IMG/VR virus record: IMGVR_UViG_3300036715_000208
Length of the DNA stretch: 64,000 nt
Direction: 5' to 3' (one strand)
Source: an uncultured virus (IMG/VR IMGVR_UViG_3300036715_000208)
Taxonomy: Duplodnaviria; Heunggongvirae; Uroviricota; Caudoviricetes
Part shown: piece by piece, positions 1-64,000 of the stretch
How positions within the stretch are numbered: the first letter of the stretch is position 1
How the letters are laid out: each line of letters opens with the position of its first letter
Made by a program: the position numbers and the translations under genes
Notes under the pieces: generated by a model
What the model saw: the letters and a program-made list of their open reading frames with translations, nothing else
Database searches by the model: none
What the model was told of the DNA's origin: nothing

Positions 1-239
1 GGGGTTATAATTTCCTGAGGAACATTTAATATTCTTTCGTCTGGTCTTGAACAACCACACTTTGTTAATAGACCTTGTGCTGCAAGTTGTGCATCATCAA
101 TAGATGAATACCGTCCAGCATACTGTGCTTTGTTAACAAACAACGTAACGCTGGTTGCTGGTGATGCATCCATTACATAGGTTAAACGATTAACCGATGT
201 GATGTGACGCATTGTGCTTGAGATTCCTTGAATACTCAT
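1..239 (-). CDS. hypothetical protein downstream of portal (3' end truncated by window edge)
   Basis: ATG overlaps the portal stop (ATGA, 236-239); reads MSIQGISSTMRHITSVNRL... with no stop before position 1. Confidence 0.6.
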   Translation of the reverse strand, partial: MSIQGISSTMRHITSVNRLTYVMDASPATSVTLFVNKAQYAGRYSSIDDAQLAAQGLLTKCGCSRPDERILNVPQEIIT

Positions 240-1837
240 TGTTGCATTCCTCCAGTTATCTGAGATAGGTCAATACCCTGTAGTGCTTGCTGTGCCTGTG
301 CTTGCATTTCGGGTGATTCTAATGCAGTACTGGTAGCCTGTCCTGCCGCCTGAGCCATAGATGAACCCACTGCTCCAGCAGTTGTCTGCTGTGTAGCCAT
401 CTGTGATTGTTGCATCTGCTGTTGCTGTTGCATTTTCTTAACTTCATCCTCGCTACGAACCCATTGACGGGCATCGAAACCTAGAGATGTAATTAGTTGA
501 GATGCATAAGCATCCCACTTGAATGTAGCAATAGCATCTGGTGGTAAGTTTCTTACCATCTCTCCAAGCTGCATAAGTTTTTGTAAGTCTGAGTCTCTGC
601 TCAGTGCTTGTAGTCCAGTGATGATCTGTAGATCAAGTGTGCCATCATCAGTAAAGAATTGTTCCTCAAGACCTGGGTCAAGAAGACTTTCCTCTAGCAT
701 CTGAACAATGCATCTCTTTACAATCGGCTCCATCAGTGTACGGGCAATAGAAGAGAATGCTCCTCCAAGTACCGTCTCAAGTTCAGAACCGATCATACGA
801 ACAGCTGTGGCTGTTACTCTGTCTCCAGATGGGATAGCCTGACCAGTCATAAGGAATGCCTGACCAACCTCTCGTCTCATGTTTTCAACGGCAGCTGATG
901 CTGCTTGAATCTGTGGATTCATTGTTGATGCTGGACTAATAGTAAATACATCCTGCTGTCTTGCGGATACGAAGGATCCATTTCTCATAAGAGCAATGTC
1001 ATCTACTTCGGTTACACCACCAGGATCTATTGCAATCCAGAATGCACTAGCAGCAGCAAGACCTTCGATCTGTGCTTTGGTATATGCTTCTAGAGATCTA
1101 ATATCTCCAATGATATCTTCGCAGTGAGATCTACCATAGTTCTCACCAGGAATACTTAGCCATCTAAGAACTGCAAATGTTGGAACCAAATAGTATCCAT
1201 CATTAATCAGTTCTCCAGCTGAGTCTTCCTTTCTATAGTACCACCTACCATCATCTTGTTTGATAAACTGACAGTAGAATGTTCTATATCCTTGTCGATA
1301 CTCAATAGATGATTGATCATATCTAATATCTTCTGGATCAATAGCCTCGTATTCAAGATGTATAATCTCAATTACTTCTCCCATTACATCTCTCTGTACT
1401 ACGTATTGGTCAAGCCGATAGTTAGTATAGAAAAACTTATCATCCATCATCATTAGAATATCTCCAGTGATGATTAGATTTTGTAATGCTTGATAGACAG
1501 ATTCCCGTAAGTTAGTTGAGATTAACTTTCGGTAGACCTGATAAGACAATGTCTCAAGGTACTGATCTACTTCAAAGGGAGCTGATGATCCATCCTTCAT
1601 TCCGAATCTAAAGAATGGTGCATCGTTCAATGGAATCAATGCGCTCAACATCCGCGAAGCAAGGGAGGTTACTCCTCTGCTACTGACGGATGAGTATGGT
1701 TGTGGTAAAGATCTACCCTCATCCCATGAGGATGGTGGTAGGATTGTCGGGATTGTAAGTGCTGAACAGAAACGCGATCTTTCTAATTTACTAGATCTAT
1801 TTCCATCCAGTATGCGAAACCGTTCTTGTAACATCAT
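236..1837 (-). CDS. head-to-tail connector (portal), T7 gp8-like
   Basis: 533 aa; motifs GVTSLASRMLSAL, GENYGRSHCE, RVTATAVR, ELETVLGGAFS and ITGLQALSR are typical of T7-family portals. Confidence 0.95.
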   Translation of the reverse strand: MMLQERFRILDGNRSSKLERSRFCSALTIPTILPPSSWDEGRSLPQPYSSVSSRGVTSLASRMLSALIPLNDAPFFRFGMKDGSSAPFEVDQYLETLSYQVYRKLISTNLRESVYQALQNLIITGDILMMMDDKFFYTNYRLDQYVVQRDVMGEVIEIIHLEYEAIDPEDIRYDQSSIEYRQGYRTFYCQFIKQDDGRWYYRKEDSAGELINDGYYLVPTFAVLRWLSIPGENYGRSHCEDIIGDIRSLEAYTKAQIEGLAAASAFWIAIDPGGVTEVDDIALMRNGSFVSARQQDVFTISPASTMNPQIQAASAAVENMRREVGQAFLMTGQAIPSGDRVTATAVRMIGSELETVLGGAFSSIARTLMEPIVKRCIVQMLEESLLDPGLEEQFFTDDGTLDLQIITGLQALSRDSDLQKLMQLGEMVRNLPPDAIATFKWDAYASQLITSLGFDARQWVRSEDEVKKMQQQQQMQQSQMATQQTTAGAVGSSMAQAAGQATSTALESPEMQAQAQQALQGIDLSQITGGMQQ

Positions 1838-2166
1838 AGTGGCTTCTCACTCTTGTTTACCACACCCTTACCGAGCGCAGTATAGAATGATACCTTTGAC
1901 AATGATGCCTTCTTATCCTTTTTGTTTGCATCTGATTCATCAATCACGGCTTGTTCAGCCTTGTTGATACCAGCAATTCTCTGTGCTTCTTCTTGAGCAA
2001 GTCTTTCTTGCTCTAGCTTATCACGTTCTTCTCTCTGCTTCTCTTCATCAAGAGCACGTGCTCTTCGTCTTTCTTCTTGTTCATCTTGGAATCGACGCTC
2101 GTCTGCAAGTAGTTTAGCTTGTTCAGCTGCAGTCATTCCTCCGCTAATTTTTGGCGATCCGCCCAT
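1834..2166 (-). CDS. putative virion assembly protein (T7 gp7.3 position)
   Basis: MGGSPK N-terminus, charged coiled coil, directly upstream of portal. Confidence 0.5.
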   Translation of the reverse strand: MGGSPKISGGMTAAEQAKLLADERRFQDEQEERRRARALDEEKQREERDKLEQERLAQEEAQRIAGINKAEQAVIDESDANKKDKKASLSKVSFYTALGKGVVNKSEKPL

Positions 2167-2175
2167 GTTAATTCC

Positions 2176-2925
2176 TTATAGTGGTTTTTCAATATATGTA
2201 GCCCCACGATAGGAGAGGCTTTGTGCATCTGAAAGAGCTTGCTGTTTATCAGCAATGAATTTCTTTTTAGCTTCTTCATTCTTTACAACTAGCATTGCCT
2301 GTTCGGTATCAAATTGTTTTTGATATGATTCAGCTGCACTTGTATTACTGGAATGAATTTGTTGATTAAATAAGAACTGATCTCCTTCTTGACCAAGAAG
2401 AAACTTGTTTCCTCGTTTACTTGTATCAAGTTTAATAATCTGTTCCATAGATAATCTTTCTCCAGTTTTTCTATCAAACATTCTATTATACGAAACAGTT
2501 TTATCATTAAAGAATTGACTGTTTGGGTTGTAAGCAGATACATATGAACCAGTTGGTTCATATCTTCTTAAACTTGAATCTGCTCGTAGATCAGATAACT
2601 TGGTTTCATTACTAGTTACCTTTTGATATCTTTCCCACTCCTGTCCTCCACGCATTCTAAGATAGTCAGGATTTTTTCCTTGAAAACCAGCTAATGCTTT
2701 GGCTTTCCATCCACTAAGATAAGCATCTTCTGCTCTTTTAAATCTATCTTCCCAGATATCATTCCACTTATTAAACTCTCCAGCCGAAGCCGTAGATCTA
2801 TTTCTATAATCTGCTGCTGTATCTCTATAAAACTTACCAAGATTTGATAGCTCTTCTGGTTTGTAGTTGGTGTCTCTCATCTTGGCAATGGATCTATAAT
2901 AATCAGCTGATGATTGATTAGCCAT
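2176..2925 (-). CDS. hypothetical protein, possibly virion-associated
   Basis: 249-aa ORF in operon; ends in EKPL like the adjacent ORF. Confidence 0.6.
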   Translation of the reverse strand: MANQSSADYYRSIAKMRDTNYKPEELSNLGKFYRDTAADYRNRSTASAGEFNKWNDIWEDRFKRAEDAYLSGWKAKALAGFQGKNPDYLRMRGGQEWERYQKVTSNETKLSDLRADSSLRRYEPTGSYVSAYNPNSQFFNDKTVSYNRMFDRKTGERLSMEQIIKLDTSKRGNKFLLGQEGDQFLFNQQIHSSNTSAAESYQKQFDTEQAMLVVKNEEAKKKFIADKQQALSDAQSLSYRGATYIEKPL

Positions 2926-3115
2926 TGTTATTATCCCTTTCCTGTAGTCTTACGATTACTTCAAGTTTACCAATGAAGTCCAGCTTTCCAGAAGTGTACG
3001 CTATATTTCTAGCCAGTAGTTCACTGGATTGATTTTGGTCGTAACTTGGTAGCTGAACCCATTCCTTCATTATCTTGATCCAGTCTGGATCTAGATACGG
3101 ATACTTTGAGTTCAT
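2918..3115 (-). CDS. hypothetical protein (T7 gp6.5-like position)
   Basis: 65 aa, coupled to neighbouring ORFs. Confidence 0.55.
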   Translation of the reverse strand: MNSKYPYLDPDWIKIMKEWVQLPSYDQNQSSELLARNIAYTSGKLDFIGKLEVIVRLQERDNNNG

Positions 3116-3242
3116 TTAATTCTCTTTCTAATCCTGTGATGTATGTTGCTAGTTGCCTAGCTAGTCTACCAAACTCTGGTCCCGTTAAAGGAAGACCGTT
3201 ATCTAGTTTGACTTGTAGTGTTTCTTCGATTATATTTTTCAT
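3021..3242 (-). CDS. hypothetical protein
   Basis: ATG overlaps the RNR stop; 73 aa. Confidence 0.5.
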   Translation of the reverse strand: MKNIIEETLQVKLDNGLPLTGPEFGRLARQLATYITGLERELNELKVSVSRSRLDQDNEGMGSATKLRPKSIQ

Positions 3243-5119
3243 ATGATTGAACAGCCTCCAGCTGAACAGGCTGGCTCATGAGCAGCCTTGGTTGTGTCTT
3301 CTGTTTCGTAGTTACTAAGCACACTAAAGTCAACCGCAATATTTGGAAATGCATTATATTGTTCTTCAGTTATTTCCTCAAAGGGTGCTTGTTGATATGT
3401 GTGTTCAGACTTTGGAAGGAATGAGACACCAGAGATGCTATCGAACTGCTCATATACTGTAGCCCCTAGTCTTAGGAACTCACTGTCTGTGTAGTTAATA
3501 GTTACTGATGGCTTGTGTTCACAATAGTAATCAGCATAGATTCTCCACAGAATTAGATGCGTCTCTGCATCTAGATCCTGCGTTGTTCTTGCTCCTCTTG
3601 GAGCAGACATTGCAAAGGAGAACACGGCAGTTGATGTTGGATTGAGAACACAATCCTCACATGCTACTCCTTGATCCTTCATCAACTCATATAATGGATC
3701 CTTCTTATCAATACGAACTCGTCTGATATAGAATGGAGCATACTGTGGATGTAGACCTGATGAACAACCAGCTAAACAAGATGTCGTACCTTCAGGCTTG
3801 ACACATGTAATTGATTTCGATGGTTCTGTATCTAGCTTCATTGCCCACTCAACATTTACTGTCTGGGATACATCTCTAATATCTTCTAAGAATTTAATTA
3901 AATCGTATGGAGATGTTCTTCCACAGGTAAATGCGTTGTCAAAGATACCAGTCATCGACACACCTAGTAATCTTTCCTCTTCACAATTCTCTTTCCATTC
4001 CTTTCGTAGGTATGGAAAGTATGTGAACTTAGATTGAACTGTACCAATGATAGTAGCCATCTCAATCTTACGTCTAATGTCCATCTTGGAATCGTGTTCC
4101 TTGATAACAATAGTAGATAGGTTACAAAACTCCATCGGTCTGAGAATAATCTCAGAGCATGGGTTAGTTCCTAGATGACAGTTATCTGGTACTGCTCTAC
4201 CAACTCTTGAGCATACAGTCTGTAGTGCTTCTCTGTTTAAGATACCGCGCTCACCGCTGAATGAGTTATACAATGATGTCCACTCCTGTAGGAATCTACC
4301 TAGGGTTGGCTTGGTTGTATATACCGCAGAGTTATTAGCAAGTGATCGGTAGCTGTGAGATTCCCACCAGTTACCAGACTTGCAGTGTGTCATCTCTTGA
4401 TCGTCTAGATCAGACAGTGAGATCATTGCTGATCTACGTACTCCACCTACGATGACAGACTGTGCAATGACACAGCAGATGTCGTGACACTCTAGGGAAC
4501 TTAGTCTACGACCACGTGCCTTGATAAATGTACCGACAATAAACTTAAAGACAGCCTCTAGTGGAGCTGGACCAGAAGCCCGTCCACCGAATGTCTTTAG
4601 TCTTGCTCCTGATGGTCTTACCAATGACATGTCCCATGTTGGGTGGATGCCATTGTATAGATACGTCAGAAGATTCTTAAGTGAATCGCACCAACCCTCG
4701 CGGCTATCTGGTACAGTGATTACAATAGAACTGTCTCTTGTAATAGTAGATGGAATCTGCTGTAGTTTTTCTACGCATCGTCTCTCTACGCTGTAACCAA
4801 CACCAGTACCACACATAAGGATGTATTGTAACTCAGCAAACGCCGTGATACAATCCATCTCCATGTAGGCACAGTTGTACAGTGCGGTGTGATCTCTATC
4901 CAATGCAGGACCAGCCGTCATCAATGCTCTCATACTTGGGAATACTTCCCTGTTGATGACAGCTCTCTTGATATCTGATCTGTCTAATAGCTTTGGTTCC
5001 TTGGTGGTAAAGTAATTCCACCAACGGTCTACTGTTTCTTCCCATGTCTCTCGTCTACCCTGTGATTCAATCCACCTTGAATATCTACTAAGGGCAATAA
5101 AGTTCTCAAATGTATTCAT
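3239..5119 (-). CDS. nrdJ: class II (adenosylcobalamin-dependent) ribonucleotide reductase
   Basis: RRETWEETVDR, PSMRAL, NCA, GGVRRSA, GTNPCSEI, VKPEGTTS and C-terminal CSAGGC; no beta-subunit gene present. Confidence 0.93.
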   Translation of the reverse strand: MNTFENFIALSRYSRWIESQGRRETWEETVDRWWNYFTTKEPKLLDRSDIKRAVINREVFPSMRALMTAGPALDRDHTALYNCAYMEMDCITAFAELQYILMCGTGVGYSVERRCVEKLQQIPSTITRDSSIVITVPDSREGWCDSLKNLLTYLYNGIHPTWDMSLVRPSGARLKTFGGRASGPAPLEAVFKFIVGTFIKARGRRLSSLECHDICCVIAQSVIVGGVRRSAMISLSDLDDQEMTHCKSGNWWESHSYRSLANNSAVYTTKPTLGRFLQEWTSLYNSFSGERGILNREALQTVCSRVGRAVPDNCHLGTNPCSEIILRPMEFCNLSTIVIKEHDSKMDIRRKIEMATIIGTVQSKFTYFPYLRKEWKENCEEERLLGVSMTGIFDNAFTCGRTSPYDLIKFLEDIRDVSQTVNVEWAMKLDTEPSKSITCVKPEGTTSCLAGCSSGLHPQYAPFYIRRVRIDKKDPLYELMKDQGVACEDCVLNPTSTAVFSFAMSAPRGARTTQDLDAETHLILWRIYADYYCEHKPSVTINYTDSEFLRLGATVYEQFDSISGVSFLPKSEHTYQQAPFEEITEEQYNAFPNIAVDFSVLSNYETEDTTKAAHEPACSAGGCSII

Positions 5120-5120
5120 G

Positions 5121-5636
5121 TTATCCTAAACCTGTTGATCCAAAGCCACCAGTATTTCTATAGGTATTACTTAGTTCATCAACCACAACGAATGACGGAT
5201 TTATAAAAGGCATAATCATCAACTGAGCAATTCTATCTCCGTCTTCAATAATGAATATCTCGTTTCCGTCGTTCCTTAGTAAGACACAGATGTCTCCTCT
5301 ATAGTCAGAGTCAATAAGACCTGGACTATTTGGAATAGTAATGCCCTTCTTATAGGCAAGACCAGAACGGGGCATGATGAATGCACACACTTCTTCGGCT
5401 AACTCTAGTGACAGCCCAGTAGATACTAGGACCGTCTCGTTTGGATTGACCACAATGGGGTTAATCAGGTCAGCTCTTAGGTCAAACCCAGCTGATCCCT
5501 TAGTAGCCTTCTTGGGTACTCCATGCTTTCCAGTACGGATCTTAACCATATTGGGAAAGTCATATTGAAATGAGTTGGCAACCAAGTTAACTGGATTAGC
5601 TACTGTCATTGTGTCAACTTTATATTCGTTCTTCAT
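5121..5636 (-). CDS. dut: dUTPase (trimeric)
   Basis: SAGFDL, PRSGLA, GLIDSDYRG, GDRIAQL and RNTGGFGSTG motifs; start moved to MKNEY (ATG 5636, GAGGA RBS). Confidence 0.96.
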   Translation of the reverse strand: MKNEYKVDTMTVANPVNLVANSFQYDFPNMVKIRTGKHGVPKKATKGSAGFDLRADLINPIVVNPNETVLVSTGLSLELAEEVCAFIMPRSGLAYKKGITIPNSPGLIDSDYRGDICVLLRNDGNEIFIIEDGDRIAQLMIMPFINPSFVVVDELSNTYRNTGGFGSTGLG

Positions 5637-5647
5637 ATTTTGTTCCT

Positions 5648-5675
5648 CTATGTTACGTCTCCTACTACTCGTCAT
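5648..5675 (-). promoter_or_regulatory. candidate phage RNAP promoter, copy 1
   Basis: Minus strand ATGACGAGTAGTAGGAGACGTAACATAG; near-identical copies at 19315-19342 and 26811-26838. Confidence 0.65.
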
Positions 5676-6379
5676 GGTTCCCAGGGTAGGGAATACTCCC
5701 CGTCCCGTAGGATTCTGACGGCTCTTGCCATAGCCAAGGCATCCTCGTAGGTATAGGATTGTCCTTCCTTGTTCTTCCTGCGTTCGTACAGGGACAGGAC
5801 TAGGGGCGTATGGTTGCGCTTAGAGGTGCTGTTCAACAGATCCTCTGCTTTCTTTGGACCCATCTTCCAGATACCACCGATATTATCGGTACTATCTCCA
5901 GTGATCCACTGTCTGTGGAACCACCAGTTGGCTGTGTCCACATCGGTATACTGTACTTCTCCTGCCTCATCTGTTGCTGTTATGCGTGGATAGAAGGAGT
6001 ATCCAGGGATCTGCTTGAGATCCTTGTCAATAGTTACACCAATCATTCTTAAAGCTGATTGTTCTATACCGATTATATCGTCTGCCTCAAGCCGTGGAAT
6101 TACCATGATCTTACACTTATCCCTAAGTATTTCAAAGGCAAGTGGTAGGTTATCTGGGCTTGGTTTGTCACTACGATTAAGCTTATACTGCTTATAGTAA
6201 TCTCTTCTGAAGTTATCATCACGTCTACAAGACAGAGCTACACATATATCAGTACATAAAGGTGGAGTCCATCGCTTTAGGTCATCATCAATTCTTGACT
6301 CTAACCAATCACTACCCTCACTGTCAGCCCAGAAAGCTGCACGATATGCCAGAATATCTCCGTCTAGTATTGCTCTCAT
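5672..6379 (-). CDS. 5'-3' exonuclease, T7 gp6-like
   Basis: LDGDILAY, YKLNR, LEADD, DKDLKQIPG and GDSTDNIGG motifs. Confidence 0.92.
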   Translation of the reverse strand: MRAILDGDILAYRAAFWADSEGSDWLESRIDDDLKRWTPPLCTDICVALSCRRDDNFRRDYYKQYKLNRSDKPSPDNLPLAFEILRDKCKIMVIPRLEADDIIGIEQSALRMIGVTIDKDLKQIPGYSFYPRITATDEAGEVQYTDVDTANWWFHRQWITGDSTDNIGGIWKMGPKKAEDLLNSTSKRNHTPLVLSLYERRKNKEGQSYTYEDALAMARAVRILRDGEYSLPWEP

Positions 6380-6546
6380 CGGGTGCTCTCCATAAGATAC
6401 CAGTATCCTTGTACCTTATATAGTTTATATTGAACTGTCTTGTTTTCGGTTACATCAAGAGTAACATAACGATACTTTTGATCTACATTAATTTCTTGTC
6501 CCTTGAGTGGTCCATCTAGAACCGTTGCAATTTTACCACCAACCAT
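6376..6546 (-). CDS. small hypothetical protein (56 aa, not in ORF track)
   Basis: MVGGKIATVLDGPLKG...; fills the gap and its stop overlaps the exonuclease ATG. Confidence 0.5.
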   Translation of the reverse strand: MVGGKIATVLDGPLKGQEINVDQKYRYVTLDVTENKTVQYKLYKVQGYWYLMESTR

Positions 6547-6895
6547 GTAGATAACATCCTTTATCTGCTGCTACTCTGAACCATTTACCAAGCAGTCTTA
6601 GTTCCTTGGTGTTAATATTTCCTCGAAATAGATCTGAACGTTTCAGTGGATCTTCAAGATAGTTTTCAATTGAACTTGCTATCTTATGTACTGCTTCATT
6701 AGATAATGATTCAGTGTACAATGAGATACCGCTAAGGTCTTCAACAATCTTTGCATATACTTTGCCACGTATCCATGCTAGATTTTCACTAACAACCCCA
6801 CGACAAAGTTCTTCAGTACCCGCAAACCATTCATTGTCCGCATCAATATGTTCACCATCAGCAAACTCCTTATAAGCTATTGTATCAAGTCCCAT
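6533..6895 (-). CDS. hypothetical phage protein
   Basis: 120 aa, MGLD start, AAGGAG RBS. Confidence 0.7.
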   Translation of the reverse strand: MGLDTIAYKEFADGEHIDADNEWFAGTEELCRGVVSENLAWIRGKVYAKIVEDLSGISLYTESLSNEAVHKIASSIENYLEDPLKRSDLFRGNINTKELRLLGKWFRVAADKGCYLHGWW

Positions 6896-6906
6896 TGTTA
6901 TTCTCC

Positions 6907-7101
6907 TTAAGTTTCAATCCATCTATCAAAATCGTATTCATCATCTTGACGGTGGATAATAGGAAATCCTGTTGATCTAAGATCTCTAATGTTAACACCG
7001 TCAAGAACCAAAGCACGTAACTGATTGTCTGATATAGTATGAACCTCTGCTGTTTGCAGCGGTCCCCACGATCCATCCTCTAGTACAACGATGCGTACCA
7101 T
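6907..7101 (-). CDS. hypothetical protein
   Basis: 64 aa, AAGGAG RBS, TAATG coupling. Confidence 0.6.
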   Translation of the reverse strand: MVRIVVLEDGSWGPLQTAEVHTISDNQLRALVLDGVNIRDLRSTGFPIIHRQDDEYDFDRWIET

Positions 7102-7280
7102 TATGGTGTCTCCTTTGTAATCTTCTTTGCAATGTTGCTAAGGGTAATTAGAAATCCTTGAATCCCAACTGAAGTTAACGGAGATAATCCACAGTATCTG
7201 TTTAAAAATACAAACACACCTATATGAATTGCCACACCCATGCAAACAGCAAGGGTATAATACAATATTATTTTGATCAT
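7101..7280 (-). CDS. small membrane protein (2 hydrophobic segments)
   Basis: Probable start MIKIILYY overlaps the upstream stop; hydrophobic. Confidence 0.55.
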   Translation of the reverse strand: MIKIILYYTLAVCMGVAIHIGVFVFLNRYCGLSPLTSVGIQGFLITLSNIAKKITKETP

Positions 7281-7525
7281 GGTGTTTCCTTGAAGCAGTC
7301 CCATTCCCGATCTTTTGCACATTCGCTCTCTTCTCCAACATGATAAAATCTTGAGTACAGAACCTGCAATACGCAAATTTCTCGTCGCGCTTCGTCGCGA
7401 TCTTTGCGCAACTGTTCGGTATCTCCTAACAGTTGGCGAATCCTCGCGTCCATCTCAGTCGCATTAGTCCGCCTATCCCGCAGTTCTTCCATTAGATCTT
7501 GATAAACGTAATCGTTCATATCCAT
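7277..7525 (-). CDS. hypothetical coiled-coil protein
   Basis: 82 aa with DRDEARREIC motif; GAGGA RBS. Confidence 0.6.
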   Translation of the reverse strand: MDMNDYVYQDLMEELRDRRTNATEMDARIRQLLGDTEQLRKDRDEARREICVLQVLYSRFYHVGEESECAKDREWDCFKETP

Positions 7526-7527
7526 TA

Positions 7528-8238
7528 TTAATCTTCCTCATCATTCTCATCGAAGATATCTTTAAAGAATTCTTCAAGAGTTATCTTCTCATCTTTACGC
7601 ATCTTATTACAAGCAAGACAATCACACTCAGTATAAGACTGAGGAGATATATCTAGCCACAATAGTAATCTATTCTTTATCTTTTCCTTGAATGAATCAA
7701 GAGTATCGTCGTTCTTAATTACATAGTGGAAAAGATCTTGATAGTCCTTAGCTCCTAATTCGTATTGGTTCGCCATGTCTTCTGACTCATGTGACCTCCA
7801 CTCTGCACGGTTCTCTGCAAGATCCCGTGTTCCCTTAGAGATAAAGACTGTCTTAGCCCCAAGCTGCTTTCCAAGGTTAAGTTCATTAAGATAACGACAA
7901 TCATCAACGATAACAATCGTCTCTTTCCAAAGCTTATCAAGACACTGGGATGCCTTGTTATCCTTCTCATATAGTTCAAGCCACTGCTCCTTGAATTTCT
8001 TGATCCAATAATCAGGATCTTCTTTTCTTTTACCTTCACCAATTGATTGACAGAATGCCCGATACTCAATTGGGTTAGCTTCTTTTGTTAGGTTAGCTGC
8101 TGTTGCAGCGTCCTTAATACTTTTTGCAAAGGATAACAACACTGGTTTGAAATCGTTCTTCTTGGCATACTTTGCCACGATGTCTGCTGCTGTTGTCTTT
8201 CCAACCCTTGCTTGTCCCGCAAAGAAAATGGTTATCAT
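7528..8238 (-). CDS. deoxynucleoside monophosphate kinase (P-loop)
   Basis: GQARVGKT Walker A; SFAKSIK, DPDYW, DDCRYLNE and HESE motifs of the phage dNMP kinase family. Confidence 0.8.
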   Translation of the reverse strand: MITIFFAGQARVGKTTAADIVAKYAKKNDFKPVLLSFAKSIKDAATAANLTKEANPIEYRAFCQSIGEGKRKEDPDYWIKKFKEQWLELYEKDNKASQCLDKLWKETIVIVDDCRYLNELNLGKQLGAKTVFISKGTRDLAENRAEWRSHESEDMANQYELGAKDYQDLFHYVIKNDDTLDSFKEKIKNRLLLWLDISPQSYTECDCLACNKMRKDEKITLEEFFKDIFDENDEED

Positions 8239-8756
8239 TTATATTTCCTGTAGATACTGGCGGGATGCCAGTACTCTTGTAGTTTAAATAGATTACACAC
8301 GAATGAAGAACATGCTCTTGGTCTTACTAGACCAAGGAATCTTCCAATGAATTGATGAAACAACATATCCCACGGGTGTGCATCAGTATATGTTTCAGCT
8401 CTTCTCATAACATCTTCTAGATCAAAGACAAATTCCCCCACATATTTTCTGTGTACTAGAACAGCACCCATTCTTTCTAGAACCCCTTCCTTATGAACTC
8501 TTGCCGTTGTTTTATAAAAGCCATCTACTATTTTTCCTTCACAGATAGTGATTGATATCTCACCAACCCCAGGAATTAAGATGATAGGACCAACGTGTGT
8601 AATGTTACTGAGTCCACATATCTTTGCTAATGTTCCAAAGAATTTTCCTTGTAGTTTAGAAAAATCATAGAAGCCGATATAGCATTTATACTTAGTGAGT
8701 CTCCGACCAGTTTCTCCCAACCTTATATTCCGCATTGATTGGCAGTTTGATTCCAA
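8235..8756 (-). CDS. putative permuted papain-like (NlpC/P60) enzyme; true start probably near 8700
   Basis: His (ITHVG) precedes Cys (ACSSFV), the permuted catalytic order. Confidence 0.4.
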   Translation of the reverse strand: MESNCQSMRNIRLGETGRRLTKYKCYIGFYDFSKLQGKFFGTLAKICGLSNITHVGPIILIPGVGEISITICEGKIVDGFYKTTARVHKEGVLERMGAVLVHRKYVGEFVFDLEDVMRRAETYTDAHPWDMLFHQFIGRFLGLVRPRACSSFVCNLFKLQEYWHPASIYRKYK

Positions 8757-10404
8757 GTCTTGTTCCCGCTTCTATTGCCGAATCAGTTATGATCTTACCT
8801 GCTGCATCGGCAATGTCTGCGGGACAGGAGAACTGTAGTTCATCATGAACATATGCTAGTTGCTTTACCTTAGAACCGAACTGCTTATTCAGGTTTCTAT
8901 TGGCAATGATCATCCAGTACTTGCTGATAACTGCACCACTACCTTGTAGTAAGGTATTCAATGCTGCGTGTTTACTGCGTACTGGTACTCTTCTACCATC
9001 TACTAACTCAATAGAGTTATTCTTGGCTACTTGAAACTCAACCCACTGCTTTACCTTAGCCAATGCTGGCAACTCCTTAAGGAATTTCTCCTTAAGATTA
9101 GAACCTTGTTTAGCAGAACCATTAACAATCTTACCTATCTTAGCATCGCCAGCCCCATATAAGAAGCCATAGATGAAAGTCTTAGCGTTGTTTCTGTTAG
9201 GTAATCCAGCTTTCTCTTGGTTGTGGGTGTGGATATCTCCATTAAGAATCACATCACCATACGCACCGCCATCATACGGAGCCATGTAGTGAGCTAGCAT
9301 TCTTAGTTCAAGACCACTTAGATCGGAACCCAGTAGTACATCACCCTTGTGTGGTAGCCACAGTGATCGTGCTCTAGGATCTACTGATACCTGTGCTAGG
9401 TTTGGTTGGCTGTGAGTACACCGTCCCGTAGCAGCACCCTGTACATTGACGAAGCCATGTACCATGCTGTCTCTACTGTTGGATGCACGTGTAAACCAAT
9501 CCTCTACCTGACCCATAAGCTTAATGACATCAAAGTATTCTACTAGCTTCTTTGCCTCTGGATAATCTAACTCACTGAGTACTGATGCATCTACGTTAGG
9601 GTTTCCATTATCTGTTAGTGGTGCTTCCCATTTATACTTGTCAAACAATCTCTCAGCAATCTGCTTACGACTACCAGGATTAAAGGACTCAACCCTATCC
9701 TTTAGACGTTTACCTGTCTTCTCAGACATACGAATATGAATCTTGTCAGGGAAGATCTGTCGCATCTGGTCTTCTACTTCGGTCTTAAAGCATAGCAACT
9801 CAAACATTAATTTCTCAGCAGCGTTAACATCAAAGTTAAATCCATTCCTCTGTTGTAGATTCACAACATCAGAAGCCATGTGCTCAAGTTGAATCACCTT
9901 AAGATACTCAGGATTCTTTAAGACCCACTCTTGTTGCTTGATATAGATGTCATGAGCAACGTGAACGTCTTGAATACAATATGTAACCATCTCTTCTGTA
10001 AGTTCAGCCCAAGTACCCTCGTAATCCATCTTCTCGTTTCCTAGAAATTTTCCCCAATCCTTGAGGGAATTACCACCGAGCGGGTGGTTCTGTCTATCTG
10101 GATACATTAACTTACTAACGATAAGAGAATCATATATCCTAGCTGATCCACTGTAGCCAAGCATTCTACGAAGACACTCTAGATCGTAACCATAAATGTT
10201 ATGTCCAATAAGCCACTCTGCTTTAGCTAGGTACTTGAGTAGTGGAATACCAAGATCTTCCTTCTGCCATACATTAACATGACCAGACTCGATGTCCTTG
10301 GTAACAACACAATGTACGGTGGTGCATTCCTTTACAGGCTTACCCTTACCATCTAGTAGAAGTTCCATGAGAGAATCGGATTCGATATCAATTACTAATT
10401 TCAA
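8692..10404 (-). CDS. DNA polymerase family A (T7 gp5-like) with 3'-5' exonuclease
   Basis: DIESD, GHNIYGYD, YCIQDV, DLSGLELR, AKTFIYGFLYG (Tyr at the position equivalent to E. coli Pol I 762) and VHDE motifs. Confidence 0.97.
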   Translation of the reverse strand: MKLVIDIESDSLMELLLDGKGKPVKECTTVHCVVTKDIESGHVNVWQKEDLGIPLLKYLAKAEWLIGHNIYGYDLECLRRMLGYSGSARIYDSLIVSKLMYPDRQNHPLGGNSLKDWGKFLGNEKMDYEGTWAELTEEMVTYCIQDVHVAHDIYIKQQEWVLKNPEYLKVIQLEHMASDVVNLQQRNGFNFDVNAAEKLMFELLCFKTEVEDQMRQIFPDKIHIRMSEKTGKRLKDRVESFNPGSRKQIAERLFDKYKWEAPLTDNGNPNVDASVLSELDYPEAKKLVEYFDVIKLMGQVEDWFTRASNSRDSMVHGFVNVQGAATGRCTHSQPNLAQVSVDPRARSLWLPHKGDVLLGSDLSGLELRMLAHYMAPYDGGAYGDVILNGDIHTHNQEKAGLPNRNNAKTFIYGFLYGAGDAKIGKIVNGSAKQGSNLKEKFLKELPALAKVKQWVEFQVAKNNSIELVDGRRVPVRSKHAALNTLLQGSGAVISKYWMIIANRNLNKQFGSKVKQLAYVHDELQFSCPADIADAAGKIITDSAIEAGTRLGIKLPINAEYKVGRNWSETH

Positions 10405-10577
10405 AATCTCTTATCTCTTTCTGCCAACATATCGTCGGCTATCTTTGCAATTTCTTCTGGTGTTCTTGGGGTTGACTTGTCTCTGGTAGTTCCAGGATGT
10501 AATGACATTGACAGTGCAGCACCAACATACATATCCCATGCTGCTGCTCTCATTAGATAGAACTGTGCTTCATCCAT
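10401..10577 (-). CDS. small hypothetical protein (58 aa, not in ORF track)
   Basis: MDEAQFYLMRAAAW...IADDMLAERDKRF; coupled at both ends. Confidence 0.6.
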   Translation of the reverse strand: MDEAQFYLMRAAAWDMYVGAALSMSLHPGTTRDKSTPRTPEEIAKIADDMLAERDKRF

Positions 10578-12307
10578 TACTGTTGATCCTGTGGGTTAAA
10601 CACAGGGAAGCCATCATCATTAAAGGCTACCTCAATTTCCTGTAGTCTACCTGTACCACGATCATAGTACAGAGCAGTAGCCACACCTGATCGTCCAGTC
10701 AGTCTGTTCTTTAGAACACGAACGATTGTTGTGTTTGCTATTCTCTCATCCTGATTCTGTCGGTCACGCTCAAGAGCAATGACAGTGTTAGGTACAGAAG
10801 ATAATGCACCAGATCCTCGTAGATCCTGTAGCGTAATACGATCACCCTCTTCGTATGCCTTATCTGTTTTCTTAAGTTGCGATACGATATCAATATGTAC
10901 ACCAGTTCTTACTGCAAGAGAACGAAGTTCCTTCATCAAGGTGTCAATGATAAGACGTTCACTGCTGCCACCCTCGACATCCTTATAATTTAAACCCATT
11001 AAACCCGCCGCTGCTGCTGTGATATGATCAAGGATAATCACATCAACCTTAAGACTGACAGCCATGTACTCCATACGGGCAAGAAGATTCTGCATTGCGT
11101 TGTTGCCTAGATGATCATAGATGTACAGGCTTGTAGCACACAGCTTCTTCCTAGCCTCAGCATACTCCTCGTTACTAAACTCGTTGACAAATCCAATATC
11201 AATTGGACTCTTGCCCATCTTAACACGAAGTTCATTCATCATCTGAGCTGCACGAATAGCACGTACTGGCTTGTTAATCAACAGACTAATCATGTCATCC
11301 ATTGTTTCTTGTGGAGATTCCTCCAACATGATTGCACCAACGGAACGACCCTCTTCAAGATGGTGATGCATCAACTCTCTCAGTATAGTAGACTTACCAG
11401 ACCCAGTTCCAGAAGCCCATAAAGAAATCTCTCTTGATCGTTGACCAATAAGAAACTCACTTAGCTTATCAAACGGGAATGGATATACCCTACTTGCTGA
11501 GATATCTAATGAGTCTGCAATCTGAGAGATGTGCAGGATTTCGTCGGGAGAATAGATCTGTGCTTCCCAGATGGCAGACACGACAGCCTTGCCGTTGTTA
11601 TTCACGAGGCATTCATTAGCATCCTTGAGTGGAAGCTTTGTGATCTTGCACTTACCAGGGGTAAGAATCTCGCTGACTGCCTTAGCTGCATCTTGTCCTG
11701 CATCATCCATATCAAAGCATAACACAACTTCTTGATACGATGAAACGAATTCAAGGTTGTCTTTGATAGACTTGACTGCTGACTGCGCCCCATTAGGAAG
11801 AGATACAACAGGCCATGTGCCACCAAGAAGCTGGCACACAGTCATGCAGTCGATCTCTCCCTCCGTAATCACGAGTCGCTTACCGCCTGTCTTCCATAGG
11901 TTCTGACCGAACAACTGAACGGACTTGGGTGAACCCTTCCATACAAATTGCTTGTCAGGTCCACGCACATGCTGTGCTACTAATTCGTCTGACTGATCGT
12001 GGTAGTTAGCAATCTCTACCTCCTTACCATTAACACATGCAACCTGATAGTTGTATTGTCTGCATGTCTTCTCCTCAATACGCCGATGTGTTAGATCGGA
12101 GAACGAACCCTTGAGAGAGTTCGTCATCTTCGTCGGCTGAATCTCCACCATAATACCATTACCTCCTCTGTGATAGCCACAAGAAAAACAGTGAACATGA
12201 CTATCGGTGTACACAGCAAGATTATCACCGCTTCGATCATTGCCCATAGACGCACACTTAGGGCATCTTTCTCTTTTAATAACTGCTGATTCATTCAGTT
12301 GTTCCAT
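10577..12307 (-). CDS. DNA primase-helicase, T7 gp4-like
   Basis: Zn finger CPKC...CFSC, TOPRIM EGEID/FDMD, GTGSGKST, ILDH, LRGSG and KNRLTG. Confidence 0.97.
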   Translation of the reverse strand: MEQLNESAVIKRERCPKCASMGNDRSGDNLAVYTDSHVHCFSCGYHRGGNGIMVEIQPTKMTNSLKGSFSDLTHRRIEEKTCRQYNYQVACVNGKEVEIANYHDQSDELVAQHVRGPDKQFVWKGSPKSVQLFGQNLWKTGGKRLVITEGEIDCMTVCQLLGGTWPVVSLPNGAQSAVKSIKDNLEFVSSYQEVVLCFDMDDAGQDAAKAVSEILTPGKCKITKLPLKDANECLVNNNGKAVVSAIWEAQIYSPDEILHISQIADSLDISASRVYPFPFDKLSEFLIGQRSREISLWASGTGSGKSTILRELMHHHLEEGRSVGAIMLEESPQETMDDMISLLINKPVRAIRAAQMMNELRVKMGKSPIDIGFVNEFSNEEYAEARKKLCATSLYIYDHLGNNAMQNLLARMEYMAVSLKVDVIILDHITAAAAGLMGLNYKDVEGGSSERLIIDTLMKELRSLAVRTGVHIDIVSQLKKTDKAYEEGDRITLQDLRGSGALSSVPNTVIALERDRQNQDERIANTTIVRVLKNRLTGRSGVATALYYDRGTGRLQEIEVAFNDDGFPVFNPQDQQ

Positions 12308-12476
12308 TGTTATTCTCCTTAAGGAAGCATTGTATTTCGCTTGTTAAAATCTTATCAAGGAAATCACCAAGACCATCAAGAAGTTCTTGCTCATATTCGG
12401 TAGAAGTATCAGCAAGAATATCAACAAGTTCTATTTGCTGACGCAACTTATCTCTATCAATAGTAGCCCGTCTCAT
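12291..12476 (-). CDS. hypothetical protein
   Basis: 61 aa, overlap-coupled to neighbours. Confidence 0.55.
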   Translation of the reverse strand: MRRATIDRDKLRQQIELVDILADTSTEYEQELLDGLGDFLDKILTSEIQCFLKENNNGTTE

Positions 12477-12829
12477 ATCTTTACCAGAATTCCTTCTTCA
12501 TTTGTGTACCAAACCTCATTAAAGATTTCACCAACCCACCCAATGCAATACTTGCAAGGACGGGACATACCAAACTTACCAGTGATGGATATCCTTGTGT
12601 TAACAAGCACAAGAGAATCTCTTATGTCTGACTTATGAAGCTGTCGAAACGCATCAAGTTCGGAATGAATAGTAGGATACTTGTAGCCATATTTTACGGC
12701 AAGAGGATGTGTCTTGTCTCGTTGTTCCTTACCGATTGCAATTACTTTATTCTTACGAATAACAAAAGAGAAATGAGTTCTCTCTTTGAACATCTTGTTT
12801 CTTGCAGCCTCAAGGATGTACTCATACAT
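12473..12829 (-). CDS. cytidine/dCMP deaminase-fold zinc protein
   Basis: HSE...PCKYC zinc deaminase signature; adjacent to thyX. Confidence 0.8.
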   Translation of the reverse strand: MYEYILEAARNKMFKERTHFSFVIRKNKVIAIGKEQRDKTHPLAVKYGYKYPTIHSELDAFRQLHKSDIRDSLVLVNTRISITGKFGMSRPCKYCIGWVGEIFNEVWYTNEEGILVKI

Positions 12830-13484
12830 CCGTAAGTGCCTTCCAACTTAGTGGAAAGTATTTCTTAATGTGATCTCCAATACTGTAGGCATAGAACTGA
12901 ACCTCTCGTTGAGCATGGCTATCGGATCTAAGTCCATACATTCTAGCCCAAGCATAGATACTACCAGTCCAGATCCATTCAGTCATCATTGACTGAGGAA
13001 GAATAGAACGTGCTTGTTCAGCACACGCACCTGCTTGAATAAGATCGTGATAATGTTGTGATGCTTTTTGAAGCACATACATAGTATCAGTCTTAAACAA
13101 TTCGTTTGCGTGTATAGACTCAGCTCTTGATCCCTGCTTTACATTCTCTGCTGCCTGTCTATAGTGATCGGGAAACCAAAACTCTGGTTCCTCACTGACA
13201 TATCGACGAGACACCTCATTCCAAGAGAACCCAATCTGATGCTTCATTAATTGTCGAGCAATAAAGATTGGTCCCTTGACTCTGAACTTCATATGACAGT
13301 GAGAGAATGGACTCCAATGATTGTGCTTTGCAAGATAGTTTAACAGCTTCTCATTCTGATGTACTGTAAACAGATCTGATGTCTTGTTCATAGATACTCT
13401 GGCGGCATCACACACAGAATCATCACAACCCATGTGATCAACATACTGAACTAGCTCAGGTTCCGTTCCGTTCCACAACTTCAT
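12822..13484 (-). CDS. thyX: flavin-dependent thymidylate synthase
   Basis: AARVS, HWSPF, RQLMKHQIGFSWNEVSRRY, EQARSILP and HAQRE; start moved to MKLWN (13484). Confidence 0.95.
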   Translation of the reverse strand: MKLWNGTEPELVQYVDHMGCDDSVCDAARVSMNKTSDLFTVHQNEKLLNYLAKHNHWSPFSHCHMKFRVKGPIFIARQLMKHQIGFSWNEVSRRYVSEEPEFWFPDHYRQAAENVKQGSRAESIHANELFKTDTMYVLQKASQHYHDLIQAGACAEQARSILPQSMMTEWIWTGSIYAWARMYGLRSDSHAQREVQFYAYSIGDHIKKYFPLSWKALTDV

Positions 13485-13656
13485 TGATCTTTTGTTCCTT
13501 AAGTTTAATAAATGTACGTGAAATAATATACAATGCACACAACACAGCAGCACATACCGTCAGTAGTTCTTGATTAGCAGCCTCTTTGTTTGTTAAAGAA
13601 GCAGCAATAGGTGCAAGACTTACCCAGAATTCTGTCGTTTGATAACCTGGTTTCAT
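13456..13656 (-). CDS. small two-TM membrane protein, possibly holin-like
   Basis: MKPGYQTTEFW start after AAGGAGG; two hydrophobic helices and a charged C-terminus. Confidence 0.55.
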   Translation of the reverse strand: MKPGYQTTEFWVSLAPIAASLTNKEAANQELLTVCAAVLCALYIISRTFIKLKEQKINEVVERNGT

Positions 13657-13677
13657 AGTTACCTCCTTTCTTTTAAA

Positions 13678-13751
13678 CATTCCCGAGTGGACTTGAACCA
13701 CTAACCTACAGCTTAGAAGGCTGTTGCTCTATCCAATTGAGCTACGGAAAT
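13678..13751 (-). tRNA. tRNA-Arg(UCU)
   Basis: Cloverleaf; anticodon arm ACAGC-CTTCTAA-GCTGT; T-loop TTCAAGT; no encoded CCA. Confidence 0.95.
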
Positions 13752-13756
13752 ATGAA

Positions 13757-13829
13757 TGATTCCGATGGGACTTGAACCCATAACTAATGGATTAAAAGTC
13801 CACTACTCTACCAATTGAGTTACAGAATC
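13757..13829 (-). tRNA. tRNA-Lys(UUU)
   Basis: Cloverleaf; anticodon arm GTGGA-CTTTTAA-TCCAT. Confidence 0.95.
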
Positions 13830-13833
13830 GTGA

Positions 13834-13906
13834 TGCCACACATGGGACTCGAACCCATACTATACAGATTTTAAGTCTGCTGACTCTGCCATTGGTCTAC
13901 TGTGGC
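13834..13906 (-). tRNA. tRNA-Leu(UAA) with short variable loop
   Basis: Anticodon arm GCAGA-CTTAAAA-TCTGT; 73 nt; G7:G66 mismatch. Confidence 0.88.
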
Positions 13907-13911
13907 TATAA

Positions 13912-14001
13912 TAGGCGGCATGGGAATCGAACCCATCTCGCGCGGCAATCTACCACTAAGTCTTATTATAAGTAAGATTGCATCCCAGATGCTAGCCGCC
14001 C
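13912..14001 (-). tRNA. non-canonical tRNA with UAU anticodon (nominal Ile) and long variable arm
   Basis: Acceptor GGGCGGC/GCCGCCT-A, D arm GCAT-CTGGG-ATGC, anticodon arm TCTTA-CTTATAA-TAAGA, V arm GTGGTA-GAT-TGCCGC, T arm ATGGG-TTCGATT-CCCAT. Confidence 0.8.
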
Positions 14002-14073
14002 ATAATGCGCGTTCTTCTACAGATTGTACGCGCCCCTCTGCCACCCCCTGAAAGACGGAGTGGATTTATTTTT

Positions 14074-14304
14074 TTAGAACCCTGAGAACTTTTCCATCAA
14101 CTTGATAACGGTACGGGTATCAAAGATACCAGACACAGACTCACCATCACCATCGGTAATAGTAATGTAGATGCTCATCTGATCATCATCCTCATCATTA
14201 TACATAACCTCAAGCAGTGGACACTCACCATCATCCTCAGGTGCTACTCCATAAACCGTACCACTAAGTTCAATCTTATCACAATCTTGCTTATAGCTGC
14301 TCAT
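14074..14304 (-). CDS. acidic hypothetical protein
   Basis: Start MSSYKQ overlaps the rusA stop; AAAGGA RBS. Confidence 0.6.
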   Translation of the reverse strand: MSSYKQDCDKIELSGTVYGVAPEDDGECPLLEVMYNDEDDDQMSIYITITDGDGESVSGIFDTRTVIKLMEKFSGF

Positions 14305-14669
14305 TGTATTTCCTTTATTTCTATTGTAAAATAACCGCTGTTCTTTGACCACTCTTTATTTACTTCAAGTAATATAATCTGCGCGTCATCCTTCCAGACA
14401 ATACCATTACACAAATCTAATACAGACTTTGCATAGTTATCTACGTCTGGTCTAGGATATTGTAGCTTACTAGTCTTTGGTTTAATAGGGTATATACCTA
14501 CCTTAACCTTAAGTTTTTTTTCGGTTGGTTCCCAACCTTCTGTTATCTTAGTAACGATTGGCTTTGCTTCGTTTCTAAAGTCTTTATAAGTACCAGTAAA
14601 GTACGCTCCCCATTTACTCACCCGTGGACGGGATGCCGCCACAGGTGAGATGGGAAACTTCCACTTCAT
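14301..14669 (-). CDS. rusA: RusA-family Holliday junction resolvase
   Basis: RPRV, RPDVDNYAKSVLD and WKDDAQI motifs. Confidence 0.92.
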   Translation of the reverse strand: MKWKFPISPVAASRPRVSKWGAYFTGTYKDFRNEAKPIVTKITEGWEPTEKKLKVKVGIYPIKPKTSKLQYPRPDVDNYAKSVLDLCNGIVWKDDAQIILLEVNKEWSKNSGYFTIEIKEIQ

Positions 14670-15217
14670 TAGAAGGGGATTTCTGAATCAGTAATGGCAG
14701 GGGAAGACTGGGCATACGGTGATGCCTCAGACTTTGTAGGTCGGTCAACATGTGTACCGACATACCCTCCCTCTACCGCATCAAAGCCATTGACACGCTG
14801 ATTATCCTTAGCATTCTTCTGGACAATCTGCACACCATTCAGATAGAATGACATGGATCGTACTGCTCCCTTAGTAATAAGGGCAGGAGCAAGCTTGATT
14901 CTCACGGTGTCAGTACCAAACGGTACAACGTCAGTATAGTTTCCAGTACTATCTTGGCATGGGAAAACTCCCTTGTCAACATAAGACTTGGACTTGAACT
15001 TAACTGTCTTGACTCCATCCTTCTCATACAAACCATTGATCTTCTTAGCACCATTATCCTTGGCAATCTCGCTGAGGATCTTCTCAAGTTCTGGTGTAAG
15101 GATGACGGTAATGTTATGGTTTGCAGAACCCTCACCGAAAGCCACGTCAGGCTTCATGAGATTACTCCACTTAACTTCCATAACTGGTGTGATAATACCC
15201 TTGATTCGCTCAGTCAT
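14669..15217 (-). CDS. ssDNA-binding protein, T7 gp2.5-like
   Basis: ITP..WSNLMKPD, KFKSK, YLNGVQI and C-terminal DSEIPF; T7-like synteny. Confidence 0.8.
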   Translation of the reverse strand: MTERIKGIITPVMEVKWSNLMKPDVAFGEGSANHNITVILTPELEKILSEIAKDNGAKKINGLYEKDGVKTVKFKSKSYVDKGVFPCQDSTGNYTDVVPFGTDTVRIKLAPALITKGAVRSMSFYLNGVQIVQKNAKDNQRVNGFDAVEGGYVGTHVDRPTKSEASPYAQSSPAITDSEIPF

Positions 15218-15374
15218 TAATGTCCTTCTCCTTCTTAATTTGTTCGATGTTCTTCATCATGTCCTGTTGACATGCCTCTAGATACATAACGATTGTCTCA
15301 AGATATGTAACAACCTCATTGGCATTGAGGATCTTGATTGGTTCCGCTGTCGGTACTTCCTGTGTTTCTTCCAT
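15210..15374 (-). CDS. small hypothetical protein (54 aa, not in ORF track)
   Basis: MEETQEVPTAEP...; AAGGA RBS; fills the gap. Confidence 0.5.
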   Translation of the reverse strand: MEETQEVPTAEPIKILNANEVVTYLETIVMYLEACQQDMMKNIEQIKKEKDIND

Positions 15375-15729
15375 TGTGTTCCTTCATTAATAGTTCGGAC
15401 AGTTTATTAATCGTCTGTTCCATTGCTGTCTCCCATTGGTCAGACGGTGGTTTGATACTAAATCCTGCTGCGCTCTCAAGTTGAAACATAAAAAGATGAA
15501 GCAACTCATGAACCAAAGTATTTAAAGCATCGTAGTTCTCATACTTGGGGTTAAGAATCTTGATCGTTGACTCCATATGATTGGGATCAAACGTATTTAT
15601 TCCGTATACCTTTTCTGTTTCTGTATTCAACTCGTCCTTCTTTGCCCACACAACGGTGATCTTCCAGTTGTGTAGTCCAAGAATCTTCTGCCACTTCTTG
15701 GATTCCTTTCTGAGTTGCTGAAGATTCAT
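15316..15729 (-). CDS. putative zinc metallopeptidase-like protein
   Basis: TLVHELLH (HExxH) with a downstream E. Confidence 0.6.
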   Translation of the reverse strand: MNLQQLRKESKKWQKILGLHNWKITVVWAKKDELNTETEKVYGINTFDPNHMESTIKILNPKYENYDALNTLVHELLHLFMFQLESAAGFSIKPPSDQWETAMEQTINKLSELLMKEHNGRNTGSTDSGTNQDPQCQ

Positions 15730-16385
15730 AGGTCCATCAACTCCAAATAGGGGTGTCCATCAATAACCACAGCACATGATACGACTGGCTTCTTAAGGTA
15801 AGCAGAACCATACTGCATAGCAGGGTGGAACCGATCAACACCTGATCCAACATTCATTCCGAAGATACGAGATGTTGGACCAACTACCCAATTGATACCA
15901 GCCACACTGTGATAGTGTCCCATCACTACTGATTGAAGACGAAGCTTTGCTGCATTCATTGCGGGGTATTGACCACCCGCACCAACACCGTGATAGTAAT
16001 ACACATCATCAATCTCTACTGAGTATTGCCAATTCCAATTCTTGGAATCATACATAACACCATACTCTTTAAGATAGCATGGTGGAATACCAGCATCAGC
16101 CGCCAGTCTTGCAACACGTTCATCATGGTTACCAATAGTAACATGAGCAGTTGGGAATGCTCTGATCCATGATCCTAATGCATCCATAGTCTGATGATAC
16201 TCATCCATTGCAGCAGGATGTTCTGGATTCTTCTTGTGAAATGAGATGGATGCATGATCCACCACATCTCCAATGAACACAGTAGTATCAGTCTTGTACT
16301 TCTTCTTAATAGACTTAACAAAGTCCATGTATTCTGGATGCACAGCAGGACAATGCAAGTCACCTATTACGAGAACTTTTGCCAT
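15726..16385 (-). CDS. calcineurin-like metallophosphoesterase
   Basis: GDLH, GDVVD, GNHD, HG and GHYH motifs. Confidence 0.9.
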   Translation of the reverse strand: MAKVLVIGDLHCPAVHPEYMDFVKSIKKKYKTDTTVFIGDVVDHASISFHKKNPEHPAAMDEYHQTMDALGSWIRAFPTAHVTIGNHDERVARLAADAGIPPCYLKEYGVMYDSKNWNWQYSVEIDDVYYYHGVGAGGQYPAMNAAKLRLQSVVMGHYHSVAGINWVVGPTSRIFGMNVGSGVDRFHPAMQYGSAYLKKPVVSCAVVIDGHPYLELMDL

Positions 16386-16602
16386 TGATCTTAATCCTTT
16401 TCTTATAGTCCTCTTTCCATTGTTCCGCTAGAGATGGAAGAGGTGGTCCATTTTCCTGTGGAATTAAATCATTACAACTAATACCAGTGCCATCGAAGTC
16501 TTCCTTCTGATAGGTGTTCCACGAATCGTAGAGATCACCCCACCTATAGTTGATTCCGTTTAGCTCAATTTTTTTCTTCAATAAAGATGTCGAGTTTGAC
16601 AT
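16360..16602 (-). CDS. hypothetical protein
   Basis: 80-aa ORF in operon; start uncertain. Confidence 0.5.
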   Translation of the reverse strand: MSNSTSLLKKKIELNGINYRWGDLYDSWNTYQKEDFDGTGISCNDLIPQENGPPLPSLAEQWKEDYKKRIKINGKSSRNR

Positions 16603-16801
16603 GGTCTACCTTCTTTACTTTCTTTTGTTCAAGATATTTTATAACATGATTAATAAATTGTACGTGCATCCAATCAGATGTACATAGAAACTTAAAATTC
16701 ATACGGGTTTTATTCTTATCTTTCATTGCCTTGTAAATTATCTTAGCCCCGTTCTCTATAGCACCTTCACAATCAATCACAATAACTGGTGAATCAGTCA
16801 A
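16565..16801 (-). CDS. hypothetical protein
   Basis: 78 aa overlapping the RNAP stop. Confidence 0.5.
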   Translation of the reverse strand: MTDSPVIVIDCEGAIENGAKIIYKAMKDKNKTRMNFKFLCTSDWMHVQFINHVIKYLEQKKVKKVDHVKLDIFIEEKN

Positions 16802-19269
16802 TGAAAGAAGTACTCACTCTCTAGCACCTTAGTTATGTCCAGAATACCAGTGCTAGGTACTTCGGGTAGATCAATCTCTAGATATGTAATCAATTGGTTC
16901 CGTAGTACATCGAGTTGATTAACCGAATGTATCTTAACAAACTCTATACGTGTTACATCTCTTAACTTATCAACAAGCGGAGCATGAACACCAAATGAAT
17001 CATGGATGAATGAATAAGAATCACACTCATCAGAGATTCCCATGATCACAGAAAACATATGGCTTGCATCTAATGAGTGGATAAAGTTAGGGGAGATTCC
17101 ATTCTTAGCGGCTCTCCCGTTTACTTCGTCTCTGATAAACTCATTGAACTCAACACGCATCTTAGTAAGCAGACCCTGAAGATTAACAATCCCATTAGTC
17201 TGTCCATAGTATTGATGTCTTACCTTGAATCCAATTGGTGTTGTCCATTCAAGGTGAGTGTGTGTATCAGACGAAAGCTTTGCAATCTTCTTAAGCCATA
17301 CCTTACCTTGGTTGGGTATGGTAAGGAGAACATTCATTGCGTCTTGGATATACGATGTCAATTCCTTGGCAGCATTAATCCTGAGTGTCTTATCAATCCA
17401 ATCTATATGCCCATCATTCAATAGACCATCGGTTATACCACGTGTGGTAACACCATATGGATCTGTCATGACTGCTCTCTTAACAACTGACCTGTTCACC
17501 TTGCCATCCCACTCCTCTAAGAACATGGTTACCCACGGATCCTTATAGTTAAGAGGAAGCATTGTTTGTGTGACTGCATTAGCAACGACACCATAGGCAT
17601 CGTTAGGCTTATCATCTGGCAATAGGTTTACCATCTTACCAATGACAGGATCCTTAGCAATAGCAGCCCAATGTTGGATGCCATTACATGATCCATCCAT
17701 ACCGATGGGTAGTTGTGTCATACCATCTGTCCTAAACAACTCAAAGACAGCAGCTAAACGTTGAAAGGATTGGTTCTTCCTCTTTTTATCCTCAGTCCAA
17801 AGACTTAGGACAGCATAAGGATCATCGTTGATTGATTGTAACATCTTCATGTTAGCATCAACCCATTTGATTCTATTGTCAAAGGATTCCTTATCCTGAT
17901 CAAACAGGTTTGCAACATGTACCTTAAGCCAGTACTTACCACGTTCGGTTTGTTGTACTGGGTTAGCAAACGTAATCAAAGATCTATCATGATCACCAGA
18001 CTGTGGTGATAACAGATCGGTAGTTGTGTATGCTCGACCGCGAAAGTCACAGGTATACACATGGTAGAAGAAGCCATAGGCATTCATATCCTTGGCTATT
18101 GAAAGCCTGAGACACATCCTAACTCTCTCATTCTCCTTGCCATACCACTCAGACCACAACTCTGATCGTTCTTTCTTTAGTCTACTAACTGTCTCTGGAT
18201 TAGTATCATCTGACCTATCCTGTAACAACAGCGAATCAATCTCATACGGTGGAAGATTAGCTACTCTAAGATTGTTCTTGAATAGATACTCCATTACATT
18301 AAGTACTGGAAGATTGATTGTCCACTCAGTACCCATTAACTTATTCAGCCCATCAATCACAGCCTCAGATGGTTCACTACCCTTGAACTCAGTAACAAAA
18401 TCTTCATCATGAAAGTATGTATACCCTCTATCAACCATTCCCTTACGGAGATGTTCAGTATGAACACCACCAGATAGATCCTTGGTATGCTTACGGGGTG
18501 GTACAATCATTGGACGGTATCTAATCTTAGCTCTAGTTAAGAAGTCAGAGTGTGCCTCAGTAAGTCCCGCAGTAACTTCACGTGAGAATGCTACTGCAAT
18601 AGGACTAGATGTAGGACCATCCCAAAACTTAGTAAGTTCAACTATACCTGATCGCTCAAGAATAGTTAACAGGTTAAGACCAAGATAGTATCGTTCTTTG
18701 TTGGTCATTCTAATATGACACGGTGACTTGTGATACTTAATGAAGTCACTGATCTGTCTCTTAGTCCATCTAGATTTAATAATCTTAGATACAAGAACCC
18801 AAGCACCAGGATTATCTGCTCTTGACTGCTGATAATTAACTGCTGTCTGTATCACATTAGCAATTGCTCTTGCTAGATCTTGCTGTAGTACCTGAGTATT
18901 ACTGACGGTAACACCATTGTGTTCTCGTCGTGAAGAGAACAACAATGTCTCAGCACACACAGTAATAATTAACCCAGCAATTCTACGAGGACCAAGACGA
19001 TAGATCGGATTGATCCAAGGAACATTTCTTTTCTGTTGATCACATAGATATTGTTCTACTGCCTCAGAGATGTGATCAACAACACGATAGATGAGTGCCT
19101 GTTCAGGAGCATACATACTAGGCATCGACTCATAATTATCCCAATATTTTTGGAGTGATTCATTAAAGATATCTTCCTCAAAGACTGAGTTAAGTGTTAG
19201 TCTGGTTTGTCTTTGTTCAAAGGACAGACCAAGCCATTTCTTTCCAGTACAGAAGTCAGATAAAGACAT
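16798..19269 (-). CDS. single-subunit DNA-directed RNA polymerase (T7 gp1-like)
   Basis: PMIVPP, DFRGRAY, DGSCNGIQH, RSVVKRAVMTDPYG, PNFIHSLDASH, IHDSF and C-terminal YFFH. Confidence 0.98.
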   Translation of the reverse strand: MSLSDFCTGKKWLGLSFEQRQTRLTLNSVFEEDIFNESLQKYWDNYESMPSMYAPEQALIYRVVDHISEAVEQYLCDQQKRNVPWINPIYRLGPRRIAGLIITVCAETLLFSSRREHNGVTVSNTQVLQQDLARAIANVIQTAVNYQQSRADNPGAWVLVSKIIKSRWTKRQISDFIKYHKSPCHIRMTNKERYYLGLNLLTILERSGIVELTKFWDGPTSSPIAVAFSREVTAGLTEAHSDFLTRAKIRYRPMIVPPRKHTKDLSGGVHTEHLRKGMVDRGYTYFHDEDFVTEFKGSEPSEAVIDGLNKLMGTEWTINLPVLNVMEYLFKNNLRVANLPPYEIDSLLLQDRSDDTNPETVSRLKKERSELWSEWYGKENERVRMCLRLSIAKDMNAYGFFYHVYTCDFRGRAYTTTDLLSPQSGDHDRSLITFANPVQQTERGKYWLKVHVANLFDQDKESFDNRIKWVDANMKMLQSINDDPYAVLSLWTEDKKRKNQSFQRLAAVFELFRTDGMTQLPIGMDGSCNGIQHWAAIAKDPVIGKMVNLLPDDKPNDAYGVVANAVTQTMLPLNYKDPWVTMFLEEWDGKVNRSVVKRAVMTDPYGVTTRGITDGLLNDGHIDWIDKTLRINAAKELTSYIQDAMNVLLTIPNQGKVWLKKIAKLSSDTHTHLEWTTPIGFKVRHQYYGQTNGIVNLQGLLTKMRVEFNEFIRDEVNGRAAKNGISPNFIHSLDASHMFSVIMGISDECDSYSFIHDSFGVHAPLVDKLRDVTRIEFVKIHSVNQLDVLRNQLITYLEIDLPEVPSTGILDITKVLESEYFFH

Positions 19270-19314
19270 ATTGATTTCTCCTTGTTAGGGGTAGCCGACG
19301 AGGCTAGCCATGTA

Positions 19315-19342
19315 CTACGTTACGTCTCCTGTTGCTCGTCAT
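19315..19342 (-). promoter_or_regulatory. candidate phage RNAP promoter, copy 2 (directly upstream of RNAP gene)
   Basis: Minus strand ATGACGAGCAACAGGAGACGTAACGTAG. Confidence 0.65.
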
Positions 19343-19484
19343 CTACCACAATATTTTCATCATCATCAACAGGTTCATCAAGATATACTTCATTGTACCA
19401 GTAATCAGGACAATGATACTCATCAATGAAGTTAACCCAATCATAACCATCCATATCATCTACATTACCATCTTCATAACTCAT
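19320..19484 (-). CDS. very acidic 54-aa protein (not in ORF track)
   Basis: MSYEDGNVDDMDGYDWVNFIDEYHCPDYWYNEVYLDEPVDDDENIVVDDEQQET; GGGAG RBS; TAATG coupling. Confidence 0.7.
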   Translation of the reverse strand: MSYEDGNVDDMDGYDWVNFIDEYHCPDYWYNEVYLDEPVDDDENIVVDDEQQET

Positions 19485-19723
19485 TAATAAACTCCCGTGT
19501 TATCGTGGTCAATAACTTTCTTAACCTTAAGAGACTCATCAAGGATATGATGCAACAGAGCAGCAACACCCATCAACTTTTCATAATCATTATCAGACCA
19601 CACAGGTCCACGCTTATGCTTGGCATCAAAAGCCAAGTCATACACAAGATGTGCCTGAAGAAGAAGAATTTTCTTATCAAATCTAGCATCAATCTCATAA
19701 ACATTTGAAATTTCTTCACCCAT
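19484..19723 (-). CDS. hypothetical protein
   Basis: 79 aa, GGAG RBS. Confidence 0.6.
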   Translation of the reverse strand: MGEEISNVYEIDARFDKKILLLQAHLVYDLAFDAKHKRGPVWSDNDYEKLMGVAALLHHILDESLKVKKVIDHDNTGVY

Positions 19724-19725
19724 TA

Positions 19726-20445
19726 TTAGCTCCAGTTATTAAACAGTAGTGCAAGATCTTGTGAGTTCACAATGCCATCACCATTAAGATCATGCGGATT
19801 AGATGCATAGTTAATAGCACCCCAGTCAGCAAGCAACGCACTCATATCACCAGCATTTACAATACCATCATTATTAAAGTCACCAAACACAGGGACTCCA
19901 ACCATAGCATTACTAAGTGTACCAGTAACATCATTACCACCAACACAACAACCATACACAACACAGGAAGCAGGATACTCAGGTCGAAGTGGTAGGTTAT
20001 CATATAACACAACCTCTGATTGACCCAACCCAACAACCTTAAAGATAAACTTACACATCTGTGTTGGCTTAGTTACAATCCACTCGTATCCAAGCACACC
20101 ATAGCAATAGAACATACCGTTGCCATCTTGTGGTGGTACGACTTCATTGCACCAAGTATAATCATTAGGTGGGAATGTAGAATACCCTGGCATAACACCA
20201 ACATTAGAACCTTCCAATGATACACCAAGCAACTGCAACTTACTAGTATCCCAACCAAAGGGAACATCAGCAACAATGAATCGCTGAGGATTACTAGAGG
20301 CAGACACCATCAACTTAACTTCAATGATATCATTGATATCAACAGCCTGTTGTGGGAACACAAGTGATAGATCCAACTTAGCATTAGGGTCTGACTGTGC
20401 ATGACACACACTAGACATCAAAAGGATTGGATAGATATATTTCAC
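19726..20445 (-). CDS. secreted cohesin-like + dockerin (paired EF-hand) protein
   Basis: Signal peptide (...VCHA|QS), cohesin-like beta domain, duplicated GDFNNDGIVNAGDMSALLADWG / DLNGDGIVNSQDLALLFNNW. Confidence 0.85.
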   Translation of the reverse strand: MKYIYPILLMSSVCHAQSDPNAKLDLSLVFPQQAVDINDIIEVKLMVSASSNPQRFIVADVPFGWDTSKLQLLGVSLEGSNVGVMPGYSTFPPNDYTWCNEVVPPQDGNGMFYCYGVLGYEWIVTKPTQMCKFIFKVVGLGQSEVVLYDNLPLRPEYPASCVVYGCCVGGNDVTGTLSNAMVGVPVFGDFNNDGIVNAGDMSALLADWGAINYASNPHDLNGDGIVNSQDLALLFNNWS

Positions 20446-20867
20446 TCAGTTACCTTAGACTTGATAAGGTATAGGATAGCATCAGCAATGGCAATAGTGC
20501 CATCCTTACTCTTAAAGAAATCAGTCATTGCCTGATCAATGTTATCCGATACAGCAGACTCAATCTTATAGTCTACCTTATCTTCAATAATATTATCCAG
20601 CTTATCATCAACCACACTCTCTAGTTGATCGTTAACAAACTGTTCGACAAGATCAGATACATTGTCATCACAGTATGCATTAATCTCACGATCCATGTTA
20701 ACATAATCTTCCATGATAAACTCATTACACATATACTGTGTAACCTTATCCTCAAGGAAGGCTTGAAGTTTAGAAACATCCATCAAGTTAGGATCTGCAA
20801 CAGACTTGTTAAGCAGAACAAACTCACGCATTACATCACACAACTTCGTATCAATTTCATTAGTCAT
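20442..20867 (-). CDS. acidic helical hypothetical protein
   Basis: 141 aa with D/E-rich quasi-repeats. Confidence 0.65.
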   Translation of the reverse strand: MTNEIDTKLCDVMREFVLLNKSVADPNLMDVSKLQAFLEDKVTQYMCNEFIMEDYVNMDREINAYCDDNVSDLVEQFVNDQLESVVDDKLDNIIEDKVDYKIESAVSDNIDQAMTDFFKSKDGTIAIADAILYLIKSKVTE

Positions 20868-21207
20868 TACTAGGTTCCTTTATAAATTCATTCTCTTCTG
20901 ACTCATTAACACCACGCTCATCAACATCCACATCCCACATATTCATGTAGTAGTTATAGATCTCTTGCCAGTTAACCTCAGGACTATACAATGATACACC
21001 ATCAGGTGTAACAGGTCCAGAAGGACTGCTGAAATTCATATCAAGGTATGTCATGACAACTGAATACTTAAGATCAGATGGAGCCATACCACACCTACGC
21101 CAGATATTACATCGGGTTTCAAAGATATCATACATGGTCTGATCCTCTGTCAGATACAGTACCACATTCCATGTCTCATAATTAGACCAACCATTATATC
21201 GTGTCAT
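20860..21207 (-). CDS. conserved phage early hypothetical protein
   Basis: YNGWSNYETWNV N-terminal motif is common among phage hypothetical proteins; GAGG RBS. Confidence 0.7.
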   Translation of the reverse strand: MTRYNGWSNYETWNVVLYLTEDQTMYDIFETRCNIWRRCGMAPSDLKYSVVMTYLDMNFSSPSGPVTPDGVSLYSPEVNWQEIYNYYMNMWDVDVDERGVNESEENEFIKEPSND

Positions 21208-21408
21208 TATTCATCCTCAAAGATAAAGAGAGATACCGCAAGTACAATTGCACAGGCAACCAACACATATGGACCCATTAGTTATCACCTAAGATATGTT
21301 TCGCATACAACACAGCATCATAGTGTGATTTAAATCCATCAATGTAAGATCCAGTAGAATCATACAGACTGTACCAACCATCTTCAAATTGAATGTCAAA
21401 CTTATTCA

Positions 21409-21795
21409 TTACAGTTGCTCCTCAATTAGTTCAGCAAGTTCTTTAAAGGACGCATCATGCTCATCATTTAGATTAGATAACATAATGGGTCCACCATAAC
21501 CAGCCATATCTACATAAGTAACACTAGGTGATTGATCATTAAGACCAGCCCATTCCATGATAGTCTTAGGAAGTATGGTAGTAAAGCCAAAGAAAGAACC
21601 AACCTTCATCTTGTCACCATAACTATCTTCAGATGTTTCCCACACTACCTCTTCATTAGACTCTTTCATATAGAGATCACACAGCACACCAAGACAGCAG
21701 TAACTACCACTCTCACTAAGCAGACAATGTGTACCCTGCTCATAGTCACCACTACGAAGAGCATTAACCCAACGATCTTTAATATCAGCCTTCAT
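21409..21795 (-). CDS. conserved phage hypothetical protein
   Basis: WVNALRSGDYEQG...YCCLGVLCD motif; start moved to MKADIK. Confidence 0.7.
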   Translation of the reverse strand: MKADIKDRWVNALRSGDYEQGTHCLLSESGSYCCLGVLCDLYMKESNEEVVWETSEDSYGDKMKVGSFFGFTTILPKTIMEWAGLNDQSPSVTYVDMAGYGGPIMLSNLNDEHDASFKELAELIEEQL

Positions 21796-22108
21796 GGTCA
21801 TCTCCTGTAATTTCATCACCAATTACTTCATAAGGTACATAGTACTGAAGATCATCAATGATACTGAGAGATACCATACCAGGATCTTCATCATCTACTG
21901 TATCAAAGGGAAGTTCAAGAAAGATTGTAGTAGACCCATCCTCATTGATAGCATAATCAATAACATTAACAGCATACCCTGCGCATGCACACATTCGTAC
22001 TAACTTGATAGTAGTATTAGTATAGTCTGATTCTCCATCATAGATATCATCCTTGATGATGACAGATAGATGCAGAAACCACGAACCAGCCATAGTATCA
22101 TCACTCAT
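21785..22108 (-). CDS. acidic early hypothetical protein
   Basis: Start MSDDTM after GGGAGG. Confidence 0.55.
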   Translation of the reverse strand: MSDDTMAGSWFLHLSVIIKDDIYDGESDYTNTTIKLVRMCACAGYAVNVIDYAINEDGSTTIFLELPFDTVDDEDPGMVSLSIIDDLQYYVPYEVIGDEITGDDHEG

Positions 22109-22241
22109 CTGAATCCTCCCGATAGAATCGAATAAGTTTCGCAGCCTGACGCAATACCTTATAGTTATACCCTTGTGGGTAATCATTCTCAAGGTGACGA
22201 AGCAACTCATCAATATCAATATCCATATCATGCAGATTCAT
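22101..22241 (-). CDS. small early hypothetical protein
   Basis: Start MNLHDM after AAGGAG. Confidence 0.5.
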   Translation of the reverse strand: MNLHDMDIDIDELLRHLENDYPQGYNYKVLRQAAKLIRFYREDSDE

Positions 22242-22545
22242 TAACAAACTCCTTAAGTGTTTCAAGCAAACGATTACCAGCATCTTCAGCACCACGACGA
22301 TGCAAGATCAACACAGTATGATCATACTGTGACCAAGTAAGACCAACCTGATCAAACTCCAGAACCAACTCTCGACCACGCCACCCACGCAATTGAAAGT
22401 AGAAAGAATACTTATCAACAGGATCAACAGACACATGATCCTCCTTCTTAGTATACTTGTTGCGGTTAGTAAGACCCGCAAAGTAATACACACCATCTTT
22501 CTGGAACTGCCAATGATAATTAGTGCTACTCGTGAACTCGGACAT
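22228..22545 (-). CDS. early hypothetical protein
   Basis: 105 aa, AAGGAGG RBS. Confidence 0.65.
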   Translation of the reverse strand: MSEFTSSTNYHWQFQKDGVYYFAGLTNRNKYTKKEDHVSVDPVDKYSFYFQLRGWRGRELVLEFDQVGLTWSQYDHTVLILHRRGAEDAGNRLLETLKEFVNESA

Positions 22546-22735
22546 TGCATACCTCCTTAAGGTAAGACCTACACAAGATTACTTCATCATCACTAAACCA
22601 AAACTCATCACTGTTAATATTACATACCTCTAACACAGCAGCAGCAAACCCTGCAATACGACGGTCAAATGTACCATGCCAGTAACAATCTTCTACTTGC
22701 AGAAGAGAGTTACTCATAAGACAAGTGCTAGACAT
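22526..22735 (-). CDS. early hypothetical protein
   Basis: Start MSSTCL after GGAGG. Confidence 0.5.
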   Translation of the reverse strand: MSSTCLMSNSLLQVEDCYWHGTFDRRIAGFAAAVLEVCNINSDEFWFSDDEVILCRSYLKEVCNVRVHE

Positions 22736-23066
22736 CAATAACCTCCACCATATGTGCGGTAATAAAAAGACTTTGTTGATTGGTAAACTTCTTAAGCCAA
22801 CACATGATTGGCATAACCTTGGTATTCCATACAAGAGATGAACATACTACCGTAACGATAGCACTCATATCTTTAATACGCATCTCATCTTCCTGTCCCT
22901 CATTAGCAATCCAATACCCATAAGACTGTGGGCTATCACATGTGACACCACCTACATTCTCTGTAATGAGACACATAGTTTCATGAAGGACAGTAGGCAG
23001 GGGATACGATGGTACTCCATCATCACTTGCATACCATAGTGGTACAATAATTGTATACTTATACAT
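22728..23066 (-). CDS. early hypothetical protein
   Basis: 112 aa, coupled to neighbours. Confidence 0.6.
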   Translation of the reverse strand: MYKYTIIVPLWYASDDGVPSYPLPTVLHETMCLITENVGGVTCDSPQSYGYWIANEGQEDEMRIKDMSAIVTVVCSSLVWNTKVMPIMCWLKKFTNQQSLFITAHMVEVIDV

Positions 23067-23262
23067 TGGATGGTTTACTCATTTCGAGGCGATAGTTCAA
23101 GCAATACTGATGGTAGATAGCATGATTAGAATCAAGATACTTACTGGCATCATTAAGTTGCTTACGAATGTTGTTGTTCTTTAGCCACACCTGTGGATCA
23201 TCGCTGTACTCATAGAACCAATCAAGTTCCATGAGATTCTTAATGTACTCTTCTTCAGTCAT
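23059..23262 (-). CDS. early hypothetical protein
   Basis: 67 aa with DWFYEYSDD motif. Confidence 0.6.
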   Translation of the reverse strand: MTEEEYIKNLMELDWFYEYSDDPQVWLKNNNIRKQLNDASKYLDSNHAIYHQYCLNYRLEMSKPSNV

Positions 23263-23450
23263 TAGGTATCCTTACTGTATTGAATTACATCTTGCCCACA
23301 TCGAATCATTTCATCCTCGATATCATCAACATCTACTTCACCCAACTCTTCGGGTGTCCATATAACAACAGCATACCCCTTGTGGTGCAGCCATGTAATG
23401 ATATCGTAGATAACAATACCAGCATCTTGATTAAAGTTAGGTGTGTTCAT
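23262..23450 (-). CDS. early hypothetical protein
   Basis: 62 aa with GYAVVIWTPEEL motif. Confidence 0.6.
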   Translation of the reverse strand: MNTPNFNQDAGIVIYDIITWLHHKGYAVVIWTPEELGEVDVDDIEDEMIRCGQDVIQYSKDT

Positions 23451-23857
23451 TGGTTAAGATACCTTTCATAAGACGAGTCATTAATAAGTTCACCAGTACC
23501 CGAATAGCATTCACACCCTATTCCAGGATAGAAATTACTAAAGGCTTCATGATCTAGATAGATGTACTCAAATCCTTCCCACTTAAGACCCTTACGATAC
23601 CACACATGCTTATCTTGAGACAACCTAGATTGACCGAAGGTATTAAGGATAGCATTCAATCGACTCTTAGTTGTCGGTGTATACCATCCACGACAGGTGA
23701 TGTACAATGTAACATCCTCATACCATGCAATAAGATTATCAAACAGATACACATACACCTTGCCATCTACTGCGGTGGTGTGTGTATTAGAACTACACTT
23801 GATGGACTTATAATTTAGCATGGCATCTACCATCTTGCGTTCACATACTTTCATCAC
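23447..23857 (-). CDS. conserved phage hypothetical protein
   Basis: GWYTPTTKSRLNAIL motif, recurrent in aquatic phages. Confidence 0.65.
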   Translation of the reverse strand: MMKVCERKMVDAMLNYKSIKCSSNTHTTAVDGKVYVYLFDNLIAWYEDVTLYITCRGWYTPTTKSRLNAILNTFGQSRLSQDKHVWYRKGLKWEGFEYIYLDHEAFSNFYPGIGCECYSGTGELINDSSYERYLNQ

Positions 23858-24010
23858 ATCAACTCCGCTTTAATCTCTGCGGTAGTAAGAGAGCATTCAA
23901 GATAGTTCCGATGGAACCATCCACAAATGGCACACTCCTTTGAAGAAGACATCATATAGTACTCATAATCCGTGTTACCATCTGACACAGTAATCTTATA
24001 GAGGTTCATC

Positions 24011-24325
24011 TTATACTCCTACTGGTTGAATGAAGGCATACTTGCCTTCGGCATTGTATCCGCCACGATATTGATACTTGTCGGTATATCCTAGGTATAG
24101 AACATACCCTTCCAACATATCTGATGCTTCATCAATAGTGAATTCACCTTCGACGAAACTGTTGTTCATCCATACCTTCCACATTACAGAATGCTTTGCC
24201 CTGTACACAGGGTGTCCACATACATCACATACTGTGATAAGATCATACTTATCTAGTATGTGAGTACCAATACCACTGTCAACTACATCCCCACAACAAT
24301 TGTAGATTGTAATATAGTTTAGCAT
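24011..24325 (-). CDS. early hypothetical protein with CxxC
   Basis: Start MLNYIT after AAGGAG. Confidence 0.55.
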   Translation of the reverse strand: MLNYITIYNCCGDVVDSGIGTHILDKYDLITVCDVCGHPVYRAKHSVMWKVWMNNSFVEGEFTIDEASDMLEGYVLYLGYTDKYQYRGGYNAEGKYAFIQPVGV

Positions 24326-24335
24326 TTCATACTCC

Positions 24336-24767
24336 TTAGTTACCCCTATAGAAAGTTTGATTCTCATACGGTTCCATGTTAGCACGCATAAGATCTACCC
24401 GATTCTCAGGTACACCATGCACATTCTTATACTCACCCTCGCAGCAGATAACCTTCACCTCATACTGCCACATCTTAGCAAGTGTATAGTACACATCTGC
24501 CTCCCACTTTCGGATGAAAGTGTTGGACACATAGATATGATCTGTTCCCTCGATCATATGCGTGTTAACAAACTGCTGACACAATCGGTGACACTCTTGC
24601 AATCTTGCAGGATCAAACTCATACTCTGCCAAGGAATTGACCATGAACATATCAGCCTCACAGACCACAGCCTTATCTCCTCCGCTGATATCTCCGCTCG
24701 ACATATCCCGAGCGAGAGTAGACTTACCACTTCCTGGCACACCTCGAATGATATACAAGACTGGCAT
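24336..24767 (-). CDS. P-loop kinase (polynucleotide kinase-like)
   Basis: IIRGVPGSGKST, EAD, VSNTF and NVHGVP motifs; start moved to MPVLY. Confidence 0.85.
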   Translation of the reverse strand: MPVLYIIRGVPGSGKSTLARDMSSGDISGGDKAVVCEADMFMVNSLAEYEFDPARLQECHRLCQQFVNTHMIEGTDHIYVSNTFIRKWEADVYYTLAKMWQYEVKVICCEGEYKNVHGVPENRVDLMRANMEPYENQTFYRGN

Positions 24768-25249
24768 GATACATACTCCGTAAAGATTTATGGACACAAC
24801 AAACAGTACCCACGGGATGTTTCACCCGTGGATACCATGACTTTATTAGTTGCAGCGCGTCAATGCTGCATACAAAGTCCATCTTACACACCAACACAAG
24901 GGAAGGACACCTTGAGTATAGATTAAGCCGCATACCTACGGGGATTATAGTCGAGTAAGACTATACTTAATCTGAGTACATATAAATTTCCCATTATTTA
25001 TGAGTCGCCTATGGGCTAGGTTGCTTGCGACATATCGGGATTATTAGAATGAGTTGGTACTATTGGACACTAAGTGTCTTCATCATTCGTGGTATACCTA
25101 CCACACCTACCGTGCCTTCACATTAAACCGCTACATAGGGGGCGGTAATGTTACACTTGCACTTTGGATCCCAACTAATGCACGGCATACACCATGAATA
25201 GGTTGGAGTACATAGTACCTTTAATCATCCCTTGTCTCAAACCCTACAG

Positions 25250-25287
25250 AGAGATAGGTATGGGATCGTCCTCCCATACCTATCTCT
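25250..25287. repeat. perfect 16-bp inverted repeat (hairpin; RNase III site or terminator)
   Basis: agagataggtatggga-tcgtcc-tcccatacctatctct. Confidence 0.8.
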
Positions 25288-25294
25288 ACACACC

Positions 25295-25579
25295 TTACAT
25301 ATCTAACTTCAATAAACCCCTTGCGGTAGATTTATTGATACACTTCATAACACTTACAAACCTTCCGCGTTTGTTGGCATCATACCCCACGCCATCGGTT
25401 CCCCATGAATGTCCGTTACACAATTCGTGTGCCAACATCTGCACACTAAACAACACATCGTCGAATTTCTCAGGGGATACTGCACCGACATATAGTTCGA
25501 CTACGGTATCTCTAACCTCAAAGATTCCTCCAATGTCTTGGAGCCGTTGCCCCCACACCACTAGATCGGAATATTTCAT
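25295..25579 (-). CDS. early hypothetical protein
   Basis: 94 aa, AAGGAG RBS. Confidence 0.65.
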   Translation of the reverse strand: MKYSDLVVWGQRLQDIGGIFEVRDTVVELYVGAVSPEKFDDVLFSVQMLAHELCNGHSWGTDGVGYDANKRGRFVSVMKCINKSTARGLLKLDM

Positions 25580-25611
25580 GATATCTCCTTAGATTGTTTC
25601 ATCCTGCATAC

Positions 25612-25800
25612 TTATCCACAAACTGGACGAATAGCACCGACATGATACTTGGCGAGAATCTTAGCCTCGATAACCTTGCGGGTTACCTTACCCTCAAAGT
25701 ACTTGACGGCAAGTACATAGTACGCTTCCCAAGACTTGACGCTATTGTGTGCAATAGCAAACCTTAGGGATTGTTGCACAATTTCCTTCGATGGCTTCAT
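25612..25800 (-). CDS. early basic hypothetical protein
   Basis: 62 aa, GGAG RBS. Confidence 0.6.
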   Translation of the reverse strand: MKPSKEIVQQSLRFAIAHNSVKSWEAYYVLAVKYFEGKVTRKVIEAKILAKYHVGAIRPVCG

Positions 25801-25883
25801 GGCATATTCTCCAGTTAGTGGAACGATACAGAGAGGGAGGGATTCTCAGGATAGAGAATCCCCCACACTACGAACCGTTAACC

Positions 25884-26255
25884 TTAGACAAGGATATCGT
25901 CAAGTGAAACAGACCGCTTGCTTGACTTGATAACCGACACTTTGACACCTTCGGGAAAGTATTCTGGGAAATGCTGCACGAATTCGGACATAACATCCCC
26001 AACAAACTTGTCGGATCGGAAGCACATACCTTCCACGCTTCGCCCATTGACCGCCGCAAGCAATTGCAGAAGAGTAACTTGCTTATTCGGATTGATATCA
26101 ATCTGAGAAAGATTGCAGACGAATCGGCGGAGAGATTGAAGATTTGCAGCATCATCTTTCGTGAACTTCTTAGGACTGTTATCCCAAGACTTCCGAATCG
26201 AAGCGGCGAAGGAAACGAACACCGACACACCTTTATGCATAGTCGAGATGGACAT
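25884..26255 (-). CDS. first early gene, hypothetical
   Basis: 123 aa, GGAG RBS; first ORF after the non-coding end region. Confidence 0.6.
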   Translation of the reverse strand: MSISTMHKGVSVFVSFAASIRKSWDNSPKKFTKDDAANLQSLRRFVCNLSQIDINPNKQVTLLQLLAAVNGRSVEGMCFRSDKFVGDVMSEFVQHFPEYFPEGVKVSVIKSSKRSVSLDDILV

Positions 26256-26810
26256 ATTGACTCCAAGCGAAACAAGTCTGGCTACTTTCCGTTCCGAACA
26301 TCGGATCGGTGATACCCTCTCCCACCGAAGTGGGCTATCCGTTCATCACTTCGGGCGGATTGTTGGATATGCATGGATATGCAGACCAAGGAATCTCACA
26401 GAGCAGAGGGGGGTACGGGGGGGAACGCCAGACGCGCGCGTTAGGAGACACCCCCTCGTAAATTCCCGACCCCTACAGAGGTTTTACCCCTGAGGTTCTA
26501 TCTTATGAAACCCAGACACCCCCCGTTAGGGGGGGAGCTGGATAGATGGACCCAGGTGACAGACGGGGGAATGTCCCTGGGGCGGTATGGTTGACTGTCG
26601 GTCCTAGTCCCTAGGCACATTGTCACCCATAATGAAATGTCTTAATGGATTCTAAACTGAAGGGTCTACCCATGTATAGCCCCTAAGGGGTATACTTAGG
26701 TATATCCCCTTAGGGGGTATATTTCAATTTAGCTGTCCCTAACAGGTAGACAGCTTGCTGTTTCTTTAAGGTCTTTCCATAGACCGTGGAATAAAACATC
26801 TAGTTCTATC

Positions 26811-26838
26811 CTACGTTACGTCTCCTACTGGTTGTAAT
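26811..26838 (-). promoter_or_regulatory. candidate phage RNAP promoter, copy 3 (phiOR-like position)
   Basis: Minus strand ATTACAACCAGTAGGAGACGTAACGTAG. Confidence 0.6.
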
Positions 26839-26888
26839 TATGCATGAATATACAATTCAGTAATAACTCCTATAAGGCTGTCCTAGAC

Positions 26889-26932
26889 TTCCCAGGGTTC
26901 CCCCCACCATAGATAGGGGGAACCCAAGGGAA
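26889..26932 (-). terminator. GC-rich hairpin just after the giant gene
   Basis: gggttccccc-N11-gggggaaccc flanked by ttccc/gggaa; no clear U tract. Confidence 0.5.
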
Positions 26933-26936
26933 TGTC

Positions 26937-29900
26937 TTAGAAGAGATCTCTAAAGGTTTCCAAAGCCTTGTTAGGTAGATTCTCAGCTGGGGCTGAATAT
27001 AGATCGGGTAATCTAAATGTATCTGTCTTCTCATCAGATAGGGTCTTATAAGTATTTTGGATTACTTGTCTTGCAAGACTGCCTATGAATTGATAGGAGC
27101 CAAGCATAGGCATACCAGAAGCTAGACGTATAGTCAGGTCAATTGGTTTTTCTGTTGCTTCCTCCCAGATCCATTTATCTTTATTCTCCTCATCTTTTCT
27201 TCTGGCTAATGAATAGGTAACAGCTTCCATCATAAACAAACCAGCTAGGTGCTTTCCATAGCTGGCTGTTGAATAGCGTCTTCTTCTTCCAATCTCCTGT
27301 ACGGAGTGGCTTAGTAAGAATTGCATGAATACACCCATTGATTTTGCAAACGCAGATTGATTAATACGAAGATCCAACAGGGTTGGGTCAGTATTGGTTT
27401 GTCTTGCGGTAAAGTTAATGTATGCACCCATTCTATTGATGGTATCTATTTTTGTCTTATCGTCGCCAGCCCAGATATACAGCTTCTGTACATCTAGTAG
27501 ACCATCGGTATAGTTCCTTTGATCCTTAGCAGCTTCAATCATTAGCTTAACTAGCTCTGGATTTAATAGACCAGCGGTACTTAGGTTAAGTGCTTCTCTT
27601 GCTGCTAGACCACATCTCTTGGCAAGTTGGTTAAAGTCAGCTAGATTATCTAGAGAGGCAGTCTGCATCTTTTCAGCTAGCTTTAGGAATGTAGATGAGT
27701 TCTTCGTAAAGTTCTCCTGTGCATTCCAAACGTGTAAGGTTGTCGTGATGTCATTTACCCAAGCCAATGGAGCACCGAACCTACTAGCAACAATGCCTAG
27801 TCTGTTCATGCTTCTGTTGACTATACTAGTATCTGACTTGTTTATATCACCGACAGCTCTCCACTCTTCTGCCCATCTCTTACACCAACCACCCTGTCTT
27901 GTTCCAAGCATTGCTCCAGCAAATGGATTTTCAGGAAGAACTTCGGATCTTGACAACAGGTGATCTGATGACATGTTCCTTAACCAGTGAGTTGCACTGG
28001 ATACTTCTTGAATTGTTCTTCTCTTGTCTTTACTGAATAACTGCAATGTCTTTATTAGGTTTGGAATAACCTGCATTAAAGCTCCCTTGTGGTGATTGCT
28101 GGTTAGGATTGCCCTACCAACTTCACCTGTAGAAGTTAATGCAGCTCTGATTCCACTGGCTACAAGGACTGGAGTTCTACTGTTTGTTAGTAGATCTTCA
28201 TAAAATCTATCAAGACCATCCTTAGATCTAGACATCTTTCCGATGTGAGATTCCCAGATGTTCTTCATTCTATCGTATCCACGAACACGACTCTGTTGTT
28301 CTGATAGGGATAGGTTTGCCTTGTTTTGTGATTCTTCTCCGTACTTGGATAGGATTGCAACAAGATCAACCCAACTCATCTTTGTTCCAAAATGATCAGT
28401 AATATACTTGGTCATTAAAGTATCAGTAAGTTGTGAATGAATGTGTTGATTGATTAACTCATATACATTGTTCTGAAAATATCTAGAAAGATCTGGATTC
28501 ATTGCAATATCACTGTGAGATAAAATTCTTTCCTCACTGTAGTTTTTTCCACCTCCAACAGATTCAGATCTAGGCTTTCCAGTCTTACTATCTCCGTCTT
28601 CAATTCCAATGTAACGATCCTTTGCAATTGTCATAGACTGCTTTACAGCCGTATAGTCTGGACCTCGTCCAGCATACAATCTCTTATAGGAATCAATATA
28701 ATCTTTTGAAGACTCAAGACCATCAGAGTGTTTACCCTGATCTTCTAATGAGAGTTTAGTAATAGAATCTTTTCCAAACAGTTCTTTTGTTTTTCCATTC
28801 CACTCCATTACTCCACTTCCAAGTACAGCAAGCGGTGAGTCTTCAGGAATTTCAATTCTAACAATATTATCAGTAGAACCTTGTTCTCTTGTAATCTTAA
28901 GCCAACCAAGAGCATCTGCGGTAACCACAGATATCTCATTGTTTTCCCTAGTCTTCTTTAGAACGTGGTCTGTTAGTGCTTTTACAAAACCTTCCTGATC
29001 CCTAACAGCAAGATTATTAATCTTGTGAATAGTTCCATACTTAAGTGGATCCATAGGTTGAAGAAGGTTTCCATACTTGTTTAAGGTTTCTCCCATTACA
29101 GTATTGTACTTTTGAATTCCTTGAATAAGCTCAGTTATTAATTCCCTATTAGGAATTCCTTCTGGTAGCTTATCAAGATCAGCTGAGTACTTCCACGCCA
29201 TGTTATTAATTTCTGATATCTCTCCAGCATTCTTTACAGTTGAATTAATCTTATTCTTTATTGCAAGAAGACCAGATCTACTGTACATGTTTGTTGATTC
29301 TGCAATAAGCATATCCATAGAGAATAGATTAAATGTTCCTTCAACCTCTCCGTTTCGTAGATCCATTGTTGGATCTAGAATTTTACTTAGGAATTGAAGA
29401 CCCATCGAGCTACTGTCGGCAGTATCGCCATATCTAGACGCTCCTCCGATTCTTGAGTTAACTCCCTTACCAACTACTGAGTTACTGAAAGTAGAGAAGA
29501 CACCAGCTGTGCTGTTTCTATCTCCTACTGACTTTGCAATTGTTGGCATCAATACATCAAGAACAAATGAACGACGATCATCCTCAGATAGATCCCTATA
29601 GGATTTACCCTTGAACTTTGTTGTTATATTTGTTGGTATGTTCTTACTTCCAATTCCCATTCTACCATTTATATGGGACATGTTACTTCTTTGGAATGCA
29701 GAAACACCCTTGATCATTGAGGTCATTACATCAAGATCTTCTGGCTCAGTCTCTTCGTTAAGTTTCATCTCAAGAAGATCTCTTCTTCTAACAGAAGCTG
29801 AATCAATAAGAGTTGATAGATCTGCTTCAAGTTTTGTGGTAGAAGTTCCAGCAGCCTTTGCTGAAGCAATACCTTCCCTTATAGCTGTCTCTGCTCTCTT

Positions 29901-32900
29901 CTGATTTAGAATACGCATATGACCAGGTGCTTTATCAAACTCAATTGCTTCGGGAGATTTCATAATATTCATTTCAGCACGAATAGTCCACTGACTGTGT
30001 GGCAGTGTCTTGCCACCCTCAGTTGCTTGATCAACTAAATTTTCTACGCAAATAGCCCACATAGAACTATCAAATTTCTTTTCACTAGGTGTTTGAAGAA
30101 TTCTTGATAAACTGTCAATACTAATAGCACTGGGTAGATATAGTGCATCCTCTCTAACAACATCCGATGCTTTTTCTCTAGAGTATCCAAAGTCCATTAA
30201 AGCTTGTATTATGTTCTCTGAAGGAATAGAAGCCCATGATTGGGTATGTGAATTCTTAACAACAAGAACATTCTTTTTTGGAGCAGCAAGATACGCAGAA
30301 ATAATTGGTGTACTAGAGTGGTAATCTCTTGCAACGTTAATATTCTCTCCCCAGAATCTTATACCCTTATCTGTGGTCGATACAAGATCAACAGGAACAG
30401 TTCCTCTTTGACCCCTGTGGAATAGAACAGGAATTCCATAATCATTCTTCCACATAATGTCATTACCTTCTGCATCTGTGAAGAACTCTTTAAACTTTAC
30501 TACTCGCTGTTCGTTACTAAGTTTAATAGGAGACAAATCACGATATATTGCAGCAACTACTTTAAAGGCTTCAACTCTAAGATAGGGACTTGACAGGGAT
30601 CTACTAGACAGCCACGCTCTAATATATGGTTTTGCTTTATCGAATGTATCTACTTTAGTATCTTTAATAACCTCTCGTAGTGCATAGATACTTTTTTCAG
30701 TATGCCCCGATACAGCCAGACTATCATTGCTTTTTTTGAGTGCTTTTTCAAAAATAGCATCAGCTATAGCCGATGGTGGTTTCGTTGTATCTTTTACTAT
30801 TACATCATGAAAAAATTTAGTAAGAATATCTTCAGTTTTAAGTGTATTATTTTCTATAATATATTTTATAAAAACACTAAGCTGTTGATCTGGAAAAGTT
30901 TGTACAAGAAAAGTAGCTAATGCTCCCTCGGCACTATTCAGACCATCATAACCATAAGTAAAGTTATGTGGGTAGTTTAAATACAAAGTACGTAATGATT
31001 CTAGGGTATGGTTTGATTCTATTTTTTTAAACGTAGATAACGAAGGGGTAGTTTGTTTCTCTCCGTTATAAAGCATAAGTAAAGCTGACCATATTTTAGT
31101 AAACTGTTCTTCAACACTTTGATATTTTACAGTCTTAATTGAAGTTTTAATATTACTCATATCTACGTTAGAATCAAAAGCAGAGTACATAAAGTTTGCA
31201 AGAGTAGAATCATATGAATCCAATCCATTAATGATTTTTACTTGTCCAGCTTTTGGAAACTTATCTTGAAATTCTTTAAATGCACTTTTTGGATCTACCG
31301 TATTAGGATCAAACTTAGGAAGTTTTGTTACAGGAGTTTGTTGTGAAGAATTAACATCTTCACCTTGAATAGCCTTATTAAGTTTTGCACCTATTACCTT
31401 GTACTCTAATGCCCACCACGCTTCTTTCATCTTTACATCTACAGCGTATGTTGTTCCCTTTAGCCATTCAACATAGAAGGTGTCGGAGTCTCGAATAATT
31501 TTTTCAATGATATCAGAATGTACTGTAAGGTTTTCTTTTTCTAAGAAAGTTACAATTGAAGCAAGAGCTTGAAGAGACTGAGATTGAAGACCCTTTGGCT
31601 TTTCCCCTGTTTGAATATAACCATATATTTTTTGAACTGCAGGATTTTGAATTGCTGCAAGTAACAAAGCTGAGTCGAATTTAAATACGTTTAAACTAGT
31701 ACCATCTAATAAACCACTTTCAACGCTTGCTGTAAGCTTAACACCGTTTAGTTTACCAGGTTCTTCTATTTTTTCTAAGACCTTTAATCCAACTTGTTTA
31801 TAGAGAGGCTGTATTAGACTTTGAAGAATTGGATTTCCAATTGCCTTTGTAGGATTACTTGTAATCCAGGCCTTTACGAGTGTGTTAAAATCTTTAAAAG
31901 TATCTAAAAGAATCTTTGTAACATTGTCTGGATTATCAAGTAAGTTGTTTTTATTTAAATAATAAAGTACATTTCCCATAAATATTCGTTTAGCGTCTGA
32001 AACTGAATTAGAATATCCTAAAGTATCATCTGTTGAAACACTAATAATCTGTTCCATAGTTTCTTTTGAAACTGGAGAATTGTATATATAGTTTGTTTTT
32101 GAGAATAGATTGTGATTTGGAAAACCAGCTTCAAGTTCATCCTTTAACACAGTTTTAACAGACTCTAGTTGTTTAAAACCCACACTAGGAGACTGATCTA
32201 CTAGGTGATTTACAGCAGAACTTAAAGTATTAGTCCAGTTTGCAAAACCAATATTAGTTTTTTCCTTTACAGCTAGATCTACAAAAGACTTTATTAGTTC
32301 GTCTGTAGTAACATTATAAGCTTCACTTACTAATACTATACTTCTTGCTATTTTCCATGTGGTAGCGTTCATACTTGCAACGTGTAAGTATGTAATAGCA
32401 CCCTTTTCAAAAAGATCATCTATAACAATTTTAACTTGTTCTGTAGGAGTGCCTTTAAATTTATTAGCTATATCTATAGATATCGCTTTATCTGTTTGAC
32501 CTATAAATTTTACTCCTAAGTATTCTTTATCAGTAAACAGATTTGAGATAGTAAGATATATCTGTGAAACAGTATGATTAATTCCGTGTTCTTTTGATAT
32601 CCGCAGCCGACTAAAATCATTTTCTAGTGCTGAATTAATAACAGAAGAAACCTCAGATGTAGTAGTACTAATACTATTAACTACTTTGTTTTCTCCCTTT
32701 AGGACATTAGCAACAATATAATCTCTACGTTGTTTTAATATGCTACTTAATTCAAGTGCTTCCTTTGGATCACTGATAACACTATTAATTAAGTTATCAA
32801 TTACACCATCTGACATTGTTTCTCTAAGATTTTTAGCTTGATCAACTATCTTGACATCAGATAGAGTTTCAAACATACGAGCTGTAGATGGATTGGTTTG

Positions 32901-35900
32901 ATCATTTCTAAATGATTTTAATTCTCCAACAACTGGTCCAAACTTATCTCCTTTTGGCGCACCTTGTGCTCTCCACTTAAGAGATCCTCCAGTATCTAAT
33001 ACGCGCCCATGTGCATCCATGTTGTCAAACATGAATCCTGGGCCTCCACCAATATCCCAGTTAGCTAGCCAAGCTGATGCAATAAATACATCATGACCTT
33101 TGATAACGTGGTCTATATTATTCATATCGTATTTTTCTACATCAGAAAGCCAACTGGATAAAAGGATTGGACCCTTTAAACCAAACGCTGGTTCTTTAGA
33201 TATATTAGAATATACCGATGTGTGACCAAGAGATATATACATTAGTTGAGCAAGAACTTCATTCTCAGCGTGACTAAGACTCTTTGCTTCTTTAGCGTAA
33301 TAGAGAATATTATTTTCATCGCTTAGTTGTTTTGCTTTATTTGAACCAAGCTGGCCTCCAATGATTTTAAACTTAGATTCATCTAGTTCACGAATGTGTA
33401 CAGAGTATTGATTTAAAACCTGCATTTTCTTATAGACTCGTCCCTTACTTGCCTTAAGATCATCTCTTAATTTAAGTTGAGTAGTTACCTCAGGTGGAAC
33501 AAACAAGGCTTGATTAAAGATAACAGGAGTAGTCCTAGGATCTTTACCACTGTTTACAAAACTCGAAAGAGGGTTAATAGTGTTGTTTTGTCCTAGTCTA
33601 AATAAGACTGTTCCGCGTTCAGAGCTTGTAACGTAAGGAAGAAAATCACTAAGACCAGTAATCATAGATGCTGCCACCAAACGGTTCTCTGGATCCATAA
33701 TAGTTTCAATTGTTGAAACTTGAATAGACTTGAGCAATTTAGTAGAGGCTATCTGTAGAGATTGTGGAGTTACTTTAATTTCAGCTGCTTCTATTATAGC
33801 TGAAAAAAAATCTTTAAATGCGTTCTTATCTGTTATCTGATTATCTGAAATGATTGACATCTGACTTATAAATGCTGGTTCTGTCATTCCTTCTGATACA
33901 AACTCATGTAAATTTAATCCACCATAGTATAGATTTATACCTTCAGAACCCCAAGTGGTTGTTAGTTCATTACCAAAATTAGTGAAATCATTAACATATT
34001 GTCTTAGTTCAACTGGTAAAAGACCAGAATCAATATATCTAATATATGCAATGAATAATTTCCTTAGTGAAGGTGGCATTCTAACATCAGTAGATAATGC
34101 ACTTTTAATAGCATCTATATAATTTTCACCACTCAGCTCTGAAAATCCTTTATAGTCCTCATATGTCCTAATTCGTTCTGAGGTAAGAGCGTGAAAAATT
34201 TCATGTAATACGTCCGATTCACGCATAGTTTTATGTGCAACCAGGCCTATTATTCTTAGTTCATTAAAGAAAGCAGCAAGACCGACTTTATCATTTGCAG
34301 CCATTACAAGAATATCCTTAAGCATTTCTTGTACACCATCAATCTTCTTAAGTTCATTAACAAGCTTTGAATAATTATGATTATATGTAGATAGTGCGTC
34401 TAGTAATTCAGATCCATTCTTTATGTTTCCATATATTACATCCGACATTACTTTTCTAAACTCAACAGACTCGGTAGTACGAATAGAATTAATTTCACTA
34501 AGCAGCTCTGGCTTAATTGGTTCTGTTCTTCCACTTTCCATATATCCAGATACTATAGAATCAAGGTGATTAAATGCTTCTTCTAGTGATCCTTGGTTTA
34601 GAACAGTAGTTGTATTTTTATCTTTTAAATTCAACTCACCAGACATAATAACATTCGCCGCCTCACTATAGCCACGCAGTCTAAGCTCATTAGCAAAGTT
34701 TTGAAGTTCAGATCTTAGTTCTATTTCCCAGCTTACTACATTCTTTTCAGTAAGCATATCAAGACCTAGCATGTTTGCACGTAGGTTAAATGCACTTCTT
34801 AGGTTGTCTTCCCTGTTTCCAGGCAACCAATAGGTAGCTCTTCTTGCTGCAAAGTATTCAGCTAGCTGAGTCTTTCCATTTTTAATTAGTTGTTCGTGTA
34901 GAATACCAGCAGTAAATGTAAGTAATGCACTCTCATTGTTAGCTGCAAAGTTACTCATTGACTTAGTATCTCTACCACTAGATGTCATTTGCTCGCCAAT
35001 AGATATTTCATCTCCGTCCCTGTTCATTTGAACAAGTCCGCGTATCTTCTTCTTGGTTCCTCTGGATCCTTCATTGGCATCTAGATTCTTAATAACCCCT
35101 CTAACATACTTCTTAGCAACTGCATCGTTACGAAGATCAAGCTCACCGTATGAGTCTTCACCAGAAGCCCAAGCTAAGAATATATCTTTTGGATTGTCTG
35201 TATCCCTAGCTCCAAGCCTTATGGCAACATCTCTCATAGTTTGTGGTGATCCTTCAAGCTCATTCAGAAGATCCGTAATATCAATATTCTCTCTGTCCTT
35301 AGCATAAAAGATATCAGAAAGTTTAGAATATGTTTTTATGTTAGATACTTCAAATAAAGAATTAGCTTTAGCAAGTTCAATCGAACCATGATCTACTACT
35401 GATTCTCCAAGTCTACCAATACTTACTCTATTACGGCTGTTCTCAAATCTAGTTACAAAGGCTTTTCTTCCGTTGTAGTTTTTAATAAGTTGCTTATCTT
35501 CAATAGTTTGGTTTTTCTTTTCCCTAGCAGTTTCGTAGAAAGATTTATTATCTTCTAGATACTTAATACCACTCTCATAGTTTACTGCGTTATCTTTTAC
35601 AAAGGATGATGCCTTATTAAACTCAGCTATCTCTAGTTGATTTCTAATGTGCTTATCACCTAGTAAGAATAAGCTTATCTTATCTTCTGGTATACCAGTT
35701 GCAATAGACATAGCGGATATGTTTTCAGGAGTTGGTTCTCTTAGAGCAACCTCAACTTCTTTCATATCGCTTAATCTTAAGACATCTTCTCTTACAATAG
35801 CAAACGCCTCTAAGGTGGCATCGTCAAGTCCAACTAACCCATCAAGTGTTTCTCTTGCAATTACATTCTTAAGCTCTGCTATTAGATATGTGAGGGGTGG

Positions 35901-38900
35901 TCTTGGTGCTGTGGGGTCATTAGTCTCTTGAAATTTCTTCCAAGCTTCAAGCAATGCTGGAATTCCTTCTGTATTGTTTCTTACAAATACAACCAGATCA
36001 TCTAATTGAGTTTTAGATGCAATACTAAGTTCGCTTCCAATTTCCTTTGCGGTTTTTTGGATTGTTCTTAGTCTTCTGATGGTAGTATTAATTCCAAGTT
36101 CTTGTGGAGTTCTTGTTGGATCTTCCTCAAGATTAATTGCCTCTCTTGATAATACCTTGTCAGCCGAAGATTCTTCCTTGGGCAATAGTAAATCAGCTAC
36201 GGCAGCTACCGAAGTTATATCAGTAGCTTCTTCTAGAGTTCTTGCAACATCAGCTGCAGTCTCAGCAGTAGCTCTTGTCTCTTCTCTCTCAATTGCTCTC
36301 AGTGTTGCGGTAGTTGCTTCTGTTCCTGTAAGGTGTACGGGAAGACCAGCTCCATCAACAAATCCAGTTGGTGTTTCTAATTCATCTAGAGTAGACATAA
36401 TTTCTTCTGATGAAATAACTTCTACCTTTGGTTCAGATGTCTTTACTCTTCTATTCATTTCAGAGATAGCCATATCTCTTGTTACAGATCTTGTTATCTT
36501 CTTTAATTCTAACTTATTAGTTGTGGTATTAAAGTCTGGCTTATAACTTAAAGTTACATCGTATACACCAAGGTGTTCTTCGTTTGCTAGGTTTAGAAGT
36601 ATATCATCTGAAATCTTTTTCATATCACTAGGGAGTGCAATATCAAGTAAAGATAGATTTAACTTTACTGGATTCTTTGCCGCACGTTCTCCTTCAACTG
36701 CTATTGCTTTTAGGGAAGATACAACAGCATCCTTTGTAAGACCAGCAGTTAGTGCTAATCTTATAAGCTTCTTGGTTGGAGAACCAACCACAGCAGACTT
36801 AATATCTTCAATCAGTTTTGTAACTGAGATTCTTTTTGCAGCTGATCCAGCAATTACTGGATCGTTCTTAAGCCTAGCCTCAGCTCTTGACTTCTGTAGC
36901 TTTGCTTTATAATCATTGAACTGTGCTTCTCCTAGAATCTCAGCTCCAATGGCATTTCTTTGTTCTAACGGAAGTTGTGCAAAGATTCTTCTATAAGATA
37001 CATCGAAGAATTCGCTGATCTTATCGTTGTTTCTATTCATAAACTTCTCATAGACAGATACTGATTCTGGTGTCATTTCAAGACCAGCTTCTAATGCTTC
37101 CTGTGACTTGAACTGCTCTCCTAGGTTTCCTGAGTGATCTCCAAGTCTATGAAACAGACGCTGAATTGCAGTGCTAGGGGCTTTGCCCTTACCAGACATT
37201 AGGTTCTTTACAAACGTAGCCCACCCATTAGCAAACTTTTCCTCAGCCTTTATGATTTTGTTAATCTTGTTCTGAGCTTCAGCTTTAAGTTCGGGTGTTT
37301 CACCTTCCTTAGCTTGCTTCTCAAGGATAGCAAACTCTGGATCAGTAGACCAAATCTCCTCTTCATTACCAACCCAATCAGTGAACTTCTTCCACTCTGA
37401 GTCAGTAATTCCTACGGCATGTCTTGCCTTTACAGCTTCTTCAGACCTACCAATGAATGTAAATCTATGGTAGTGGCCCATCTCATGAGCAATACTACCT
37501 AGATCTGATTCCTTAGTTGATTGAATTAGTGCTCTTGTTCCACTTAAGACAATGTTTGCCGTTGCTTTCTCATCAATAGTTCCAGCAGCACTCTTTATGA
37601 TTCTCATTAGGTGATCTTCTGGAGAAAATCCTAATGTCCTCATAATAATACTAGAAACAGTTGCTTCTTTTTTATTCATTCCAAATACAGAAGCGATTGA
37701 TTCAATGCTTGGATCCTTTGCCTTATTGAAAACATCATCAAAGATAAACTCAACTTGCTTTCGCTTTGCTGCGTCTTTAATCTTTGACACTTCTTTCTTA
37801 ACTTTTTCCTTAAGACTACTAACCCATACCTCATGAATCTTTTCTTTAGCTGCTTCCATATTCTCAGTAAACTTACTCATTGTAGTAATGTTATCTGGTG
37901 TATATGACGCATTATTTTTAACATCAAGTTCAACACGAACTCTACTTCCATCTCTTTTTAGTTCAGATTCTGGAGTAGCAACTAATCTTCTCTTTGATCT
38001 AACTACCTCATTAGTAGCTGGGTCAAACATAATAGCAAATGTTGGATCATTTGTATCGGTTGCATCTGTTAAGTAATGTAATTTCTTTTTTCCCTCTTCT
38101 TCTTTAGTGCCAAGCCCAAGAGCTGATCTAAAGATTTGCTTTGCAGTTTCAGTTGGGATTACTCTTCCACCAATATTGACTTCTGGATCTGTAGAAGACA
38201 TTATTGATTGTAATAGTTTAGATACATTTGCTTCATCAGTATTTCCAGCAAGATATCCTGCTGTTGTTTTGTATGTACTGAAGTCTGCATTATCCATGAT
38301 ATCAAGTCTTCTACCAAGCAGTCCTTCGGCTTCAGATAAAATGTCTGAACCAGTAAGTCCAATCTGTTCAACTCTTCTATCTAAGATCTTAGTATCAAGC
38401 AATCTACTGATGTGTCTAACTCTAAGTTCTTGAGAAGCATTCTTTACAGCTCCAGTTAGATCAGTAAGGAGTCTACCTTCTGAGTTGGCTTGAAGTGGAA
38501 ACATCCCGCTGTTGTTTGAGAACTCTCTATAACTGTTAATAGTTTTAACAGCATCGTCGTAACTGAGATTGTGTTCATCTAAGAACTTCTTATCCAGAAG
38601 TTGCATAAACATTGTACTCATGTGTGGATCAACACCAGCAACTCTACGCATTGCAGCTTCTCCTGCAATTCCAGTTGCCTTCTCTAGGGCATCTGCAACC
38701 TTGAGTGCTTCTACAGTATCTAGGTTCATCTTAGCAGCAATGGTAGAATCAAGCCGTCCAAATAGACGATCTCCATTCAACATTATATTTGTAAAGTTTC
38801 TTCCATCTTTACCAGCCATGTATCTATCAATTGAATTTCCAAAAGCAATACCTCGACCGTCACTGAGTTCTTCTCCGTAAACGATCAAACCTTCTTTGGT

Positions 38901-40268
38901 AGTTGCCCAACCGTCAAGAGAATTAGCAATTGCCTTTCTCCAGTTTACCCAGTCTCCCTTACGATAGTATTTAAAGTCACCTAGCGCACCTAGACCAAAC
39001 CTCATTACTCCCAGCATTCCTACTGCAGCTAGTCCGCTAGTGATTCCTTGTGTAATTGCACTATCGTAATCGTATTTCATTACTTTATCTGTATCCTTAA
39101 ATACAAGACTACGCCAGTCATATTGATCCTCTTGATCAGCAAGTGCAGTGGTAAAACCAGCAGCTCCACCCTCAGTAAATATTGCAATAGCTCTTGCTAG
39201 TGCTGTTTTAGAGGCTGATCTACCAGCACTCTTGAAAACAGTTGCTTTAAGTCCAGCAAATACTGGTCCTTCAATAAGACCTGTTACTGGTCCTGTAAGT
39301 TTTTGTACACGTGCTGCCGCTCTTGCTAGTTGAGATACCCTAAGTGTTGTTGCAGTAGCTGCAGAACCAGATACTACAAGTTCTGTACCAACTGCTTGTA
39401 TTGTTCCCAAGCCAGCGGTAAGAATAGTTGCCGCAACCATGTCACGTGCCATAAGCGGATCTTTAAATCCTTCCCAAGCACCAGCAGCAAACTTAAATAC
39501 AGCACCCGTGTCTTGTTCCCATACACCCATTCTGGTATTAATAACAGACTGTTTTGCAGCTTCCATAATTCCTACAGTAAACGCAGTTTCGTTTAAAGTA
39601 GGTGCTACATAATCATTAAAATTTATTCCAGCTCTTTGAATATACTCATAAGCATCTGGATTCTTCTTCTTCCAATTTACAAATGTCTCTTGTTTCTTTT
39701 CTTCTGTCCACGAAGAATCTTTTTCTGCCAACCTAGTTTTTAATCTCTTATAGTCTCCCTCAATATCTGTCTCATGGAAGAATTTTTCAAAACCTTCTAC
39801 TATCCCCATAAACCAATTACCAACTCCTCTAGCTTTTTCTGAGTAAGTAAAAGCTTCGTCGCTTGGTAAAGGAAATCCTTCAGCTTTACCTTTAGATGCA
39901 TTAAGTCTTGCTTGTTCTAATTCTATATTTCTTTCTCCCCAACCTCTCGCTGATTGAGACTGCTGAATAGCAAATCCAGAATAACCACGATTAGCTCTAG
40001 AACCAGTATCATCTACTACATTAAAATTAAGATTACCAATTGCCTTAAGTGTCTTTAAACCTTGTTCTTCTTTAGCTAATTCTATGTTGGCATTTTGTCT
40101 ATCCCACGTAGAAGTGTTTTCTAAATCTTGTGAAATACTATTGGGTAGTCCTGCAAACTGAGCCGTTAGTGGCTTTGCAAAAGGATCCTGGGTCGTAGCT
40201 AGATCTTGATTATTACTATTATCAATAAAATCTTGGAGAACCCGAAGTGGATCATTACTTGTACTCAT
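26937..40268 (-). CDS. giant internal virion/ejection protein (T7 gp16 position), polyvalent
   Basis: 4443 aa; last of the internal-virion cluster; hydrophobic N-proximal helices; internal HEMGH, HEIFH, kinase-like and ART-like modules. Confidence 0.8.
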   Translation of the reverse strand: MSTSNDPLRVLQDFIDNSNNQDLATTQDPFAKPLTAQFAGLPNSISQDLENTSTWDRQNANIELAKEEQGLKTLKAIGNLNFNVVDDTGSRANRGYSGFAIQQSQSARGWGERNIELEQARLNASKGKAEGFPLPSDEAFTYSEKARGVGNWFMGIVEGFEKFFHETDIEGDYKRLKTRLAEKDSSWTEEKKQETFVNWKKKNPDAYEYIQRAGINFNDYVAPTLNETAFTVGIMEAAKQSVINTRMGVWEQDTGAVFKFAAGAWEGFKDPLMARDMVAATILTAGLGTIQAVGTELVVSGSAATATTLRVSQLARAAARVQKLTGPVTGLIEGPVFAGLKATVFKSAGRSASKTALARAIAIFTEGGAAGFTTALADQEDQYDWRSLVFKDTDKVMKYDYDSAITQGITSGLAAVGMLGVMRFGLGALGDFKYYRKGDWVNWRKAIANSLDGWATTKEGLIVYGEELSDGRGIAFGNSIDRYMAGKDGRNFTNIMLNGDRLFGRLDSTIAAKMNLDTVEALKVADALEKATGIAGEAAMRRVAGVDPHMSTMFMQLLDKKFLDEHNLSYDDAVKTINSYREFSNNSGMFPLQANSEGRLLTDLTGAVKNASQELRVRHISRLLDTKILDRRVEQIGLTGSDILSEAEGLLGRRLDIMDNADFSTYKTTAGYLAGNTDEANVSKLLQSIMSSTDPEVNIGGRVIPTETAKQIFRSALGLGTKEEEGKKKLHYLTDATDTNDPTFAIMFDPATNEVVRSKRRLVATPESELKRDGSRVRVELDVKNNASYTPDNITTMSKFTENMEAAKEKIHEVWVSSLKEKVKKEVSKIKDAAKRKQVEFIFDDVFNKAKDPSIESIASVFGMNKKEATVSSIIMRTLGFSPEDHLMRIIKSAAGTIDEKATANIVLSGTRALIQSTKESDLGSIAHEMGHYHRFTFIGRSEEAVKARHAVGITDSEWKKFTDWVGNEEEIWSTDPEFAILEKQAKEGETPELKAEAQNKINKIIKAEEKFANGWATFVKNLMSGKGKAPSTAIQRLFHRLGDHSGNLGEQFKSQEALEAGLEMTPESVSVYEKFMNRNNDKISEFFDVSYRRIFAQLPLEQRNAIGAEILGEAQFNDYKAKLQKSRAEARLKNDPVIAGSAAKRISVTKLIEDIKSAVVGSPTKKLIRLALTAGLTKDAVVSSLKAIAVEGERAAKNPVKLNLSLLDIALPSDMKKISDDILLNLANEEHLGVYDVTLSYKPDFNTTTNKLELKKITRSVTRDMAISEMNRRVKTSEPKVEVISSEEIMSTLDELETPTGFVDGAGLPVHLTGTEATTATLRAIEREETRATAETAADVARTLEEATDITSVAAVADLLLPKEESSADKVLSREAINLEEDPTRTPQELGINTTIRRLRTIQKTAKEIGSELSIASKTQLDDLVVFVRNNTEGIPALLEAWKKFQETNDPTAPRPPLTYLIAELKNVIARETLDGLVGLDDATLEAFAIVREDVLRLSDMKEVEVALREPTPENISAMSIATGIPEDKISLFLLGDKHIRNQLEIAEFNKASSFVKDNAVNYESGIKYLEDNKSFYETAREKKNQTIEDKQLIKNYNGRKAFVTRFENSRNRVSIGRLGESVVDHGSIELAKANSLFEVSNIKTYSKLSDIFYAKDRENIDITDLLNELEGSPQTMRDVAIRLGARDTDNPKDIFLAWASGEDSYGELDLRNDAVAKKYVRGVIKNLDANEGSRGTKKKIRGLVQMNRDGDEISIGEQMTSSGRDTKSMSNFAANNESALLTFTAGILHEQLIKNGKTQLAEYFAARRATYWLPGNREDNLRSAFNLRANMLGLDMLTEKNVVSWEIELRSELQNFANELRLRGYSEAANVIMSGELNLKDKNTTTVLNQGSLEEAFNHLDSIVSGYMESGRTEPIKPELLSEINSIRTTESVEFRKVMSDVIYGNIKNGSELLDALSTYNHNYSKLVNELKKIDGVQEMLKDILVMAANDKVGLAAFFNELRIIGLVAHKTMRESDVLHEIFHALTSERIRTYEDYKGFSELSGENYIDAIKSALSTDVRMPPSLRKLFIAYIRYIDSGLLPVELRQYVNDFTNFGNELTTTWGSEGINLYYGGLNLHEFVSEGMTEPAFISQMSIISDNQITDKNAFKDFFSAIIEAAEIKVTPQSLQIASTKLLKSIQVSTIETIMDPENRLVAASMITGLSDFLPYVTSSERGTVLFRLGQNNTINPLSSFVNSGKDPRTTPVIFNQALFVPPEVTTQLKLRDDLKASKGRVYKKMQVLNQYSVHIRELDESKFKIIGGQLGSNKAKQLSDENNILYYAKEAKSLSHAENEVLAQLMYISLGHTSVYSNISKEPAFGLKGPILLSSWLSDVEKYDMNNIDHVIKGHDVFIASAWLANWDIGGGPGFMFDNMDAHGRVLDTGGSLKWRAQGAPKGDKFGPVVGELKSFRNDQTNPSTARMFETLSDVKIVDQAKNLRETMSDGVIDNLINSVISDPKEALELSSILKQRRDYIVANVLKGENKVVNSISTTTSEVSSVINSALENDFSRLRISKEHGINHTVSQIYLTISNLFTDKEYLGVKFIGQTDKAISIDIANKFKGTPTEQVKIVIDDLFEKGAITYLHVASMNATTWKIARSIVLVSEAYNVTTDELIKSFVDLAVKEKTNIGFANWTNTLSSAVNHLVDQSPSVGFKQLESVKTVLKDELEAGFPNHNLFSKTNYIYNSPVSKETMEQIISVSTDDTLGYSNSVSDAKRIFMGNVLYYLNKNNLLDNPDNVTKILLDTFKDFNTLVKAWITSNPTKAIGNPILQSLIQPLYKQVGLKVLEKIEEPGKLNGVKLTASVESGLLDGTSLNVFKFDSALLLAAIQNPAVQKIYGYIQTGEKPKGLQSQSLQALASIVTFLEKENLTVHSDIIEKIIRDSDTFYVEWLKGTTYAVDVKMKEAWWALEYKVIGAKLNKAIQGEDVNSSQQTPVTKLPKFDPNTVDPKSAFKEFQDKFPKAGQVKIINGLDSYDSTLANFMYSAFDSNVDMSNIKTSIKTVKYQSVEEQFTKIWSALLMLYNGEKQTTPSLSTFKKIESNHTLESLRTLYLNYPHNFTYGYDGLNSAEGALATFLVQTFPDQQLSVFIKYIIENNTLKTEDILTKFFHDVIVKDTTKPPSAIADAIFEKALKKSNDSLAVSGHTEKSIYALREVIKDTKVDTFDKAKPYIRAWLSSRSLSSPYLRVEAFKVVAAIYRDLSPIKLSNEQRVVKFKEFFTDAEGNDIMWKNDYGIPVLFHRGQRGTVPVDLVSTTDKGIRFWGENINVARDYHSSTPIISAYLAAPKKNVLVVKNSHTQSWASIPSENIIQALMDFGYSREKASDVVREDALYLPSAISIDSLSRILQTPSEKKFDSSMWAICVENLVDQATEGGKTLPHSQWTIRAEMNIMKSPEAIEFDKAPGHMRILNQKRAETAIREGIASAKAAGTSTTKLEADLSTLIDSASVRRRDLLEMKLNEETEPEDLDVMTSMIKGVSAFQRSNMSHINGRMGIGSKNIPTNITTKFKGKSYRDLSEDDRRSFVLDVLMPTIAKSVGDRNSTAGVFSTFSNSVVGKGVNSRIGGASRYGDTADSSSMGLQFLSKILDPTMDLRNGEVEGTFNLFSMDMLIAESTNMYSRSGLLAIKNKINSTVKNAGEISEINNMAWKYSADLDKLPEGIPNRELITELIQGIQKYNTVMGETLNKYGNLLQPMDPLKYGTIHKINNLAVRDQEGFVKALTDHVLKKTRENNEISVVTADALGWLKITREQGSTDNIVRIEIPEDSPLAVLGSGVMEWNGKTKELFGKDSITKLSLEDQGKHSDGLESSKDYIDSYKRLYAGRGPDYTAVKQSMTIAKDRYIGIEDGDSKTGKPRSESVGGGKNYSEERILSHSDIAMNPDLSRYFQNNVYELINQHIHSQLTDTLMTKYITDHFGTKMSWVDLVAILSKYGEESQNKANLSLSEQQSRVRGYDRMKNIWESHIGKMSRSKDGLDRFYEDLLTNSRTPVLVASGIRAALTSTGEVGRAILTSNHHKGALMQVIPNLIKTLQLFSKDKRRTIQEVSSATHWLRNMSSDHLLSRSEVLPENPFAGAMLGTRQGGWCKRWAEEWRAVGDINKSDTSIVNRSMNRLGIVASRFGAPLAWVNDITTTLHVWNAQENFTKNSSTFLKLAEKMQTASLDNLADFNQLAKRCGLAAREALNLSTAGLLNPELVKLMIEAAKDQRNYTDGLLDVQKLYIWAGDDKTKIDTINRMGAYINFTARQTNTDPTLLDLRINQSAFAKSMGVFMQFLLSHSVQEIGRRRRYSTASYGKHLAGLFMMEAVTYSLARRKDEENKDKWIWEEATEKPIDLTIRLASGMPMLGSYQFIGSLARQVIQNTYKTLSDEKTDTFRLPDLYSAPAENLPNKALETFRDLF

Positions 40269-40280
40269 GTATTTTCCTTA

Positions 40281-40310
40281 AAATAGGAGGGGGTCTTTCG
40301 ACCCCCATCC
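40281..40310 (-). terminator. hairpin/attenuator between the gp15-like and gp16-like genes
   Basis: Minus strand GGATGGGGGTC-GAAA-GACCCCCTCC-TATTTT. Confidence 0.65.
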
Positions 40311-40319
40311 GTTGTTTGT

Positions 40320-43300
40320 TTATTGTTGTTGTTGTTGTTTATAAAAATTCATAAAATTTTGTTGAACAGTATCTACGTAAGCAGTAAAACTTTCACCATA
40401 AGCTGTTGCATCATCTCTGTTTTTAAAGATTGCAAATGATTTGTTCTCGGTAGCATATTTATCTTTAAGAACTTCAGGCTCTAAATTATACGGATTAGGA
40501 ACCAATATAAATTTCTTATTATAATATATTACAGTTGGTTTTATTAGTCTACGTGGAACACCAGCCTGATCTGGTATAGGACTTTCAAAGACATCTAAAA
40601 GATATTCAAAGTCTACCTTTATTGTTCCGTCTTCTGATTTAAGAGGAGTCTTTACTTTAGTAGTCCATAAACCAGGTGTTTCCCTAGTTGGTTCTACATA
40701 AGGAGTAAAATTTATACTCTTTGCAAGTAATCGTAGAGTATCGTTTTTTATTGATTTTTGAGTATCTGCTTCTGCAGCTACTTCTATTCTATTGACATCT
40801 GTAATTAGTTGTTGTCCTTCAACCCCAGCAATCTCAGCAGCCCTACTTATAGTGGCTTGAGTTCGTGTATCAAAGTTTGAAAGAGCGTCATCTAGTCTAT
40901 CTTTCTTAGTTGGACCAGAGTTATACAGCAATACTGGTGCTCCATATTGAGGAGCTTTTTCAATAGACCTAACGGGTGATGATGTAGAGTACTCGTATTT
41001 ATTTGGTACTCCTGTACTTGAATCACCAACCTTTACAGGAGTATTATTAGGTAACCAAGTGTGTGTTACTGGATCTAATCCATAATAGGTTTTAAAGTTT
41101 CCCTTATTATAAACAGCATCGTATTTCTCAGGATATAGTTTTTCTGTATCTTGCCAAACGGTTGTATTACCGTTGTAACTTGGTTGTTGTAGAACTCTGT
41201 TTACTGTAACAGATCCATCATCTAGTGTAGTTTTTCTATATACAAATCGAGTTGCCCCCAATAAACCAGCTATAGGTAAATTTTTATCTTTTTGAGGATT
41301 GGGAACAAAAGATAGGTTTGGTTGTGGTTGGCTTAATAGCCAATCTTTAACAAAGAAATCTCGACCTTCTGGTGGAGCGTAACCTTCTGGTTCTGTTGAT
41401 TCTGGAAAGGTATTATACTTACTAATAGCATCTTTCATATCTAGAGACTTAATAAACTTATTGCCTACTTCTGTATCTTTTAGACGCTCAGAAACAGTAT
41501 TAGAATTTGGTTGAAGGGTAGCATACTCTTTATTACCCCTGTATAAAATATATGTAGGAGCTACATTATCAGGATCAAGATATGATTGTCGGTTTTCTGT
41601 AGTAAGAAAAATACTACCTTCTAATAGTTGTTGTCTAATTTTTGCTGCCTCAGAAGTTACCCACTTAACTGCCTGTTCTTCAGTATTAATAGTATCTGGT
41701 ATTGCCTGTAGTGCATACTGTGCTGCAAGAATTGCTGCAGAATCTGTGTTTGAGCCTAATGCTCCAGTAGCCAGGGCTATTATTAATCCCGCCTTCCCGC
41801 CACTACCTTTTGCTAGATCTAAAATATTACCTGGAATTTTATGACCTATTGGTAAAACAACCGCTGCAATTTCAGGAGAAAGAGTATCTGTGTATGCAGA
41901 TAAAGCATATGCTGCTCTGTCATCAACTTGCATGAACTGACCAAGCATTGTTTTTGCTAGCTCAGGTTTCATTGGTACACCTGTTGTATTCCTAGTAACA
42001 CCAACCAGTGGTTTAGAGTTTAAAATAATTTGATCAGTAGGCATAAGATCATTCATACCAGAAGAAGTAGTAAGGTTTTTTGGCATATCCGTTTTACTTC
42101 CTTTAGATGTTCTAGTGTATCCTCGTAGCGTATCATAGTCTAATCTAAAACTTGAAAGCCTCTTATTAACCATAGTGATTAACGTAGGCTTAAAGTCTTC
42201 TTTATCCTTAGACATATTTCTTTCTAATACAAGAGCTTCTTCTAAAATAATCTGATCTACTTGTTTTCTTATTGTTATTGTTCTCGTTGCTTCTGTTTCT
42301 TTAGTCAAATCAAGAACTAGAGCGGATCTAAATGACTCCATTGATCCTAGATTATCATGCTGATCTCCAGGAGTTAAAGACGGATAGATCTCCTCCATGA
42401 GTTTTTGATAAGGAACTATTGCTCTTTTTTGAAGTTCTGCAGCATTGGGTGTTTTATCTGAACTAGGAACTACATGTGATCCTTCAGCTGCTATATTTGC
42501 TTCTTTTAAAGAACTCTCTTTAGAAATTTGTTCAGAACTTAGTGTAGCTTTTTTAACAAAAGCAAACGGGTTTGTACCATCGTATCTAGTATTTAAAATT
42601 TTAAACTTATTTAATTCAGTAGTTAGTTGATTCTTTTTAATTGGATCAACTACATTTTTGATAGATGTCTCAAGATGAACAATTAAACTATCTCTATCAT
42701 CTGGTGAAAGTGTAAGTGCTAAACTTTGAAATGCAGTTTGTGTATTAGGATCTTCTGATTGAAATCCACGTTCAAACGTATTTTTTCTTTCGGATGTAAA
42801 TGATGATTTAGTAACTGAGTGTCTTTGTGTGTTTTTAATATCATCAAATGAAACAGGAGATCCCTTAGGACCAGATAATATAGAAGCAAAGGTTTTTTCA
42901 ATTACCGATCTTGGACTATCTGTATCTGTTGTTCTCTTATTTAAAACATCCTGCAAGAATGCATCATAATAAGGAGTGTGTTGAAATAATTCTAGATTAA
43001 ATAATGCTGTTTTATCACCATCATTAAGTTCTAGTTGTACTTCTTCCCATGTTTTCATGTTTCCATCTTCTTTAAACAAGTCCTTACTAGACATTCTTGA
43101 ACTTAATGCAAGAAGACCAGCATCTAAATATTCTTTTAATGTTGGTGGTACTTGATTATCTACAAGAACTCCACCAGTAATACTTGCGCTTATAATCTTT
43201 TGACTTCTTATAAAAGAATCGTTTGCTTTCTTTCTTCTATTATTGTACTCTTCTGATCCTACGTTTTTTCCATATACATGTGAAGCTAGTTTCATATACT

Positions 43301-44846
43301 CTTCATTGTATTTATCATACTCACCCTTAAATCTAGGGGTTTGTAATATAGGATCTATGTGACTACCAAACACATCTAATTCAAAGGATGGTGCGCTAAG
43401 GGCTGTGGACAGATAAAAAATAGGAGATTTAAATGAGTCACCAGAAGGAACAGGAGATCTAATAAGCGTATCAAAGAGTGCTCTGCTAGAAGTTGGAGCA
43501 GCTTGAGTAAGAGTCTCCATTATCTTTTGTTGTACTCCAGCAAGTATTTTATTTTGTTGTTCTTCAAGAATATCAGAAAGTTCTGGCCTTTCTTTAGATA
43601 GCTTTGTAAGATAATCTATTTGAGTTGTTGCTGCACGTGCTGCGGTAGAGATTGATAATCCTCTCGCTGTTACTGCAGCCTCTAGAATTGATTCAGATTG
43701 TTTGCGTATAAAAACTAGTTGACTGTTATCAAAAGCACCAAGTGATTTTCTTGTCTGAGCTAATTTGTTAGCTGCTTCTGGAGAAAATCCAGGTAGATCC
43801 GTCACAATATCGTAAGCTTCATCGCTTAGTTTATTTTTAAGATTGTATTTTGATTTTTCAAATGAAGTTGGTTTATCACGATCTTCATCTATTGCGTATG
43901 CAATACGTAAGTATGTATCCATAGTATCTATTAGTTTTTGTTCTCCTCTAGAAACTAAAGTACTAATCCTTACTGACTTTTCTCTTTCCTCTGGAGTAAG
44001 TTTGTCCCAAGGAGTTTTATCTAGTACTGTTGCTATAGCTGCCAAGTCTGCTGCTGCGCCATCAAACTCTGCATCAGCTGAGGTAAGCATAACTCTAGCT
44101 TTTTCATCAAAAGATTCTATCATTGTTGGAAGCTTAACTCCTCTCATTGCTTTATCTGCTAATGACTGAGCATCAAGCCACTTTGCTTCAAGACCTCTAG
44201 CATAAGCTTTTTCTGCTTTAGTTCTAGAAGTTTTTTCAGTAAACATATCTGATTTGAATTTATCTCTATAGAGAGCTTCTAAATCTGGTTTATAAAAATT
44301 GTCTATATAGTCCTGAACTTCTTCTGGTGGTAGTTTTTGCATGTCTGCTTCGGCTAAGTTATTAAACCGCTGAAACGTATCTAGTTCTACTAGATTGGCA
44401 TACTCACCTTGAGCAACTGACTTGTCATTATCCCACTTTGCAATAGAACTTCTAGTGTTTGCTAGCATTGCCGATGGAATTTTTCCAACTGGTTGCTCAT
44501 CTGTGTTGGGATCATAACCAAGATTAATCTTTACAAGATCACCAAACTTAGTTCTTTCATGATCGTATGTAGCCCAGTCTCCCCGCTCTGCCGCTAACTT
44601 TAAAGCAGCATCTGTTGCAAATGTTTGCTTTCTAATAGCGGCTTCTGTTACTTGAGCCTTGTGTTCGTTTATTACGTTTACAGTTTCAATACCTAGATTT
44701 GCAGCAGCTTGTCCAATCTTACCCAGATCAATTCCCTGTGTAACGGTGATCTGTTGTTGTGGAAGAATAGTTCTACTTTCCTGATATATAATTGGTTTTG
44801 CTGGCTGTACTATAGCCTGTGGACCTTGTATTTGAAATTGACTCAT
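40320..44846 (-). CDS. internal virion protein (T7 gp15 position), enlarged
   Basis: 1508 aa, largely helical, Q/P-rich N-terminus; synteny between gp14-like and gp16-like genes. Confidence 0.6.
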   Translation of the reverse strand: MSQFQIQGPQAIVQPAKPIIYQESRTILPQQQITVTQGIDLGKIGQAAANLGIETVNVINEHKAQVTEAAIRKQTFATDAALKLAAERGDWATYDHERTKFGDLVKINLGYDPNTDEQPVGKIPSAMLANTRSSIAKWDNDKSVAQGEYANLVELDTFQRFNNLAEADMQKLPPEEVQDYIDNFYKPDLEALYRDKFKSDMFTEKTSRTKAEKAYARGLEAKWLDAQSLADKAMRGVKLPTMIESFDEKARVMLTSADAEFDGAAADLAAIATVLDKTPWDKLTPEEREKSVRISTLVSRGEQKLIDTMDTYLRIAYAIDEDRDKPTSFEKSKYNLKNKLSDEAYDIVTDLPGFSPEAANKLAQTRKSLGAFDNSQLVFIRKQSESILEAAVTARGLSISTAARAATTQIDYLTKLSKERPELSDILEEQQNKILAGVQQKIMETLTQAAPTSSRALFDTLIRSPVPSGDSFKSPIFYLSTALSAPSFELDVFGSHIDPILQTPRFKGEYDKYNEEYMKLASHVYGKNVGSEEYNNRRKKANDSFIRSQKIISASITGGVLVDNQVPPTLKEYLDAGLLALSSRMSSKDLFKEDGNMKTWEEVQLELNDGDKTALFNLELFQHTPYYDAFLQDVLNKRTTDTDSPRSVIEKTFASILSGPKGSPVSFDDIKNTQRHSVTKSSFTSERKNTFERGFQSEDPNTQTAFQSLALTLSPDDRDSLIVHLETSIKNVVDPIKKNQLTTELNKFKILNTRYDGTNPFAFVKKATLSSEQISKESSLKEANIAAEGSHVVPSSDKTPNAAELQKRAIVPYQKLMEEIYPSLTPGDQHDNLGSMESFRSALVLDLTKETEATRTITIRKQVDQIILEEALVLERNMSKDKEDFKPTLITMVNKRLSSFRLDYDTLRGYTRTSKGSKTDMPKNLTTSSGMNDLMPTDQIILNSKPLVGVTRNTTGVPMKPELAKTMLGQFMQVDDRAAYALSAYTDTLSPEIAAVVLPIGHKIPGNILDLAKGSGGKAGLIIALATGALGSNTDSAAILAAQYALQAIPDTINTEEQAVKWVTSEAAKIRQQLLEGSIFLTTENRQSYLDPDNVAPTYILYRGNKEYATLQPNSNTVSERLKDTEVGNKFIKSLDMKDAISKYNTFPESTEPEGYAPPEGRDFFVKDWLLSQPQPNLSFVPNPQKDKNLPIAGLLGATRFVYRKTTLDDGSVTVNRVLQQPSYNGNTTVWQDTEKLYPEKYDAVYNKGNFKTYYGLDPVTHTWLPNNTPVKVGDSSTGVPNKYEYSTSSPVRSIEKAPQYGAPVLLYNSGPTKKDRLDDALSNFDTRTQATISRAAEIAGVEGQQLITDVNRIEVAAEADTQKSIKNDTLRLLAKSINFTPYVEPTRETPGLWTTKVKTPLKSEDGTIKVDFEYLLDVFESPIPDQAGVPRRLIKPTVIYYNKKFILVPNPYNLEPEVLKDKYATENKSFAIFKNRDDATAYGESFTAYVDTVQQNFMNFYKQQQQQ

Positions 44847-45826
44847 TGCATTCCTCCATACTGACTGTATATATCAGTCGCGTGTTTCATTGCTTCTTCT
44901 TCATTGATGTTTGGATTCTGAGATACAAGCCCCTCAATACCCCTGGATATTCCACCAGAGGTATTGCCATTTAGTAACGATAGGGCTTCTCCCCACTGTG
45001 AACTATCCATGTCTCCAGAACCAAGCATATTTAATGCGGCTCCTGAGGATGCTCTATTGTTCATTCCAGTTATTTCTTTAGTAGAATCAAGAGCTTTTGA
45101 TATAAATCTCTTACATATATTAGGCGCGGTATTCATAATAGTTTGAATTTCTGGTGAATTAATATCTACCTTACTTTCAAAATCTATAAGAATAGAAAAT
45201 GCTGGTTGAATTTGTCCGTTAGGGTTCATAACAGCTAGTCTACCATTTACAACCTTAGACCCATCTAATAGATTTAAAGCTTCTAATTTTACCATCTCAT
45301 CAATATGAACTTCTTCTGGAACATCTGGATCAAGCCCAGATAAGTCCATCTTCTGTAGCTTTTGTTCTAACGTTTTAGTATATACTGTCTTTGCTTTGAA
45401 TAAGTTTTGATTAGATACCTGATTAGAAGTAGAAGCTAATTCTGGCATTAGTTCTTCATTAAGCCAACTAGGAGATCTTGTCATTTCATTTCTTAAGCTT
45501 TGTTCTTTTACAACAGGATCTGTGTTATCAAACCGTTGTCTCTTTCTAATTCTAATTGCATCTCTTGCCTGATCTGGTGAGCCAGGAAACTGATCTTCAG
45601 CGTGTTTAAAGATATCATCTGCGTTTGTAGAATCAATATCCTTTTCACTATCTCCCATCCACTTACTCCAAGCTATTACAGGATCATTATAGATTCCTTT
45701 GTAGGTACTAAGAGAATTTTTTATCTTATCTGTTTTGAGATTGTTTGTTTTATTTTGTTCTTTTTTGGGTTGTGGTTTTCCCGACGCAAGGGCAAACAGT
45801 TTCATTAATTTATCGGGATTAATCAT
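44843..45826 (-). CDS. hypothetical protein, probable internal virion protein
   Basis: 327 aa, coupled within the ejection-protein operon. Confidence 0.5.
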   Translation of the reverse strand: MINPDKLMKLFALASGKPQPKKEQNKTNNLKTDKIKNSLSTYKGIYNDPVIAWSKWMGDSEKDIDSTNADDIFKHAEDQFPGSPDQARDAIRIRKRQRFDNTDPVVKEQSLRNEMTRSPSWLNEELMPELASTSNQVSNQNLFKAKTVYTKTLEQKLQKMDLSGLDPDVPEEVHIDEMVKLEALNLLDGSKVVNGRLAVMNPNGQIQPAFSILIDFESKVDINSPEIQTIMNTAPNICKRFISKALDSTKEITGMNNRASSGAALNMLGSGDMDSSQWGEALSLLNGNTSGGISRGIEGLVSQNPNINEEEAMKHATDIYSQYGGMQ

Positions 45827-46491
45827 TATGTAACCCCTAACATATTACCGCTCACTGTACCCTTTAGACCTGTTTTACCATACGCTCCAATGCCAGCAGC
45901 AGCACCACTCATTAAACCAGTGGCAATACCTGTCATCATCATTTGAGAAGATGAATCTACTACAGTTGTTCTTCCTTCAACAAATGCTTGTTGCTCTACG
46001 TTGTTTAGGTTTCTCTGTGATAATATATTTTGATATTGTGTTTCAATATCTCTTTGTTGGTTGCTGTAGTTTGTTCTAAGCATCTGGGAGTTTATTTGTG
46101 ATTGCTCCGTTGCTTGTCTTAGCATTGCTCTAGCTGATGCTGAATCAGTGCTAATACCACGCGATGCTACAGTTCCTAGGAATGTTTCTGTTGTTTGTCT
46201 AGTCTGCTTTGACAGCGTTGATGACTGATTCTTATAAGTTTCTGCTGCATAAAACTTTTGAGATGACTTGGTTTTATTTGCAGCTTCTTCAATTCTATTA
46301 TTCATGTGGTACTGTGCTTCCCACTGTCTTAATAGGTTTCTATTCTGTGCTTCGTTTTGCCAGCGACCATTAAAGTTTTGCTGTTCTTGTTGCATTTTTG
46401 CTGCAGTAGCTTGAGCCTTATTTTGGCTAGCTCCACCCATAGAACCCATGATAGACGTAGCCGCCATCAATCCGCCAATAATAAATGGCAT
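45826..46491 (-). CDS. internal virion protein, T7 gp14-like
   Basis: Hydrophobic G/A/M-rich ends with a Q/N-rich helical centre. Confidence 0.7.
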   Translation of the reverse strand: MPFIIGGLMAATSIMGSMGGASQNKAQATAAKMQQEQQNFNGRWQNEAQNRNLLRQWEAQYHMNNRIEEAANKTKSSQKFYAAETYKNQSSTLSKQTRQTTETFLGTVASRGISTDSASARAMLRQATEQSQINSQMLRTNYSNQQRDIETQYQNILSQRNLNNVEQQAFVEGRTTVVDSSSQMMMTGIATGLMSGAAAGIGAYGKTGLKGTVSGNMLGVT

Positions 46492-46493
46492 GG

Positions 46494-48164
46494 TTATCTC
46501 CTGTAATAATTGTTTAAAATGTTAGGTGTCTGTTTGTTTTCTTGAGCTGATGTAATGTTCTGCCCATAGTATCTATCACCAAGGAGTACGGACATTCGCT
46601 TGTTTCCAAGCCATGTGTTAACCATATCCTTGTGTTCTCGTTTCTTATTTCTATTAATGATACTATCTGGATCTAGGACAAGTTCACTAGACCAGTTCTT
46701 AACTGCGCTTGCAAGGATGTCAACTCTATCGTCATGCTTGAGAGCACCCCGACGATCCTGCATCCTTGTAAGTTGTATCTGTGTTTCCTTATCCTTGATC
46801 GCTGACGAATCAAATACAAGACGATGCTGTGCCATGACTGGCTCAAGAGTATCCAGTATTCTTCTTTCTTTGTTTCCACTTACTTTGAATTCCTCAACTG
46901 CAACCTTTCCACAGGAAGAATAGATCAGTGGTTTCAACAGGGATGAAAACATTCCATCTCCGTAGTTTGATTCCACTAGGATCCGACGAACCTTGTAAGC
47001 ATTTGCAAGCTTTGCAATTTGCATCAATGTTACGTTATCGTATCCTCCTTGAAGACCTGTCAGTGCGTGTACAACGAGGTATCCATTCACAAAGGATACA
47101 ACACAGGCAGCTGTTTCGTCAGCTCCTCTACCAGAGGGATCAATGAACATACAGGTTTCTGTATACTCTATCATAGTGGGGGATACCCACATAGGACCAT
47201 ATAGAAAATCATTATTAAGACCATATGATGGAATCTTTAATGGTGTTCCTCTTGCCCATACTACCTTCTCTGGAAACAACTCTGCGGATGTGTCCATAAT
47301 AATTAGATCTTCTAATCTTAGTGGAAACTTTCTGGCATCACTGAGGGTTGGATCAAGTAAATAGTGTAGAGCAAAGTGACGTGGACCAATCTTAGCCATT
47401 CTTTCATCAAGAACATGCTGAGGGAATCTACCAGGATCTACTGTAGATCCTGGCTCTACCTCTAACTGTAGGATGTATTCATCTACATGAAGCATCTGTG
47501 ACTCAATGTCTGGATCTGGCATTACTGCTGGAAACTTTACAATTGGATAGGGAAGACGAAGGTAGATAGAGTCAGTACTTTGGTATGTACCTAGGAAGAT
47601 GATTCTTCCGTGGTCAACTGGGTTCCTGATCTGTTCTAGTTCTGTTAGCCTGTCCAATAACCTACCACGGGCGGAAGGGGTATCTGAGTTCTTCTCGATC
47701 TCAATATCGTCCAGTAGAATGTAGTCGGCGTGTGAGCCTGTTAGCTGCCCCGTCACGCCCTTTGCGTAACAAGATAGGTCTTGCCCCTTCTTTGTGCGGC
47801 AAGCCACGTTAAAGCCAAATGCGTTGTCCTTATCGAAGTCCCTGGGTACTATGTGTGCCATGTAGGGGGTAGAGGATAGGATCTGTCTAACCTGTGAGAT
47901 AAACTTAATTGCCTTATCGGCTCCTGCCGACACTACCATGATGGTTGCATCGGGATCTTTTAGTAACAGCCAGCTGGCATATGATGCCATGATTGTGGAT
48001 TTACCAGCACCACGACCAGCCTGTAGCTGGAAGTCTCGTAGTCCTGTTTGAATCTTATTTGCGATTGCATATTGTAGGGGAGATGGTTCCCCAAGACCTA
48101 GATACTTAAAGGAAAAAAACAAATGGTTTCTAAAATCCTCTAGTACTTCTTCTGGTACATTCAT
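46494..48164 (-). CDS. terL: terminase large subunit, T7 gp19-like
   Basis: AGRGAGKS, LTGSHAD..LLDDIE, IDPSGRGADET, ESNYGDGMF and HDDRVD; start moved to MNVPEE after AAAGGAGG. Confidence 0.97.
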   Translation of the reverse strand: MNVPEEVLEDFRNHLFFSFKYLGLGEPSPLQYAIANKIQTGLRDFQLQAGRGAGKSTIMASYASWLLLKDPDATIMVVSAGADKAIKFISQVRQILSSTPYMAHIVPRDFDKDNAFGFNVACRTKKGQDLSCYAKGVTGQLTGSHADYILLDDIEIEKNSDTPSARGRLLDRLTELEQIRNPVDHGRIIFLGTYQSTDSIYLRLPYPIVKFPAVMPDPDIESQMLHVDEYILQLEVEPGSTVDPGRFPQHVLDERMAKIGPRHFALHYLLDPTLSDARKFPLRLEDLIIMDTSAELFPEKVVWARGTPLKIPSYGLNNDFLYGPMWVSPTMIEYTETCMFIDPSGRGADETAACVVSFVNGYLVVHALTGLQGGYDNVTLMQIAKLANAYKVRRILVESNYGDGMFSSLLKPLIYSSCGKVAVEEFKVSGNKERRILDTLEPVMAQHRLVFDSSAIKDKETQIQLTRMQDRRGALKHDDRVDILASAVKNWSSELVLDPDSIINRNKKREHKDMVNTWLGNKRMSVLLGDRYYGQNITSAQENKQTPNILNNYYRR

Positions 48165-48177
48165 AGTACCTCCTTTC

Positions 48178-48209
48178 AAAAACCCCCATCCCAGATCAAG
48201 GGACGGGGG
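48178..48209 (-). terminator. intrinsic terminator immediately upstream of the terL RBS
   Basis: Minus strand CCCCCGTCCC-TTGATCT-GGGATGGGGG-TTTTT. Confidence 0.8.
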
Positions 48210-48395
48210 CGGTAGCGAGATATCCACACAGGGGATCGCCCTATGCGCATAGCCCGATGATGGCTCCCCAATAGACGGAGAGCCACAGGGCGACCGTTGC
48301 CATGCCCGTCAAGGCATAGCAGGTCGAATAGCGTAACCGCATCTGTCCCCTCGTTGCCAGCGTGGGGTCTATGTCAGATGGATCGCTTGAATGCC
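48178..48395 (-). ncRNA. candidate structured non-coding RNA between terS and terL
   Basis: GC-rich island with several helices whose G-U pairs work only on the minus strand; 6-bp loop-loop complement; ends in a terminator. Confidence 0.6.
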
Positions 48396-48599
48396 TTAGC
48401 CTAATTTCTTAAGCCTGAATGGGATAAGGTTGTCCAAGGTTTCTGCACGAATATTCGCAGCGTCTTCCTTGGTTGGTTTGTTATCTGCGATTACACGGGC
48501 AACAACTTGGTATAGTCCAGGACCACGCTTCTCTGGATCCATAAGATCCTCTACTAAGCAGTCCACCAATAGTTCCTTCAGTGTATCAATGTTATTCAT
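48396..48599 (-). CDS. terminase small subunit, T7 gp18-like
   Basis: 67 aa upstream of terL; helical, with PGLYQVVARVIADN and LIPF resembling gp18. Confidence 0.65.
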   Translation of the reverse strand: MNNIDTLKELLVDCLVEDLMDPEKRGPGLYQVVARVIADNKPTKEDAANIRAETLDNLIPFRLKKLG

Positions 48600-48656
48600 T
48601 TAGCACTTGCAATTCTTATTGCCACACTTCTTGCATGGCTTCTTTGGAGTTTTCAT
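48600..48656 (-). CDS. 18-aa Cys/Lys-rich micropeptide
   Basis: MKTPKKPCKKCGNKNCKC; AAAGGA RBS; exactly fills the gap. Confidence 0.45.
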   Translation of the reverse strand: MKTPKKPCKKCGNKNCKC

Positions 48657-48657
48657 A

Positions 48658-48993
48658 TTACTTTCCTTTCTTTATATTACCATAGCGTTGCAGCAAATTG
48701 CGGCCTTTCGCTACGGCTGATGCCTTGTCGCCTTTGTGATTCCAAGCTTCTAACGATAGCTTGAGCCTAGTCTTCTCGCCCTTCTCATCCTTGAGTGGAC
48801 CAGCTGATGATCCCATGCGTACTAGGAATGAACCTTGTCTACGTATTTCCTCTGGAGTAGTGGGGGTACGCTTTACTGGGGCTTTTAGGTTTGATCCAGT
48901 AGCTCGATTGTACTTGTCACGACCCGCTTGAGACAATCCACCTTGTGGGTTCTTGTCTTTCTTATTCATATTAACGGATGGTTTCTTTGGCAT
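48658..48993 (-). CDS. basic conserved phage protein (DUF6321-like)
   Basis: KNPQGGL..AGR..YN...GSNLKAPV, SFLVRM and PLKDEKG motifs. Confidence 0.7.
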   Translation of the reverse strand: MPKKPSVNMNKKDKNPQGGLSQAGRDKYNRATGSNLKAPVKRTPTTPEEIRRQGSFLVRMGSSAGPLKDEKGEKTRLKLSLEAWNHKGDKASAVAKGRNLLQRYGNIKKGK

Positions 48994-48995
48994 GT

Positions 48996-49085
48996 TTACT
49001 TCTTCTTTTTTGGTGCTGGCTTCTTAGCCTCAGGCTTTGCCCAAGGTGGGATCCACTTCTTACCTGCTGGTTTCTTAGCTGCCAT
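48996..49085 (-). CDS. 29-aa Lys/Pro/Ala-rich micropeptide
   Basis: MAAKKPAGKKWIPPWAKPEAKKPAPKKKK; GAGG RBS. Confidence 0.55.
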   Translation of the reverse strand: MAAKKPAGKKWIPPWAKPEAKKPAPKKKK

Positions 49086-49087
49086 AA

Positions 49088-49192
49088 TTAGCCTCGCTTT
49101 AAAAGCTTAGAGATTGGGAAGATGTGACCACAGATGTAGCCACCAATTGCACAGAGTACGCAAAAGAAAGTTGTTCCTAGAAATTCTGACAT
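49088..49192 (-). CDS. 34-aa single-TM micropeptide
   Basis: MSEFLGTTFFCVLCAIGGYICGHIFPISKLLKRG; AAGGA RBS. Confidence 0.55.
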   Translation of the reverse strand: MSEFLGTTFFCVLCAIGGYICGHIFPISKLLKRG

Positions 49193-49202
49193 GTTATTTC
49201 CT

Positions 49203-50708
49203 TTATGCTGCAGGGTTTCCAGCTGGCCAGTAGCCAAGGTTCTGCATAATTTGTTTATGAATAGTTCTATTAATTAAATACTCACCATAATATAGAACTG
49301 GGTGATATACATAACCACGATTAATAAAATTCATCCAGTAAGCAACACAATTGTTTATGATTGTTACCGTAGCTGGATCAGTGATTGCTGCAGAAAGAGC
49401 AACTTGAGTTGCGTTGGTAGCGTCTGTATAAGGTGAACAGAGAATCTTATTAACTAATAAGTGTACTTCTGTTGATGATTTATCAAACTGCCATCTATTA
49501 TTAGGGTCTGCTCCATTGTATTGGTTGGTAGGATAAAAATAATTTCCATTTGTAAATGTTGTCATATTATCTACACCAACAATATAAGGACTATAGTGAA
49601 GCCAACTTCCCTCATATTCACTAGAGTTTGAATCTACCTTTGAACCCCATGTGTCAAAGAAAGCAAATGCTTCCTTAGTACCAGCGGTTGGAAAGGAATT
49701 CGATGTTGATCTATTGGTTATCTTATTTGGATCATTATCAAAAGGCATTGCTTCTTGGAAGTATGTAAACTTAGTTGAAGTTGAAAATCTTTGATTTGTT
49801 CCTTGTCCCTGAACAAGTTTGAAATATTGGTTTTCTAACCATCGTCTCATATTTGTTTTAGGGGTATTGTATCCAGACTTTCTAGAAAGAAGATCAAGAT
49901 AAATCCAAGATCCCTTCTTATAGTTCCAAGCAGCTGCTCCAACATCCGCACCAACACCACAAATACCTAACTCATACCATCTATTTAATTCGTTGGTAAG
50001 AAACTCAGCATGTGCCGCATTGTTTTCTGGATCTGGAATATCGTATCCTGAGTTTTCACCAAGCCAGGTATAGTTTGCTGCATCTGTTGGGTACTTAACC
50101 CAGTTCTTTGTATTATCTGAAAGACCTTGATATGTCTTTGGAATAACAAAAGAAGTATACAATGCAATTTCTATATCTGTCTTGGGTGTAGACCCAGGCC
50201 AATATGTTGTGTTACCAGCTAACCACGTTCTAAGTAGAACATACCAATCGGTACTTCTACTGTAGTTATAAAAAGTAATAGAACCGTTATCAATTCCTGC
50301 AGCATTAGGATCTGCAGGTACACCCCCAGGCCAACAACCCTCATAGGGATTAATAGACCTTGTTCCGTTATCTCTAACTACATACTTTTGTAACTGTGGT
50401 GTCCATATGCCAGCATAAGCTATACCAGCACTAGATGATCCGTTAGCTGAAACTGTACCACACGGTGAGTTAATAATGAATCTTCTAATTCCACGATCAT
50501 AGTGATAAGCCATTGTATTAATGACTTGTTGTACTCCAATGTGACTGGTGGTAGTTACTCCAGCTCTTCTTAGTCCTGTTCCAGGAACATCTAAAACAGG
50601 TTTGCAGAAATCTAAACTAGATCCCCAATAGGAATCTGATCCACCAGATACGCCATATGCGATATGTACTGCTGGTCTTCTATCTACTGTAAAAATTGGA
50701 TTTGACAT
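49203..50708 (-). CDS. aromatic-rich hypothetical protein, possibly glycoside hydrolase-like
   Basis: Start MSNPIF after GGAGG; W/Y-rich; in the late structural region. Confidence 0.5.
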   Translation of the reverse strand: MSNPIFTVDRRPAVHIAYGVSGGSDSYWGSSLDFCKPVLDVPGTGLRRAGVTTTSHIGVQQVINTMAYHYDRGIRRFIINSPCGTVSANGSSSAGIAYAGIWTPQLQKYVVRDNGTRSINPYEGCWPGGVPADPNAAGIDNGSITFYNYSRSTDWYVLLRTWLAGNTTYWPGSTPKTDIEIALYTSFVIPKTYQGLSDNTKNWVKYPTDAANYTWLGENSGYDIPDPENNAAHAEFLTNELNRWYELGICGVGADVGAAAWNYKKGSWIYLDLLSRKSGYNTPKTNMRRWLENQYFKLVQGQGTNQRFSTSTKFTYFQEAMPFDNDPNKITNRSTSNSFPTAGTKEAFAFFDTWGSKVDSNSSEYEGSWLHYSPYIVGVDNMTTFTNGNYFYPTNQYNGADPNNRWQFDKSSTEVHLLVNKILCSPYTDATNATQVALSAAITDPATVTIINNCVAYWMNFINRGYVYHPVLYYGEYLINRTIHKQIMQNLGYWPAGNPAA

Positions 50709-51865
50709 TAGACCTCCACGAAGTTGGCAACGCCAGAAATAGTCGTTGCGGTAGTACCTGTTGGAATACCCCAAGGAGTCAAGAAGCTATTTGGGAAGAC
50801 CTTTACTGACTTGTAGTCTGAGATAGATGTGCAGTAGCCTGTGTTTGCAAGTAAGACTGGACCAAATACGGTTGGTCTTACAAGAACAAGATGAATAGTA
50901 CCACTTACTAGTGAAGTACCGAGGGTTACGCTTTCAACGCTTCTACATCCAGTGTCACCAGCAGCAAGATTGAATAGAATCAAGGATCCAACTACGGCTG
51001 TAGCTGGAAAAGATGGCATTGTAGCTGTTTTACCAGCAGTACCGTCTTGATTTGTATAGGACAATGTCATGTTTGTAATCGCACCACCGTTTGTTGTTGC
51101 TGTGCTTACATAGATTGCTGGAATGACACCTAGACCATTGGATGTGCCGTTGTTATCTCTAGCTGCTGCTGTAGCTGGAGTAATTGACTGAGCAGTAGTC
51201 GTGGTTACAACCAAACCGCTGTTCATCCATAGGATATCGAGTAGACCATACATTCCAGTCTGGTTTGCCGTTACGCTGAATGAGCTAAGGTACAGAGTAC
51301 CAGAACCGATTGTAACTGGAATACCACCAGCCTTGGCGTTTGACCATGATTCTCCGTTGATACCAACGGAAGAAACGGTCATTGCACCAGGCATACCAGC
51401 ATCCTTGGCAAATAGATAAGGAACACCAGCAGCCTCTGGAGCAGTACCAGTCTTGGTATAGAATGATGCATATCCAGTCTGGATACCCATCTTGCTTGCT
51501 GGTTCTGTGATTGGAGTACCGTTTGAATCAAATCTCTGCCAGCCACCATCAATGGAATATACGGCAGACTGACCAGCTTGTAGTACAGTCTTGTATAACG
51601 TAAAGACTGATGAAGTTGTCTTTACTATGGTGATTGAATTAGATGCAGTACCCGTATTGAGGACCGTGATTACCTTGATCTGTCTTTGGGTACTTGCCGC
51701 GGGTGCATCGCAGATCTGAGTCGTGGTAGCCGTGATGATCTGCGAATCCTGTGCGGCTGGAGTAAGCGAGCTTGATGTTATATCCAGATATGAAACTGTA
51801 ACATCAACCTCACTGGTTGAACTTGTCGTTAGATTTAATGTGTGTGTGTTTGATGATAGAATCAT
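50708..51865 (-). CDS. beta-rich structural/appendage protein
   Basis: T/S/G-rich; start MILSSN overlaps the upstream stop. Confidence 0.6.
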   Translation of the reverse strand: MILSSNTHTLNLTTSSTSEVDVTVSYLDITSSSLTPAAQDSQIITATTTQICDAPAASTQRQIKVITVLNTGTASNSITIVKTTSSVFTLYKTVLQAGQSAVYSIDGGWQRFDSNGTPITEPASKMGIQTGYASFYTKTGTAPEAAGVPYLFAKDAGMPGAMTVSSVGINGESWSNAKAGGIPVTIGSGTLYLSSFSVTANQTGMYGLLDILWMNSGLVVTTTTAQSITPATAAARDNNGTSNGLGVIPAIYVSTATTNGGAITNMTLSYTNQDGTAGKTATMPSFPATAVVGSLILFNLAAGDTGCRSVESVTLGTSLVSGTIHLVLVRPTVFGPVLLANTGYCTSISDYKSVKVFPNSFLTPWGIPTGTTATTISGVANFVEV

Positions 51866-54800
51866 AGTAGTGCCGCTATTCTTAGTGATTGTTGGAAGGT
51901 CATGCCAGAGCCAGATACAGATTGCCAAGTACCATCTCCGCTTAGGAAGGTGGTATTATTCTGAGTACCAGTACCTAGTCTTGCTGTTGCAATTACACCA
52001 GTTGTTATATCTGATGCTGCGTGTGTGTGAGATGGAAGATTTGTGCAGTTACTTAGGTTACCCGATGTCGGGGTTCCCAAGATTGGTGTAACTAGGGTCG
52101 GTGTATCGGCAAAGACAGCTGCACCAGAACCTGTTTCATCACTAAGGGCTGTCTTTAGTTGTAGTGAGGTAAACGTACCCAACGCAGTAGCGTTACCAGT
52201 AGAGGTAATGTGTCCCGTTAGGTTGGCGTTAGTGGTAACAGTAGCTGCGTTTCCAGTTACAGATCCCACAATGGCAGCGGAGACGGTTAGGGTTGCAAGC
52301 GTTCCAACCGATGTCAAACTAGAAGCAGTAACGCTAGCAGCCAGCGTTGTACCCGTAAGGGTTACCGCTGGTGCATTTGCTAGTGTTGCTAGTGCTCCAA
52401 GACCAAGTGTTGTACGCTGAGCTGATGCGTCAATATCATCTAGCAATGCACGGCCAGCGGCTGTACAAGGAATCTCTTCGACTACACCAGCACCAGCTGT
52501 AGACCTACCAAGCAACTTGTCGCTTGCTGATACGTTCTGCATCTTGGCGTAGGTTAGTGCGGCATCCTTGGGAGTAATAATCTGTGGAGCCGCACCACCA
52601 ACATCAAAGAAGGTAGTGCTAAATTCTCCACCTGTATTTGCAGTTCCAAGGTTATTTCCCATTGGAAACGAATTTGGTTCTAAAAGAGTAATCTTTGCAA
52701 GAGTAACAGCCCCATCTTGAATCTTTGCGGTTCTAACCGAATCGGATGCAAGTTTACTAGTAGTAATAGCATTAGCATCAATAGTCCAAGTTGCACCTGA
52801 ACCAGTGACGGTGATGTCTCCCTTGTCTGCGTCAGTAACTAGATAACCCGTTGTCCATGCGCCATCTCCCCGTAGGAAGTTAGTACTACCAGCTGTTCCA
52901 GTAGTCGTTAGATCTGAAAGAGCATGGGCGTGACTGGCTGGAACATTGACAACCATAGTATTGGCTGTTGTGTCTAGGGTAAGGGATGCAATACCAGTAC
53001 CACTAGGTGTAATGGTTCTTGTTACCCCCATATCATCATTCCACCACACAAGCCTACTTGTACCCGTTTGGGCTGGTGGACATTGTAGAGCTGGGTAGAG
53101 CAATGTAAAGCCAGTCATAACGTCTGTTCTGGTTTTATTATACCACCCCGCAGATGGGGTATTTTGATAGTATAAAATGTCACCAGTGGTTGCAGCTGTG
53201 ATGGTTACATCGGTAAGGCCATCAAGCGTCGTAGCACCGCCACCGCCACCGCCACCACCCGATGGTGTAGCTGGTTGCCAAGCCAACGCTGTGTTGTTCC
53301 ATGTTGGAACCTGTCCATCCGTAGCTGCACTTTGTGTAAGGTCAGCTAGCGTGTGGGTGTGGGCAATAGGGGCAAACTGGGAATAACCGTAGTACTCAAG
53401 ATACGTCATATCCTTGAAGTACAGTTTTTGACTAGACTTGTTTGTTCCTTCATTTCTCTGTCGAAGTTCAAGACCAACATAACAGTGAGCATCAGCCCCA
53501 AATACGTCTTCAATTGGTCCAGTTAGAAGGTATGATCCTAAACTTGTTTCGAGATAATCTTTGTAATTTCCAGCCGACCCAACTTCTTGAGGTACTTCTG
53601 AGTAGAAATAAATACCATCTAAGACTCCGCTTCCACCAGGAAGATATCCTGGATTTTCGTTCAGAACAATACGGATACCGAGTCGGGTAAACTGATTTAC
53701 TGGAATTCCAGTATCCATAAAGTAAACTACATTTTCGTAACTTCCAGGAATGCCTCTATCTGTTGGTGTTGCAGTATAACCCATAACTACTCGCATCCAC
53801 CAATTGGTTGTACCTAAACAATCAAAGCAAGCTAGTAGCTGTGACCTTGTACCGTGAGTAGCATGAAAACCGACAGAAGCTACTGTAGAGTTGTTTCCTG
53901 ATCCATCATATTTTACATGTGCTTTAAACTCTTTAGGACAATCATCTAATTTCATGTCTGGGTTAATGCCAGTAAAGCCAGCATGGCAATGCCGCACTCT
54001 TCCAACAGAACCATACTGATTTTCCTCTGTTTGAATATACGAATGAGTATCAGTCTGAACCAGAGTAGCAATAGCTAGGGGGTCTACTGCTGAGTAAGTA
54101 GACCACACAAAATCACCAACGGAAGTACCGTCAGTGTGCATTGTTCTAATAATATTTCGGCCAGTGTTTGCCTTATCTCTTTCGGAATACTTTAGATTTC
54201 TTTTAGAAATACCAGCTACTGGCAGTGATGAAGCAGAGATTCGTTTATCTGAATCTAGCTTTGCAATGTAATTAGGAACATCTAGGTGATCATCAATGTA
54301 TGTTCCAATAGTTGGTCCACTATCTTCTCTAACATATGCCGTGGTTGCAATACCACCTACTTGATCTAGATCCTCCAGTATAGCAGCGGTTATTGCCATA
54401 CCTACTGTAGAGTCGGTATAACCTTTTGTAGCTGCGTCATTTGGGTTAACTGGTGAAGTTAACTCAAACATGTTCTGTGTAATGACGTTATCTCTAATAC
54501 GCCAATCAGTATCTAAAGAAACAACATTAATGTGATTCTTTGTTCCAGCTGTTATAGGCGGTTCTGTTACAGCTGGATTAACGTTTACCCATGCCGTACC
54601 ATTGTACTGTAGTAACTGTGTGTTTGCAGGAGATGTAATAGTAACATCTGATAAAGTATCAAGTGGAAATATGGGCGTAGGTATTGCTTGATTTGTCCAC
54701 TGTGAAGTACCACTGTTATATAACAACGCCTGTTGAGAAGCTGGAGTACCAGTGATAGTTACATCGGTTAATGCATTAAGGTTGTTAACGCTAGCGGTTG

Positions 54801-55251
54801 CTCCAATGGTTGTTAGAGAACCCCAAGCTGTTACTCCATCTCCTACTTTTAGTTCACTAGTAGTAGTATCATAGCCGATTTCTCCAGCTGATAAAACTAC
54901 ACCAGACCAGCTTCCAGTATTACCTCTTCTAATATTTAAAACTTGACCAGCTGTTCCTGGACTACCGCCATCAAGTGGTCCTTGTGTAATCTTGTTATTA
55001 ATGATTGTCATTAATGCTGAGTCAAGACTAATGACTGTTCCGCCAGCGGATACAACTATGTCTCCATAGTCTCCGTTAGCAAGAGTTGAATTTCCTATTG
55101 CTTGAAGACTGCGCCACAATGTAGTACCGTCTCCAACTTTTATTTGTAAGCTTGTGAGATCATAGGAGATTTCTCCTAAAGCTAGTGTTGGGTTTTGTGC
55201 ATACCAGTTAGCGTAACTATCTCTACGTATTCTAATGATGTCTTGCGGCAT
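51862..55251 (-). CDS. tail fibre / adhesin with two Mtd-N-like (hyaluronidase-N-like) domains
   Basis: IRRD...NPTLALGEISYD...KVGDG-type domain occurs twice; repeated L..L.DVTIT motifs; poly-Gly linker. Confidence 0.75.
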   Translation of the reverse strand: MPQDIIRIRRDSYANWYAQNPTLALGEISYDLTSLQIKVGDGTTLWRSLQAIGNSTLANGDYGDIVVSAGGTVISLDSALMTIINNKITQGPLDGGSPGTAGQVLNIRRGNTGSWSGVVLSAGEIGYDTTTSELKVGDGVTAWGSLTTIGATASVNNLNALTDVTITGTPASQQALLYNSGTSQWTNQAIPTPIFPLDTLSDVTITSPANTQLLQYNGTAWVNVNPAVTEPPITAGTKNHINVVSLDTDWRIRDNVITQNMFELTSPVNPNDAATKGYTDSTVGMAITAAILEDLDQVGGIATTAYVREDSGPTIGTYIDDHLDVPNYIAKLDSDKRISASSLPVAGISKRNLKYSERDKANTGRNIIRTMHTDGTSVGDFVWSTYSAVDPLAIATLVQTDTHSYIQTEENQYGSVGRVRHCHAGFTGINPDMKLDDCPKEFKAHVKYDGSGNNSTVASVGFHATHGTRSQLLACFDCLGTTNWWMRVVMGYTATPTDRGIPGSYENVVYFMDTGIPVNQFTRLGIRIVLNENPGYLPGGSGVLDGIYFYSEVPQEVGSAGNYKDYLETSLGSYLLTGPIEDVFGADAHCYVGLELRQRNEGTNKSSQKLYFKDMTYLEYYGYSQFAPIAHTHTLADLTQSAATDGQVPTWNNTALAWQPATPSGGGGGGGGATTLDGLTDVTITAATTGDILYYQNTPSAGWYNKTRTDVMTGFTLLYPALQCPPAQTGTSRLVWWNDDMGVTRTITPSGTGIASLTLDTTANTMVVNVPASHAHALSDLTTTGTAGSTNFLRGDGAWTTGYLVTDADKGDITVTGSGATWTIDANAITTSKLASDSVRTAKIQDGAVTLAKITLLEPNSFPMGNNLGTANTGGEFSTTFFDVGGAAPQIITPKDAALTYAKMQNVSASDKLLGRSTAGAGVVEEIPCTAAGRALLDDIDASAQRTTLGLGALATLANAPAVTLTGTTLAASVTASSLTSVGTLATLTVSAAIVGSVTGNAATVTTNANLTGHITSTGNATALGTFTSLQLKTALSDETGSGAAVFADTPTLVTPILGTPTSGNLSNCTNLPSHTHAASDITTGVIATARLGTGTQNNTTFLSGDGTWQSVSGSGMTFQQSLRIAALL

Positions 55252-55262
55252 CTAGCCTCCTA

Positions 55263-55541
55263 TTATAATGTGTTAAAAACTCCACCAGCGTCGATATCGA
55301 CACCAGAGGAACCAAAAGCATCTCCACCGTCTTGATCATTTACTTGCGTAGGTGCAGAGGTTACGCCATCAAGTATAATTTGTTTATTCTTACCACCTGT
55401 TCCTGCGCTGGTATCTAAAAGAATAATGTTTCCAGATGCATACTCAACGACTATATCTCCAACTGAATTTACATACATCCTAGCGACACCCGTCCGAATT
55501 GGAGCGGGTGTGCTAGGAACGTTACGTTTATAATTTGGCAT
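55263..55541 (-). CDS. small structural hypothetical protein
   Basis: Start MPNYKR after GAGGAG. Confidence 0.55.
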   Translation of the reverse strand: MPNYKRNVPSTPAPIRTGVARMYVNSVGDIVVEYASGNIILLDTSAGTGGKNKQIILDGVTSAPTQVNDQDGGDAFGSSGVDIDAGGVFNTL

Positions 55542-56058
55542 TTTTTCTCCTCTTGAATTCGGCATCCAAGACTGGATCCTTTGCTCTAAGGAATGCTATT
55601 GCTTCTCTAATATTGGTTTGTCCGTTAAGGGTTTCATCCAATAGTTTTGCCTCTTGTTTCTTTGCTTCTGGAATATATCCAACTAACTTTTGCATCAGTC
55701 TTCCTAGTCCAGAGTACCACAGTAAGACAACGATACCCAATATGGAGATCGCTATCATTACTATTTGTATGGTGTTTGCCCACCAAGGCACGGTATCAAC
55801 TACCCCCGAAGTCGCTTCGATAATTCCTTCGGTCTTCTCAATGATATCGGTCTGTTCCAATATCCCTTGATTGGATCTTTTCTGAATTTCTGAGAGTCTT
55901 GGGAGGATTGCTGTTGCGGCTTCGTTGATTTTTTCAAAGTTATTCTTTGAGTCCTGTGCAAGAGATCGTATAGAATTAGAACTCTTCTGTATCTTCTCTA
56001 CTGAAGAGCATGAAATCAACGCTAAGAAACTAGTTAATAGGATCGTTCTTATCAACAT
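55528..56058 (-). CDS. lipoprotein with C-proximal TM helix (candidate spanin)
   Basis: Lipobox-like LISC, helical middle, TM helix IQIVMIAISILGIVVLLWY. Confidence 0.55.
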   Translation of the reverse strand: MLIRTILLTSFLALISCSSVEKIQKSSNSIRSLAQDSKNNFEKINEAATAILPRLSEIQKRSNQGILEQTDIIEKTEGIIEATSGVVDTVPWWANTIQIVMIAISILGIVVLLWYSGLGRLMQKLVGYIPEAKKQEAKLLDETLNGQTNIREAIAFLRAKDPVLDAEFKRRKNAKL

Positions 56059-56317
56059 GCAGACCGCTCCTTACCATTGAGAAAGTCAATGTCTGTAATA
56101 CGTTTCGTATTTCGTGAATGTTTTTTTCTAATCGTTCTACACGTGATATAATTGTATCGTATTCGATAGTCTTTATATCTCGCATTGATTTAATTTCTGA
56201 TTCTAGAGAAGTTATTTTACTTGCAAGCCAGTAGACGCATCCTCCAGCGGGGAGAAACAACACACTGATTACAAGCAGTAACTGCTCTACCGTTAATGGG
56301 TGTGTAACGGAATCCAT
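56030..56317 (-). CDS. single-TM coiled-coil protein (lysis module candidate)
   Basis: N-terminal TM helix followed by a coiled coil. Confidence 0.55.
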   Translation of the reverse strand: MDSVTHPLTVEQLLLVISVLFLPAGGCVYWLASKITSLESEIKSMRDIKTIEYDTIISRVERLEKNIHEIRNVLQTLTFSMVRSGLHVDKNDPIN

Positions 56318-56318
56318 G

Positions 56319-57737
56319 TTATGTCTGAGCCAATGTAAAGGTCATTATAATGGGAGCATCAGTTGCTCCGTTTAATAGATAGGTAGTTGGGTAACCGCCT
56401 ACAAGGACATTAGCGGCGGTTACCGATCCACTACCTAGTGATCCTGTAATTGATGGACAAACCGCAATACCACTTGGACCCAAAGTAATTTTCCTGACTA
56501 CAAAAGTATAAACTCCCGCAAGAATCTGTTCTCTGCGCCAGTAAAATGAAACTGATTTTGTAGTGGATGTGTTTGTTGCGGTAATATTATGATCTGTGTA
56601 ATTACCACTAAGCCCTAAAGAAAACGTAAGGTTTCCAATTGGTGTTGGAGCCGTGTTTGTATTCTGTGCGGCTGTACCTGAAGAAGACTTAAGACTACCA
56701 ATGCTTACAGAGGCAGCTGATAATCCAACCGTTGTGTTTACAGTACCAGTAACAAACAGATCTCCAGTTATATTGGTTGACCCATTAACGTTTAAGCTTC
56801 CGTAATTTGCTGCATTCTTAGGTCTAATGGTTATTCCATTACTATCTGTAGTATCTGCATTATTAAAAAGCTTAATAGATCTACCAGAGGCAGACATGTT
56901 TGGTTGAATAATAATATTATCTGATGCAGCATTAGCTGTTGTATCATCTGTTGTTCTAATACTACCTGTACCTGTAATTTTAAGACCATTTGCAAAAGTC
57001 TTAGCACCAGTTATAGTTTGTGTATCTGCTATGGTTGCTAGAACTGTTTTAGCTGTAGTACCAATAGCTGATAACTCAACTGGAACTGTAAAGGTAGCAG
57101 CTGTAGTAGCTACCGTAAGGCAATCTACTGGTGTACTTCCTGCATTTGTTGGAGCAATAACAATGGACTTGCTTGCGCCTTGTCCATTTAGTTTTGCACT
57201 TGAACTTAGGAAGATGTTGTTTGTAAAAGTCTTTGCTCCAGTAATGTCTTGGTTACCAGCCGTGGTTACGCCACCACCAGATACAACCCAATTATTTCCA
57301 TCCCAGATACGTAAAATACCTGTAACCGTATCATGCCACAGAAGACCTGTATCTGCTGCGTTGGGAGTTGGTTGTGAAGACTGATAGTAGATACGTCCTG
57401 CATTAAGCAAGACACCTCTTTTATTGAATGCGTTAATTAAAGTATCTGTACTTGTTCTAAACTCTAACATATTTTCTAGTTGAGTAGTAAGTGCATTTAC
57501 TTTAAGTGTTTTGTTTTCTGGATGAAAACTAAGACCAACAGCAGGAACTTGTAAGTTCTGTGTTGATACTCTATTTAAACCAACAATAGTATTATCATAG
57601 TCGGTTGCGTTTTCAAGTCCAGTATTTCCTGTGGTAATCATTGTCCAGCTATTGTTTGCTGTACTAAATCTCCACTGTATAGCTCCGTCTGTATGGGTAG
57701 AATTATCTGCTGGTGCGTTTGGAAAATTAATTGGCAT
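56319..57737 (-). CDS. tail fibre protein
   Basis: INFP N-terminus, LLWHDT..ILRIWDG and two Q.ITGAKTF fibre repeats. Confidence 0.7.
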   Translation of the reverse strand: MPINFPNAPADNSTHTDGAIQWRFSTANNSWTMITTGNTGLENATDYDNTIVGLNRVSTQNLQVPAVGLSFHPENKTLKVNALTTQLENMLEFRTSTDTLINAFNKRGVLLNAGRIYYQSSQPTPNAADTGLLWHDTVTGILRIWDGNNWVVSGGGVTTAGNQDITGAKTFTNNIFLSSSAKLNGQGASKSIVIAPTNAGSTPVDCLTVATTAATFTVPVELSAIGTTAKTVLATIADTQTITGAKTFANGLKITGTGSIRTTDDTTANAASDNIIIQPNMSASGRSIKLFNNADTTDSNGITIRPKNAANYGSLNVNGSTNITGDLFVTGTVNTTVGLSAASVSIGSLKSSSGTAAQNTNTAPTPIGNLTFSLGLSGNYTDHNITATNTSTTKSVSFYWRREQILAGVYTFVVRKITLGPSGIAVCPSITGSLGSGSVTAANVLVGGYPTTYLLNGATDAPIIMTFTLAQT

Positions 57738-57745
57738 AGATTACC

Positions 57746-58654
57746 TTATTGTGCTGGGGCCGATACGTCTACCCAATAACCAATTTCTCCGTTGGTGTTT
57801 GTTGGTAAACCAGTGTATCTATCGTCTGTTGCGTATACATATAGACGGCCATTTGTTGTATTAAACCATAGTGAACCCCACAAGAACAATCCGTTTCCAG
57901 ATGCTTCTGATCTAGTTGGTGCTGTTGAAGTAGCAAAGAAGGAACCTGGAAGTACTCCACTTGATCCTGGTCTTTGTGAAGTAGTAAGTAGAGCAGCTCC
58001 ATCTAGTGTTGCTATTCCACCCACAGCTGCAAGCTTTGCGGTTACATTGCTTGCAATTTGTGCGTCTACATAAGCCTTGGTAGCTACATCTTGTGCGCCT
58101 GTTGGGTCAGGTAGATTTGTAATTCCAAACCCAGCAGCATTCAAAGGAAACTCAAGTGGATTAAGTACAGCAAGATTATCACTGAGGAGGATTGCTTTGT
58201 TGGCGGTGTTAGTTACCTCTTGAATTAAACCAAGAAGATGTGCGGTATTTAAGTTAAGTTGATCAGCCGTAATTCTTGAACCAGTGGTCCAAGATACATA
58301 TGGTTCTGAAATAATATTAACTCTATTGATTGCAATACTTTCACCACTAACTAGAGCTGGATATGAAACAGATGTTCCATTGTCACGAATAAAGTTTGTT
58401 GATGGAGGAACTGTTATAGCTGTTATAGTTCTATTGGTTACATCAAGGGTAAGCCAAGCAGATGGAATCTGTCCCATTCTCTTGACTTCATCTACAGATA
58501 GAGAAGAACCAAAGATTGATTCAATGCCCTCTCTAAATAAAAGTAGTTGTTCCTTGTGATCAACCTGATCTATCATTGTTAGTTGTGTATAATAAAGGGT
58601 TGATGGGTATATTCCATGTGCCGATATAGTAACTGTTGTTTGATTTGTTGCCAT
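57746..58654 (-). CDS. tail fibre attachment protein, T7 gp17 N-terminus-like
   Basis: WTTGSRITADQLN...LIQE and ITNLPDPTGAQDVATKAYVD; follows tail tube B. Confidence 0.75.
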   Translation of the reverse strand: MATNQTTVTISAHGIYPSTLYYTQLTMIDQVDHKEQLLLFREGIESIFGSSLSVDEVKRMGQIPSAWLTLDVTNRTITAITVPPSTNFIRDNGTSVSYPALVSGESIAINRVNIISEPYVSWTTGSRITADQLNLNTAHLLGLIQEVTNTANKAILLSDNLAVLNPLEFPLNAAGFGITNLPDPTGAQDVATKAYVDAQIASNVTAKLAAVGGIATLDGAALLTTSQRPGSSGVLPGSFFATSTAPTRSEASGNGLFLWGSLWFNTTNGRLYVYATDDRYTGLPTNTNGEIGYWVDVSAPAQ

Positions 58655-58656
58655 AG

Positions 58657-61338
58657 TTAACTCAAAGATGTACTATTACGATTGAAGATGGTTGCAAGTT
58701 CAATCTGTGTTATGTTTGTTGGTGACAGCTTGTCGTTAATGATCCGTATTTTTACATCGTCTGAGAATCCAAACACCTTTGAAATAAACGTTCCATTAAC
58801 AGATTGGATATCAGTATTCTCTAGGTTTGTTGCGGAGAATTCAGAAACTAGTTTTGCTGTTCTTCCTCGCCGCGTTACCTCAACACGATATGTTCCAGTC
58901 TGGCTGTGTCTGGTTGTCATTGTCTTGATATTGACAGCCCCTTCGACGATATTATTATTCTGATCTCTAACATATGCTGTAGATAATTCAATAAGCATTT
59001 GAAAGGATGATCCTACATAGATCTTCTTTCCAATGTGTTCTGTAAGATCCATTCCAGAAAATACTACAATTGTGTTTGATCCACTGATAGTACAACTAGA
59101 GGCTCTAAATGTTGTTCCTTGTTCTGTAAATCCATCAGCCAATACAATATAACAATCTTGCGATGGGATAATATATGGAACAGTAATGGATGTTTCTACA
59201 GCGCGAGCTGAAACATTAAGACTTGTTATAGTTAGCTTACTTAGTGAATCCATTCTTGGTATATCTTTATCTTCTGTTTCAAGATAGTTAGATAATAAAT
59301 ACCAAGCAGCGGAAGTGGGTGTTTCTCTTTTTACAATAGCGTATATGTAATTATCCCAAGTTTTTAAACTAAAGATTGAATCACTTGGGTCAATGATGTA
59401 TCTCCAGAACGCTGATTGAATTAGTTGGTTACCATCAAACCTATTGCAATAAAGATAAATGTGATTCTTATTGTCAGCATCTACCGATAGTATATAGTTC
59501 TGTGCTACTGCGGTTGTAACATCTTGATAGTTCATTGGAAGATATCCACGAACTGTATTAGATAACTCAACAGCGGTATTGAATTCACGGCTATCTTGAT
59601 TAAGATAGATATACATTCTCTGCTTATCTAAGAAGTAGATCTGACTGCCTAGAGTCTGGGGATCAACTAGATCTGCTGTTGAATAGAATGTGGTACTTGA
59701 TACTTCTGCTGTTAGAGGAGAGATAAGATTGTTCTGTCCCTTTAATTCAAATTGAACACCACCTCTTGTATTAATAAAGAGATATGTATTGAATGGAATC
59801 ATTGCGGTTATCTCTGCATAGCTGTTGCTTGATGCACGAATATCAATAGGATCACCAACAGTTATGTTAGATGGATCCTTAATCCACAGGTCTTCAAGAA
59901 CACCCATCTGAGATGAGAACAAGATATCTCCAGATGAAAAGAATAATCTATCTCTAAAATTAGATAGTGCTGAAAGCTGAACGTGTTGTGCTTCATTATC
60001 TATGGTCATAAAAGGAGAAGGTCCAGGATTAGTTATCCTGTCACCTACGGTTCTATTAGTCCAAGCAATTGGTTCAAACTTAAAAGAACCATCAGAAAAT
60101 ACAAGACGTTGAGGCATTCTCTTAGCATCAATTACTGAACAGTAATCTGGTGAACGAACCTTTTGAGTATATGGTTTGCCCTTTCCATTTAATAACAGAG
60201 GTGCATAAAGATCAGACTCTTGAAAAGATACTATGCGGTAGAATCCTGCATCTAATGATAGATACGGAGCATCACAGTATATAATCTTTCCTCTACCATC
60301 AGCTGCTGATGTGTTAGTAGATGCGTTATAGAAAGTACTAAAGGGATCATATAGAATCTTAAGCATATCTCTTGCAGTTTGATCTAGAGGAACTGCTCCT
60401 TCCAGTGGACGAGAGTTATTAGCTATCCAGTCATTATTATCTGGTGGAAATCTAAGATCTCCAAAGTTTCTTACGGATTGACCAAGCCAAGGCTTTTCAA
60501 AATCTCCATATACAAACTCTTCTACTGGAACAAACTGAGCATTCCAGTCAGCATTAAACTCTTCACCCTCTCTTAGTACATAACCCTCATTATACATACG
60601 ACCATCAGTTGTCTTTACAACTTTTGTTGTTGTATAATAAGTAACCTTACTACCGATTGTATCTACAGTTTGAGCTTCGTGTCCGTCAAGTCCAACTTCC
60701 ATTCCAGAAGTACCGCTAGTAAATCCAGCGTATACTTTTGTATTTAAATAAATTGTGTTGGTTCCAAGTTGTAATGACTTGAGTACTTCTCTAGTGTTTC
60801 CAGTACCGTAAGTAAGGTATCGTCTTGTGTGAGAATTAATTATTCCCTTACTTAAGATAGTGTTATACTTAGAACCAATACTACCTGATCCACCTAGCTG
60901 TAAAGCTAGTTGGTAAATAATATATCTTGGATCTTGTACGTCTATGGTAGAAGAACCATCCCAAACTAACAATAAATCCTTTGGATCCCATTGTGATTCG
61001 GGTGTCTTATTTGTCCAACCAGTTTCTGTTATCTGCATTGCATATAGAATGTTTTGGGTAGGAGACACGGCGTTTCTATCAATAATAATAAGAAACCTGT
61101 TGCTTCTATCCAATTGAAACCAAGTGAAATGTGGGTTAGCACTAACTGGAAGGAATGATAAATCGTATGTTCCAGCCCCAGGAAGAATCGAAAATCCTGG
61201 TCTTTTTTCTACTGATCTTTCTAACGATACCATGCAGTTATCTAGATTCTCTGCTTGATATGGTGTTCTCTTTGTAGCTGGTTGTCTACTGACACCGCCA
61301 CTTAATGTTAGGATTCTAATTGTCCGTGGTTCAGCCAT
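58657..61338 (-). CDS. tail tubular protein B (nozzle), T7 gp12-like
   Basis: LSGGVSRQP, KRPG, W..RTVGD..NP.PSP and FRDRLFF; start moved to MAEPRT. Confidence 0.92.
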   Translation of the reverse strand: MAEPRTIRILTLSGGVSRQPATKRTPYQAENLDNCMVSLERSVEKRPGFSILPGAGTYDLSFLPVSANPHFTWFQLDRSNRFLIIIDRNAVSPTQNILYAMQITETGWTNKTPESQWDPKDLLLVWDGSSTIDVQDPRYIIYQLALQLGGSGSIGSKYNTILSKGIINSHTRRYLTYGTGNTREVLKSLQLGTNTIYLNTKVYAGFTSGTSGMEVGLDGHEAQTVDTIGSKVTYYTTTKVVKTTDGRMYNEGYVLREGEEFNADWNAQFVPVEEFVYGDFEKPWLGQSVRNFGDLRFPPDNNDWIANNSRPLEGAVPLDQTARDMLKILYDPFSTFYNASTNTSAADGRGKIIYCDAPYLSLDAGFYRIVSFQESDLYAPLLLNGKGKPYTQKVRSPDYCSVIDAKRMPQRLVFSDGSFKFEPIAWTNRTVGDRITNPGPSPFMTIDNEAQHVQLSALSNFRDRLFFSSGDILFSSQMGVLEDLWIKDPSNITVGDPIDIRASSNSYAEITAMIPFNTYLFINTRGGVQFELKGQNNLISPLTAEVSSTTFYSTADLVDPQTLGSQIYFLDKQRMYIYLNQDSREFNTAVELSNTVRGYLPMNYQDVTTAVAQNYILSVDADNKNHIYLYCNRFDGNQLIQSAFWRYIIDPSDSIFSLKTWDNYIYAIVKRETPTSAAWYLLSNYLETEDKDIPRMDSLSKLTITSLNVSARAVETSITVPYIIPSQDCYIVLADGFTEQGTTFRASSCTISGSNTIVVFSGMDLTEHIGKKIYVGSSFQMLIELSTAYVRDQNNNIVEGAVNIKTMTTRHSQTGTYRVEVTRRGRTAKLVSEFSATNLENTDIQSVNGTFISKVFGFSDDVKIRIINDKLSPTNITQIELATIFNRNSTSLS

Positions 61339-61991
61339 CAGTATCCTCCGTTCCAAAATCTCCTAGTATTATAGTATGATCTTGGATATCTTTGCATTGC
61401 CTCTGCGTTGTTTAGGATGTTCTGCTTTTTATCCGTGATATTATCTGCACGTGCTTTAATTCTAGTAAGCATTTCTTCTTGTGCTAGTACCTGATCTAGC
61501 ATCTTATCACCTTGTGTGATGATCTGATATCTACGCATTGCACTGCTTAGGATTGCTCGTTGTGTAACGGTATCCAAGTGTTCCCACTTAAGTAATGCCG
61601 TGATGGTAACATAGTAATCCGTATCGGCTTTCCATATGCTTGTCTCATCCGTCATGTTATATAGGCATGGAGGATTTGTCTCTGTTACTCTAGCTCTAAT
61701 CAATATTCTTTCGTCATTGAAGTGAGCTGAAGCAAGTGATGCCTCAAGTACTCCAAGATAATCGTTGTTAGGATAACCTAGTAAAATCTTTCCATCTGCG
61801 TCAAGAGTAAACTTCTTGACAAACTTATTCTCTGCGATTCCACGGAGCTGATGCTCCATGCTATACTGGTCTAGCAGAAACTCTGCAATACCTGTATCTA
61901 TTCCAGATGCTTCCTCTAGGTCGGCTACTAAGCTTTCCCCTGCTGATAGCATCATCATATTAACTGCGTCTAACTTTGATAAATATCCCAT
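61338..61991 (-). CDS. tail tubular protein A (adaptor), T7 gp11-like
   Basis: SKLDAVNMMMLSAGE N-terminus; follows the capsid gene. Confidence 0.9.
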   Translation of the reverse strand: MGYLSKLDAVNMMMLSAGESLVADLEEASGIDTGIAEFLLDQYSMEHQLRGIAENKFVKKFTLDADGKILLGYPNNDYLGVLEASLASAHFNDERILIRARVTETNPPCLYNMTDETSIWKADTDYYVTITALLKWEHLDTVTQRAILSSAMRRYQIITQGDKMLDQVLAQEEMLTRIKARADNITDKKQNILNNAEAMQRYPRSYYNTRRFWNGGY

Positions 61992-62019
61992 AGATGATTC
62001 CTTTCTGTTGGGGATAATG

Positions 62020-62053
62020 AAAAACCTACGCCCCCATTTAAGGGGGCATAGGC
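62020..62053 (-). terminator. T-phi-like terminator after the major capsid gene
   Basis: Minus strand GCCTATGCCCCC-TTAAAT-GGGGGCGTAGGT-TTTT. Confidence 0.85.
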
Positions 62054-62159
62054 GTATGCAACTACATACCGATGTATGTAGAGGAGATGTCTGATCACCG
62101 CAACCCTTCTGGCTAAAGTCTTTGCAAAACTAAAACAAAGAATTACGATCCCAAACCTA

Positions 62160-63560
62160 TTAGGCGTATGGGAATGAACCAGAAGCGGTATTGAGAACTT
62201 CGCGGCTGAAGTTTGCACCAAGGTTGCAACGTATACCGTGACGTGCCTTAGCAGCGGTTACACCACCAGAACCAGCACCAACTAGCCACGCGCTAAGAGT
62301 CATACCAGTAGTAGTACCAAATGAAGTTGGACCGTTAAATAGGTTTGCTAGAGCGGGACTTGATGGAGTTGCTGCTGCATAGTTAGCCTCAGTATCAATG
62401 CTAGCTGTGATAATCCAGTTTGCAGCGGTTGGCTTGACAAGCACTGCAGCACACTCTGGACGAAGAACACCAGTACCAGCCATCATGCTTGCAACGGTAA
62501 AGGTGGTGTTACGACGAATGTCATCAACAGTATCGACCTTTAGACCCTGAAACTTGAGAGAGGCAACCGCACTCTTCTGAAAGAGAAGACCACAGACACC
62601 ACAATCACCGAAGGCAAGGTTGTAACGTGCTTCACCAATACCAGTGAAGTTTGAAGTTGGAAGGTGATTGCTCTTCATGATCTTGACACCCATGTACTCA
62701 AGAGAATCAGTGATCTTATTAAGACCCTGAGTTAGGGCTGCACCAAGACCACCAGCCATTGCAACGCCACCAAACATTGGTTGCATATTTGCAGCAACGG
62801 TATCTGTACGAGCAACACCAAGAGCACGAATGTCTTGGAATGCGCGTGGTTCTACTGCAAGGTAAACCCCATCGGATGGAGCATTGATGGTCTGGAGGTA
62901 TACAACAAAATCCTCGCAAGCCTTGAGTGCTAAAAGAGCCGCTGATGATCTATCTGCAATACTTGCAGATGATAGACCAAGGTTGTAGAACATTGGTTCA
63001 AGGTATACTGGACCACACGGAATTGCGCGTGGATCGGCGGTTCCAACTGGAGAAATAGAGCCATTGTATGCAGTATTAAAGTTAAGATCCTCAGCAGCAG
63101 CACGTGCAATGTAAGCAGAGATCTGCTTGTCACGTGCGTTGCCAAGAGTCATACCAGCCTGACGCGCAAGCTCTGATCGGAACTCCCACTGGGTCTGCAT
63201 GAGGTCAACATTATCAATTTCAAAGTGAGCAGCGATTGGACGCTTGTCTAACTTGATTGCAATGGTTGCGGAAGTTGAGTCGGTGGTTGAACCAAGAAGC
63301 TCAACACCAGCGTTCCATGCAGCATTGAGGTTAACGGTTCCAGTAACTGGGAATTCCATAGCAACGCCGTTGCTGATGGTCTTAGAGTCAACAAGTGACT
63401 CGAACATATTGTACTCATCGTAAGCGTGAATGGTTTCACCGCTCCAGATGGATAACCAGAGTTTGTTAGCTCCTGCGATTGGTCCTGCTAGACCCAATGT
63501 TACGTCTGATCTGTACGGGAACTCTGCTGCTGTAATATTGTCGGCTGAATTAATAGCCAT
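62160..63560 (-). CDS. major capsid protein, T7 gp10-like, with C-terminal extension
   Basis: LWLSIWSGE, KTISNG..MEFPVTG, RSELARQAGMTL, KIMKSNHLP and GTGVLRPECA. Confidence 0.93.
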   Translation of the reverse strand: MAINSADNITAAEFPYRSDVTLGLAGPIAGANKLWLSIWSGETIHAYDEYNMFESLVDSKTISNGVAMEFPVTGTVNLNAAWNAGVELLGSTTDSTSATIAIKLDKRPIAAHFEIDNVDLMQTQWEFRSELARQAGMTLGNARDKQISAYIARAAAEDLNFNTAYNGSISPVGTADPRAIPCGPVYLEPMFYNLGLSSASIADRSSAALLALKACEDFVVYLQTINAPSDGVYLAVEPRAFQDIRALGVARTDTVAANMQPMFGGVAMAGGLGAALTQGLNKITDSLEYMGVKIMKSNHLPTSNFTGIGEARYNLAFGDCGVCGLLFQKSAVASLKFQGLKVDTVDDIRRNTTFTVASMMAGTGVLRPECAAVLVKPTAANWIITASIDTEANYAAATPSSPALANLFNGPTSFGTTTGMTLSAWLVGAGSGGVTAAKARHGIRCNLGANFSREVLNTASGSFPYA

Positions 63561-63572
63561 GTTCTATATCCT

Positions 63573-63998
63573 TTATCTGAGATTATTAAAATTAGTTCTA
63601 GACATCCGTAACTCTACGGCTTGTCTATATTTTGGATCTGTTGCAAAGCGTGGATCCGAACGCTGTGAGTAGAACTCAGCCTTACTGCCAAAGGGTAGGT
63701 TGTTGACATTAGTTGCCGAACCTTGTCCTACCTTGTTTGCAATTTGTTTTGCTGGTTCCTGAGATGTTACCTTACTAGCCTGAGCCGAATCATATTTCGA
63801 CTTAAGACCAAGCAACGTAACTTCCCATGAAGGTGTTGCTAATGCGGTATTGATGGTGATCTGATCCTGCTGCGACAGGTTCTTACTAGCCCAATCAAAT
63901 ACACGGGCAAGGTTATCCCTGCCACCTACCGTATTAGCTGCCTCTGAATAGGCATTTTGCAAGCGGGCCTTCTGTCCCTGCATGAAGTCATCAATCAC
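63573..63998 (-). CDS. capsid scaffolding protein, T7 gp9-like (5' end outside window)
   Basis: VGG......WASKNLS and F.SKAE....SDPRF.TDPKYRQAVE at the C-terminus. Confidence 0.88.
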   Translation of the reverse strand: MIDDFMQGQKARLQNAYSEAANTVGGRDNLARVFDWASKNLSQQDQITINTALATPSWEVTLLGLKSKYDSAQASKVTSQEPAKQIANKVGQGSATNVNNLPFGSKAEFYSQRSDPRFATDPKYRQAVELRMSRTNFNNLR

Positions 63999-64000
63999 AA

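Follow-up and report, generated by a model that had tools for sequence, protein, structure and literature searches.

The gene at positions 26937 to 40268 of the window, i. e. of the whole analysed stretch of 64,000 nucleotides from an uncultured virus, probably encodes the gp16 counterpart of a T7-like podophage, remodelled into a polyvalent protein for the delivery of enzymes. It is a real ORF, a single uninterrupted frame on the minus strand encoding 4443 aa (494 kDa). Two scaffold regions appear to enclose two zinc metallopeptidases and one fixed slot, which here would hold a kinase and an ART-derived domain with a hypervariable block between them.

Polyvalent ejection proteins are already known, namely N4 vRNAP and phi24B gp47. 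What is new is the one fixed slot with exchangeable contents across 29 full-length relatives. In a literature search no gp16 of T7 type with an exchangeable payload slot turned up, and neither did the kinase family.

Genomic setting of the giant gene

By Pfam and PHROGs the phage genome is T7-like, with a single-subunit RNAP, Pol A, primase-helicase, portal, tube, nozzle and a T7-type TerL. The giant gene is encoded among the late virion genes and belongs to an ejection cluster of four genes (221, 327, 1508 and 4443 aa), the order of which is the same in loci L004-L008.

45826..46491, minus strand: 221-aa gp14-like gene (Pfam T7_gp14, E 0.0038, under the curated cut-off)
44843..45826, minus strand: 327-aa gene that is conserved in the cluster; from its position alone, a candidate fourth ejection protein
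40320..44846, minus strand: 1508-aa gene, highly divergent between relatives; from its position alone, a candidate gp15-type tunnel protein
40286..40310, minus strand: GC-rich hairpin immediately ahead of the ribosome-binding site of the giant gene, present in 5/5 loci examined with differing sequences
26937..40268, minus strand: gene of the giant gp16-type ejection protein (4443 aa), with which the late region ends; 12 + 15 more full-length homologues

The cluster sits past the terminase and closes the late region, whereas in T7 it lies between nozzle and tail fibre. An earlier note, made from the letters of the window alone, had called the giant gene a gp16-position gene of more than three times the size of T7 gp16. 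The size holds (3.4 times the 1318 aa of T7 gp16); the position does so only loosely, for a four-gene cluster after the terminase. Profiles of the 221-, 327- and 1508-aa genes matched neither T7 gp13-gp16 nor the genes of locus L099 described below, and the 1508-aa profile compared directly with T7 gp15 and with the 750-aa L099 gene gave no match. Possibly, the hairpin is an attenuator that holds the copy number of the giant protein down.

Pfam and PHROGs searches with the entire giant protein and with 14 overlapping segments of 500 aa gave no significant match. In tblastn against cultured phages aa 1-2200 had no match, and within aa 2201-4443 the kinase was the sole matching part.

The gp16-type scaffold

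Three regions outside the enzyme-like modules are conserved to different degrees.

37629..40091, minus strand: N-terminal scaffold, conserved, aa ~60-880; matches the N-terminus of the 1271-aa protein P0135 weakly (domain E 1e-4)
34599..36401, minus strand: middle region, moderately conserved, aa ~1290-1890; no family assigned
26940..29900, minus strand: conserved C-terminal helical domain, aa 3457-4443 (~990 aa); aa ~3611-4281 align structurally with T7 gp16 516-1275

The link to gp16 was seen with the C-terminal domain in three ways. Its profile aligned with the ~1270-aa proteins P0135 and P0136 over 727 columns (hhalign 99.3%, E 1e-20). A relative of P0135 (88% identical, 1273 aa) is encoded in locus L099, which reads nozzle, 199, 750, 1273 aa, tail fibre; this is the T7 gp14/15/16 pattern, with the 1273-aa gene in the canonical gp16 slot. 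When the domain model was searched with Foldseek against 350,542 chains, ranks 1, 2 and 5 were the ejection proteins of PhiM1 (8vb2_A), T7 (9jyy_I) and E1004 (9vvp_O). After realignment these three led, with 273-300 residues aligned as against 43-71 for the other 47 rows; the fold matches themselves are weak (best E 0.010, Z 6.8-7.7, rmsd 5.4-6.7) and stay under the tool's 'clear' level. Profile, synteny and predicted fold together support a gp16-type ejection-protein domain in the C-terminal ~990 aa.

No link to gp16 appeared at the level of sequence. With a profile of 7 Studiervirinae gp16 sequences hhalign gave 0.2-4.6% probability for T7 gp16 against the giant protein, and a search of PDB sequences for such a link gave no match. 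P0135, P0136 and P0125 had no match among cultured phages either. Queries with the C-domain in IMG/VR returned 0 loci in a single-protein scan and 6 with an alignment, and a metagenome scan returned 3. In the distant C-domain relatives P0137 and P0150 there is an RNA polymerase core of T7 type. The giant protein itself had no RNA_pol match, and its identity with an N4-like virion RNA polymerase was rejected.

The N-terminal scaffold matched P0135 only weakly and with the deeper of two profiles; the shallow one gave no match. Two of its helices, at aa 277-295 and 404-422, are hydrophobic and rich in glycine and are candidates for a membrane anchor. T7 gp16 and PhiM1 gp48, which are tetrameric ejection proteins, share such helices, the fold of the C-domain and the place as largest and last gene of a gp14-led cluster. 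The giant protein differs from them in its length, in ~3000 aa of inserted modules, in the four-gene cluster past the terminase, in a transglycosylase that was not detected and in the lack of detectable sequence similarity.

By analogy with T7, PhiM1 and N4, a membrane-type N-terminal scaffold and a gp16-fold C-domain would allow packaging on the portal core and threading through the tail at infection. The giant protein is thus very probably packaged and ejected, like the proteins that T7-type phages send into the cell before their DNA. For its size there are precedents in N4 gp50, with 3500 aa in 4 copies (PMC13434306), and in phi24B gp47, with 2811 aa and found in virions (bioRxiv 2026.04.10.717836).

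Two zincin-like metallopeptidases

36879..37601, minus strand: zincin 1, aa ~890-1130, H928 E929 H932 ... E1010; family-wide
33849..34391, minus strand: zincin 2, aa ~1960-2140, H2022 E2023 H2026 ... E2122; fast-diverging

Both zincins had been proposed from their motifs, and the motif sets of both were confirmed. The motifs lie within the segments assigned to them, HEMGH from aa 928 (nt 37487) and EEKFA from aa 1009 (37244) in zincin 1, HEIFH from aa 2022 (34205) and LHEFVSE from aa 2120 (33911) in zincin 2. All eight residues listed above were invariant in 13/13 aligned proteins, more than chance occurrence of the motifs would give. The model of zincin 2 runs helix, three strands, HExxH helix, Glu helix, which agrees with the MPTase core topology given in section 8 of PMC5512222. 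Among full-length family members the first HExxH is present in 29/29 and the second in 27/29; zincin 2 has two copies in P0116 and is missing from P0123 and P0125.

Zincin 1 is the best-conserved module in the two nearest relatives. Its profile matched the HExxH domains of DC33 gp45 (E 2.8e-6) and JessA gp39 (E 0.005), its Atlas neighbours are LPD23/LPD1, and a search against PDB sequences gave no match. In the structure searches no zincin rows were found, as kinases filled the lists. Beyond the motif the two zincins have no detectable relation, and an origin by recent duplication was therefore rejected. Their divergence rates suggest that zincin 1 most likely has a phage-facing job, e. g. cutting of the chain to release the payload, and that a host-facing role is more likely for zincin 2. 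Rather than on host defences, the zincins may act on their own chain or on the cell envelope.

In the latter case one of the zincins, or both, could cleave envelope proteins or the cross-links of peptidoglycan and so stand in for the T7 gp16 transglycosylase, the giant protein then being mainly a channel component. A lytic transglycosylase had no Pfam or PHROG match in the giant protein (whole and in 500-aa segments) or in the three upstream genes. Envelope opening has likewise been proposed for phi24B gp47 (bioRxiv 2026.04.10.717836), and cyanopodophage A4 gp28 has an M23 peptidase (PMC12002296). The fast divergence of zincin 2 would also be expected of a host-surface enzyme. Yet an envelope role leaves the kinase and the ART-like domain unexplained, which need ATP or NAD and hence require the cytoplasm. 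Moreover, JessA has a separate transglycosylase gene and nevertheless keeps a related zincin in its largest ejection gene. We consider envelope opening as the main function unlikely and keep to enzyme delivery.

A fixed slot with exchangeable contents

33408..33461, minus strand: left border of the slot, aa 2270-2287, conserved D-L-K-A-x-K-G-R then VLNQ, defined by comparison
32694..33380, minus strand: atypical kinase, aa ~2297-2525, K2326 E2337 D2405 N2416 D2425; CtkA/CotH/HipA/PI4K-II-like fold
30729..32681, minus strand: hypervariable block X, aa ~2530-3180, GC 0.315, no family; 77% identical in P0001, at most 22% in the other 11 aligned proteins
29901..30497, minus strand: ART-PolyVal-derived domain, aa ~3258-3456, R3285 at the strand-1 His position; ends ILNQ, the right border of the slot (aa 3456 end)

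A central block that varies among homologues had been predicted, and such variation was found. In 11 of the 29 full-length relatives the slot contains kinase plus ART, in 5 a canonical ART-PolyVal and in 1 another insert; in 12 it is empty. The kinase is absent in 18/29 and kinase and ART are both absent in 13/29, which marks them as accessory modules. The slot states are scattered patchily over the tree of the relatives. P0010, P0011 and the L005 protein form one clade with 100% support and have three different slot states, their C-domains being 75-79% identical (for P0011 measured on its 98% identical twin in L006). Compared with P0001, the giant protein is 97-98% identical in zincin 1, the middle region and the C-domain; the value falls to 77% in block X and to 63% in zincin 2. 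Comparison of the relatives shows that recombination has added, removed or exchanged the slot contents. Several biochemically unrelated domains are thus joined in one large chain and vary between relatives, as in polyvalent proteins.

The motif [IVLF][LF]NQ occurs 4 times in the giant protein, always at module borders, against 0.28 expected for a pattern that was picked after viewing. In 15 distant relatives it occurs 3 times, with ~2.9 expected, and a looser border pattern is not enriched (0 in JessA, 3 in DC33, P 0.10). As cut sites these hydrophobic-hydrophobic-N-Q borders are a lead only. The payload could be freed by self-cleavage, a step that we lean slightly against.

Alternatively, the protein could be ejected whole and remain uncut, anchored in the inner membrane like N4 vRNAP, with structural or regulatory HExxH domains and with kinase and ART local to the ejection site. 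N4 vRNAP is packaged unprocessed according to section 8 of PMC5512222. It has an HExxH domain, yet recombinant N4 gp50 was obtained without degradation (PMC13434306), which speaks against self-cleavage as a general rule. The best natural PDB sequence match of the zincin 2 profile is this same N4 domain (E 0.039-0.1), and the candidate cut motif failed to generalise beyond the giant protein. The three predicted zinc ligands and the catalytic Glu are, however, invariant in both zincins. Tethered delivery appears somewhat improbable to us; it would retain delivery of enzymes and alter only the release step.

The kinase

The kinase-like domain lies where the earlier note had placed it and has the expected catalytic residues. 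Its model (pLDDT 86) matched CtkA with Z 14.6, rmsd 3.2 and 205 residues aligned, followed by CotH (Z 14.5), MavQ (12.7), PI4KIIa (12.7) and HipA (11.2); protein and lipid kinases fall within 2 Z units of each other. The motif NWD starts at aa 2403 (nt 33062) and DTGGSL at aa 2425 (32996). Of 120 domains, 118, 120, 119, 117 and 119 retain K, E, D, N and D, respectively. Judged from model and residues the kinase is quite probably active, and phosphorylation would be the best-supported payload activity.

A Pfam scan of the kinase matched no family and not Kinase-PolyVal, which PMC5512222 defines by loss of the C-terminal subdomain. Assignment to Kinase-PolyVal was rejected because the model keeps a helical C-lobe, aligns with CtkA and has intact catalytic residues.

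The kinase is a mobile domain that is also found in fusions with phage head and portal proteins, and its family has 468 matching stretches in IMG/VR. Among 90 shorter proteins with the same kinase, 23 bear a Pfam accession of MuF, minor-capsid or portal type, and the shortest of the 90 has at least 367 aa. This hints at virion delivery in other phages as well. Examples of such fusions are Pseudomonas phage Dolphis gp117 and a Gordonia phage Sixama protein, with kinases 27-39% identical and the same catalytic residues. Here the carrier is another one, the kinase is usually accompanied by R-S-E type ARTs or Nudix, and the proteins are annotated as hypothetical or as ADP-ribosyltransferase.

These fusions bear on the possibility that the enzymes are not injected at all. 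The middle of the protein could be excised during head assembly like P1 DdrB, which is processed ahead of packaging according to PMC5512222, so that only the gp16 scaffold enters the virion, and kinase and ART work in the producer cell at a late stage (host shut-off, superinfection exclusion, assembly control). The giant gene is within the late region, and several copies of a 494-kDa chain occupy head space. But an enzyme that acts late has no need to be joined to an ejection protein. The same kinase also occurs in fusions with unrelated head proteins and is never found in a chain shorter than 367 aa among the 90. We regard late action as highly improbable and prefer injection.

The ART-derived domain

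For the ART-like domain of the earlier note, location and ART-PolyVal ancestry were supported, and the canonical H-Y-D active site was not. Its LFHRG starts at aa 3282 (nt 30425). Arg replaces the strand-1 His in 9/9 aligned copies, the strand-2 Tyr is Arg or Ser, and the third position could be placed only without confidence. The domain of the window itself had no Pfam match; the L004 copy, 31% identical, matches PF18760 at E 0.0016. In the Atlas 28/30 feature matches were ART-PolyVal clusters (score 0.91), with a recognition value of 2226, below the tool's mark of 2300. Against three canonical ART-PolyVal copies hhalign gave E 0.0015, with E 0.33 for a reversed control. Together these comparisons support descent of the module from ART-PolyVal (PF18760).

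Since the strand-1 His is Arg throughout, the domain may not be an active transferase. It could be a non-catalytic binder (of NAD, ADP-ribose or nucleic acid) or a spacer, the kinase then being the sole active payload; the altered first two active-site positions are in line with this. Three fold searches gave no ART row, for a domain that makes up a sixth of a 1194-aa model and has pLDDT 36-55 over its first 80 residues. Conversely, Arg, W/F-G-E/T, 'ARDY/AGDY' and 'PHxQW' are kept in 9/9 copies at 28-66% identity to the giant protein, R-S-E clade ARTs have a strand-1 Arg (PMC5512222), and the Arg-type ART is always accompanied by the kinase (11/11). A search of 755 candidate shorter proteins for the Arg-type ART gave 1 match, a fragment of a close relative. 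We give activity and the non-catalytic role each a little less than an even chance; ADP-ribosylation or use of NAD is doubtful. Of the folds that the earlier note had expected, the structure searches recovered that of the kinase, and the topology of zincin 2 agrees; no zincin or ART fold rows appeared.

Probable action on the host and known systems

Delivered in this way, the payload would arrive at or before DNA entry and modify host targets without gene expression. It is likely to act early on the host. That it serves to 'disarm or reprogram the host', as had been suggested, is the likeliest reading by analogy with T4 Alt and polyvalent proteins. The T7 kinase gp0.7 is expressed as an early gene product and is not known to be part of the virion. 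According to PMC5512222, it reprograms the host; T4 Alt is a virion-delivered protein-modifying enzyme, but a stand-alone R-S-E ART.

With the phage polyvalent proteins described by Iyer et al. 2017 (PMC5512222) the giant protein shares the large size, the late region, zincin MPTase(s) amid unrelated enzymes and predicted packaging and injection; their ART-PolyVal is present in 5 of its relatives. In contrast to them the scaffold here is of T7 gp16 type ('gp16' and 'internal virion' occur 0 times in the main text of that paper), the kinase has a full C-lobe and a CtkA/HipA fold, the ART is not H-Y-D and there is no direct LPD Pfam match. N4 gp50 (PMC13434306) is likewise a giant gp16 analogue with beads-on-a-string architecture that takes an enzyme into the cell together with an HExxH domain. 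However, the giant protein contains no RNAP, for which the phage has a separate 823-aa gene, and its C-domain matches gp16, whereas the N4 C2 domain was reported without structural homologue (PMC13434306).

phi24B gp47, Caulobacter phage JessA gp39 and Limnohabitans phage DC33 gp45 are polyvalent proteins of 2039-3125 aa from podophages, in which they take the slot of the largest ejection gene. An ART-PolyVal and a zincin related to zincin 1 are present in JessA and DC33. The scaffolds of the three are LPD-type (LPD22; LPD5/LPD1/LPD38), and the N, C and kinase profiles of the giant family had no match in JessA and DC33.

If our reading is right, the T7 ejectosome doubles as an enzyme-delivery device. 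Two questions would become testable: whether zincins of polyvalent proteins cut their own chain, as proposed in 2017 (PMC5512222), and how much folded cargo passes a podophage tail. Naturally occurring alleles, some with the slot empty and others with it filled, show exactly where it lies; cargo tolerance could therefore be tested at the matching site in laboratory T7-like phages. The kinase, of a family that is common in phage head proteins and has no Pfam model, would act before any phage gene expression, when many bacterial defences fire.

A wider and more doubtful proposal is that T7-type gp16 is a general cargo chassis. The slot before the C-domain would tolerate ~3000 inserted residues and exchange payloads naturally, and a built-in zincin would free them at hydrophobic-hydrophobic-N-Q borders after ejection. 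Payloads would include an undescribed, widespread CtkA/HipA-like kinase, an Arg-type ART-PolyVal of new chemistry and, in P0137 and P0150, the RNA polymerase core. These two proteins would then illustrate one way in which virion RNA polymerases arose from gp16.

The giant protein and its relatives

The 4443-aa ORF and all its motifs were recovered as the earlier note had reported them; the interpretation as an effector-delivery protein is partly supported. Neither the whole protein nor windows of it gave a significant Pfam or PHROG match. Searching for homologues of the giant returned 15 proteins: 12 full-length relatives (3171-4548 aa) and three unrelated giants, which have only the kinase in common with it. 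The C-domain profile matched 38 of 1.84 billion representatives, including 15 further full-length relatives. Module profiles were mapped on 29 full-length proteins, the protein of locus L005 included.

A probable gp16-type scaffold

Three weak but independent lines (fold model, profile with synteny, and position) identify the giant as a predicted gp16-type protein. For the C-domain model (aa 3250-4443, pLDDT 66.7), Foldseek placed PhiM1 8vb2_A, T7 9jyy_I and E1004 9vvp_O first, second and fifth, with a best E of 0.010 and none below 0.001. On realignment the same chains came out on top (Z 7.7, 7.4 and 6.8; rmsd 5.4-6.7; 273-300 residues aligned), and the remaining 47 rows aligned 43-71 residues. 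A wide fold search had PhiM1 third, again as the sole long match. Chain 8vb2_A is gp48, a tetrameric ejection protein described as belonging to the same class as T7 gp16 (PMC11440229). 9jyy_I is taken as T7 gp16 because of its length; in the model realignment, aa ~3611-4281 of the giant pair with T7 516-1275.

Secondly, the C-profile matched two proteins of ~1270 aa without HExxH (99.3%, E 1e-20). A relative of one of them is encoded in a locus where genes for 199, 750 and 1273 aa follow the nozzle gene in this order and precede the tail fibre gene, and gp14-gp16 of T7 are arranged likewise. Thirdly, the giant is positioned behind a gp14-like gene. Against the gp16 identity stand the lack of a match to T7 gp16 in sequence and profile comparison and of a detectable lytic transglycosylase in the giant.

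Zincins and kinase

Both zincin-like motifs held up: H928, E929, H932 and E1010 of zincin 1 and H2022, E2023, H2026 and E2122 of zincin 2 are invariant in 13/13 aligned proteins. The first HExxH occurs in all 29 full-length proteins, the second in 27, with two copies in the relative P0116. In the model of zincin 2 and kinase (aa 1960-2530, pLDDT 86), zincin 2 shows one helix and three strands ahead of the HExxH helix and, further on, a Glu helix, which is the MPTase core as described in PMC5512222, section 8. The zincin 2 profile has weak matches to Spartan and to the HExxH domain of N4 vRNAP, the latter at E 0.039-0.1. For zincin 1, the profile matches HExxH domains in JessA gp39 and DC33 gp45, and LPD23 and LPD1 clusters (0.91-0.95) are its neighbours in the Atlas. 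Comparison of the two zincins revealed no close relationship. Identity to the giant in the relatives P0001 and P0002 is 98% and 90% for zincin 1, and 63% and 52% for zincin 2; by these sequences, the two differ in how they evolve.

The kinase-like domain claimed earlier is likewise predicted by the model, with protein or lipid as its possible substrate. Its best fold match is CtkA (Z 14.6, rmsd 3.2, 205 aligned), followed by CotH (14.5), MavQ and PI4KIIa (both 12.7) and HipA (11.2), with Foldseek in agreement. K2326, E2337, D2405, N2416 and D2425 are conserved in 118, 120, 119, 117 and 119 of 120 domains. Since the model has a C-lobe, the domain is not Kinase-PolyVal as defined in PMC5512222, section 10.

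The kinase is a mobile domain, carried by 90 shorter proteins and encoded in 468 IMG/VR stretches and in genes of cultured phages annotated as hypothetical or ADP-ribosyltransferase. Many of the shorter proteins also have ART or Nudix domains, and 23 of the 90 have Pfam domains that we take to be MuF, minor-capsid or portal families.

The ART-like module

This module has no Pfam match of its own. The L004 copy (31% identical) matches ART-PolyVal at E 0.0016, ART-PolyVal clusters make up 28 of 30 Atlas matches, with a recognition value under the tool's mark, and comparison with three canonical ART-PolyVal copies gave E 0.0015 (reversed control 0.33). The ART kinship suggested in the earlier note is supported, but the canonical H-Y-D active site (PMC5512222, section 9) is absent: His is replaced by Arg in 9/9 copies, and Tyr by Arg or Ser.

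An exchangeable payload slot

The central block does vary among the relatives, as had been anticipated. The variable slot extends from a conserved D-L-K-A-x-K-G-R motif (aa 2270) to the start of the C-domain (aa 3457).

Slot content in 29 full-length proteins
Kinase, variable block and Arg-type ART: 11
Canonical ART-PolyVal (Pfam matches): 5
Different insert of ~170 aa: 1
Empty: 12 (two also without zincin 2)

The variable block of the giant (block X), which is low in GC, is 77% identical in P0001 and does not exceed 22% identity in the remaining 11 aligned relatives. On a C-domain tree (27 rows, unrooted, quick method, near-copies P0004 and P0009 excluded), the kinase requires five changes of state, four of them forced by well supported branches, and canonical ART four, three of them forced. 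A 100% clade of P0010, P0011 and the L005 protein shows three different slot states. By this tree, exchange has clearly taken place repeatedly at a single site; being unrooted, the tree does not give the direction of gain or loss.

Two further C-domain matches, P0137 (4070 aa) and P0150 (4234 aa), end in a stretch that matches the gp16-like C-domain (domain E 6e-18 and 6e-17). Each has a single HExxH and, near aa 1400-1600, the core of a T7-type RNA polymerase. They are candidate virion RNA polymerases on the scaffold of the giant's family.

Genome setting

By Pfam and PHROG gene content the window represents the genome of a T7-like phage, with its genes read from the minus strand. It encodes Pol A, primase-helicase, class II ribonucleotide reductase, a T7-type terminase, portal, scaffold, capsid, tube, nozzle and fibres; its closest cultured phages are only remotely similar (28% for the RNAP, 40% for the terminase).

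236-1837, minus strand, portal gene (left end)
15316-16385, minus strand, SprT-like zinc peptidase and calcineurin-like phosphoesterase genes, adjoining the RNA polymerase gene
16798-19269, minus strand, single-subunit RNA polymerase
19726-20445, minus strand, early-region gene with C-terminal dockerin type I domain (E 2.7e-8)
40320-44846, minus strand, 1508-aa gene
63573-63998, minus strand, scaffold gene (right end)

The portal and scaffold genes at opposite ends suggest a nearly complete, circularly permuted genome; a terminal repeat is absent at the window ends. The dockerin domain may hint at the host. Locus L007 keeps the peptidase and phosphoesterase genes, the latter despite the kinase missing from that relative.

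Four genes (221, 327, 1508 and 4443 aa) lie 3' of the terminase, the first with a sub-threshold T7_gp14 match, and their order is kept in the relatives' loci L004-L008. No family was found for the 1508-aa gene. Its first 100 residues are only ~30% identical to those of the copies in L004-L008, and the rest 7-23%, a divergence far above that of its neighbours.

Known systems and possible mode of action

PMC5512222 and PMC9503650 predicted polyvalent proteins that are delivered with the virion. Both N4 and phi24B (bioRxiv 2026.04.10.717836) have giant ejection proteins, A4 has four ejection proteins, with hydrolases (PMC12002296), and JessA and DC33 carry ART-PolyVal plus a zincin in the same gene slot. 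The kind is therefore already known. Among the open papers searched, none was found to describe this kinase family in virions or a T7-type gp16 that has a slot of this sort; such cases may be in the FTP supplements of PMC5512222.

JessA gp39 (L100 9213-15332, labelled lysis protein) and DC33 gp45 (L101 7430-16807, labelled hypothetical) each combine LPD22, ART-PolyVal and zincin in the largest ejection-gene slot. The main text of the DC33 paper (PMC12195039) is silent on this protein. The taxonomy line of the DC33 record reads Inoviridae, yet the phage is tailed. Both cultured phages are ready test systems.

By analogy, the scaffold would most likely be packaged and ejected in the manner of gp16, the middle part threading the tail as domains with loose links between them, a route proposed for N4 gp50 (PMC13434306), and the payload would most likely act on the host ahead of phage gene expression. 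Zincin 1 may release the payload, after the 2017 model of zincin cleavage (PMC5512222, sections 8 and 33); N4 gp50, which stays uncut, is a counter-example. An [IV][LF]NQ motif is present at four module borders of the giant, and canonical ART-PolyVal domains terminate in a similar hydrophobic-hydrophobic-x-Q; such border motifs were not enriched in an independent protein set.

RNA hairpins and a repeated motif

A predicted GC-rich hairpin (40286-40310, minus strand) lies just 5' of the giant's ribosome-binding site. It precedes the giant gene in 5/5 loci examined (window, L004, L005, L006, L008) with differing sequences, has a U-run behind it in three of them (window, L004 and L008), and is possibly an attenuator. 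Directly 3' of the giant gene is a long stable hairpin (26860-26937, minus strand; also in L003, L004, L006 and L008), possibly a terminator or RNase III site. A 14-base motif, a candidate phage promoter or operator, has three minus-strand copies in the window, at 26828 (after the giant gene), 19332 (before the RNA polymerase gene) and 5665; L003 has it twice, at matching places.

What the first reader, a model, noticed from the sequence alone, without database searches (positions are those of the whole stretch)
48178..48395. Candidate novel ~220-nt structured RNA between the terminase genes, with a loop-loop complement
Seen (minus strand): helices CATCTG/CAGATG, CGACC-TGCTATGCC/GGCATGGCA-GGTCG, TGGCTCTCC/GGGGAGCCA, an enclosing GCGGT/ACCGC, and a terminal terminator. 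The G-U wobbles make sense only on this strand. The internal-loop ATAGAC (48367-48372) is exactly complementary to the hairpin loop GTCTAT (48271-48276), which suggests a pseudoknot or kissing loop. The region is a GC island in an AT-rich genome and is non-coding once the terL start is corrected to 48164. Inference: a discrete ncRNA. Intermolecular loop-loop pairing next to the packaging motor genes recalls phi29 pRNA, which I do not know of in T7-like phages. A cis-regulator or ribozyme is the alternative.
Basis: partly seen in the sequence, partly recalled or inferred. Interest (0 to 1): 0.85.

Follow-up and report, generated by a model that had tools for sequence, protein, structure and literature searches.

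The report
Conserved structured RNA upstream of terL
Between the two DNA-packaging (terminase) genes of an uncultured freshwater T7-like phage lies a real, conserved, many-hairpin RNA element of a kind not yet catalogued, which most likely tunes how much of the downstream packaging gene is made rather than acting as a packaging RNA.

Summary
Window 48178-48395 (minus strand) is a non-coding GC island (0.60 against about 0.40) that folds far better than shuffles (z -4.98). It lies between a 67-aa terS-like ORF and terL (true start 48164) of an uncultured T7-like phage of about 65-68 kb. Homologous elements sit at the same place in 20 of 108 assessable related terL loci. A further 21 keep only the core: UUCGCUAC(C) plus a strong hairpin. 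Helices covary strongly: 23 of 39 pairs show compensatory changes, and 98.8% of cells are paired against 31-48% in slid controls. G-U pairs outnumber A-C pairs 26 to 1, so the structure belongs to the gene-sense transcript. No Rfam 15 family matches. The ATAGAC/GUCUAU loop complement is real and kept in all six long-form members. It never covaries, and its hairpin is missing from the 12 shorter members, so it is a peripheral contact. The phi29 pRNA analogy fails every testable membership feature. My best reading is a cis-acting terS-3'UTR/terL-leader element. It ends in a terminator-type hairpin, one of several such intercistronic hairpins in the late region. It is preceded by a recognition domain whose partner is unknown. 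No antiterminator was found. It is a new RNA family, its function is inferred, and the interest is moderate.

The parts
48396..48599 (-). 67-aa terS-like ORF whose stop codon (48396-48398) immediately precedes the element
   Evidence: ORF list. Weak match to PF11123 DNA_Packaging_2, E 0.0068, below the curated cut-off. An ORF of 52-88 aa sits at this position in relatives.
48178..48395 (-). whole structured RNA element (long form, 'type A')
   Evidence: MFE -108.9 kcal/mol, z -4.98. GC 0.60. Model R1, built only from short-form relatives, finds it at E 1e-6. It is the only R1 match in the 64-kb window.
48340..48380 (-). P1 helix (CAUCUG/CAGAUG) enclosing the conserved internal loop ACAUAGAC (48367-48374) and a variable hairpin P1a (48347-48366)
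   Evidence: In the 12 short-form relatives 7 of 7 P1 pairs show compensatory changes. In the long form 2 of 5 P1 pairs and 4 of 5 P1a pairs do. CAUAG is invariant in all 19 distinct full elements.
48330..48335 (-). conserved linker UACGCU
   Evidence: Invariant in all 19 distinct full-length elements (alignments).
48291..48326 (-). P2, a two-tier hairpin (CGACC/GGUCG outside, UGCUAUGCC/GGCAUGGCA inside)
   Evidence: helices 6 and 7: 95.8% and 98.1% of cells paired, 2 pairs with compensatory change. The homologous P2 in the short forms has 6 of 8 inner pairs with compensatory change.
48252..48290 (-). P3: CCC/GGG closing a hairpin GGCUCUCC-GUCUAUU-GGGGAGCC, whose loop (48270-48276) is complementary to the P1 internal loop. 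Found in the long form only.
   Evidence: The stem covaries (3 of 10 pairs with change on both sides) while the loop sequence is kept. The hairpin is absent in all 12 B/B' members.
48221..48251 (-). conserved AUGCGC followed by hairpin P4 (long form only)
   Evidence: helix 10: 91.5% paired, 2 compensatory pairs. It is replaced wholesale in L015 although that locus's terL is 99% identical.
48211..48220 (-). core motif UCUCGCUACC (family consensus UUUCGCUAC(C))
   Evidence: Present in 41 of 108 assessable loci, always just 5' of the hairpin. It is not enriched in the window (18 matches on both strands at up to 1 mismatch, about 30 expected). It is single-copy at this site, and no more frequent than the reversed-pattern control, in four relatives 92-100% complete.
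48178..48210 (-). terminator-type hairpin (11 bp, -23.1 kcal/mol) plus U run
   Evidence: In the short forms 9 of 11 pairs show compensatory changes.
48162..48176 (-). terL ribosome-binding site AAAGGAGG (48169-48176) and start codon ATG (48162-48164)
   Evidence: Sequence. terL proteins of 8 relatives align from this Met.
46494..48164 (-). terL, large terminase subunit (556 aa)
   Evidence: phrog_38, E 7e-98. PF22530 T7 terminase RNaseH-like nuclease domain, E 1.7e-33.

Best explanation
The region is a conserved cis-acting RNA element within the late polycistronic transcript of an uncultured T7-like phage. It is at once the 3'UTR of the terS-like gene and the leader of terL. It has two modules. 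(1) A core is shared by all 41 carriers: single-stranded UUUCGCUAC(C) followed directly by an 11-14-bp GC-rich hairpin and a short U run, and in many members the terL Shine-Dalgarno sequence comes within about 10 nt. (2) In 20 carriers an upstream multi-hairpin domain (P1, P2, then P3/P4 or one long 3' hairpin) keeps invariant unpaired motifs (CAUAGAC, UACGCU, CAUCGGGC, AUGCGC) while its stems covary and whole hairpins come and go. Shown here: the fold, the strand, the conservation, the synteny and single-copy status, and the absence of any Rfam match. Inferred: the hairpin plus U run ends or attenuates transcription by the phage or host RNA polymerase. That would make terL and the internal-virion genes behind it less expressed than the genes in front. 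The invariant upstream motifs would be a docking surface for a protein (terS, RNA polymerase or a nuclease) or a tertiary fold. That surface could modulate termination, processing or 3'-end stability.
For: - **Fold:** z -4.98.
- **Synteny:** the element always lies between the terS-like ORF and terL on the coding strand. Of 108 assessable non-redundant loci, 20 carry the full element, 21 the core only and 67 neither; 8 further loci had too little flank.
- **Homology of forms:** model R1, built from 7 short-form sequences, recovers B' at E 1e-19 and the long form, window included, at E 1e-5 to 1e-7. None of the 77 chance loci from the pattern scan matched.
- **Covariation, short forms (12 sequences):** 98.8% of cells paired against 31-48% when slid, 23 of 39 pairs with compensatory changes, 0 of 500 shuffles as high.
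- **Covariation, long forms (6 sequences):** 91.5% paired, 18 of 72 pairs compensatory.
- **Strand:** G-U against A-C cells are 26:1 and 47:10.
- **Hairpin:** -19.5 to -26.4 kcal/mol in 18 of 18 members.
- **Same architecture elsewhere:** a strong hairpin plus U run, then a ribosome-binding site, recurs after the capsid gene (about 62024) and before the 4443-aa gene (about 40286). The phage has its own T7-type RNA polymerase.
- **Contiguity in RNA libraries:** contigs in RNA libraries join the element to terS and to more than 5 kb of upstream genes (records 2 and 5).
Against: - No termination, processing or binding has been measured.
- U runs are short, 2-5 U in the first 8 bases after the stem, so many members may terminate poorly.
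- A simple terminator does not need 150-190 nt of conserved structure, so the main function of the upstream domain is unexplained.
- No alternative (antiterminator) pairing exists. The 5' arm of the hairpin is not consistently paired upstream, and forbidding the hairpin costs 17-24 kcal/mol in all 18 members.
- Seven members have a further 70-80 nt between the hairpin and terL, so tight coupling to the terL ribosome-binding site is not universal.
- The RNA-library contigs may be DNA carry-over (warning).
Confidence: 0.45

Rival explanations
1. It is a discrete trans-acting non-coding RNA. Termination at the hairpin, or processing of the terS 3'UTR, would release a stable RNA of about 160-220 nt. 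Its conserved single-stranded motifs would bind another molecule: a host or phage RNA, a defence protein, or the packaging motor, via intermolecular ATAGAC/GUCUAU loop pairing as in phi29 pRNA.
For: The most conserved single-stranded stretch sits directly 5' of a terminator-type hairpin. By recall, seeds of 3'UTR-derived bacterial sRNAs occupy the same position. The fold is compact and the P2 hairpin carries a GNRA tetraloop in 8 of 12 short-form members (my reading of the alignment). A 6-nt loop-loop complement is kept in 5 of 6 long-form members and as 5 nt in the sixth, while its stem covaries. Such a complement is rare by chance (17 of 5000 shuffles). A precedent for structured RNAs from the terS-terL boundary is cabRNA (PMC10686824, passages read).
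Against: No sigma-70-type promoter-like site was called next to the element on the minus strand. No repeated phage-promoter motif was found in the intergenic regions. RNA-library contigs are continuous with upstream genes. The U tails are short. The loop-loop pair never covaries and is missing in all 12 B/B' members and in the minimal form. pRNA fails every feature tested here; the features and their calls are in the membership table. The 8-nt cis complement at 48707-48714 is not conserved in any of 23 relatives checked.
Confidence: 0.2
2. It is a riboswitch-like or protein-responsive attenuator. The upstream domain would sense a ligand or protein and switch the hairpin between terminating and read-through states.
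For: The architecture has a conserved domain, then a terminator hairpin, then a ribosome-binding site. Unpaired nucleotides at helix junctions are invariant, while peripheral helices are variable or optional.
Against: No mutually exclusive antiterminator was found in any of 18 members. Terminator arms differ completely between close relatives while the upstream motifs stay fixed. The minimal form keeps only the 9-mer and the hairpin. Nothing in Rfam matches at E up to 10.
Confidence: 0.1
3. It is an RNA-processing site: a new self-cleaving ribozyme, or a substrate for RNase III or RNase E. Cleavage would uncouple the terS and terL messages and leave protective hairpins at the new ends.
For: The location is intercistronic in a T7-like phage. 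By recall, T7 has an RNase III site (R18.5) just after its gene 18. The element has perfect 11-14-bp stems and conserved junction nucleotides.
Against: No known ribozyme family matches. The roughly 40 conserved unpaired positions are spread over five segments rather than one catalytic core. Nothing here can test cleavage.
Confidence: 0.08
4. It is a DNA-level signal: a packaging (pac) site bound by terS, a unique phage-polymerase promoter whose transcript starts with the hairpin, or a homing-endonuclease target.
For: The site is single-copy per genome and lies next to the terminase genes. CGCTA occurs twice as a direct repeat. Relatives L060 and L073 appear to carry an HNH-type ORF inserted between terS and terL (my reading of the DNA). 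The core motif equals the reverse complement of 23S rDNA 1929-1942. By recall, that stretch is a known homing-endonuclease target region.
Against: The asymmetry of G-U over A-C (26:1) and compensatory changes in every major helix point to selection on the sense-strand RNA, not on duplex DNA. Only 9-10 nt are conserved, too few for a T7-type promoter, and the positions upstream of the motif are not conserved.
Confidence: 0.07

Closest known systems
Intercistronic hairpin terminators of T7-like phages (T-phi type; recalled from the T7 literature, not from a call)
   Same: A stable GC-rich hairpin plus U run between late genes, read through in part so that downstream genes are made at lower levels. 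This phage has such hairpins after the capsid gene and before its giant gene as well.
   Different: Here the hairpin is preceded by an invariant 9-10-nt motif. In half the carriers it is also preceded by a conserved multi-helix domain of 110-170 nt. The other two hairpins in the window lack this motif.
Candidate structured RNAs (csRNAs) found upstream of large-terminase genes in IMG/VR (PMC10690425; passages and supplementary tables read)
   Same: Covarying RNA structures within 25 bp upstream of terminase genes of uncultured phages, some containing predicted terminators.
   Different: Those candidates are 29-151 nt long. I checked 11 of the 14 that lie upstream of genes with COG5410 or COG5362 terminase domains, and all are marine or human-associated, not freshwater. 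Three of the 14, and the candidates upstream of other terminase-domain genes, were not checked. Their alignments (two zip files) could not be read, so overlap with part of this element cannot be excluded.
cabRNA of staphylococcal phages (PMC10686824; passages read)
   Same: A structured RNA arising from the terS-terL boundary of a phage late operon.
   Different: cabRNA lies inside the coding sequence, is defined by binding a CBASS cyclase, and different cabRNAs share no sequence homology. The present element is intergenic, conserved in sequence, and found in an unrelated phage group.
phi29 prohead RNA (pRNA)
   Same: Similar size (120-174 nt), several helices, and two loops that could pair.
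   Different: It fails the membership tests listed in the membership table: no Rfam match, a different phage type with terS and a full nuclease-bearing terL, a different genome position, and a loop pair that does not covary and is absent from most family members.
Riboswitch or leader attenuators
   Same: A conserved folded domain directly upstream of a terminator hairpin and a ribosome-binding site.
   Different: No competing antiterminator structure and no known aptamer class.

Membership tests
phi29 pRNA (Rfam family for bacteriophage pRNA) | Sequence and structure match the curated covariance model | tested here: not met
   No Rfam 15 family reaches its gathering score in the window except three tRNAs. 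At E up to 10 over 48000-48700 only two unrelated weak matches appear, neither inside the element.
phi29 pRNA (Rfam family for bacteriophage pRNA) | Two loops whose intermolecular complementarity is kept by covariation among relatives | tested here: inconclusive
   ATAGAC/GUCUAU is complementary in 5 of 6 long-form members and over 5 nt in L107, but both sides are invariant (helix 3). The partner hairpin is absent in all 12 B/B' members.
phi29 pRNA (Rfam family for bacteriophage pRNA) | Host phage is phi29-like: pRNA gene at the genome end, and a packaging ATPase with a vestigial nuclease domain (PMC11476376, passages read); that such phages lack terS is recalled, not from a call | tested here: not met
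   T7-type RNA polymerase, primase-helicase, portal and nozzle. A terS-like ORF. terL carries the T7 RNaseH-like nuclease domain. The element lies in mid-genome between terS and terL.
phi29 pRNA (Rfam family for bacteriophage pRNA) | Binds the portal and is required for DNA packaging | not testable with these tools
   Needs biochemistry.
Intrinsic (factor-independent) terminator | Stable GC-rich hairpin | tested here: met
   11-14 bp and -19.5 to -26.4 kcal/mol in 18 of 18 members. 9 of 11 pairs covary.
Intrinsic (factor-independent) terminator | Run of U directly after the stem | tested here: inconclusive
   The window has U4 after a closing G-U, and the consensus scan calls it a terminator. 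Across the 18 members only 2-5 U fall in the first 8 bases.
Intrinsic (factor-independent) terminator | Transcripts end there | not testable with these tools
   Only assembled contigs of RNA libraries were available. They cannot show RNA ends.
Riboswitch / transcription attenuator | Conserved folded sensor domain upstream of the expression platform | tested here: met
   Covarying helices with invariant junction nucleotides.
Riboswitch / transcription attenuator | Mutually exclusive terminator and antiterminator pairings | tested here: not met
   No consistent upstream partner for the terminator's 5' arm. Forbidding the hairpin costs 17-24 kcal/mol in 18 of 18 members.
Riboswitch / transcription attenuator | Binding of a specific ligand | not testable with these tools
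   Needs in-line probing or similar.
cabRNA (CBASS-activating phage RNA) | Structured RNA from the terS-terL region that binds and activates a CdnE cyclase | not testable with these tools
   Only the position is shared (sequence). cabRNAs share no sequence homology with one another (PMC10686824), so no sequence test exists.

The most novel reading that the evidence does not exclude
The element is released at its terminator as a compact, stable RNA of about 200 nt that acts in trans and forms a new class of phage ribonucleoprotein or antisense RNA. One version: it docks on the terminase or portal during packaging, with the ATAGAC/GUCUAU loops linking copies. That would be a pRNA-like solution evolved independently in T7-like phages. 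Another version: its invariant motif GGA(A)UUUCGCUAC(C) base-pairs with the universally conserved 23S rRNA segment 1929-1942, of which it is the exact reverse complement over up to 13 nt, and so interferes with host ribosomes.
Probability: 0.1. Interest if true: 0.85.

Novelty: new member of a known kind. Interest (0 to 1): 0.5.

Why it matters
Large, well-conserved RNA folds with dozens of invariant unpaired nucleotides are the raw material from which riboswitches, ribozymes and RNA-protein machines have been discovered. This one sits at a fixed position, directly in front of the DNA-packaging ATPase gene. It occurs in a clade of abundant, uncultured freshwater phages that carry their own T7-type RNA polymerase. 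If it controls read-through by a single-subunit polymerase, it would be a natural, compact regulatory part for T7-type expression systems. If it binds terminase or acts in trans, it would show a second, independent use of RNA around a phage packaging motor. Even on the ordinary reading it adds a validated family to the RNA catalogues and corrects the terL start.

Tried and rejected
- **Known RNA families:** Rfam at gathering score and at E up to 10 gave no family for the element. ARAGORN found no tRNA or tmRNA in 47900-48700.
- **Cultured phages:** blastn of the element against 50,697 phage records found nothing. The nearest cultured terL is only about 40% identical.
- **Bacterial genomes:** a scan of species genomes with the terL profile found no relative, so there is no host clue. 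The nearest held virus record, G001, is a 37.5-kb fragment without the element.
- **Pattern scan:** I left out three (L191, L215, L253) because they lie on contigs already held. None of the other 77 matched model R1.
- **Alignment by the model:** model R1 aligned the window and L015 in the wrong register. I therefore analysed the long forms on a separate MAFFT alignment (A3).
- **Phage promoter:** no 11-mer (1 mismatch allowed) shared by 4 or more intergenic regions looked like a promoter. TAATGGATGAA merely overlaps stop and start codons.
- **P3 in the short forms:** GCC/GGC never varies. A longer 3' hairpin (UCCAUCGGGCA...UGCGCC...GGA) fits better but only modestly: 83% paired, 2 compensatory pairs.
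- **Closing helix:** pairing of the 5' flank with UUUCGC is plausible in the long form and in L102/L103, but no better than shuffles in most short forms.
- **Cis complement:** GUAGCGAA at 48707-48714 is absent from all 23 relatives checked.
- **Antiterminator:** none found.
- **RNA-library contigs:** in X16 and X17 (one study) the contig upstream of the element has word depth 20.7 and 28.6, and the terL contig 6.8 and 11.7. The contigs break inside the P4/terminator stretch. That stretch is exactly where two co-occurring variants (window type and L015 type) differ, so the break may be an assembly effect. Depth per contig cannot rank genes, and DNA carry-over is not excluded. I draw no conclusion from the break or the ratio. 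X19 covers only 48284-48634. X18 is probably DNA.
- **23S rRNA likeness:** exact antisense matches of 9-13 nt occur at 23S 1927-1942 in 9 of 9 elements tested. Profile searches of the rrn operon give only E 0.072 and 0.15 at that place, so this may be chance.

Full report
**1. What is in the sequence**

On the minus strand the 67-aa ORF 48396-48599 ends with TAA at 48396-48398, and terL starts at ATG 48162-48164 behind AAAGGAGG. They also contain the two complementary loops, ATAGAC at 48367-48372 and GTCTAT at 48271-48276.

- The minus strand folds to -108.9 kcal/mol (z -4.98; 0 of 200 shuffles as good). The plus strand gives z -2.96.
- GC reaches 0.60, against 0.32-0.52 around it.
- Only ORFs of 36 aa or fewer lie inside the element.
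- The GTG-started extension of terL to 48227 runs through the terminal hairpin. It has no counterpart in relatives, whose terL proteins align from the ATG.
- One claimed helix, GCGGT/ACCGC, is not in the MFE fold and is not kept in relatives.

**2. Context**

All genes in the window lie on the minus strand. Pfam finds a T7-type single-subunit RNA polymerase, T7 primase-helicase, family-A DNA polymerase, portal, capsid, tail tube, nozzle, tail-fibre N-domain and a gp14-like internal protein.

- terL is phrog_38 and carries the T7 terminase RNaseH-like nuclease domain.
- The small upstream ORF matches the T7 gp18-type family PF11123 only weakly (E 0.0068, below cut-off).
- Related near-complete contigs are 62-68 kb.
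- The nearest cultured phage has a terL only about 40% identical.
- So this is an uncultured clade of large T7-like phages, found in lake, sediment and mat samples.

**3. The element is a family**

Searching with terL gave 174 loci, of which 116 have non-redundant upstream regions and 108 have enough flank to judge.

- 20 carry a full element (CAUAG...UACGCU...UCGCUAC).
- 21 carry only the core motif plus hairpin.
- 67 carry neither. Most marine relatives have terS abutting terL.

The 19 distinct full elements fall into three forms:
- a long form (A: window, L015, L021, L022/L111, L108, L107);
- a short form (B: L002-L006, L018, L101-L103);
- a variant (B': L019/L104, L109/L110, L113).

The forms share CAUAG(A/U)C in the P1 loop, UACGCU, CAUCGGGC or UACUGGGC, usually AUGCGC, and UUUCGCUAC(C). 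The forms differ by whole hairpins. The minimal form (C: the L007 and L023 groups) has one or two unrelated hairpins, then UUCGCUACC, then the strong hairpin.

A covariance model built only from seven B sequences finds B' at E 1e-19 and the long forms, window included, at E 1e-5 to 1e-7. It finds nothing in the 77 unrelated loci that a loose pattern scan had fetched, and nothing else in the window.

The 8-mer is single-copy at this site in the window and in four relatives 92-100% complete. It is no more frequent than its reversed control.

**4. The structure is under selection on the sense strand**

| Alignment | Cells paired | Slid controls | Pairs with compensatory change | Shuffles as high |
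|---|---|---|---|---|
| 12 B/B' sequences | 98.8% | 31-48% | 23 of 39 | 0 of 500 |
| 6 long forms | 91.5% | 34-45% | 18 of 72 | 0 of 500 |

- In the B/B' set, compensatory changes occur in P1 (7 of 7 pairs), inner P2 (6 of 8) and the terminal hairpin (9 of 11).
- The long-form figures hold despite register slips for L107 and L015. RNAalifold had already reported 18 of 68 pairs.
- G-U cells outnumber A-C cells 26:1 and 47:10. This is what an RNA read from the minus strand predicts, and it argues against a DNA cruciform or a plus-strand RNA.
- A long 3' hairpin in the short forms has modest support. A closing helix between the 5' flank and UUUCGC is plausible only in some members.

**5. The loop-loop complement**

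A 6-nt complement between unpaired segments is uncommon by chance (17 of 5000 shuffles; 5 nt in 314 of 5000). The GUCUAUU loop is kept while its stem changes completely (window GGCUCUCC, L111 ACCUCUCC, L107 CCAUGUG). The pairing is therefore probably real.

Both sides are invariant, so there is no covariation. L107 weakens the pairing to 5 bp without compensation. The whole hairpin is missing in the 12 B/B' members, which still keep CAUAGAC.

I read it as a peripheral tertiary contact of the long form. The data cannot say whether it forms within one molecule or between molecules.

**6. The 3' hairpin and the question of switching**

The hairpin has 11-14 bp and -19.5 to -26.4 kcal/mol in 18 of 18 members. 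The U run after it is short.

A scan of the whole sense strand for strong hairpins followed by U runs finds eight sites.
- One lies after the capsid gene (about 62024, -24.8 kcal/mol).
- One is the hairpin of this element.
- One lies before the 4443-aa gene (about 40286, -18.5 kcal/mol).
- One lies at about 24803.
- All three late-region hairpins precede the next gene's ribosome-binding site, at 11 to 23 nt.

Intercistronic hairpins are therefore part of this phage's late-operon design. Only the one before terL has the invariant 9-mer and the large upstream domain.

Folding the nascent RNA without the 3' arm shows no consistent partner for the 5' arm. Forbidding the hairpin costs 17-24 kcal/mol. 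There is thus no thermodynamic switch of the riboswitch type.

**7. Expression**

Three metatranscriptome runs from two studies hold contigs with the element. In X16 and X17 a contig of 6.3 or 3.2 kb runs from upstream genes through terS into the element. This fits co-transcription with the genes in front, if the material is RNA. The contigs are of the L015-type variant and break where the two variants differ. Ends, strand and level cannot be read from contigs, so this is weak support only.

**8. Comparison with what is known**

- **Rfam 15:** no match.
- **pRNA:** according to a 2024 review (passages read), pRNA is unique to phi29-like phages and is encoded at the genome end. It compensates for a packaging ATPase with a vestigial nuclease domain. 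Here the phage is T7-like with a full terL, so the membership test fails.
- **cabRNA:** it shares only the terS-terL location (passages read).
- **IMG/VR csRNA catalogue:** a 2023 catalogue of 8,495 candidate structured RNAs lists many candidates upstream of terminase genes (passages and tables read). I checked 11 of the 14 that lie upstream of genes with COG5410 or COG5362 terminase domains, and all are marine or human-associated and 50-96 nt long. Three of the 14, and the candidates upstream of other terminase-domain genes, were not checked. The alignments could not be opened, so partial prior listing cannot be excluded.
- **Full-text searches:** searches for terminase with structured or non-coding RNA terms found nothing on this element.

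**9. How it most likely works**

Shown: a conserved sense-strand RNA fold, single-copy, fixed between terS and terL, ending in a strong hairpin plus U run in front of the terL ribosome-binding site.

Inferred: the hairpin attenuates transcription or stabilises the 3' end of the upstream message, as intercistronic terminators do in T7 (recalled). The invariant single-stranded motifs, above all UUUCGCUAC(C), are a recognition surface for a protein or a tertiary fold that modulates this.

- I put 0.45 on this cis reading.
- I put 0.2 on a released trans-acting RNA; the pRNA-like version is a small part of that.
- I put 0.1 on a true switch.
- I put 0.08 on a processing site or ribozyme.
- I put 0.07 on a DNA-level signal.

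**10. An oddity worth recording**

The core motif is the exact reverse complement of E. coli 23S rRNA 1929-1942. The match is 13 nt in L097 and L102, 11 nt in L111, and 11 nt shifted by two in L023. All 9 elements tested match over at least 9 nt. Profiles of both the short and the long forms place their best hit in the rrn operon at that spot, but only at E 0.072 and 0.15. This may be chance. If it is not, it would point to an antisense or mimicry function.

**11. Verdict**

This is a real and novel RNA family with strong comparative support. The headline analogy to pRNA is not supported, and the function remains inferred.

Noticed in passing
window 48211-48220 (-); L097, L102, L111, L023: The family's invariant motif GGA(A)UUUCGCUAC(C) is the exact reverse complement of E. 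coli 23S rRNA 1929-1942. Matches run to 13 nt in L097 and L102, and all 9 elements tested match over at least 9 nt. nhmmer with both family profiles puts its best rrn hit there, at E 0.072 and 0.15. A second weak likeness (UUACGGCUGCC) falls on antisense 23S at about 1893-1913. This may be chance.
   Followed up: partly
window 48600-48656 (-): An 18-codon ORF (MKTPKKPCKKCGNKNCKC) with its own ribosome-binding site sits directly upstream of the terS-like gene. A similar Cys/Lys-rich mini-ORF ends at the same place in L006 (my reading of the DNA).
   Followed up: no
window about 62024-62053 (-), about 40286-40310 (-), about 24803-24838 (-): Other strong hairpin-plus-U-run sites lie on the sense strand: after the major capsid gene, just before the 4443-aa gene, and at the edge of the large non-coding stretch 24798-25867. 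The first two precede the next gene's ribosome-binding site.
   Followed up: partly
window 48182-48251 (-) compared with L015:1200-1290: L015 has a terL 99% identical to the window's and an identical 5' part of the element, but hairpin P4 and the terminator hairpin are replaced by unrelated sequences that fold the same way. Both variants occur in the same RNA libraries. This looks like module exchange or very fast turnover.
   Followed up: partly
window 26937-40268 (-): A single 4443-aa ORF follows the gp14-, gp15- and gp16-like internal virion genes. It is unusually large for a T7-like phage. I did not analyse it.
   Followed up: no
window 5637-5675, 19304-19342, 26800-26838: A repeat of about 39 nt occurs three times. 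On the minus strand each copy starts with ATG. Two copies lie in intergenic DNA: upstream of the RNA polymerase gene, and at the start of the presumed early region. It may be a regulatory site.
   Followed up: no
L060 and L073, upstream of terL; L066, L069, L076, L084, L088, L042: In other clades the terS-terL gap holds different content. L060 and L073 appear to have an inserted ORF with an HNH-like CxxCH motif. The L066 group has a terminator hairpin followed by a conserved AACCGTTTATAGG that resembles a T7-type promoter (my reading of the DNA, not tested). The junction seems to be a hot spot for regulatory and mobile inserts.
   Followed up: no
L018:480-583, L101:1400-1500: In L018 and L101 the element's hairpin is followed by a ribosome-binding site, an ATG and a short ORF before the real terL start. 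The hairpin therefore does not always abut terL.
   Followed up: no
window 13678-13906 (-): Three tandem tRNA genes (Rfam RF00005, 53-73 bits).
   Followed up: no
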